24,492 bases of DNA from Penicillus capitatus (Eukaryota; Plantae; Chlorophyta), in contig OZ287708.1 of the NCBI GenBank assembly GCA_965649825.1, positions 734,880-759,371 on the forward strand, written 5' to 3'. The translations under genes and the position numbers were made by a program. Below, piece by piece: positions 1 to 24,492 of the stretch; positions within the stretch are counted from its first letter, which is position 1; each line of letters opens with the position of its first letter. The notes beneath the pieces were generated by a model. That model ran no database searches. It had not been told where the DNA came from and saw only the letters and a program-made list of their open reading frames with translations.

Positions 1-639
1 ACTCACTCATCAGGCGGCAGAATGAGCTTAAGCCCAGTACCGCAAGGTGCACTGCGCAGACAGTTCGAAGAGGAGATCGTTCGTCTGGCGCACCTCTCTT
101 TAGAGCACGTCGCCTGCTGTAGACGACAAGCAACGACCCTCTGTTTTGCGACGGGCGATCGTTCTGTCGGCCGTTCTAAGTGACACCCTGCCGTTTCGAA
201 TCGACTGGCAAGCTGAAGGGGCGACCTACAGCCGCTCAAGAGTTCGGCACACCGCCGGGGCCCTTGTCTCTCGCTCCCCCGGAACAACTTCGTCGACGCA
301 GCCACCACTAATCTGTTCTCATCACCAGCACACCTGCGGAATCTCAGGCGCTGCGAGGACACCCGTCACTGGAGTGCTTGCCTCTCGACAGAAGCGCAAC
401 ACCGTAGTGTTACATACAGGGGCAGCAGCGCGACTCACGAGATCCTCGCCAGATGTCCATCCACGGTCCTGCGGCACGACGCGCTTGCTGCGCTTCGGAA
501 CCTGAGTCGACGGCGTCTGCTCCAGTAGTCGCCGTGTTCGTCTGTCAGCAAAGGCAACTGCAGCGAAGAGATCAGTGAATGCCAGAAATCTTCGGCCAAG
601 CAAATAGCGACGAGCTTGACGATGGCATGCGTTCTGCAG

Positions 640-896
640 AACCGACTACAATATTCGAAAAGGGTCGAGGATATAGCGATCGGTCGTCGAATAGTAACCC
701 GCACGCGATGAATGTAATAGAAACAGATTTCAACTGTTGACAGCGCATGTAGAAAGGTCATTCTTTACTTTAAAAAAGTGCGATGTCGAGCGAAACATTG
801 ATAGAACGGTAGTACGCGAAGGATAAGATGCACCTCGCAACAAAGCCAGCAGAGAAAGGGTAAGAAATTGCAACTTCACGAATAGAGAACTTGCGG
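640..896. other. Conserved, comparatively A/T-rich non-repetitive block abutting array A (leader-like)
   Basis: Alignable by eye to ~12580-12835 (e.g. AAAAAAGTGCGATGTCGAGCGAAACATTG vs AAAAAGCGAGATGTCAAGCGAAACGTTG). Ends in a 17-nt identical junction immediately before the first array unit. No reading frame is shared between the copies. Confidence 0.75.
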
Positions 897-3800
897 TCGG
901 CGACTTCGGTCTCCAATGATCGTCAACGCGGCAAGTAGACGACCGCCGCCTTGCATCCACGGCAAGGCGGCAAATAGACGACAGCCCCCTCGTATCCTCG
1001 ACGAGGTGCAGGTAAGTCAGCTGCAGCGTCCAGGCAGTAGGACGACATGTAAGGCGACCGCCGCCTCACATCCACAGCGAGGCGACAAGTAGACGACAGC
1101 CGCTTCCAATGAACTCCAGGCCGATAGATAAGACCACTTCGGCCTCCGGGCTTTAAGGTCGTAGGCTGTGCGACAGCCGCCTCGCATCCACGACGAAGCG
1201 GCAAGTAAGACGACTTCGGCTTCAATGCAGCAAATAAGACGAGAGCCGCCTCGCATCCAAGGCAAGGCGACAGGTAGATCGACTTCGGCCTCCGGTCTTC
1301 AATGTCGCAGGCAGTGCGACAGCAGTCTCGCATCCACGGCAAGGCGGCAAGTAGACGATAGCCGCCTCGTATCCTCGACGAGGCGGCGAGTAAGATGACT
1401 TCGGCCTCTGATCAACTCCAGGCCGACAGGTAAGAAGACCGCCGCCTTGCATCGACGGCAAGGCGGCGAGTAAGACGACTGCAGCGTTCAAGCAGCAGAG
1501 CAGCAGGTAAGACGAGAGCCGCCTCGCATTCATGACGAGGCAGCAAGTAGGTCCACTGCGGCCTTCAGTGATCTCTAGGTCAAGGCAGCAAGTAAAACGA
1601 CTTCGGCATCCGGGCTTCAACGTCGCAGGAAGTGCGACAGCCGCCTCGCATCTACGGCGAGGCGGCAGGTAGGTCGACTGCGGCATTCAGGCTGTAGAGC
1701 AGCAGGTAAGGCGGCCGCCGCCTTGCATCCACGGCAAGGCAGCAAGTAGACGACTGCCGCCTCCAATGAACTCCAGGTAATGACGGCAAGTTTGCCGACA
1801 GCCGCCTCGCATACATGACGAGGCAGCAGGTAGGACGACTTTGGTCTCCGGGCTTGAACGTCGCAGGAAGTGCGACGGCCGCCTCGTATCTACGGCGAGG
1901 CAGCAGGTAAGATGACTTCGGCATCCAAGTCGCAGGTAAGGCGACAGCCGCCTCGCATCCACGGCGAGGCGGCAAGTTTGCCGATATCCGCCATGCATCC
2001 ACGGCAAGCGGCGAGTAAGACGACAGCGACATCCAGGTCGCAGGTGGGACGACAGCGGCCTCCTGTTGTTTCCACGGAGGCAGGTCTCGCGAATGCCGCC
2101 TCGCATCCACGGGCGAGGCAGCAAATAGGCGACTGTCGCCTCCAATGATCTCAGCGGCGAGGCGGCAGGTAAAACGACAGCCGCCCCGAATACACGGCAA
2201 GGCGGCAGATGTGATGAGTTCGTCTCCGAGCATCCAGGTCGCCGGGATGGCGACAGCCGCCTCGCATCCACGGCGAGGCGGCAAGTTAGACGACATCCGC
2301 CTCCAGTTGTCTTGAGGAGGCAGGCATGACGACCGCAGCATCCGGGCATCGAGGCAGAAGGTATGACGAATGCCGCCTCGCTTCTACGGCGAAGCGGCAA
2401 GCATGTCCACTGCCGCCTCCAATGATCGTCAATGCGGCAGGTACAACGACTTCGGTCTCCGGGCTTCCAGGTCGCAGGAAGGCAACAGCCGCCGTGCATC
2501 CACGGCGAGACAGCAAGTTGCTCGACTTCTTCCGCAGATCAACTCCAGGCCGACAGGTAAGGAGACCGCCGCCTTGCATCGACGGCAAGGCGGCAAGTAG
2601 ACGACTGCCGCCTCACATCCTCAACGAGGCGGCAGGTAGGTCGACTGCGGCCTCCAGGCAGTAGAGCAGCAGGTAAGGAAGCCGCCGCCTCGCATTCACA
2701 ACAAGGCAGCTAGTTGGTCCACTGCGGGCTTCAATGAACTCCGGGCCGATAGATAAGGCGACTTCTTCTTCCGGGCTTCATTGTCGCAGGTAGTGCGACA
2801 GCCGCCTCGCGTCCACGGCGAGGCGGCAAGTAGGTCCACTGCAGCCTCCAGTTGTCTTCAATGAGGCAAGTATAGCGTCAGCCGCCTCGCATTCACAGCA
2901 AGGCAGCTAGTTGGTCCACTGCGGCATTCGGTGATCTCCAGGTCAAAGCGGCAAGTTTGCCGACAGCCGCATCGTATCCTGGACGAGGCAGCAGGTAAGA
3001 AGTCTTCGGCCTCCGGTCTTCAAGGTCGCAGGCTGTGCGACAGCCGCCTCGCAGCTATGGCGAGACAGCAGGTAAGACCACTTCGCCCTCCGGTCATCCA
3101 GGTCACAGGCAAGACGACCGCCGCCTCGCATCCACGGCAAGGCGGCAGGTAGATCGACTGCGGCATCTAGGCTGTAGAGCAGCAGGAAGACGACTCCGAC
3201 CTCAGATCAACTCCAGCTCGCAGGTTTGCCGACAGCTGCCTCGCATCCACAGCGAGGCAGCACTTAAGTCGACAGAGTCCTCCAGTAGTCTTTAGGACGA
3301 CAGGTAAGGCGACTGCCGCATTGCATCCACAGCGAGGCGGCAGGTAGATCGACTTCGGCCTCCTGTCTTCAATGTGGCAGGTAGGTCGACAGACTCCTCA
3401 AGGAGTCTTCAGGACGACAGGTAAGGCGACCGCCACCTCGCATCTCCGGCGAGGTGGCATTTAGGTCGACAGAGTCCACCAGTTCGCAGGTTTGCCGAAA
3501 GCCGCCTCGCATCCACGGCGAGACGGCGAGTAAGACGACTCCGACGTCTAGGCTTCCAGGTCAAGGCGGCAAGTAGGCGACTGCCGTCTCCAATGATCGT
3601 CAACGCAGCAGGTAAGGCGACAGCCGCCTCGCATCCACGACGAGGCAGCGGGTATGACGACTACGGCATCCAGGTCGCAGCCTATGCGACAGCCGCCTCG
3701 CATCCAAGGCAAGGCGGCAAGTTGACGACAGCCGCCTCGTATTCTCGACGAGGCAACAGGTAAGACGACTTCGGCTTTTGTTCTTAGAAGTCGCAGGTTG

Positions 3801-4384
3801 TGCGACAGCCGCCTCGCATCCACGGCGAGGCGGCAGGTATGACGACTTCGGTCTCCGGGCTTCCCAGGTCGCAGGTAGGTCGACCGCCGCCTCGTATCCA
3901 CGGCAAGGCGGCAAGTAGGACGACTGCGGCCTTCGGTGATCTCCAGCCAAGGCGGCAAGTAGGACGACTGCGGCCTTCGGTGATCTCCAGCCAAGGCGGC
4001 AAGTAGGTCGACTGCGCCATCCAGGAAGTAGATCAGCAAGTAGGTTGACAGCCGCCTCGCATCCACGGCGAGGCGGCAAGTAGGTTGACTGCTGCCTCAC
4101 ATTCACGACGTGGCGGCAGGTAAAACGACTTCGGCATCCGTGTCGCAGATAGTGCGACAGCCGCCTCGCATATCCGGCGAGGCGGGGCGTAAGACGACTG
4201 CTGCATCCAGGCAGTAGAGCAGCAGGTAAGGCGACCGCCGCCTCGCATCTATGGCGAGGCAGCAGGTAAGACCACTTCGCCCTCCGGTCATCCAGGTCGC
4301 AGGTTAGGCGACCGCCGCCTCGCATCCACGGCGAGGCGGCAGGTAAGTCTATAGACGCCTCCAGTAATCTCCAAGAAGTCGGCA
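897..4384. repeat. Mosaic tandem array A: core GCARGTARRNCGAC plus variable module, with roughly 40 hairpin units GCCGCCTCGC-ATCCACG-GCGAGGCGGC
   Basis: Read directly from the sequence. 10-bp inverted repeats with a 7-nt loop (e.g. 945-971, 1361-1387) are separated by recurring modules such as TTCGGCCTCCGGGCTTCAAGGTC, TGCGGCCTCCAGGCAGTAGAGCA, TCCAATGATCGTCAA and AGATCAACTCCAGGCCGA. Unit count is by eye. Confidence 0.95.
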
Positions 4385-5100
4385 GGTGGAAAGAGCTGCA
4401 GCCTCTAGTCAGTAGACGACAGGTAGATAGACTAGGCAGCCTCCAGTCAGCATACGGCAGGTGGAAAGAACTGCAGCTTCCAGTCAGTACGGCAGCATGT
4501 AGAGAAACTCGGCAGCTTTCGATGAGCAGACGGCATGTTAGGATACTCCAGTCTTGAGGCGGTAAGACAAGCAGGTAGGACACGGCAGCTCCGCACAGGA
4601 AGATCGACGGGTGGCATCCTCTGGACAGCAGAAAGCAGGTAAGACACGGCAGCTTCAAGCAGCAAGCCAACAGGCGGGATCCTCCGGGCAGCAATACAGT
4701 GAGTCGGACACTCCAGACTCTGTGCATCAAAACGCCAAATAGGACGTGGTAGCTCCAGGCAGCAGGTAAACAGACAGTCCAGCCTCCGGGCACCAAAAAT
4801 GTCAAGTCGAACGACGCCAGCAGCCATCCCAGGTAAAACAGAGAGTGCGTGGGACAGTCCAGCCTCCGGGCAGTAAAACGACAGATCAGGACCAAAACAC
4901 CTCAGTACATCAAAACAGAAAATAATACGACCACAGGCCTCTCCACACAGGAAACACCAATCAGGGAAACGGCAGATCTCATATATGGCAAGGCAGCAGG
5001 TAAGACAGCAGCATCCAGTCAGCAAGGCAGCAGGTAAGACACAACGGCTTCTGGACAGCAAAACGAGAAATCGGGCATTCCAGATCGGAAACTCGAGCCG
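4385..5100. repeat. Degenerate gene-proximal sub-array A (units like CAGCCTCCGGGCAGCAGGTAAGACAC, no hairpin)
   Basis: Recurring CAGCCTCCGGGCA / CAGCTCCAGGCA / CAGGTAAGACAC motifs. Shares the CAGGTAAGAC core with the main array and shares longer words with 15690-16690 (e.g. GGATCCTCCGGGCAGCAATACAGTGAGTCGGACACTC). Confidence 0.85.
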
Positions 5101-5169
5101 CTACGTAAGAAAAGCTAACACACAGCCATCCACAACAGAGCGAAGGTGGAATGGCGGAAACATCAAGAA

Positions 5170-5252
5170 AAGAAAACAGCCCTAGATCTTTTTGTATTTT
5201 TAATTTTGCAGTCGGAAAGAAAACAGCACCATGAACGAGAAGAAAGATGCCC
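5170..5252 (-). terminator. Possible 3' end / polyadenylation region of orphan gene A
   Basis: The minus strand downstream of the stop is U-rich, then carries an A-rich tract with ATTAAA (plus-strand TTTAAT at 5199-5204). Copy B has an equivalent A-rich tract. Inference only. Confidence 0.35.
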
Positions 5253-6448
5253 TTAGGCAGACCAATCTTCAACATAAACCTACACCACAAGCACATTAGC
5301 AGAGAGAAGGATACAAAAAGTGACTTACACATTGGCCCGATAAAAAGAAAAGCCGCTCTGGAATTGCGGGGCCCACGGGCACACACTGGCCGGAGAGAAA
5401 AAACGGCCGGGGAGGGATGCCAAGGGGACCTACTGAGAAGATGAAGGGGCGTAGGGGGATTGGAGGTGGAGACGAGCGAAGGGAAAAGACAGAAGTGCGC
5501 ACAGGAAAGGGGGGCGGGAAGAAAGGAAAGGAAAACTTAAACAACCGTGAAGGGATGGTAGGAGGAGGGGAGGCTGGTATACAGAAGACTTGCGGGCGAA
5601 CGGGGAAGAGTGGTGGCCTGGTTGGCTGGGTGGTGGGAGGAGACATCGTCGCGGTTGGCTGCGGGGAGGAACATGACGACCACTCCATGTCGGCTGAACA
5701 GGGCAGCTGAGATGATGCCGGAGAAGGCGCGGCAGGTTGGGCATGAGGTGGACCGGCTGGCGGCGCAGGCGACCACGCCATGGGCGGCGGCGAGCTCGTC
5801 TGGGTTGCTGCTGGCTGTGGTGGGGACGACTGGCCCGGAGGAGGATCGGCTGAAGCTTCGGCTTGCGGCGGCGGCGGCAATGATGTCTGCGGCTGGGAAG
5901 TTGCAGACGGCGGTGCGGGGCGCGCCGGAGGCGGCGGAGCAGCAGGCTGGCCCTGTTGGGCCAACCGCGCTCTCCTGTCCTCGGAGGACAGGACCCTCGC
6001 CCGCCGCACGGGCCGAGCCTGAGCGGTTTGGTCCCTATTGGGACCAAACCGGACAGGAGGGGTCTGCTCATCGAGCACCTGTTGACCCCTGAGAGCGGTC
6101 GTCTGGGTCTTGAGGTCCCAGAACAACCGCTCTCTCTCGGCCTCGGCCATCCCCTCGAAGGCCCTGGGCGGTCTGTTGCCCAGGACCTCCGCCAGTGTCA
6201 CCTGAGCAAACCTACAAGACACACAGAGGTGAGAGACCTGTCGACGAACAGGTCAACCGCGCGGTCTCGCAAGCAAGTGACCGCATGCGTTCGGACTGCG
6301 TGCTGGACGCATGCATGCCCACAGCAAGCGTCCACCGCCGCAGTCGAGGAGCTCCGAGGCGCGCGACTCGTCGAAGCGTGGGGCAGAGGACTTACGGCTT
6401 GCCAGGATAGCCGTAGTCATCTTCGGTGCTCATTCTGGCGTCGGCCAT
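5253..6448 (-). CDS. Three-exon orphan gene, copy A, 320 aa: MADARMSTEDDYGYPGKP|FAQVTLAEVLGNRPPRAFEG...Pro-rich linker...IPERLFFLSGQC|VYVEDWSA*
   Basis: Exons 6448-6396 (53 nt), 6211-5329 (883 nt) and 5279-5253 (27 nt) sum to 963 nt, in frame. Intron 1 is 6395-6212 (184 nt; GTAAGT...CTCAC...TCTTGTAG). Intron 2 is 5328-5280 (49 nt; GTAAGT...CTAAT...GTGTAG). The same structure occurs in copy B, with mostly synonymous differences. No recognisable family. Confidence 0.88.
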
Positions 6449-6533
6449 CGTCTTGAAAGTCGGTCGCCAAGGAAAGCAGCAAAGGTCGCAGAAGGCAGAA
6501 GCAGAACTCGGAAACTCGAGTGCTGAAGGCTCA

Positions 6534-6573
6534 GCGACAGGACCTTTATAGGCCGCCTCGGTTGCCGAGCGCG
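6534..6573 (-). promoter_or_regulatory. TATA-containing core promoter of orphan gene A
   Basis: Minus-strand TATAAAGG (TATAAA at 6550-6545), about 100 nt upstream of the ATG, lies within a 40-nt stretch identical in copy B while the flanks differ. Confidence 0.75.
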
Positions 6574-6770
6574 ACCTGCTGGTGGCGGCTGCTAACTGTC
6601 GCCGTTTGGCGGCACCTGCATCCGCCGACGGACAAGGGAATCGTCGCCAGACGTCCAGAAACGCAGAATTCTTTGACCGGAGTACGCGCCGCGAACGGGA
6701 GAGCGCTTCTGGATACTTTGCTAGGAGTTTTACAGGGGAAGCTCTTTACAGTTTGTCGCCATTCTACTCA

Positions 6771-7200
6771 CTGAGTGTAACGCGCATGCGTTCTCTGCGG
6801 CCTCTCCGACGCGATTCTCCGAACGGCGAACCGTCCGAAGTCAGCTCCGCGTTGCCCGGGCAGAGGAACGAGGCGGACGTTCTCGTTGGCAGGATCGGCA
6901 CGGACTCTACGTCGAGACGGCTGTCTATTGCGGGCGTCTCCGTCGCAAACGCCGTCGAGGGGACGTTCTGCGCGGTGTAACGCGAGTCGGTTTGAGGAGT
7001 TGCCGTTGGCCCTAACTCCCTCGAACATGGAAGGCGGAACAGAACGGCCGGCCATCTGCGACAACCAGACGGCCGCGGAGACGCCGTTTCAGTTCCCGTT
7101 CGCGCACAGCGTCGAGGGAGTGTCTTTGAAGACGCCGGTCGCTCCGATCAATAAAGTCTGTCGCGTTTTGCGTCTGCTGTGCAGGACTGTCGTTCTGTCT
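6771..7200. other. Highly conserved upstream block A, function unknown
   Basis: Ungapped and roughly 90% identical by eye to 18302-18640, then decaying. GTGTAACGC occurs twice exactly 200 nt apart in both copies. A short minus-strand ORF (6768-7064) is shared, with a mixed synonymous/non-synonymous signal. Confidence 0.7.
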
Positions 7201-9115
7201 GCGAAGCTATCCAGTAGGACTGTTCTCGAGTACAACCTGTGTATAGGCGCTGTTGAACGCGGCCGAGGCTAGTTGCCATCCAGTGCCATCGCCTTCTTTC
7301 TTTCCGGCGTATTCCACAGTGCAGAGTGCGCCAAAGAGGCAGGGTGTCATTGAAGGGGTGGTATGCTGCTGCATCCTCATTGGAATCCTCCGTGCCGTTC
7401 CATTCTAGTGTCTGGCGGGTTCTGAGGTTGTGAGGGCTGTGACGGAGATCGTCTGTCTTCTGTTCGGAGAGCAGTTGTCGGAATTCTCTGCAGAGGAAGA
7501 CGAACAAGTGCCGCCGATTGCTCTGAGTGCGTGGGGCGTTCTAGGACGATGTTGTCATTGATGGCGATTCTACTGTAGGGTAAATGCTCTGTGGAATGCA
7601 CGAACGACAGACACTGTAGAAACGCCTGCTCTTGGCTCCGCCATTTGGACTGGTGATTCGGCACTTCTCACAGAACACCGAGATGCATGTCAACGTCGAC
7701 GCGTTGGATCGAATCCGAAGGATGCATTCGCGCGACAAAGCGTCCTCAAGAACGGTGCGAGAGAACACACATTGACTGATGCGTCTGCAGACGGTAAAAC
7801 GATTTCGGATGCGAATGTCTGTTCGCGATGAATGGGCGCGCCAACAGAATGCGACTGTCCACTCCTCGTTGTTTTGGTCGGCAATTCAACAGGAGACAAA
7901 AGGGGACGACACCAGTCGTGGATTCAGTCCCCACCCCACCGACGCATCCACGCGAGCTCAGTGCTCAGAGGACTGATGTATGTGGATTCGATGCGCGAAT
8001 GCGTCTCGCGTATTCTGCGTTGCCACCACAGTGCGTCATTCTAGACTGCGGCAGTTGCCCTACCGTCGGTTTCATCGACTTCCTCGCTACTTTCACTGAT
8101 CTCTCAACACATCCATCCACGGAATGCGCTGTTCGCTTGAACATTTTATGCTTTACAGTCGTGTTCTTCAGTTTAAGTCCTAGTCGTTCTTGCCGTCTAT
8201 CATCTGTGCTTGCTGTTCAGAAAGCAGTATCCTGTCCAGAGAAAAGATCTAAATCTATCATTGTGCAACAGATGGTCGACGAAGAAGGTGATCTCTCTCT
8301 TCGCCGAACAACAGATTGTACTCTTTACGACGCGACAGCAAGATGCCTGAGTTGCGTCACATTCCTAGCTCAGGACAGATCGCTCATGGGCGTGACTAGG
8401 TGCCGTTTTATTGAGGTATCGATCGATCACTGGGCGGAGCATGAGGAAAGAACGAGCTCTGAACACGGGACGTGCGTCACCGGCCATCGCCACAGTTATG
8501 CTCTTGGCGAGAAATGCTTCATTCTCGATCCTTGTCTTCGAGCATTTTGAAGAGATTCATCAGGCGTTGCATTACGGTCGGCGCCAGCGTCACGGACTTC
8601 TTCCGAGCGGCGGCATCTCTCCGTGACGCCCCCGGCACCAGCCACCCTGTGCTTCTTGCCTTTCAGTGCTGCCGCTGCGGTCTTACGTTCTGCAGGCGTA
8701 TCAGGTCGACGAAGTGGCAACACCTCCTGCGCTGGAAGCATGACGATTGCCCAGAGAATCAGAAGCCATGCTCACGCGAAGGACACACGATTACACGTCC
8801 GCGCCAACATCCGCCACTCTCATGCTCGTCTGCATCAGACCATCAGCAATCTTCCTGTGAGAGGCAACGAGAAGCCTTCGGTACACCGCACGCGTTGAGT
8901 TCTCACCCTTCACCTGACCGAGTGTGTGGCTGCAGCTGGTCGTGAATCACTTTAAGCAGAGACGCCACCTGGTGTGGCAATGACTGGAATGAGGGAGGTG
9001 GTTGAATGGCTGTCGTGGTGCAGATGACGGAGTATGTCGATACCATGGGAAAGCAAAAAATCACTGTCAGGAAATCGACGGACTCGCTTTTCCTGCAGCA
9101 ATTCTACCAATCGAA

Positions 9116-9952
9116 CTACGCCCGTCGCAAAGAGCCGCTGTCATGAGGCAGTTCCACTGAACAATGGACACTGTGTCTGTCTGCCGGTCGTTCGACGAGT
9201 GCGCGGCTGTAAGGAAACAGACGTCCTGAACGTCCCTTTGACATTACATCGAGACACGGATTGTTTTTCGCGGCAGACGAGAAACGTCGGACGCCATCTC
9301 CGATACGACTGGATCCATCACGTCCTCCACGACACACGCACGCGTGATGTGGAGCGGGAGGCCCCTTCGCGAAATCGAGCGGCCGTCGCTGCGTCTTCCG
9401 CCTGGACAAGGACGACAGAGATCTCCATCCGAGAGCCGTGTCGTCAAAGAGAGGCAGAGGTAATTTCAGAACGAAGGTCCTGTTGATGATCATCGTTCTG
9501 GGACCGATGCCCTTGAGGATCTGGCATGTCTCGTCGAGGCACAGTTCCAGCAGCACCGTGCCGTCTTCCGTGCGAAACACCATGTGTCCCGCATCGTCCG
9601 GCGCTGCGCAAAGGCAGATGCGTCCATCTGCCAGTGCCTGCGGCGGCCAGGGCCACCGCACTTGGCACAACTGGACAGAAGCCGTCCGCGAGAGACGCTG
9701 GTCTCTGTCGCGACAGCCCTCTACAGCCAGCAGACACAACACACTTGCCATTTGCCGCTGTTCTTCGGAGCGCTGTCCGCGACCTGTGCCTGGCGGAGAT
9801 GCTATATCTGCTGTGCCGCCCCTGATTCGAACGCTCTTCTCGTCTCTTCTCTCCCCGGAGTCGTCACGTTGACACGCGCGTTTCCGCGTCTGCGTCTGCG
9901 CGAGAGCACGGACAATGGGGAATGCGAGTCCGCCGCCGAGCGCATTGCCCAA
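9116..9952 (-). other. Unassigned 278-codon ORF, possibly a gene remnant
   Basis: Longest non-repeat ORF in the window. Its central part (GRICLCAAPDDAGHMVFRTEDGTVLLELCLDETCQILKGIGPRTMIINRTFVLKL) has protein-like alternating beta-strand patterning. No family recognised and the start codon is not ATG. Confidence 0.25.
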
Positions 9953-11233
9953 TTACCCTCGCCGGAGAACGAACTCGCTCGGCCGCCTGAGACACACCAG
10001 CGACAGGTGGTGACTCCTGCATGTCCTCATTGGGTTCTGGATGCTTGTCATTGGTCCCGAAGATGGCGGAGGCGTCTGAGACGATCTTGCCGGGTCTCAT
10101 GCGCGATCCCTGAATGACGCCTTTCAGAAGGACGACACCGATGCTGTCCTGCGATTCGCGACGCTCTTTCTGCCTCTGGAGAAGCGAGAAGACGGATCTC
10201 AGCTCCGGGGATTTAGAATGCGAGTGGCACGTACGCTTCAGGAGGCTTACCAAAAGCTCTCGGCGGCGTCAGAGTCGCGCTCAGCAGCTTCGCCCTTTGT
10301 CGGCCGTCTTTCAGATCTCCTTCGTTCTGTGGCTGTCGCGGTCGACAGCCATCAACAGCAGGTTTGGACGCCGTCGTGTACGCCATCCACACGTAAGACG
10401 CCAGACGGCAGGTTTTCGCGGATGCATCTGGCAAAGATGCTGCCATGCACACGGTGCTGCACCTGCACGGTGAATGCGATCCGTACGGATGCCGCGTCTT
10501 GAAGAGATCTCCGGAAGATCGAAACCCGAAGAGCATCGTTCAAGACATCAGTCTACGCAGAAAGAAGGAACCCAGTCAGTACCTAACGAAACGTCGGCGC
10601 TTCTCATTCGAACTGTTTGTCAAACAACAGGCGCCGTCGGCGGAGCCGCTTCCATCCTGGATCCAAGAAACGCGGAAACGACTTTGCCTGAGATACTGTG
10701 TCTGGTGCGTCGCCGCGAGGAGTGCAACGATCTCACGACGAACAGAGTGCTTGACGTCTCGCGTCCACATCCTCCAACACCGTCCAAGTCAGATCCAGTG
10801 TCCGGCATTATCTCTGAACCCGAATCCCAGGTTATCCAACCTGTGCGAAAGTCGAATAGGGTTGGCTCAGTCGTGAACTGTCCGGCTATCGTGTCACCCA
10901 TGAAGGAGGTTCTAGGTGGAACCTAGATAACGTCAAGAAAGCCATCAGCATCAGCAAGCAGGCCTGCCTCGGTAGGGCTTAGGGGTGGGAGGCGGATAGC
11001 TATCAGATTTCTGGCAGCTTGGTGACCTCTGCGGCGGGCGATGTCTTCTTCATCTTCCTTAAGTGCAATGCGCGCTATCTCTTCGCACGACGTCCCTTGT
11101 GTCTGTGCCGTGATGTCGTTGATGCACAACCTTTGACGAAAGAGTGCTTTGCCGCGCTGCAGAAATCAAACAACAACGGACCGACATCCTTCTTCCTCGA
11201 CGCCGTCCTTTCCGACCAATCGGTCTAATACTA

Positions 11234-12046
11234 TGAGTGCCATACACAGAATGGAATCAAGGATAGCAGGCCGGAGAGGAAGTTCAGTTGTTCAGTCAGT
11301 TTCTGAAGAATTTGCGCTTTTCTTTACTCAAGTCTGAACTTCGAGGCGCGCATCGCAGACGCGTTTCGGATCCCGAACGAAAGGGAAATCGCATCTTCGC
11401 TTTTGGTCGCGCTTCGAGAACAAGAGAGTCGACATTTGGAGCGAGAAGAGTGTGAATCGGCAGATGATCTGCAACGATGGTCAGGGGCCTTGAGCGTCTG
11501 CTTTCTGCCAAGAGTGGCCATCTTAGCGACGCCATGATGGCAAAGCTCATGTCAGTGTGGCAAGAGAACGCAAGTATGGACTGTCGACTCAATGAGAGGA
11601 CGTTCGAGCGACTCGCCGAAAGCGAGACCTGGGCCCGTCGCATTGTCGCCGCTGTTCGCAGATTGTCGACAGCTCTCGAGGCAGCGTTCGTCCCCGACAA
11701 CCACTCGGAGGTCACGCGCTCGCTTCTCCGGAAAGGGAAGAGACTGTACCGCTTTGTGCAGATCCTGAATCGCGTGCTGCAGTCCTCTGTCTCCAGACGT
11801 GAAGCCTACTTTATGAAGAAGACGTTTTGTCAGTTAGGAGGCCTGCAGTTCGACAGAGACATCCGACTTCCACTTTCGCACTTCTCCGAGATCTATCAGA
11901 TCTCTGTCCGAGAGAGACTCGCACGTCTGACGCAGATGGCTACCATTTTGTGCTTCGAGAGCGTGGAGCAGATACTGGACTACCGGGAGATAAAGGAGAG
12001 AGCATCAACTGGCGATCGAGTCCAGTCGAAATCGAAACCATTCTGA
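11234..12046 (+). pseudogene. Frameshifted remnant of an unidentified helical protein gene
   Basis: Protein-like segments in successive frames (MSAIHRMESR...FFTQV / FEARIADAFRIPNEREIASSLLVALRE...DLQRW / VRGLERLLSAK...QMATILCFESVEQILDYREI). No family recognised. Confidence 0.3.
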
Positions 12047-12579
12047 AACTGCGCCGCGATTATAACGAGGCCGACATCCCAGCCCTGCTGCTTTGACAAT
12101 GCTTTCTGTCCCGTTTCTCGTGCTTGATGACGACGCGAGTCGACGTCAAGAGATCGATCGAACGTTGCAGCGCCTGGAGGAACTGCGGGCACAACAAGAA
12201 CAGAATACCAAAGCCTGTCACGATAGGTCGGTGTACACACGACAGCTGTCTCGGCCATTTAGGTCCCTGTGAATGCGGCCGGATTCTTTGAAGTCCGGTG
12301 CTGCAAGCAGAACGTGTTTTCGTCGATCTTGGCCGTCAATACGTGGCAGAGTGCTCGGCAGATCAAGCCGAGGCCATTCCTACACGCAGCCGACATTTCC
12401 CTGCGTTTCCCTCTCTGTCGTGAATCCGGCAGGAATGACTAGCTCGCAACAGAGCCATCGGAGAAAACATGCATATCTAAAGAAGCCGATGCGCGCCAAG
12501 AGAGTGGAGCAGCCGTCCAAGCCATGCGTCTTCCCTTAGAAGATGGTAACGAGCTTCACGATGAGACCCGCCTGAACAA

Positions 12580-12835
12580 CGCCCACAGCAATAGTCGGGA
12601 ATGCGTCGACATCTAGCGTTCCGTCGCCGGCTCGTAACTCGCTCTCGACGAATGTTAAAGAAATGGAACTCGACTGTTTACAACGCTTGTAAAAAATGTC
12701 ATTTTTTCTTCAAAAAGCGAGATGTCAAGCGAAACGTTGTCAAAAAGTGATTCGCGAAGGATAGAATGTATAATCACCACAGAGTCTGTAGAGAAAGAGT
12801 AAGAAAGTGCAATACCGTGAATAGAGAACTTGCGG
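12580..12835. other. Conserved A/T-richer leader-like block abutting array B
   Basis: Homologous to 640-896. Ends in GAATAGAGAACTTGCGG (12819-12835) directly before the first hairpin unit. Confidence 0.75.
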
Positions 12836-15689
12836 CAGCGACAGCCGCCGCGCATCCACAGAGAGGCGGCAAGTAAAATATGACTCTGGCCTTTGGTCTT
12901 CAAGGTCGCAGTCTGCGCGACAGCCGCCTCGCTGTGGATGCGAGGCGGCAGGTAGATCGACTTCGGGCTCCGGACATCCAGGTCGCAGTAGTGCGACAGC
13001 CGCCTCGCATTTACGGCGAGGCGGCAGGTATCACGACTACGGCCTCAGATCAACTCCAGGCCGACAGGTAAGGCGACTACGGCCTTCAACGGCCTCCATG
13101 TCGCAGGAAGGCGACAGCCGCCTCGCATCCACGGCGAGGCGGCAGGTAAGACGACTTCGGCATCCAGCTCGCAGGTAAGAAGAGAGCCGCCTCGCATCCA
13201 CAACGAGGCAGCAAATAGGCGACTGTCGCCTCCAATGATCTCAGCGGCGAGGCGGCAAGTAGGTTGACAGCTGCCTCACATTCACGACGTGGCGGCAGGT
13301 AAAACGACTTCGGCATCCGTGTCGCAGATAGTGCGACAGCCGCCTCGCATATCCGGCGAGGCGGGGCGTAAGACGACTGCTGCATCCAGGCAGTAGAGCA
13401 GCAGGTAAGGCGACCGCCGCCTCGCATTCACGGCGAGGCGGCAAGTAGGACGACTGCGGCATCTAGACGTAAAGGTCGCAGGTGGATCGATAGCCGCCTT
13501 GCATCCACAGCGAGGCGGCAAGTAGGACGACTGCGGCATCTAGACGTAAAGGTCGCAGGTTGATCGATAGCCGCCTTGCATCCAGGGCGAGGAGGCAGGT
13601 ATGACGACTGCGACCCCGATCGGCGAGGCCGCAGTTTTAGCGACAGCCGCCTCGCATCATCCTTTGTAAGGCGGTAGGTATGTCGACAGACTTCTCCAGG
13701 AGTCTTCAGGGCGGCAGGTAGGACGAGAGCCGCCTCGCATATGCGCCAAGCGGCAGGTAAGACGAGAACCGCCTCGTATTCTCGACGAGGCGGCAGGTAG
13801 ATCGACTTCGGCATGCTTTAAGGTCGCAGGCTGTGCGACAGCCGCCTCGTATCCTCGACGAGGCAGCAGGTAAGACGACTTCGGCTTTTGGGCTTAGAAG
13901 TCGCAGGTTGTGCGACAGCCGCCTCGCATCCACGGCGAGGAGGCAGGTATGACGACAGCGGCATCCAGTTGTCCTTGAGGAGGCAGGTATGACGACTGCA
14001 GCATCCGGGCATCCAGACAGCAGGTACGACGACGGCCGCCTCGCATCCACGGCGAGGCAGCAAATAAGCGACTGTCGCCTCCAATGATCTCAACGGCGAT
14101 GCGGCAGGTAAAACGACAGCCGCCCCGAATACACGGCAAGGCGGCAGATGTGATGAGTTCGTCTCCGAGCATCCAAGTCGCAGGTAGTGCGACAGCCGCC
14201 TCGCATCCACGGCGAGGCAGCAGGTAGGTCGACAGACTCCCCCAGGAGTCTTCAGGACGACAGGTAAGGCGACCGCCGCCTCGCATCCACGACGAGGCAG
14301 CGGGTAAGATGACTCCGAACTCAGATCAACTCCAGGCCGACAGGTAAGGCGACTACGGCCTTCAACGGCCTCCAGGTCGCAGGCAGTGCGACAGCCGCCT
14401 TGCATCCACAGCAAGGCGGCAGGTAAAACGACTTCGGCATCCAGTAGTCTTCATGACGACAGGTAAGGCGACAGCCGCCTCGCATCCAAGGCAAGGCGGC
14501 AAGTAGACGACAGCCGCCTCGTATCCTCGACGAGGCAGCAGGTAAGACGACTTCGGCTTTTGGGCTTAGAAGTCGCAGTTTGTGCGACAGCCGCCTCGCA
14601 TCCAAGGCAAGGCGGCAGGTATGACGACTTCGGTCTCCGGGCTTCAAGATCGCACGCAGGCAGTGCGACAGCCGCCTCGCATCCACGGCGAGGCGGCGAG
14701 TAAGACGACTGCAGCGTTCAGGCAGCAGATCAGCAGGTTAGGCGGCGGCTGCCTTGCATTCACAGCAAGGCAGCAAGTAGGTCCACTGCGGCCTTCGGGC
14801 TTCCCAGGTCGCAGGTAGGTCGACCGCCGCCTTACATTCACAGCAAGGCGGCCAGTAGACGACAGGCTCCTCGTATTCTCGACGAGGCGGCAGGTAAGTC
14901 AGTTGCAGCGTCCAGGCAGTAGGGCGACAGGTAAGGCGACCTCCGCCTCGCATCCTGAGCGAGGCGGCTAGTGAGTCGACTGCGGCCTCCAGTTGTCTTC
15001 AGGGCGGCAGGTAGGACGAGAGCCGCCTCGCATATACGCCAAGCGGCAGGTAAGACGAGAGCCGCCTCGCATATACGCCAAGCGGCAGGTAAGACGAGAA
15101 CCGCCTCGCATTCACGGCGAGGCGGCAGGTAGATCGACTTCGGCTTTTGGGCATCCAGGTCGCAGGCATTGCGACAGCCGCCTCGCATCCATAGCAAGGC
15201 GGCAGGTAAGTCGATAGACGCCTTCAGTAATCTCTAAGGCGAGGCAGCAAGCAGGCGACTGCCGCCTCGCATATACGGCAATGGGGCAGGTAGGACGAGG
15301 GCCGCCTCCAGTGATCTCCAAGTCAACGCAGCAAGTTGGCGACAGCCGCCTCGCATACACGACGAGGCGGCAGGCAAGACGACTACGGCATCGGATGATC
15401 GTCAAAGCGGCAGGTAGGACGAGAGCCGCCTTGCATCCACGACAAGACGGCAGGTAGGACGACTGATGTATCCGGGCATTGATGTCTCAGATATTGCGAC
15501 AGCCGCCTTGCATCCACGGCAAGGCGGCAGGCAAGACGACTACGGCATCGGATGATCGTCAAAGCGGCAGGTAGGACGAGAGCCGCCTTGCATCCACGGC
15601 AAGACGGCAGGTAGGACGACTGATGTATCCGGGCATTGATGTCTCAGATATTGCGACAGCCGCCATGCATTTACGGCAAGGCGGCGGCA
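12836..15689. repeat. Mosaic hairpin array B (roughly 35-40 hairpin units)
   Basis: Same unit vocabulary as array A in a different order. Internal tandem duplications have periods of 77 nt (13441/13518), 39 nt (~15012-15090) and 157 nt (15365/15522). Confidence 0.95.
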
Positions 15690-16690
15690 GGTAGATAGAC
15701 ACAGTAGCCTCCTGGCATCAAAAACGCCGAATCGGACGTGGCAGCCTCCCAGGCGTCAGAACTCTAGCTTCCAGTCAGCAAGGCATCAGGTAAATAGACG
15801 CGGCAGCCTCCGGACAGCAGACGGCAGGTCAGGGCACTCCAGCTTCCAGGTGGCAATCCGACAGGTAGGGCGACAGCGGCCCCCATCCACAGCGAGGCCG
15901 CAGGTAGAACGAGATCGACTGCGGCCTTCATCTACATTACGCAGCAGGTAGACTGACTAGGCATCCTCCAGTTAGCAGACGGTAGGTTTGGACACTCAAA
16001 CCTCCAGGTGGCAGGACAACCAGTCCGGACACGACAGCTCCGCGCGGCAAGACCAGCAGGTTGGATCCTCCGGGCAGCAAAAAGCAAGACACGGCAGCTC
16101 CAAGCAGCAAGACTGCAGATGGGATCCTCCGGGCAGCAATACAGTGAGTCGGACACTCAAGCCTCCGGGCATCAAAACGCCAAATCGGAAGTGGCAGCTC
16201 CAGGCAGTAGGTAGAAAGAACTGCAGCCTCCAGACGGCAAGGAAGCAGGTAGAAACACATGGCAGCCCTCGGGGCAGCAGAAAACATGTTAGGACACTCC
16301 AGTCTCCAGGTGGCAAGACAAGCAGATCGGATTCGGCAGTTCCAAGCAGTAAGACAACAGGCAGGGTTCTTCCGGGCAGCTAAATAGGTAAAAGGCACTC
16401 AAGCCTCCGGGCAGCAGGCAGACTGACTAGGCATCCTCCAGTCAGCAGACGGTAAGTTTGGACAGTCCAGCCTCCAGATGGCAAGACAAGCAGGTAAGAC
16501 ACGGCAGCTCCAAGCATGTAAAACAGCAGATGGGATCCTCCGGGCAGCTAAACAGGTGAACAGGATGGGCAGCCTCCAGTCAGCAGAAATGACAAGTAGA
16601 ACGACGCCAGCAGCCATCCGAGGTAAAACAAAGAATGAAACACTCCAGCCTTAGGGCGAGCAAAACAGCAGATCAGGCAACGACAGCCTC
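15690..16690. repeat. Degenerate gene-proximal sub-array B
   Basis: Recurring CAGCCTCCGGGCAGC, GGACACTCCAG, CAGACTGACTAGGCATCCTCCAG and GGATCCTCCGGGCAGC words; homologous to 4385-5100 but longer. Confidence 0.85.
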
Positions 16691-16835
16691 CGTGTAAAAA
16701 CAGTTGACACAGCCATCCACAGCAAAGCGTAGGTGGAATGGCGTAAACAGTAACAAAAAAACAGCCCTACCTCTTTTTGTTTTTTTTTCAAATTATTCAG
16801 CTCAAAAAAGAAAACAGCGTCCGAAAAAAAGGCCC

Positions 16836-17997
16836 TTAGGCAGACCAATCGTTGATATAAACCTACACAAAAAGCACGTTAACAGAGAGAAAGAATAGAA
16901 GAATGACTTACACATTCGCCCGACAAAAAGAAAAGGCGCTCAGGAATTGCAGGACCCAGGCTAAGACACTCGCCAGATAGGAAATACGGTCTAGGCGGGA
17001 TGCCAGGATACCTGACCGAAAAGATGAAGGGGCGAGGGGGGATTGGAGATGGGCAGGGAAGGCAAAACTTAGAGGTGCGTGCAGGAAAGAGAGGTGGGAA
17101 AAAAGGGAAGGAAAATTTAAAAAGGCGCGAAGGGATCGTAGGAGGAGGGGACGCGGGTATGCAAAAGACCTGTGGACGAGGGGGGAAGAGCGGCGGCTTG
17201 ATGGGCTGGGCGGTGGGAGGGGACATGATCGCTGTAGGCTGCGAGGAGGGACAGGATGACCAGTCCATGGCGGCTACGCACGGCGGCTGCGATGATGCCA
17301 GAGGTGGCGCGTGCGACCACTCCATCTGCGGCGGCCCGGCCGGCTGGGATTGAGGAGGAGCGTCTGCCGCCACGGCTGGCGGTGCTCTCGGCACTGAGGC
17401 TGCTGGTATCTCGGATGAAGCCGGAGGTGGGCACGGCTGCGGCGAAGATGTCGGCTGCTGAGATGCTGCAGGCGGTGGTGATGCAGGCTGTGCGGGAGGC
17501 GGAGGAGCAGCAGGCTGGCCCTGTTGGGCCAGCCGCGCTCTCCTGTCCTCCGAGGACAGGACTCTGGCCCGCCGCATAGGCCGAGCCTGTGCGGTTTGGT
17601 CCCTATTGGGACCAAACCGGACAGGAGGGGTCTGCTCATCGAGCACCTGTTGACCCCTGAGAGCGGTCGTCTGGGTCTTGAGGTCCCAGAACAACCGCTC
17701 TCTCTCGGCCTCGGCCATCCCCTCGAAGGCCCTGGGCGGTCTGTTGCCCAGGACCTCCGCCAGTGTTACCTGCGCAAACCTACAAGACACACAAGGGTCA
17801 GAGATGTCTCGAAGAGCAGACGCGCCGCGCGCTACGGGGCTTCTCGACTGCAGCCGGACGCATGCGTGCGCATGAAAAGCGTTCTGGCCGCAGTCGAGGA
17901 GCTCCGTAGCGCGCGGCGCGTCGAAACATGGCCAGTGGACTTACGGTCGTCCCGGATATCCGTAATCATCCTCGGTGGTCATGTACTCGTCAGCCAT
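16836..17997 (-). CDS. Three-exon orphan gene, copy B, 315 aa: MADEYMTTEDDYGYPGRP|FAQVTLAEVLGNRPPRAFEG...IPERLFFLSGEC|VYINDWSA*
   Basis: Exons 17997-17945 (53 nt), 17779-16912 (868 nt) and 16862-16836 (27 nt) sum to 948 nt, in frame. Intron 1 is 17944-17780 (165 nt; GTAAGT...CTGAC...TCTTGTAG). Intron 2 is 16911-16863 (49 nt; GTAAGT...TTAAC...GTGTAG). Intron positions and phases match copy A. Confidence 0.88.
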
Positions 17998-18063
17998 TGT
18001 CTTCGTCGTTTGCGCTCGGAGAAAAAACAGAAGAAACTCGAAACTCGAGTGCAGAAGGTCTGC

Positions 18064-18103
18064 GCGACAGGACCTTTATAGGCCGCCTCGGTTGCCGAGC
18101 GCG
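18064..18103 (-). promoter_or_regulatory. TATA-containing core promoter of orphan gene B
   Basis: TATAAA at 18080-18075 on the minus strand, about 83 nt upstream of the ATG; identical to 6534-6573. Confidence 0.75.
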
Positions 18104-18301
18104 GCCTGCGGGTGGCGGCTGGGAACCGTGGCCGTTCGGCGGCGCCTGCATGCGCCGCCGGACAAAGAAACGGCCGCCAGACATCCGGAAACGCAGGATG
18201 CTGCCGTCGGGATGCGCGACGCGAACGGGAGAGCGCTTCTAGAAGCTTTGCAAGGAGTTTTACAGGCAGGATTCTCTACAATTTGTTCGGCATGGACCTC
18301 T

Positions 18302-18730
18302 CTGAGTGTAACGCGCATGCGTTCTCTGCGGCCTCTCAGACGCGATTCTGCGAACGGCGAACCGTCCGAAGTCAGCTCTGCGTTGCCCGGGCAGAGGAAC
18401 GAGGCGGACGTTCTCGTCGGCAGGATCGGCACGGACTCTACGTCGAGACGGCCGTCTGTTTCGAGCGTCTCCGTCGCAAACGCCGTCGAGGGGACGTTCT
18501 GCGCGGTGTAACGCATGTCGGTTTGAGGAGTTGCCGTTGCCCCTAACTCCCTCGAACATGGAAGGCGGAACAGAACGGCCGGCCTTCTGCGACAACCAGA
18601 CGGCTGCGGAGTCGCCGTTTCAGTTTGCGCTCGCGCAAAGCGTCGGTAGACTGTTTCGGAAGTCGCCGGTCGCTCTGGCAAACGAAGTTCTATCGCGTCT
18701 CACATCGGCCTGACAGACTCGTCTGTCTGT
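18302..18730. other. Highly conserved upstream block B
   Basis: Homolog of 6771-7200; GTGTAACGC at 18306 and 18506. Confidence 0.7.
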
Positions 18731-18741
18731 GTAGTCATTGA

Positions 18742-19893
18742 CGACTTTCTCTGGCCAAAGAGTATGAGAAACCGGCAGAGCCTCGAAAAGAGCGCTCCTA
18801 GAGATCTGGATCTAGCTTTAGGCTGCAGCCAGCGAATTGCACCGAGCGCACGCCGGATGACAGAGAGTTTGGACGATTACGATCGACAGACGACTGTATG
18901 CAGGTGATGCGGTCAGATGTCTCTCTCTGGCCGAAGGACGCGTGCGGCGAAGCTAAAGTAGGCCAGATGGAGTCTGTTCTCGACCGCAGTCGGTGTCGCA
19001 GTGCTCGGATTGCCAGCCGTCTTCGGAGGAAGACTCTCTGGCATATTGCATGTGCTGTCGTCTTCCAAGAGCGATCGCTTCGAGCAACGATGCGTTGTCA
19101 GGTGACGAAAGCCGCTGTCAACAGAGTTACCAGAGGTGTGTTTCTCAGGGAGCCCCTCGGCTGTATGCTGGATTCGACGCTTTTGGCGGAGAGGGATTTT
19201 GGCCTTGTCGCACTTCTATTGAGATCGAACGCCTTGTAGCAGTGTTTGTTTGCATGGAACGAGGACTCCTGTCGAAAGGCGCATCCATTCACGGTCGCAA
19301 TCGCACAGCGCGACGAGATTGTTATGGCACTTATGGAAGATTCGTCGACTGTCGGTCCTGACTCCGGTATCGTTGAATCCGTGTTTTAGAAGACAGACAA
19401 CGACCGCGCGGACGACGATCTAGTGCTTGAATTCGCAAAGGCAGCTGACATGATTGCACAGACCGAGTACGTGATGCACGAGATGCACGAGATGCCTCGG
19501 AGGAGGACAGAGCCACGGAACGTTCGGAAAGCAACGCGGACGGTGAAGCATCAGACGATTCGGTCTCCGACAGCGAGGGACATCTCAGTCCAGCAGGTAT
19601 CCTCAGATAGCCTTGGAAGCAAGGACGGCAAAGAAAGGCGGCGTTTCGCCACGGCGCTGCTCACCAGTCAGGCGTTTCCCCTGTGCTCTGCTCCGACGTC
19701 CCTGCCGGTCACTCGACTCACCTGGAGGATGCGTCTGCTCCACAGCATCCTTCGGACGCAGCGCATTCTTCGGTGGAACCGATGCATCATTCGTCGGAGA
19801 CAGCAAGGGACGACGAAGCTGCCGCGAGCGATGGGAGTCACTCGACAAGACTCCGTAGACACTTAGGAGCTGTTGCGGAAGCATAACGCCGAG
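18742..19893 (+). pseudogene. Decayed ankyrin-repeat-like gene remnant
   Basis: One frame (ORFs 18898-19239 and 19423-19866 plus the gaps) runs >1.1 kb with few stops. It contains ankyrin-like fragments KTLWHIACA, FGLVALLLRSNA, HPFTVAIAQRDEIVMALME and GTTKLPRAMG...*ELLRKHNAE. Recognised by eye only. Confidence 0.45.
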
Positions 19894-20149
19894 AGGTCTC
19901 CGGGATGGTGGACGTCTCTGACGTCAGGAACCCCGCCAACCGACGAGGCCGAGTGATCAACGACCGAAGGCGCTGCCCACTGTCGCCCACTAGCACCCTT
20001 AAAAACTTGTTACAAGACAAAAAACGTTTCGTTCTTGTCTCGGTGCAAAAGGACCACCGACCTCAGGACTGCATCCACGTGTCTTCGATGCATTCAAGCC
20101 GGTCGACGCTCTCCTGGCCCTAGAGGTATCCTTGAGTCGCAGCCGCCGC

Positions 20150-20702
20150 GAGGGATCCGCATGTCTCTCGACCCACGGATGGTCGAAGACCCGTTCGAGC
20201 TGGATTCTCTCTTCGCCGTTCCTGCGTAGAAGCTGGACAGGTATCGATCAACATCCGCACATCTCGCGGAAAGAACACACCTTTGAGCTCGGATCGTGGC
20301 CATCCACATTGACTCTGGGCTCCTACTGGAAGTGAATGTCGACCGCGCAGATCCTGCGGTAAAGTCTACTGGCGAGTGTGATCTGCGTGCAGAGCTGGGC
20401 GATATGTGAGCGCTACAATCTCGACTTGATCTCCGCCTCACGTTGCGTCTGGCACTCGGCCCTGTGTGTTGCCGCCGCCATGTGTTGTTTGTTTGTTCGC
20501 TGAAAGCGGCACAGACACACTAAGAAGACGGAGATCTCTTCTATCGACCGCCTTGAGGTGAAGACGGATTTGGGTTTGCGTTCCCGGGCGACGTAGACTC
20601 GTCCGACCTCGCCTGCATCCAGCAAGCAGTGTATTCATTTCGGCTTCCTTGAGTGGATGTTAATCCGTCTGGAACCTGCTGCGTCGCGTCGAGACGCCAT
20701 CT
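20150..20702 (-). pseudogene. Aurora-kinase-like pseudogene with internal deletion and a retained intron
   Basis: The frame reads LDAGEVGRVYVARERKPKSVF...QTQREAEIKSRL*RSHIAQL (cf. Aurora GKGKFGNVYLAREK...[20 protein letters not shown]), then directly LYRRICAVDIHF*...DGHDPSSK|LLRRNGEERIQLERVFDHPWV (cf. TYKRI...ARDLISRLL...R..L..VLEHPWI). A 48-nt GT-AG intron lies at 20280-20233 and stops lie at 20413-20415 and 20323-20325. The HRD/DFG/APE segment is absent. Confidence 0.75.
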
Positions 20703-21659
20703 GCAGCACCACACACGACTCTGGAGGTGCATGCTGCGGAGAGCGGACCGAACGGAAGTTTTCTAGCAACGGATCGGTCTGCGGCGCTTTGCCGTTGGTC
20801 GCCTTAGAGGGTCGCTGCGCAACGGCCTCGTTTTCTGTCCTGGCACCGCTCTGTCGCATGAGATGAAGACGATGACTTCCAAGCCGCCATCCAAACGACA
20901 GAGGAAAGACGGGCAGATATCCCGAGCGTTTGAAGCTCGTGCTTCGGGGAAGGCGACAGGATAGAAACGCAGCGAAAGTCTAGAGGTAGTGATCGCGAAG
21001 AAACCACGTTCCAGTCAGTCTATATTGCAGCACCGTCTCTCAAACTCGAGCTCGTCGCGCTTCAGCGGCGAATTAAGGCGCGGGGAAGTAGTGTCCCACC
21101 GAACTGGTTAGAAATCAGCCAGAGACGCAAGGTGGAGTCGCCGGATTCGTTTACCTGTGCAGTAGTGCCCTAGCGGTTCTGAGGTTCTGGTTGGCGGCGT
21201 ACTTGGGAGCGCAGCGGATCACACGACTGGCAGCGGGGTTTCATCGAACACTGTGTTAGAAGTCGAGATGTGTTGGACAATCGCTTGTGCGCGGGAAGAG
21301 TGCGAAACGTGGTATAACACCTCATTCGACCTCAGGATCGACATTTCTACAAGTGCCTGTCTGTTTTGTTACCTTTCTCTTTGGTCTTTGTCATGCTGTT
21401 ACAGACACAGATTTGTTCGATGCGAAGCCAGCGTGCGAATTGCCCTTACTCGTGTGGAAACGCCTGCTTCAGTCAGGCGTATCTGTGGTAGATCGCAAAG
21501 AGCATTTGCTGCCCGCCTCTTAACGTTGCGCATTCCGTTGCCCCAGTGCGTGGAACGCCGAGACTGGGCATTCACCTATCTGCTTTATTGCCGGTGGCGT
21601 GTCAACGCGTACACGCCTTACTAACTTTCCAGTCCGTTCTCTTTCCATTGCGGCTCAGC

Positions 21660-21960
21660 TCTGCGGAACGGATGCAGATGGGACACGAGCGGTCTCCTTG
21701 TGCCACACTTTACCTGTCGGCTCAGGCGCACTCGATGCGGGAGCGTTCGTCCCGCTCGTCGACGCACCTGCATTGTCTCAGACGCATGGTCTCATTCGGA
21801 CTGTTGGGGTCCAATCTGTCGCAGAAGGCGATCGAAGAGTTCAGGGATGTGGCAGAGATGAACATTGACCGCGGACTGCACGTTATAGTCGATGAAGAGG
21901 CAGGAGAGATGCAGATCTCTTTCACCATGTTTACGAATCGGATGTCGCAGAGAGCGCCAC
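21660..21960 (+). pseudogene. Possible decayed EF-hand (calmodulin/centrin/light-chain-like) remnant
   Basis: QLCGTDADGTRAVS in one frame and LGSNLSQKAIEE...DEEAGEMQISFTMFTNRMSQR in another resemble EF-hand loop and helix motifs. Weak match, by eye. Confidence 0.3.
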
Positions 21961-22991
21961 AGATGCTCTTGTCTCGTCCTCCGGCGACGAGGCGGCGGCG
22001 AACATGAAGCGTTCTTCTTCGTTGTAAGTGGACGACAGCAGCACTCAGGTCGTCTCTGGATGGTAGGCAGTGCTTGAAGAAGAGGGCTTCCTCCGTTCCC
22101 TCGACGGACGATCACCCACTCTCCGTTTGGTGCGACCCCTTTCGATTCGGTTCAGTTCTAAACCCTCTCGAGGAACACTGAATCTTCTGCGTCTATCGAT
22201 CTCAGTGTCGAAAGAATCTCGAAGCCGTTCTCTGTCACGCATCTCTCGATTTGGCAACACAAAAATGTGATGCTCGGTGCGAGGAAGTGTCACTTTCAAT
22301 CCACCATCCTCTCGAAAGTGAGGCTTATTTGCTGCGCGCAGACACATTTGCATGCATCGATGCGTCCAGTAGAGAGTCTCTATTGCAGTCTTCTCGACTG
22401 GAGTACATCTCGGATACTTCTTGGGCACTGGCTGTAACCAGAGCAATTCCACTGGCACGTGCAACCTGATCTCGTGTATAAAATTCAACTTGACGACGAC
22501 TCAGTGACGACGTTAAGGCGTGGAGCGGGCAGTGTCGAGTCCGGCAGATCCATCTCGCCGTAGTTCTTGCCCCTCGGTGTTTCCAATCCCCCGCGAACAG
22601 AGATCGCGTGAGGAGTGTGAGAGCATCGGTATGTGTAGATAGATAGATTCTTTCAAGCAAGATTCTCGCAGGACACCTTTTTGTCTCGCACCCTTTGATC
22701 TGGCGGCAGGGCTAACGGGATCAACAGCGAACGGGTTTGACGGAGGTCGTACAACTGGAAAAGGCCATTCATCGCTGCTTCCTTCACCCGAGATGTCTCG
22801 GGTCACTTCACACCTCTACTCCGTCTGCACGATCTACAGCGATATGAAGCAGACGAATGCTCTGCTGCACGAAGACCGTCGCGATCGATGAGTATGCATC
22901 TGCGAATACAGACAGCAGCGTCTTCGATGCGACCCTTACATGTGATGTCGCCAAACTGTGCCACGAGACGCGGGCACTATTAAATCGTCTT

Positions 22992-23339
22992 CTACTTTGG
23001 CCGAGGGCCCATGAAAAAGGGCCGGACGCAGAACAGCGACATAGCTCCGCAGAGGATAGCAAACACTCCAGCAGGAAACACATATCCGTTTCCTTGGTTG
23101 CGCGAAGCCATGAACACGGTCAGCGCAGTAGAGACCACCAGCAAGAGCAATGTTTCTTCCTCTCTTTCATTGCTTCCCGGCACGTAGCAGAGCAGACTGG
23201 TGTGCGCAGGAAGATTGTGCACGGCGCCAGAACCCACACTGCCTCCGAACGAGCCATTCCAGCCTTCAGACGCTAAACCGATGAATCCGCCTAACGCCAG
23301 CAGCACCGAATAGAGATACGTCAAACAGTATTCGTACAT
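22992..23339 (-). CDS. TMEM14/FAX-family small membrane protein, intronless, probably degenerate (115 aa)
   Basis: MYEYCLTYLYSVLLALGGFIGLASEGWNGSFGGSVGSG...STALTVFMASR...VFPAGVFAILCGAMSLF matches the plant/algal-type TMEM14 pattern (MHDFCFTIPYG.LL..GG.IG...KGS..SL.GG.G.G...MPAG). The ATG is at 23339, inside ORF 22992-23537. Polar and Pro residues in an expected TM helix (AVHNLPAHTS) suggest decay. Confidence 0.7.
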   Translation of the reverse strand: MYEYCLTYLYSVLLALGGFIGLASEGWNGSFGGSVGSGAVHNLPAHTSLLCYVPGSNEREEETLLLLVVSTALTVFMASRNQGNGYVFPAGVFAILCGAMSLFCVRPFFMGPRPK

Positions 23340-23599
23340 CCTTTGCTCCACTTGGACACCGAATGAACTCTGCCTCCGTTTGGAGACGCCGTAAACCGAC
23401 CGTCGAAGCTGTCGTCGGGCAACGAAGCCGGTACGCCTCGAACTCCTCATCAGTGGGCGTCGATCTGCTGCGAGATTCGCACCGAGGAGCTCGTTAGAGG
23501 CGTCCCGACAGATCTCTCGAGCAGAAACAGACCACACGATTTACAGAGGTCTCTCTTCGAGGAGTCATCGCGGTCCTATTGCCTTCGGAAGTCCTTAAC

Positions 23600-24492
23600 G
23601 CTCAACACTTACGTCGCCGTAAGCTCGCGCGCGTCTTGAGGCACCTTCCCTTCATTCACCGCTCTCTTCGCAATCGTTTCGCTGCACTGCGCTAAGGTGG
23701 CCTGCATTCCTGTCGCGCACGATGAAGCGGATTCGGAAACGTCCGTGTTCCAGAAGGACTTTGGCAGTTCCCGAGGAGCAGGATGCAAACACATTCAGCT
23801 CAGGAGACGAAATTCCCCGGATTTACGAGGAGGATCCTCTATGCATCGTCTTCGCGGATGTTGTTTGATTCTCACTTCTGGTCTCTGACGTGCTGACAAA
23901 GGGCGAAGGTCGCCTCGAGGACGCGCGCACTGCCGAGATCTCCTTCCCACGGCGGCGACTTCGGCGTTCGGACAGGCGTCTCCACTTGACGAGCGGTCAG
24001 ATGCCATTCCGACGATCTACTCGAAATCGAACGAGTGACACGCGGAGACGCATAGATCTCAACATCGCTGTCAGAGAAGATGAAAGGCGAGCGAATGATC
24101 AGGCCTCGTCAAGGATCGTCCAAACACGAGCAACGCGGACTGTGGCGAGACGAATCGCCCAGATCAGAGAACCACGTTTGAACGTGGGGCAGCAGAGATG
24201 ACGCTCGATGCATCGAATGTCGCAACAGCAGTCGGTTAACGCCATCTGAGCTGTCGAACACGCGTTCCTGGATGCTTGGCGTCCGACGGCGTCGCACGAC
24301 TGTGACCTCTCCACGGTTCGCGCTCTTCTTGTATCTGTTTGGCTTTCGTCGAAGTCTTCCGTGTTCCTCCGTTGGCATTCGCTTGCACTGCGAAGTCGGT
24401 AGGGCGATGAAACAAAAACGGCGCGTTTGTCATTCCAATGCGCGCATCACGTTCTTAGTGTTTGTCCCGAACAGCTGCACGGATTGTAATGC
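23600..24492 (-). pseudogene. NEK/NIMA-family kinase-like pseudogene, running off the window end
   Basis: One frame from 24492 gives ALQSVQLF (cf. NEK6/7 ALKKVQIF), RYKKS, VQTWFSDL (cf. NEK ILDWFVQ) and GDLGSARVLEATFAL at 23943-23899 (cf. GDFGIARVL.ST..LA), with two internal stops. The HRD motif is not recognisable. Confidence 0.5.

Follow-up and report, generated by a model that had tools for sequence, protein, structure and literature searches.

An orphan gene family of Penicillus capitatus with a downstream minisatellite inherited alongside the gene

The stretch of Penicillus capitatus DNA analysed here (the window, 24,492 nucleotides) is nuclear DNA and carries two copies of a small gene family, each followed by a long array of short repeats. 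The GMPPB of this genome has its nearest counterpart in the green alga Caulerpa. Our results support that the array is inherited with the gene and retained as a unit with it, because in 17/17 evaluable gene copies (the window plus 12 related loci, which represent two metagenome samples and at least three related genomes) sense-oriented repeats with the core TGGAGGCTGTCG were found directly downstream of the gene, past an A-rich island. The sequence-only reading, in which gene and array travel and are maintained as one unit, thus held for joint inheritance, and the co-occurrence of gene and array on which it depended was found in all evaluable copies; its alternative outcome, that only these two copies exist, did not materialise. 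The part of that reading that invoked a mobile element was not supported, as neither terminal inverted repeats (TIRs) nor target-site duplications (TSDs) were found, and the multiplication of the module is best read as segmental and tandem duplication accompanied by gene conversion, not transposition.

Two modules with a conserved gene and its cis elements

Self-BLASTN and boundary-block alignment bore out the presence of two modules in the same orientation (610–7144 and 12549–18675), both ordered as boundary block, hairpin array, unstructured repeat zone, minus-strand gene, TATA box, and upstream block. The main matches paired 5869–7144 with 17434–18675 (85%), 5120–5731 with 16707–17311 (79%), and 4485–4787 with 15935–16231 (79%). 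The distal boundary blocks (610–904 and 12549–12842, minus strand), previously described as a leader, aligned end to end at about 72%; seen in the orientation of the gene, the block is a trailer beyond the array. Only the closely related loci L002–L004, of 9x coverage, have it again (76–97% identity), and it was not found in more distant paralogs.

The gene is encoded on the minus strand, and the arrays are therefore located downstream (3') of it. It consists of three exons separated by GT-AG introns and has an uninterrupted reading frame in each copy (320 and 315 aa), so the claim that it is intact in each module was upheld. Exon 1 of copy 1 (6396–6448, MADARMSTEDDYGYPGKP) presents a GTAAGT donor and is followed by a 184-nt intron, and its variation among 13 copies was 0.15, 0.46, and 0.15 at the three codon positions. 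Exon 2 (5329–6211) showed in the family alignments a conserved N-domain, a variable Pro-rich middle, and a conserved Pro/Phe-rich C-domain, and exon 3 (5253–5279) encodes VYVEDWSA and a stop, the spliced coding sequence of 320 aa having no internal stop. The corresponding exons of copy 2 were placed at 17945–17997 (by comparison and the spliced coding sequence), 16912–17779 (by family comparison, dN/dS, and the spliced coding sequence), and 16836–16862 (by the spliced coding sequence), all on the minus strand. Every paralog has a short, stop-terminated exon 3, with stop codons that differ among paralogs. The gene is real and under purifying selection, as indicated by dN/dS values of 0.04–0.37 in the N-domain and 0.07–0.14 in the C-domain.

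The family is small, orphan, and lineage-specific, with 25 matches among 1.84 billion representative proteins and 16 word-index matches; a Pfam profile search revealed no domain in its protein. This protein, of around 320 aa, is largely disordered (predicted model with a pLDDT of 58), its conserved N-domain being basic and helical, and it showed no signal peptide or surface-protein features. The coding sequences are old duplicates, with C-domain dS ranging from 0.9 to saturation. When copies 1 and 2 are compared, the N-domain has a dS of 0.12 and the C-domain one of 0.92, a difference that shows patchy homogenisation by gene conversion, with tracts in the upstream block and the gene's 5' half that do not extend to the array-adjacent 3' end.

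Around the gene, a set of cis elements was detected in both modules, all of them on the minus strand. The TATA box (6543–6552 and 18073–18082) has the sequence CCTATAAAGG in both copies and is conserved in the 13-copy alignment. Next to it lies a conserved non-coding upstream block, at 6553–7144 in module 1 (by paralog and cross-species identity) and 18083–18675 in module 2 (by self-BLASTN and the 13-copy alignment), whose identity of 72–87% among paralogs and about 75% between species exceeds that of the intron and the 5'UTR. The copy alignment of this block showed no codon periodicity, indels that are not multiples of three, and stops in various frames, and no conserved RNA fold was found in it. 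After the stop codon there is an A-rich island (5182–5211, sense CTGCAAAATTAAAAATACAAAAAG; 16767–16800 by downstream alignment), which occupies the same position in 14/14 aligned copies, the other species included, was also present in L010, L011, and L095, and is a candidate poly(A)/cleavage region. Between this island and the array, a first hairpin (5125–5155, sense GCCATTCCAC-CTTCGCTCTGTT-GTGGATGGC; 16712–16742 by downstream alignment) is kept in all copies of sample ERZ25074695 in the downstream alignment.

Composition, structure, and turnover of the arrays

The main hairpin arrays (905–4345 and 12843–15690, minus strand), delimited by TRF, repeat families, unit segmentation, and folding, are made of about 40–90 units each. 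These are head-to-tail units of about 37–44 nt (length mode 40 nt), often arranged as 77-nt dimers according to TRF and the repeat finder. In each unit, a hairpin of one of at least five types (A–E), mixed along the array, is joined to a constant linker (sense GTCGTCTTACCTGC). Each of the types A–E folded into a hairpin, with stems of about 6–11 bp. Both arrays share their unit types in a different order, in line with the earlier description of arrays that were kept yet reshuffled. Unit number and order also differ between close copies, and the downstream repeat behaves as a minisatellite. In the comparison of L002 with the window, flanks were 97.6–99.6% identical and array 1 aligned only piecewise, at 77–97%; the end of the C-domain and the start of the leader match were about 3.4 kb apart in L002, compared with about 4.4 kb in the window.

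The main arrays were more stable than dinucleotide shuffles, with mean MFE z scores per 200 nt of −2.5 to −2.7 for array 1 and −3.0 to −3.5 for array 2, equal on both strands, and control regions near 0. Between them and the genes, two proximal degenerate zones on the minus strand, 4346–5105 (core CTGGAGGCTGCC / ACCTGC; TRF rows 4380–4495) and 15691–16700 (repeat family D13 and core consensus), were repetitive but unstructured (z > 0 against shuffles). Their core consensus is common to other paralogs and is the best-conserved motif part of the array.

Stems of the type-A units (138 unique) contained 1218 Watson-Crick cells, and 25 C-G pairs had changed to T-A on both sides, although these compensatory pairs may have arisen by copying from a few ancestral units. 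Non-Watson-Crick stem positions were G.U-compatible on the gene-sense strand in 84 cases vs 13 on the antisense strand (controls, 7 vs 10), and a further count gave 105 vs 25. As the sense C>T excess was also found at unpaired loop and linker sites (1.6- to 5.8-fold), this asymmetry can be largely mutational, indicating a process in the sense direction, not selection on RNA structure.

Other classes of repeated hairpins were considered and rejected. A miRNA/siRNA cluster does not fit stems of about 6–11 bp, compared with the ~20 bp or more of Dicer substrates, and the array gave no Rfam match at the gathering score or at E ≤ 1. A CRISPR-like array was discarded because the variable segments come from a small set of recurring hairpin types, with no unique spacers, in a eukaryotic context with spliceosomal introns; no Cas-related Pfam family was detected among the called genes of the 12 loci.

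Across relatives, the independence of array and gene was assessed within gene-centred loci that total about 250 kb. The 12-nt core recurs every ~40 nt, over stretches from 150 bp (L011) to 4.7 kb (L006). Its density after most gene copies is 8–9 or more per kb and is lower in the short arrays; in the loci of the first sample it is located on the sense strand. Paralogs differ in the sequence of their arrays, and several of them (the window, L001_up, and L005) showed GC-rich hairpin units distinct in sequence; structure was weak or absent in others (L006_a, z = +1.6; L001_dist, z = −1.1).

Duplication history and possible role of the array

The window spans one exact 24.5-kb period of a tandem repeat of higher order, each period containing the two modules, a COG4 fragment, and a TMEM14 gene: in L002, base 1 of the window adjoins base 24492, and the order recurs in L003 and L004. 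The COG4 C-terminal exon (11477–12046, plus strand; Pfam COG4_C, E = 1.6e-15) is convergent with gene copy 2 and belongs to the 24.5-kb repeat, outside the module. No further COG4 domain was detected in 10 plus-strand ORFs scanned between 6886 and 10926, and the L004 copy is frameshifted and split over two ORFs. The TMEM14-family ORF (22992–23537, minus strand) is intact, with a Tmemb_14 domain covering profile positions 2–91 of 92, and it also adjoins family members in L002, L005, and L007. The surroundings had been described as decayed gene relics, which needs correcting for TMEM14; of COG4, one C-terminal exon is recognisable and a sister copy is frameshifted.

Upstream homology ends at different points depending on the paralog (about 7116, 7978, 8580, 9894, and 18604–18747 in window coordinates), so sharp ends common to all copies did not emerge. 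The absence of visible TIRs and TSDs was confirmed at the ends of both modules, where the best inverted match (9) did not exceed chance (shuffle mean 7.5–7.8, maximum 13) and no direct repeat was found outside. No transposase, RT, or HUH domain was detected by Pfam among the called genes of the 12 loci (about 250 kb), nor did a longer, enzyme-carrying version appear among them. Variable homology ends, co-copied TMEM14 and COG4, tandem copies, and the lack of TIRs, TSDs, and transposon domains argue for segmental and tandem duplication with gene conversion, with which common flanking genes, tandem layout, and mosaic identity are consistent. A non-autonomous or unknown-class mobile element with a passenger gene and an internal satellite would account for the spread of copies over several contigs and for their opposite orientations within one of them, and internal tandem arrays are known in some non-autonomous transposons; with neighbour genes co-duplicated, the local layout being a 24.5-kb tandem higher-order repeat, and neither ends nor enzymes of such an element, we regard it as the least probable of the readings considered.

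The explanation that we favour, with a confidence slightly above even, is that of a gene family with a fixed cis shell and a downstream minisatellite, multiplied by segmental duplication, in which the array plays a cis role at the 3' end. Each member comprises an upstream block of about 600–700 bp, a TATA box, the three exons, the A-rich island about 40–60 nt past the stop, and then the ~40-nt sense repeats with the common core. Distant paralogs have 3–10 repeat units, and in the window lineage the repeats expanded to 3–5 kb and diversified into short GC-rich hairpin units of at least five types on a constant linker, with rapid gain, loss, and reordering of units through unequal exchange. The array most likely acts as a cis element at the 3' end of the transcription unit, in termination or as read-through RNA structure, as suggested by where it lies, the orientation it always keeps, its GU-rich core, the strand asymmetry, and the location of the next gene 0.3–1.5 kb beyond it; repeats of fixed orientation downstream of all 17 gene copies are what terminator repeats would look like. 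If transcribed in the direction of the gene, its GU-rich downstream elements and co-transcriptional hairpins could enforce 3'-end formation and termination ahead of the close next gene; alternatively, the transcript could carry the array as a long, structured extension at its 3' end. Against such a role, 3–5 kb far exceeds what termination should need, the length range among paralogs fits neutral expansion, and the proximal zones, best conserved in motif, are unstructured.

Some of these objections also feed the main rival, a neutral hitch-hiker, in which an ancestral slippage-prone 3' repeat was inherited by all duplicates and drifts without function. The 30-fold range in length (L011, 150 bp; L006, 4.7 kb), the fast turnover between near-identical haplotypes, a mutational bias able to account for the strand asymmetry, and unstructured repeats (proximal zones, L006_a, and L001_dist) all agree with it, but core, spacing, position, and orientation are kept in 17/17 copies across species despite saturated synonymous sites, a persistence unusually long for a minisatellite, while sequence-distinct GC-rich hairpins in several paralog arrays (window, L001_up, L005) and stem changes on both sides that preserve pairing are also hard to reconcile with drift. 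We consider it a serious possibility, although not the likelier one. An antisense non-coding unit, in which a promoter in the former leader would drive a plus-strand RNA through the array toward the gene, ending at the T-rich 5182–5211, could make use of the 5'-splice-site-like linkers (GCAGGTAAG) in which the array is rich, their nearly invariant GTA, the A/T-rich TATA-like stretch of a leader conserved between modules, and the T-runs that the A-rich island forms on the plus strand, preceded in some paralogs by perfect small hairpins. This seems unlikely, as leader conservation is limited to the closest loci, the L006 array lacks the GGTAAG linker and that of L001 has it only about once every 115 nt, the wobble asymmetry is about 6:1 toward the gene-sense strand, and no Rfam family matched even at E ≤ 1. 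Marginally less probable is an element acting at the DNA level, either a protein-binding array (possibly for the family's own product) or a hairpin/cruciform recombination or replication-barrier site promoting duplication and gene conversion. The oriented repeats with their conserved 12-nt core, the conversion and repeated duplication seen in the family, and the basic helical N-domain are compatible with it, but no DNA-binding fold or domain was detected in a mostly disordered model without Pfam match, and the conversion tracts lie in the gene's 5' half and its upstream block, away from the end next to the array.

Comparison with known systems

Repeat arrays attached to genes are known from several systems. 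In trypanosomes, upstream 70-bp repeats flank the cassettes of VSG antigen genes, and the family described here resembles them as a multigene family with an imperfect repeat array at each copy and gene conversion among copies, but its array lies downstream, the organism is very different, and the gene family showed no sign of VSG-like expression-site switching, surface-protein features, or signal peptide. The Xist A-repeat, with about eight copies of short GC-rich stem-loops and linkers in a defined lncRNA with known partners, is similar in its repeated hairpin plus linker at a scale of roughly 25–50 nt; in contrast, the arrays of the window hold about 40–90 mixed-type units and are known as DNA sequence, and no sequence or Rfam relationship with lncRNA modules of this kind was found.

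Intergenic spacers of rDNA hold oriented arrays, such as the Sal-box/TTF-I sites of mouse and the sub-repeats of Xenopus and plants. As in them, short repeats of fixed orientation are found here between the 3' end of tandem transcription units and the next promoter, changing fast by unequal exchange at a conserved position. Here, however, the repeats follow a protein gene of Pol II type that has introns and a TATA box, and the units are hairpins instead of a single protein-binding box. Finally, GC-rich minisatellites (VNTRs) are linked to the 3' side of some genes, such as the 28-bp VNTR downstream of the HRAS1 poly(A) signal and the 3'HVR of alpha-globin. The arrays share with these VNTRs their GC-rich tandem units of tens of bases just 3' of a gene, compositional strand asymmetry, interspersed variants, and fast change of unit number and order between alleles. 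In contrast to them, a single orientation and a single core are found in every paralog and also in a second species, and the arrays reach 3–5 kb, with several hairpin unit types on a constant linker.

The two modules and their protein gene

Self-comparison of the window, whose G+C content is 55–62%, revealed two same-orientation modules at positions 610–7144 and 12549–18675, each carrying, along the plus strand, a leader, a main hairpin array, a degenerate zone, a three-exon minus-strand gene, a TATA motif and an upstream block. Identity between the modules was 85% over the gene and upstream region (5869–7144 versus 17434–18675), 79% over the 3′ part of the gene and about 72% for the distal leaders (610–904 and 12549–12842). 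The sequence-only reading had described two modules with tandem hairpin arrays and repetitive degenerate zones, and this description was accurate; the array is also reshuffled between modules, as it had stated, with the order of unit types differing between array 1 and array 2. The scan of the window for tRNAs gave none, no Rfam match to the whole window was obtained at gathering score or at E ≤ 1, and the spliceosomal-type introns indicate eukaryotic nuclear DNA.

The gene lies on the minus strand, and thus the array is located downstream of it. Copy 1 (exons 6396–6448, 5329–6211 and 5253–5279) encodes 320 aa, and copy 2 (17945–17997, 16912–17779 and 16836–16862) 315 aa, with introns of the form GTAAGT...TAG. 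Codon periodicity was found in exon 1 (13 copies), and every paralog has a short exon 3 with a terminal stop, the stop codons being different among them. The dN/dS values were 0.04–0.37 for the N-domain and 0.07–0.14 for the Pro/Phe-rich C-domain. Judged from its sequence, this is a real, constrained protein gene. No Pfam domain was detected in its product, and the AlphaFold2 model of the exon-2 protein had a mean pLDDT of 58 and only two or three helices, which are N-terminal; most of the protein is predicted to be disordered. Its conserved C-terminal part consists of repeats of a short Pro/Phe-rich motif, as read from alignments. The second species has a conserved C-terminal coding region that is tandemly repeated, with 51–66-nt units (10414–11049, 10425–11060 and 8952–9168 in the metagenome loci L008, L009 and L010, respectively), so the 3′ coding end of the gene is also repeat-prone.

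The family is tiny, with 16 matches in a word-indexed search, all of them in ENA metagenome assemblies, and 25 matches in a profile search among 1.84 billion representatives. All the relatives lie on contigs of two ENA assemblies, ERZ25074695 (coverages of 36–41x, 24x and 7–9x) and ERZ26696514 (150–180x), and these contigs represent at least three related genomes. In a large protein collection, the neighbouring housekeeping gene GMPPB was closest to that of Caulerpa lentillifera (72%), followed by many chlorophytes (59–63%); on this one gene, the source is probably a green alga, perhaps an ulvophycean. COG4 matched metagenome sequences only, and the PDB matches of mtHSP70 and GMPPB pointed to no particular taxon. 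A coccidian genome with miRNA-like arrays was discarded in view of the COG4 and GMPPB matches. Literature searches for a described equivalent returned nothing relevant.

The upstream block, of about 600–700 bp and located upstream of the TATA (6553–7144 and 18083–18675), showed identities of 72–87% among paralogs and of about 75% between species, and it is conserved above intron, 5′UTR and synonymous sites. Two candidate natures of this block were rejected: protein-coding sequence, on account of its lack of codon periodicity, indels that are not multiples of three and variable stops, and a structured-RNA gene, with alifold z-scores of −0.4 to −1.9 in sense and +0.1 to −0.8 in antisense. The block is a conserved non-coding element and presumably a promoter.

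Oriented repeats beyond the stop codon

The two copies of the window are not the only ones, as tBLASTn identified 15 gene copies in the window and the related loci L001–L009, and three more were found in L010, L011 and L095. A conserved A-rich island follows the stop codon in 17/17 copies with enough downstream sequence. Beyond the island, sense-oriented repeats with the core GGA[GT]GC (in fuller form TGGAGGCTGTCG), spaced at about 40 nt, follow the gene in all 17 evaluable copies, in agreement with the co-occurrence of gene and array proposed by the sequence-only reading. Their extent ranges from about 150 bp (L011) to 4.7 kb (L006), and the TRF-negative L007 still has 12 cores in 1.7 kb. Array sequences vary among paralogs, with GGCGGCC-AGTGGA-GGCCGTC-type hairpins in L001, L006 and L095, and the core and a GTGGA-type loop recur throughout the paralog arrays. 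Among the arrays of the sampled loci that do not lie at a locus start, none was located elsewhere than downstream of a gene copy. The coupling of gene and array is general and, given C-domain dS values between about 0.9 and saturation, old.

Within the window, tandem units of about 37–44 nt, often forming 77-nt dimers, occupy the region between leader and gene. In each unit, a constant linker (plus-strand sequence GCAGGTAAGACGAC) is joined to a hairpin of one of at least five recurring types (A–E), of which type A, GCCGCCTCGC-ATCCACG-GCGAGGCGGC, is the commonest; the type-A unit (sense CGTGGATGCGAGGCGGCTGTCG) seems to be the core in a more elaborate form. Compared with dinucleotide shuffles, the main arrays have an excess of structure (z of −2.5 to −3.5 per 200 nt), control regions showed no such excess, and the proximal degenerate zones are repetitive, yet unstructured. 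The possibility that the array is coding sequence was rejected, given unit lengths of 37, 40 and 77 nt, which are not multiples of three; the long minus-strand ORFs found in the arrays are due to their A-poor composition. A scan of JGI metagenomes for two cores about 40 nt apart gave 83 loci, with no relative of the gene or of DNA from the window among them.

Several likenesses were observed in these repeats. The plus-strand linker GCAGGTAAGA (e.g., 1428–1436 and 1505–1513) is a near-consensus 5′ splice site, and its gene-sense form UCUUACCUGC resembles the 5′ end of U1 snRNA. The linker GTA is nearly invariant (138 units), and more distant paralogs have few or no copies of the linker motif in their arrays. 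In addition, the codons for the repeated MEWS/MAWS peptide motif in the variable middle of the protein (window 5700–5760, sense ATGGAGTGGTCGTC) resemble the array core TGGAGGCTGTCGT at about 11 of 13 bases by our own reading; the likeness may be fortuitous, or it may hint at an origin of the downstream repeat from duplicated coding sequence.

The departures from pairing in the hairpins are asymmetric between strands. Among 138 unique type-A units, 1218 stem cells were Watson–Crick and 25 carried both-sided C-G to T-A changes, and single-sided departures were G.U-compatible in 105 cases on the gene-sense strand versus 25 on the other. A motif-free hairpin scan of eleven arrays, including those of different sequence, gave 84 versus 13 in the same direction, and 7 versus 10 on control DNA. 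Sense C>T changes were also in excess at unpaired array sites, so the asymmetry is partly mutational; folding z-scores, equal on both strands, do not discriminate between them. The asymmetry points to a process running in the direction of the gene, which would most simply be transcription through the array.

Between the A-rich island and the array, a conserved hairpin is present in both modules (5125–5155 and 16712–16742). Inside the island itself, several paralogs showed one or more perfect small hairpins that are absent in the window, at about 20.5–20.7 kb in L001 and in the islands of L003, L006, L007, L008, L009 and L010 (e.g., L010 9389–9585). Such hairpins, with A-runs on either side, include ATCTCACAC-T6-GTGTGAGAT and GTCACAC...GTGTGAC; read in antisense, they take the form of a hairpin plus T-run, and they may represent terminator-like elements or small insertions. 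Of 14 ORF ends, only 9 had TGTAA, a poly(A) signal in other green algae, at a distance of 400 nt or less, some of these occurrences being possibly splice donors.

Duplication of the modules

One of the readings offered from the sequence alone was a mobile element, and this is not supported. No TIRs or TSDs were found at the modules, the end-point of upstream homology varies among paralogs, and TMEM14 and COG4 fragments were copied alongside the modules. Nor did a longer autonomous version carrying an enzyme emerge, as no transposon-type Pfam domain was detected in the called genes of 12 loci.

Base 1 of the window directly abuts base 24492 in the related 88-kb contig L002 (15385/15386), and in L003 and L004 the succession of TMEM14 region, gene 2, array 2, leader 2, COG4, gene 1, array 1 and leader 1 recurs at 80–94% identity. 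The window is thus exactly one 24.5-kb higher-order tandem period. The record itself is probably a repeat unit that was collapsed or circularised, or possibly an extrachromosomal circle, and not a true linear fragment; a 24.5-kb record with abutting ends can be a collapsed nuclear tandem repeat, not a plasmid or virus.

The two gene copies of the window differ by a dS of 0.12 in the N-domain (5938–6210 versus 17506–17778) and of 0.92 in the C-domain (5326–5616 versus 16909–17196), and their upstream blocks share 87–94% identity. This mosaic divergence indicates a gene-conversion tract that covers the upstream block and the 5′ half of the gene.

Regarding the neighbouring genes, COG4 can be recognised beside the modules by its C-terminal exon alone (window 11477–12046), and Pfam detected no further COG4 domain in 10 plus-strand ORFs across 6886–10926. 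COG4_C-like pieces were found on several contigs (proteins P0017–P0022), and the sister copy in L004 (2916–3487) is split into two ORFs, which is consistent with decaying partial duplicates carried by segmental duplications. On at least three different contigs, family members have beside them a TMEM14-family gene that looks intact (window 22992–23537; L002 16541–16888; L005 17354–17713; L007 5913–6233); it lies on the downstream side of one module and on the upstream side of another, and so was co-duplicated. In L001, mitochondrial-type HSP70 ORF fragments (15758–17243), some 2 kb past one paralog's array, adjoin a remnant of the COG4 3′ flank (15103–15491, 82% to window 12524–12136); they may be either relics or exons of an intact gene.

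Role of the array and related systems

On the evolutionary side, our results are firm: the gene belongs to an orphan family whose members share a conserved cis shell, the oriented repeat in its 3′ flank behaves as a minisatellite that, in the window lineage, expanded and diversified into hairpin units, and the spread took place through duplication, both segmental and tandem, and through gene conversion. As for its role, we favour one in cis, in which the array would act at the 3′ end of the transcription unit as a terminator/insulator or as structured read-through RNA. This is suggested by where the array lies, just past the putative poly(A) region, by its fixed orientation and GU-rich core, by the asymmetry in the sense direction and by the short distance to the next gene. 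The main rival is a neutral minisatellite inherited by descent. An antisense RNA unit, to be set beside an asymmetry that runs in the direction of the gene, is less likely, and so are a mobile element and a protein-binding or recombination array; a binding array had been the other option of the sequence-only reading.

The fuller claim that selection maintains the oriented hairpin array as a functional part of the gene, and that it is a previously undescribed class of Pol II 3′-end element (a multi-kb structured read-through RNA or a modular-hairpin terminator/insulator), kept with the orphan family through repeated duplication and across species as its sequence turns over, seems to us rather improbable. 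Were the coupling functional, it would provide a natural example of a long, modular, fast-evolving hairpin array defining the 3′ end of a protein-coding gene, with a bearing on the prevention of read-through between packed genes in compact eukaryotic genomes and on the recruitment and retention of minisatellites. If neutral, it would be a clean case of an orphan family, a conserved promoter block and a hypervariable minisatellite co-evolving by segmental duplication, higher-order tandem repetition and gene conversion.

The closest analogues are 3′-flanking VNTRs such as HRAS1 and the alpha-globin 3′HVR, together with the arrays of oriented terminators and sub-repeats in rDNA spacers. In contrast to both, the array described here accompanies every member of a protein-gene family and is built of modular hairpins.

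Follow-up and report, generated by a model that had tools for sequence, protein, structure and literature searches.

Human MVR-type minisatellites (Jeffreys) are arrays of a few kilobases, built of GC-rich units of tens of bases with interspersed variants, which change rapidly in length by unequal exchange or conversion and carry decayed units at the array edge. The arrays described here resemble them in all of these respects, but one unit type is a strong 10-bp hairpin in nearly strict alternation with the variants, and each gene-family member that bears an array has it attached at its 3' end in a fixed orientation. Satellites of the alpha type likewise consist of diverged monomers of one ancestor that are amplified in blocks as dimers and multimers (here of 77, 116, 125, 147, and 157 nt), whereas the present arrays are short (0.9–5 kb) and dispersed over more than 15 genic sites, and are neither centromeric nor heterochromatic. 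A palindromic repeat of ~30–40 nt alternating with segments of similar length, together with a "leader"-like conserved flank at one end, recalls CRISPR arrays, and the grammar-like mosaic of palindromic units and a few linker motifs recalls REP/BIME elements; BIMEs, however, are bacterial, comprise few units, and alternate in orientation, while here all 70–90 units of an array point one way. The 70-bp repeats of Trypanosoma brucei lie upstream of VSG genes, are AT/TAA-rich, and lack a hairpin. They also form an imperfect tandem array at each member of a multigene family and are a possible substrate for recombination and gene conversion, a role that in the present case is hinted at by a chimeric array. 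Tandem miRNA clusters (miR-430; PMC10417697) similarly contain many tandem hairpins of a few types in recurring order, although miRNA precursors have stems of ~20–30 bp and conserved mature sequences, in contrast to the 10-bp stems found here, which match no Rfam model.

Two arrays of this kind are present in the window, by which is meant the whole 24,492-nt stretch of DNA that was analyzed (Table 1). Each is located 3' of a three-exon gene encoded on the minus strand and starts 0.2–0.9 kb past its stop codon, with degenerate units from ~240 nt and a homogeneous core from ~860 nt beyond the stop. The limits of 897–4384 given for the first array in the preliminary description are right for the homogeneous core, but degenerate units run on to ~5010. 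That description also proposed decomposing the arrays into monomers and testing their alternation. Segmentation by dynamic programming, keyed to the 3' motif that the units have in common, divided the two cores, of ~3.5 and ~2.8 kb, into 89 and 72 units, respectively, and confirmed that a repeat array composed of a palindromic unit and variant units is real. The units are contiguous and head-to-tail and range from 29 to 45 nt, within the size range of minisatellites (units of ~10–100 bp in arrays of 0.5 to tens of kb); the most common lengths among the 161 units are 40 nt (n = 76) and 37 nt (n = 27), followed by 39, 29, and 44/45 nt.

Table 1. Positions of the arrays, the associated genes, and neighboring conserved segments in the window.
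Feature	Position	Strand	Remarks
Distal flank of array 1	610–944	+	Conserved with 12549–12882 and with subfamily A sister loci
Array 1 core	945–4395	+	89 monomers, 40 H; neighboring gene on minus strand
Array 1 degenerate gene-side monomers (..GCAGCCTCCAGTCAGCAGACGGCAGGTAGA..)	4396–5010	+	~38 nt each; decayed edge as at 15701–16680
3'-UTR element GCCATTCCACC..GTGGATGGC, between stop codon and array	5125–5155	-	
Gene 1	5253–6448	-	CDS exons 6448–6396, 6211–5329, 5279–5253; 320 aa
Gene 1 upstream region, part of the duplicated module	6500–7166		Conserved with 18030–18698; 96% over 6786–7090
Array 2 core	12883–15700	+	72 monomers, 36 H
H unit with reverse-complemented loop TGTGGAT	12923–12949	+	Unique among the 237 H hairpins of all loci
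Array 2 degenerate proximal monomers	15701–16680	+	
Gene 2, paralogue of gene 1	16836–17997	-	Exons ~17997–17945, 17779–16912, 16862–16836

The hairpin unit, designated H, accounts for 76 of the 161 units (40/89 in array 1 and 36/72 in array 2), in agreement with the earlier observation that a hairpin occurs at about every second unit. Its sequence, GCCGCCTCGC-ATCCACG-GCGAGGCGGC, folds into a 10-bp stem with a 7-nt loop (-23 kcal/mol, z = -4.3). Switches between H and non-H units occur at 67 of the 88 junctions of array 1 and 61 of the 71 junctions of array 2, as compared to 44.1 ± 4.7 and 36 ± 4.2 in permuted arrays, and none of 20,000 permutations reached the observed alternation (P < 5e-5). 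The effective repeat in the window's subfamily is an H + X dimer of ~77 nt, and the periods identified by TRF in the window arrays were 77, 116, and 157 nt. Clusters drawn at 33% edit distance numbered 21 including H, of which 16 contained at least two copies, 12 contained at least three, and 13 were represented in both arrays; among the 20 non-H clusters, 15 were recurrent and 12 were common to both arrays. Units do recur within and between arrays, as was initially noted, although the intervening units comprise 15 recurrent clusters, somewhat more than the fewer than ~10 first estimated. The motif GCARGTARRNCGAC (≤1 mismatch) is present in 86 copies, every one on the plus strand (chance expectation, 0.2), and the H 27-mer (≤3 mismatches) in 47 copies, 46 of which are on this strand (expectation, 0). 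About half of the units carry GCARGTARRNCGAC in clean form, and the others have a version with 2–5 mismatches, so that its assignment to every unit was overstated.

The H and "spacer" monomers all diverged from one ancestral unit of ~40 nt, consisting of a short palindrome with a TCCAC loop at its center, GCCGCC, CCTCCA, and then CAGGTAGG. The 10-bp stem of H was gained by one monomer type in the window's subfamily, while non-H units have weaker stems of 5–7 bp. Related arrays, which were reached via the neighboring protein and array-derived ORFs, belong to three subfamilies whose paralogue proteins are ~50–60% identical between them. GCARGTARRNCGAC is specific to one subfamily, and GCCGCC, GGCCTCCA, and the TCCAC hairpin loop are common to all.

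Comparison of related copies revealed extensive turnover. Length and monomer order are unstable even between closely related copies; the sister copies at locus L001 have flanks that are 94–99.6% identical to those of the window, with arrays ~1 kb shorter. Interspersed variants are amplified block-wise, and sister arrays include a 147-nt repeat in 14.8 copies of 99% identity and a 125-nt repeat with ~16–17 recurrences. The array at L008 is a chimera of the proximal part of array 2 and the distal part of array 1, the nearest relative of a monomer is located equally often in its own array and in the other one, and each array has decayed units at its edge toward the gene. Blocks of 2–4 monomers would be gained, lost, and reordered through unequal exchange or slippage, together with exchange between arrays, and turnover of this nature is either directly apparent or strongly inferred. 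Exchange that is block-wise and inter-array accounts for the way in which few variants recur, in changing order, both inside one array and from one array to the other. The feature is a gene-linked eukaryotic minisatellite with interspersed variant repeats and represents an unusual yet recognizable kind of tandem repeat. A minisatellite with variant repeats was proposed from the outset; the eukaryotic nature of the DNA, the spliced opposite-strand genes of one family beside the arrays, the common ancestry of the unit types, the subfamily specificity of GCARGTARRNCGAC, and the shuffle-like folding of single variant units went unnoticed in that description.

Several other classes of elements were considered and rejected. 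The resemblance to a repeat-spacer array, which was suspected early on to be misleading, proved superficial. The "spacers" are not unique, as 12 non-H types occur in both arrays, and they are homologous to the repeat and share its 3' motif. The flanks consist of spliced genes of a eukaryotic genome with no cas-like Pfam match, and the exact 27-nt hairpin was absent from the prokaryotic and viral collections searched (IMG/VR, GTDB genomes, and JGI metagenomes). REP/BIME elements are discounted by the location of 46/47 H and 86/86 motif copies on one strand and by the eukaryotic context. Rfam models gave no matches over the whole window, either at gathering score or at E ≤ 1, which disposes of known structured RNA families (snoRNA, miRNA, SL RNA, and riboswitch), and ARAGORN identified no tRNA in the window. 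When the full-text literature was searched for a known analogue, general tandem-repeat papers alone were retrieved.

The even spacing of the hairpins and the constant 3' motif of the units would suit a precursor cluster from which miRNA- or siRNA-like molecules, or CRISPR-like crRNAs, are released by cleavage at the hairpins. This possibility is highly improbable. Stems of 10 bp and units of 40 nt do not reach the length needed in precursors of the Dicer or Drosha type, a 21–24-nt duplex requiring a stem of ~20 bp or more, and the lack of even marginal Rfam matches, the eukaryotic setting without a cas-like protein, and the repeat nature of the "spacers" also oppose it. More improbable still is a coding repeat that forms a C-terminal extension of the minus-strand neighbor gene, to which attention is drawn by the stop-poor minus strand of the arrays and its ORFs of 139–431 aa in the window and 848 aa at L005. 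The stop codon of the CDS, in exon 3, is conserved and precedes the array in all paralogues. Because unit lengths (40 and 37 nt for the most common units, as well as 29 and 44 nt) are not multiples of three and unit order is variable, the frame shifts at nearly every unit, and ORFs are broken in all frames. Furthermore, most of the L004_b array is without a called ORF, and the 848-aa ORF of L005 arises from the 147-nt repeat, which happens to equal 49 codons.

The two introns of gene 1 (184 and 49 nt) have GT-AG borders, and the gene model is in frame and conserved between copies. Gene 1 encodes a mostly proline-rich and probably disordered protein belonging to an uncharacterized, narrow, proline-rich family. 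Pfam and PDB searches with the gene 1 product yielded no match, and its relatives number ~20–27 among 1.84 billion protein representatives, all of them originating from one ENA metagenome assembly, ERZ25074695. A 445-aa NSUN2-like ORF on a sister contig has two relatives, of which the best named one is from Caulerpa lentillifera (49%), too weak a match for assignment to a lineage. An A-rich tract is situated ~100 nt past the stop codon of the family gene. An array lies 3' of the paralogue and in the same orientation in each of the 15 array-bearing modules examined (from the window and loci L001–L005, L007, and L008). The 3'-UTR element GCCATTCCACC..GTGGATGGC was also found downstream of the gene in modules of all three subfamilies and has an (A)TCCAC/GTGGA(T) motif in common with the H loop; its folding z-score is -1.95, and in our reading of the alignment its sequence is conserved without covariation.

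A functionless neutral or selfish minisatellite, which came to lie beside the ancestral gene, was copied with each module, and persists through its own turnover, is a credible explanation of these arrays, though with a less than even chance of being correct. Retention of the array at the same place and in the same orientation throughout three diverged subfamilies argues against it; nevertheless, a neutral self-perpetuating satellite too would accompany each gene duplicate. Unit sequences, lengths, and higher-order repeats differ among paralogues and the order of monomers is mosaic, as neutral turnover would allow, and the truncated paralogue at L006 has no detectable array. According to this explanation, hairpin units would slip or amplify more readily and would be re-perfected by intrastrand template switching, and the single H unit with a flipped loop represents a DNA-level hairpin event. 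The structure of the units can also be read in its favor, as variant units folded singly were no better than shuffled sequences (z = +0.3 to -1.9). The idea that all units are hairpins was abandoned on the basis of the latter result.

Other features of the hairpins are less easily reconciled with neutrality. The preliminary description named decay of the stems as fast as the loops as an outcome contrary to its proposal; stem positions were found to depart from the consensus at 7.5% as opposed to 15.9% elsewhere, a rate ratio of 0.5. Watson-Crick combinations make up 87.6% of stem cells, a value above that of all 500 shuffles, and pairs 8 and 10 covary significantly (p = 0.007 and 0.002, respectively), although correction templated by a hairpin at the DNA level can likewise produce compensatory changes. 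The orientation of the loop is maintained in 236 of 237 hairpins across all loci, and TCCAC-loop hairpins are retained in subfamilies A and B in spite of their different stem sequences. Stem mismatches are strand-asymmetric, in that 96.4% of stem cells are pairable as gene-sense RNA versus 89.2% as the motif strand, in a set of units that are related by amplification and dominated by three hot positions; with these three positions excluded, A.C and G.T mismatches occur in a ratio of 36:9. The G.U asymmetry derives mostly from three widespread variants, each of which may be one event multiplied by unit duplication, and a bias of G>A over C>T changes on the motif strand outside of stems (1.5:1) adds to it. 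Scored against strand-specific shuffles, the arrays as a whole fold better than expected (mean z of ~-1 to -3 per 120 nt, as against 0 in controls), and in three of the four subfamily C arrays the excess is clear only for the gene-sense strand (z of ~-0.8 to -1.8, vs. -0.1 to -0.3 for the motif strand).

Together, the lower variation of stems, the compensatory changes, and the 96% pairing in the gene sense suggest a transcribed 3'-UTR hairpin platform. The favored reading, which we consider probable, is that of a gene-linked hairpin minisatellite that turns over fast and is possibly such a platform. In the mechanism envisioned, transcription of the gene would extend through the array and make it a long 3' UTR or 3' tail, and its hairpins would be kept at the RNA level as beads on a string, with GUGGAU-type loops and pyrimidine-rich CUUACCUG linkers. 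The platform would be multivalent for an RNA-binding factor and might thereby influence the stability, localization, or 3'-end formation of the family mRNAs. In sequence, the CUUACCUG linkers correspond to the U1 snRNA 5' end and are complementary to 5' splice sites. Taken as a whole, this mechanism is proposed tentatively. A stronger version, in which the arrays are a transcribed and selected mRNA part of a lineage-specific family, namely a 3' tail of 3–4 kb with 40–90 hairpins bearing a conserved GUGGA(U) loop and separated by CUUACCUG linkers, is rather unlikely; such a multivalent scaffold would co-evolve with the family, with unequal exchange continually rebuilding it.

Among hexamers, GCCGCC alone is dense in all 12 arrays tested, where it occurs 5.5–21 times per kb on the motif strand against a background of 0.64 per kb. 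The GCCGCC core resembles the plant GCC-box, which is bound by AP2/ERF factors, and the arrays might therefore recruit a DNA-binding protein to duplex DNA and serve as an enhancer, insulator, termination zone, or recombination hotspot between tandem family genes. The recombination breakpoints inside arrays such as that of L008 are compatible with this role, as are the patches of 95–100% identity in the two gene copies, which suggest gene conversion, and the placement of the array, which has the family gene on one side and the next gene on the other. However, duplex binding requires no hairpin, fixed loop orientation, or G.U-type asymmetry, shared GC-rich ancestry would equally enrich GCCGCC, and the binding protein is hypothetical, all of which makes an array of double-stranded binding sites distinctly unlikely.

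The abundance of near-perfect GCARGTARRNCGAC copies on a single strand raises the alternative of a noncoding RNA of the motif strand, which would present ~90 consensus 5' splice sites (GCAG/GTAAGA) as a decoy for U1 snRNP and act in nuclear retention or antisense regulation. Its transcription would start from the conserved distal "leader" and converge with the gene. GCARGTARRNCGAC is positioned favorably for such binding, either in unpaired linkers that follow H or, in several variant types, within the loop of a GTCGC..GCGAC hairpin, and conservation of the distal flank is also consistent with it. On the other hand, CAGGTA is not dense in subfamilies B and C, in which it occurs in ~1 unit in 3, and the stem mismatches suit the opposite strand, leaving the decoy with little likelihood. 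When read on the gene-sense strand, the distal flank displays a Y-rich tract followed by CAG. Splice-site-like signals at this flank are legible on both strands and thus compatible with either direction of transcription.

The significance of the arrays depends on which of these readings is correct. If the hairpins are a by-product of slippage, the locus offers a clean case of a palindromic monomer imposing a strict hairpin/variant dimer and illustrates how a tandem gene family is rearranged through its arrays, a useful though ordinary finding. If the arrays are indeed read as gene-sense RNA, each family member carries a long, fast-evolving, structured 3'-UTR array, which could show how tandem repeats give rise to multivalent RNA platforms; should the tail also be under selection, it would constitute a novel kind of post-transcriptional device encoded by repeats. 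As for the wider surroundings, neighboring ORFs match COG4_C and TMEM14, and the flanks also hold HSP70 and Ty3-like ORFs; the gene that follows the array is in many cases a same-strand TMEM14-like ORF.

A tandem-repeat scan (TRF) of the whole window detected two arrays, with overlapping periods of 39–40, 77, 84, 108, 116, 157, and 161 nt across 928–4495 and 12903–15689. Unit boundaries in both were set by dynamic programming on a shared 3′ motif (see the table); unit lengths of 40 nt (n = 76) and 37 nt (n = 27) were most frequent, followed by 39, 29, and 44/45 nt. The motif, GCARGTARRNCGAC, occurs 86 times in the window at ≤1 mismatch, exclusively on the plus strand (0.2 expected); it had been described as present in every unit, but is clean in about half of them and degenerate in the remainder. 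The proposed hairpin with a 10-bp stem and 7-nt loop (H), GCCGCCTCGC-ATCCACG-GCGAGGCGGC, proved to be real, with 47 copies at ≤3 mismatches, 46 of them on the plus strand and 0 expected, and a folding energy of -23 kcal/mol (z = -4.3).

Clustering of unit bodies at 33% edit distance resolved the 161 pooled units into 21 types, of which 16 are present in two or more copies and 12 in three or more; both arrays contain 13 of the 21. The preliminary description was thus correct that variant units (X), the apparent spacers, recur within and between arrays, although its vocabulary of fewer than ~10 types was an underestimate. Its proposed decomposition and statistical check also upheld the claim that about every second unit is a hairpin: H accounts for 76 units, and of the junctions between neighboring units, 67 of 88 in array 1 and 61 of 71 in array 2 switch between H and non-H, compared to 44.1 ± 4.7 and 36 ± 4.2 upon permutation (0/20,000 as high as observed). 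Short blocks of types, e.g., H-I-M-N-H and H-H-G-H-A-H, are common to both arrays. The original observation on the arrays is therefore real, and the feature is well supported as a gene-linked minisatellite with H–X dimeric organization, its tandem 29–45-nt units and recurring types agreeing with the minisatellite with variant repeats envisaged at the outset. Minisatellites with higher-order repeats are a known class. Unusual here are the way in which strong hairpin monomers alternate almost strictly with variant ones, the fixed 3′-end attachment to members of a narrow gene family in three diverged subfamilies, and sequence hints of RNA-level constraint; at stake is whether this is an ordinary repeat or a new RNA device.

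Self-comparison of the window placed each array inside a ~6.5-kb duplicated block (610–7166 matches 12549–18698), and alignment of the non-array parts of the two blocks revealed a minus-strand gene, whose joined coding sequence in copy 1 (gene 1) is in frame and encodes 320 amino acids. Intron 2 and the early exon 3 stop are kept in all paralogues having the exon 2–3 boundary. On the basis of this gene model, the array lies downstream of the stop codon on the gene's strand, its degenerate monomers starting ~240 nt and its homogeneous core ~860 nt after the stop. The intervening region also contains an A-rich tract, and its conserved element shares an ATCCAC/GTGGAT motif with the H loop. Patches of 95–100% identity between the gene copies (5988–6225 vs. 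17556–17793 and 6786–7090 vs. 18317–18620), in surroundings of 50–80%, suggest recent gene conversion of the exon 2 start and an upstream (promoter or 5′-UTR) block.

Coordinates of features in the window
Feature	Position	Strand	Description
Array 1	945–4395	+	89 units (dynamic-programming segmentation)
Array 2	12883–15700	+	72 units (dynamic-programming segmentation)
Gene 1 exon 1	6448–6396	-	encodes MADARMSTEDDYGYPGKP
Gene 1 intron 1	between exons 1 and 2	-	184 nt, GT-AG
Gene 1 exon 2	6211–5329	-	middle coding exon
Gene 1 intron 2	between exons 2 and 3	-	49 nt, GT-AG
Gene 1 exon 3	5279–5253	-	encodes VYVEDWSA then stop
Element GCCATTCCACC..GTGGATGGC	5125–5155		between stop codon and array; strong conservation
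Flipped-loop H unit	12923–12949		
COG4 C-terminal-like ORF	11477–12046	+	E = 1.6e-15; inside repeated block
TMEM14-like ORF	22992–23537	-	Pfam E = 2.5e-9; inside repeated block

Eight further loci (L001–L008) were fetched via paralogous proteins and one array-derived ORF. All 15 arrays examined in these loci and the window are immediate 3′ neighbors of a family gene, and their motif strand is antisense to that gene; no array was detected at the truncated paralogue in L006. The arrays form three subfamilies. Subfamily A (window, L001, L003, L007, L008) carries the 10-bp H hairpin, and subfamilies B and C (L002, L004, L005) consist of ~40-nt units, e.g., ..GACGGCCTCCACTGGCCGCCAGACGTCAGGTAGG, with shorter, different stems (GGCTGCC/GGCAGCC, GCCGCC/GGCGGC, GACGGCC/GGCCGTC) and TCCACT or TCTTTT loops. 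In a k-mer survey, GCCGCC was the only hexamer dense on the motif strand in 12/12 arrays tested (5.5–21 per kb vs. 0.64 per kb background), followed by (C)GGCCTCC(A); CAGGTA, the core of the motif first noticed, is dense in subfamily A only. Because of the k-mers common to all arrays tested, all units, "spacers" included, look like descendants of one ancestral ~40-nt unit, with H a derived, lengthened palindrome. GCCGCC density is also what an array of duplex binding sites built on this hexamer, or a recombination hotspot, would draw upon, a rather unlikely reading. The B and C 3′ UTRs contain an extra perfect 7–9 bp hairpin in an A-rich tract between stop codon and array (gene-sense: L002 ~20600, L005 ~3400 and ~11150, L006 ~10530; e.g., GTCACACTTTGAAAAGTGTGAC and TCTCACACC..GTGTGAGA), whose stems differ compensatorily among paralogues and which could be a 3′-end processing signal.

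Block-wise unequal exchange is well supported by sequence comparison as the mode of array evolution, because of multi-monomer periods, decayed edges, cross-array relatives, length differences, and a chimeric array. Multi-monomer periods occur in the window (TRF), in L005 (147 nt, 14.8 copies, 99% identity), and in L004 (125 nt, ~16–17 recurrences), and units at the edges facing the gene are decayed. The closest relative of a monomer lies in the other array about as often as in its own (65 against 67). L001, a sister copy whose flanks are 94–99.6% identical to those of the window, lies on the same 88-kb contig, and both of its arrays are ~1 kb shorter (3340 vs. 4355 nt and 3073 vs. 4071 nt, donor-to-flank distance). 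L008, on a 45x contig of a sister genome, has a single module whose array (7958–11261 vs. window 15552–16171 and 1–2675) joins a gene-proximal part from the array-2 side (96%) to a distal part from the array-1 side (90–95%), which places exchange or deletion breakpoints inside arrays. The small vocabulary is the pool of diverged monomers that such exchange reshuffles. A neutral, self-perpetuating satellite is a possible account of the whole.

Constraint on the hairpin bears on that account. In a set of 131–149 distinct H variants, drawn from the window together with subfamily-A loci, stems have diverged less than the remaining positions, departures from consensus being 7.5% at stem positions vs. 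15.9% elsewhere. Watson–Crick pairs occupy 87.6% of stem cells, higher than in 500/500 column shuffles (mean 85.9%), and pairing falls to 20–54% when the partner is slid by 1–3 columns. C-G and T-A pairs covary at pairs 8 and 10 (Fisher p = 0.007 and 0.002), with a compensated T-A pair in 21 H variants, although counts, here and for mismatches, are not independent events because units are related by amplification; hairpin-templated repair could also be a source of compensatory changes. In one of 237 hairpins the stem is kept and the loop reverse-complemented (TGTGGAT for ATCCACA), the mark of a hairpin or template-switch event at the DNA level.

The two strands differ as RNA. Since A.C mismatches outnumber G.T on the motif strand (111 vs. 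19), stem pairing with G.U allowed is higher gene-sense (96.4%) than on the motif strand (89.2%). The excess derives mostly from three positions; when these are left out the ratio remains 36:9, whereas outside stems the G>A to C>T bias is 1.5:1 (p = 0.004). Compared to dinucleotide shuffles made separately for each strand, arrays fold more stably (mean z ~-1 to -3 per 120 nt, against ~0 in non-array controls), and in three of four subfamily C arrays the excess is clear on the gene-sense strand only. Tentatively, the array may be transcribed with the gene and its hairpins maintained in the RNA to serve as a multivalent 3′-UTR platform. RNA from the motif strand, which would bear ~90 consensus 5′ splice sites, seems improbable. 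Single variant units fold no better than shuffles. A precursor cluster for small RNAs is very improbable. No match to Rfam was obtained for the window, even at E ≤ 1, and neither a tRNA nor a long ORF was found across it. A coding repeat is scarcely credible. The CRISPR, REP/BIME, miRNA-cluster, and coding readings each lack a tested defining feature.

The gene 1 protein has no relative in Pfam or PDB. Among 5.8 billion proteins searched by word index, 16 relatives were found, all from a single ENA metagenome assembly, ERZ25074695 (contigs up to 1.6 Mb). When the 100 conserved N-terminal residues served as query in a full HMMER scan, 1.84 billion representatives yielded only 27 hits, 19 below 1e-10. 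Family proteins comprise a conserved N-terminal region of ~85 amino acids, a variable middle part that is rich in P, Q, and S and contains MEWS motifs, and C-terminal repeats of the IPPRPFIF type. In P0048, P0053, P0054, and P0057 (730–3622 amino acids), 6–13 separate stretches match a short part of the N-terminal region, which may contain a motif itself repeated in other proteins.

Neighboring ORFs in the window and sister loci match COG4_C, TMEM14, HSP70, NSUN2, protein kinase, and Ty3-like reverse transcriptase/integrase, and the source is therefore eukaryotic; the best named relative of an NSUN2-like ORF from a sister contig is in Caulerpa lentillifera, at only 49%. No exact match to the H hairpin occurs in IMG/VR, GTDB genomes, or JGI metagenomes. 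Because the window ends are contiguous in sister copies (982→1 then directly 24492→18776, 97.6% and 99.6% identity in L001; junctions at L001 15385/15386 and L008 12114/12115), the window represents a single ~24.5-kb period of a longer tandem repeat on the 88-kb ENA contig, with two gene-plus-array modules and TMEM14-like and COG4_C-like ORFs in every period. These ORFs may be intact genes or duplicated fragments; TMEM14-like ORFs recur 2–3 kb downstream of arrays in L001, L003, L007, and L008. In L008, Ty3/gypsy-type reverse-transcriptase and integrase ORFs (15345–17600) split a flank that runs uninterrupted in the window (21440/21455). Coverage of family contigs falls into two classes, 7–9x and 36–45x, a split suggestive of two genomes related as strains, species, or haplotypes within one metagenome.
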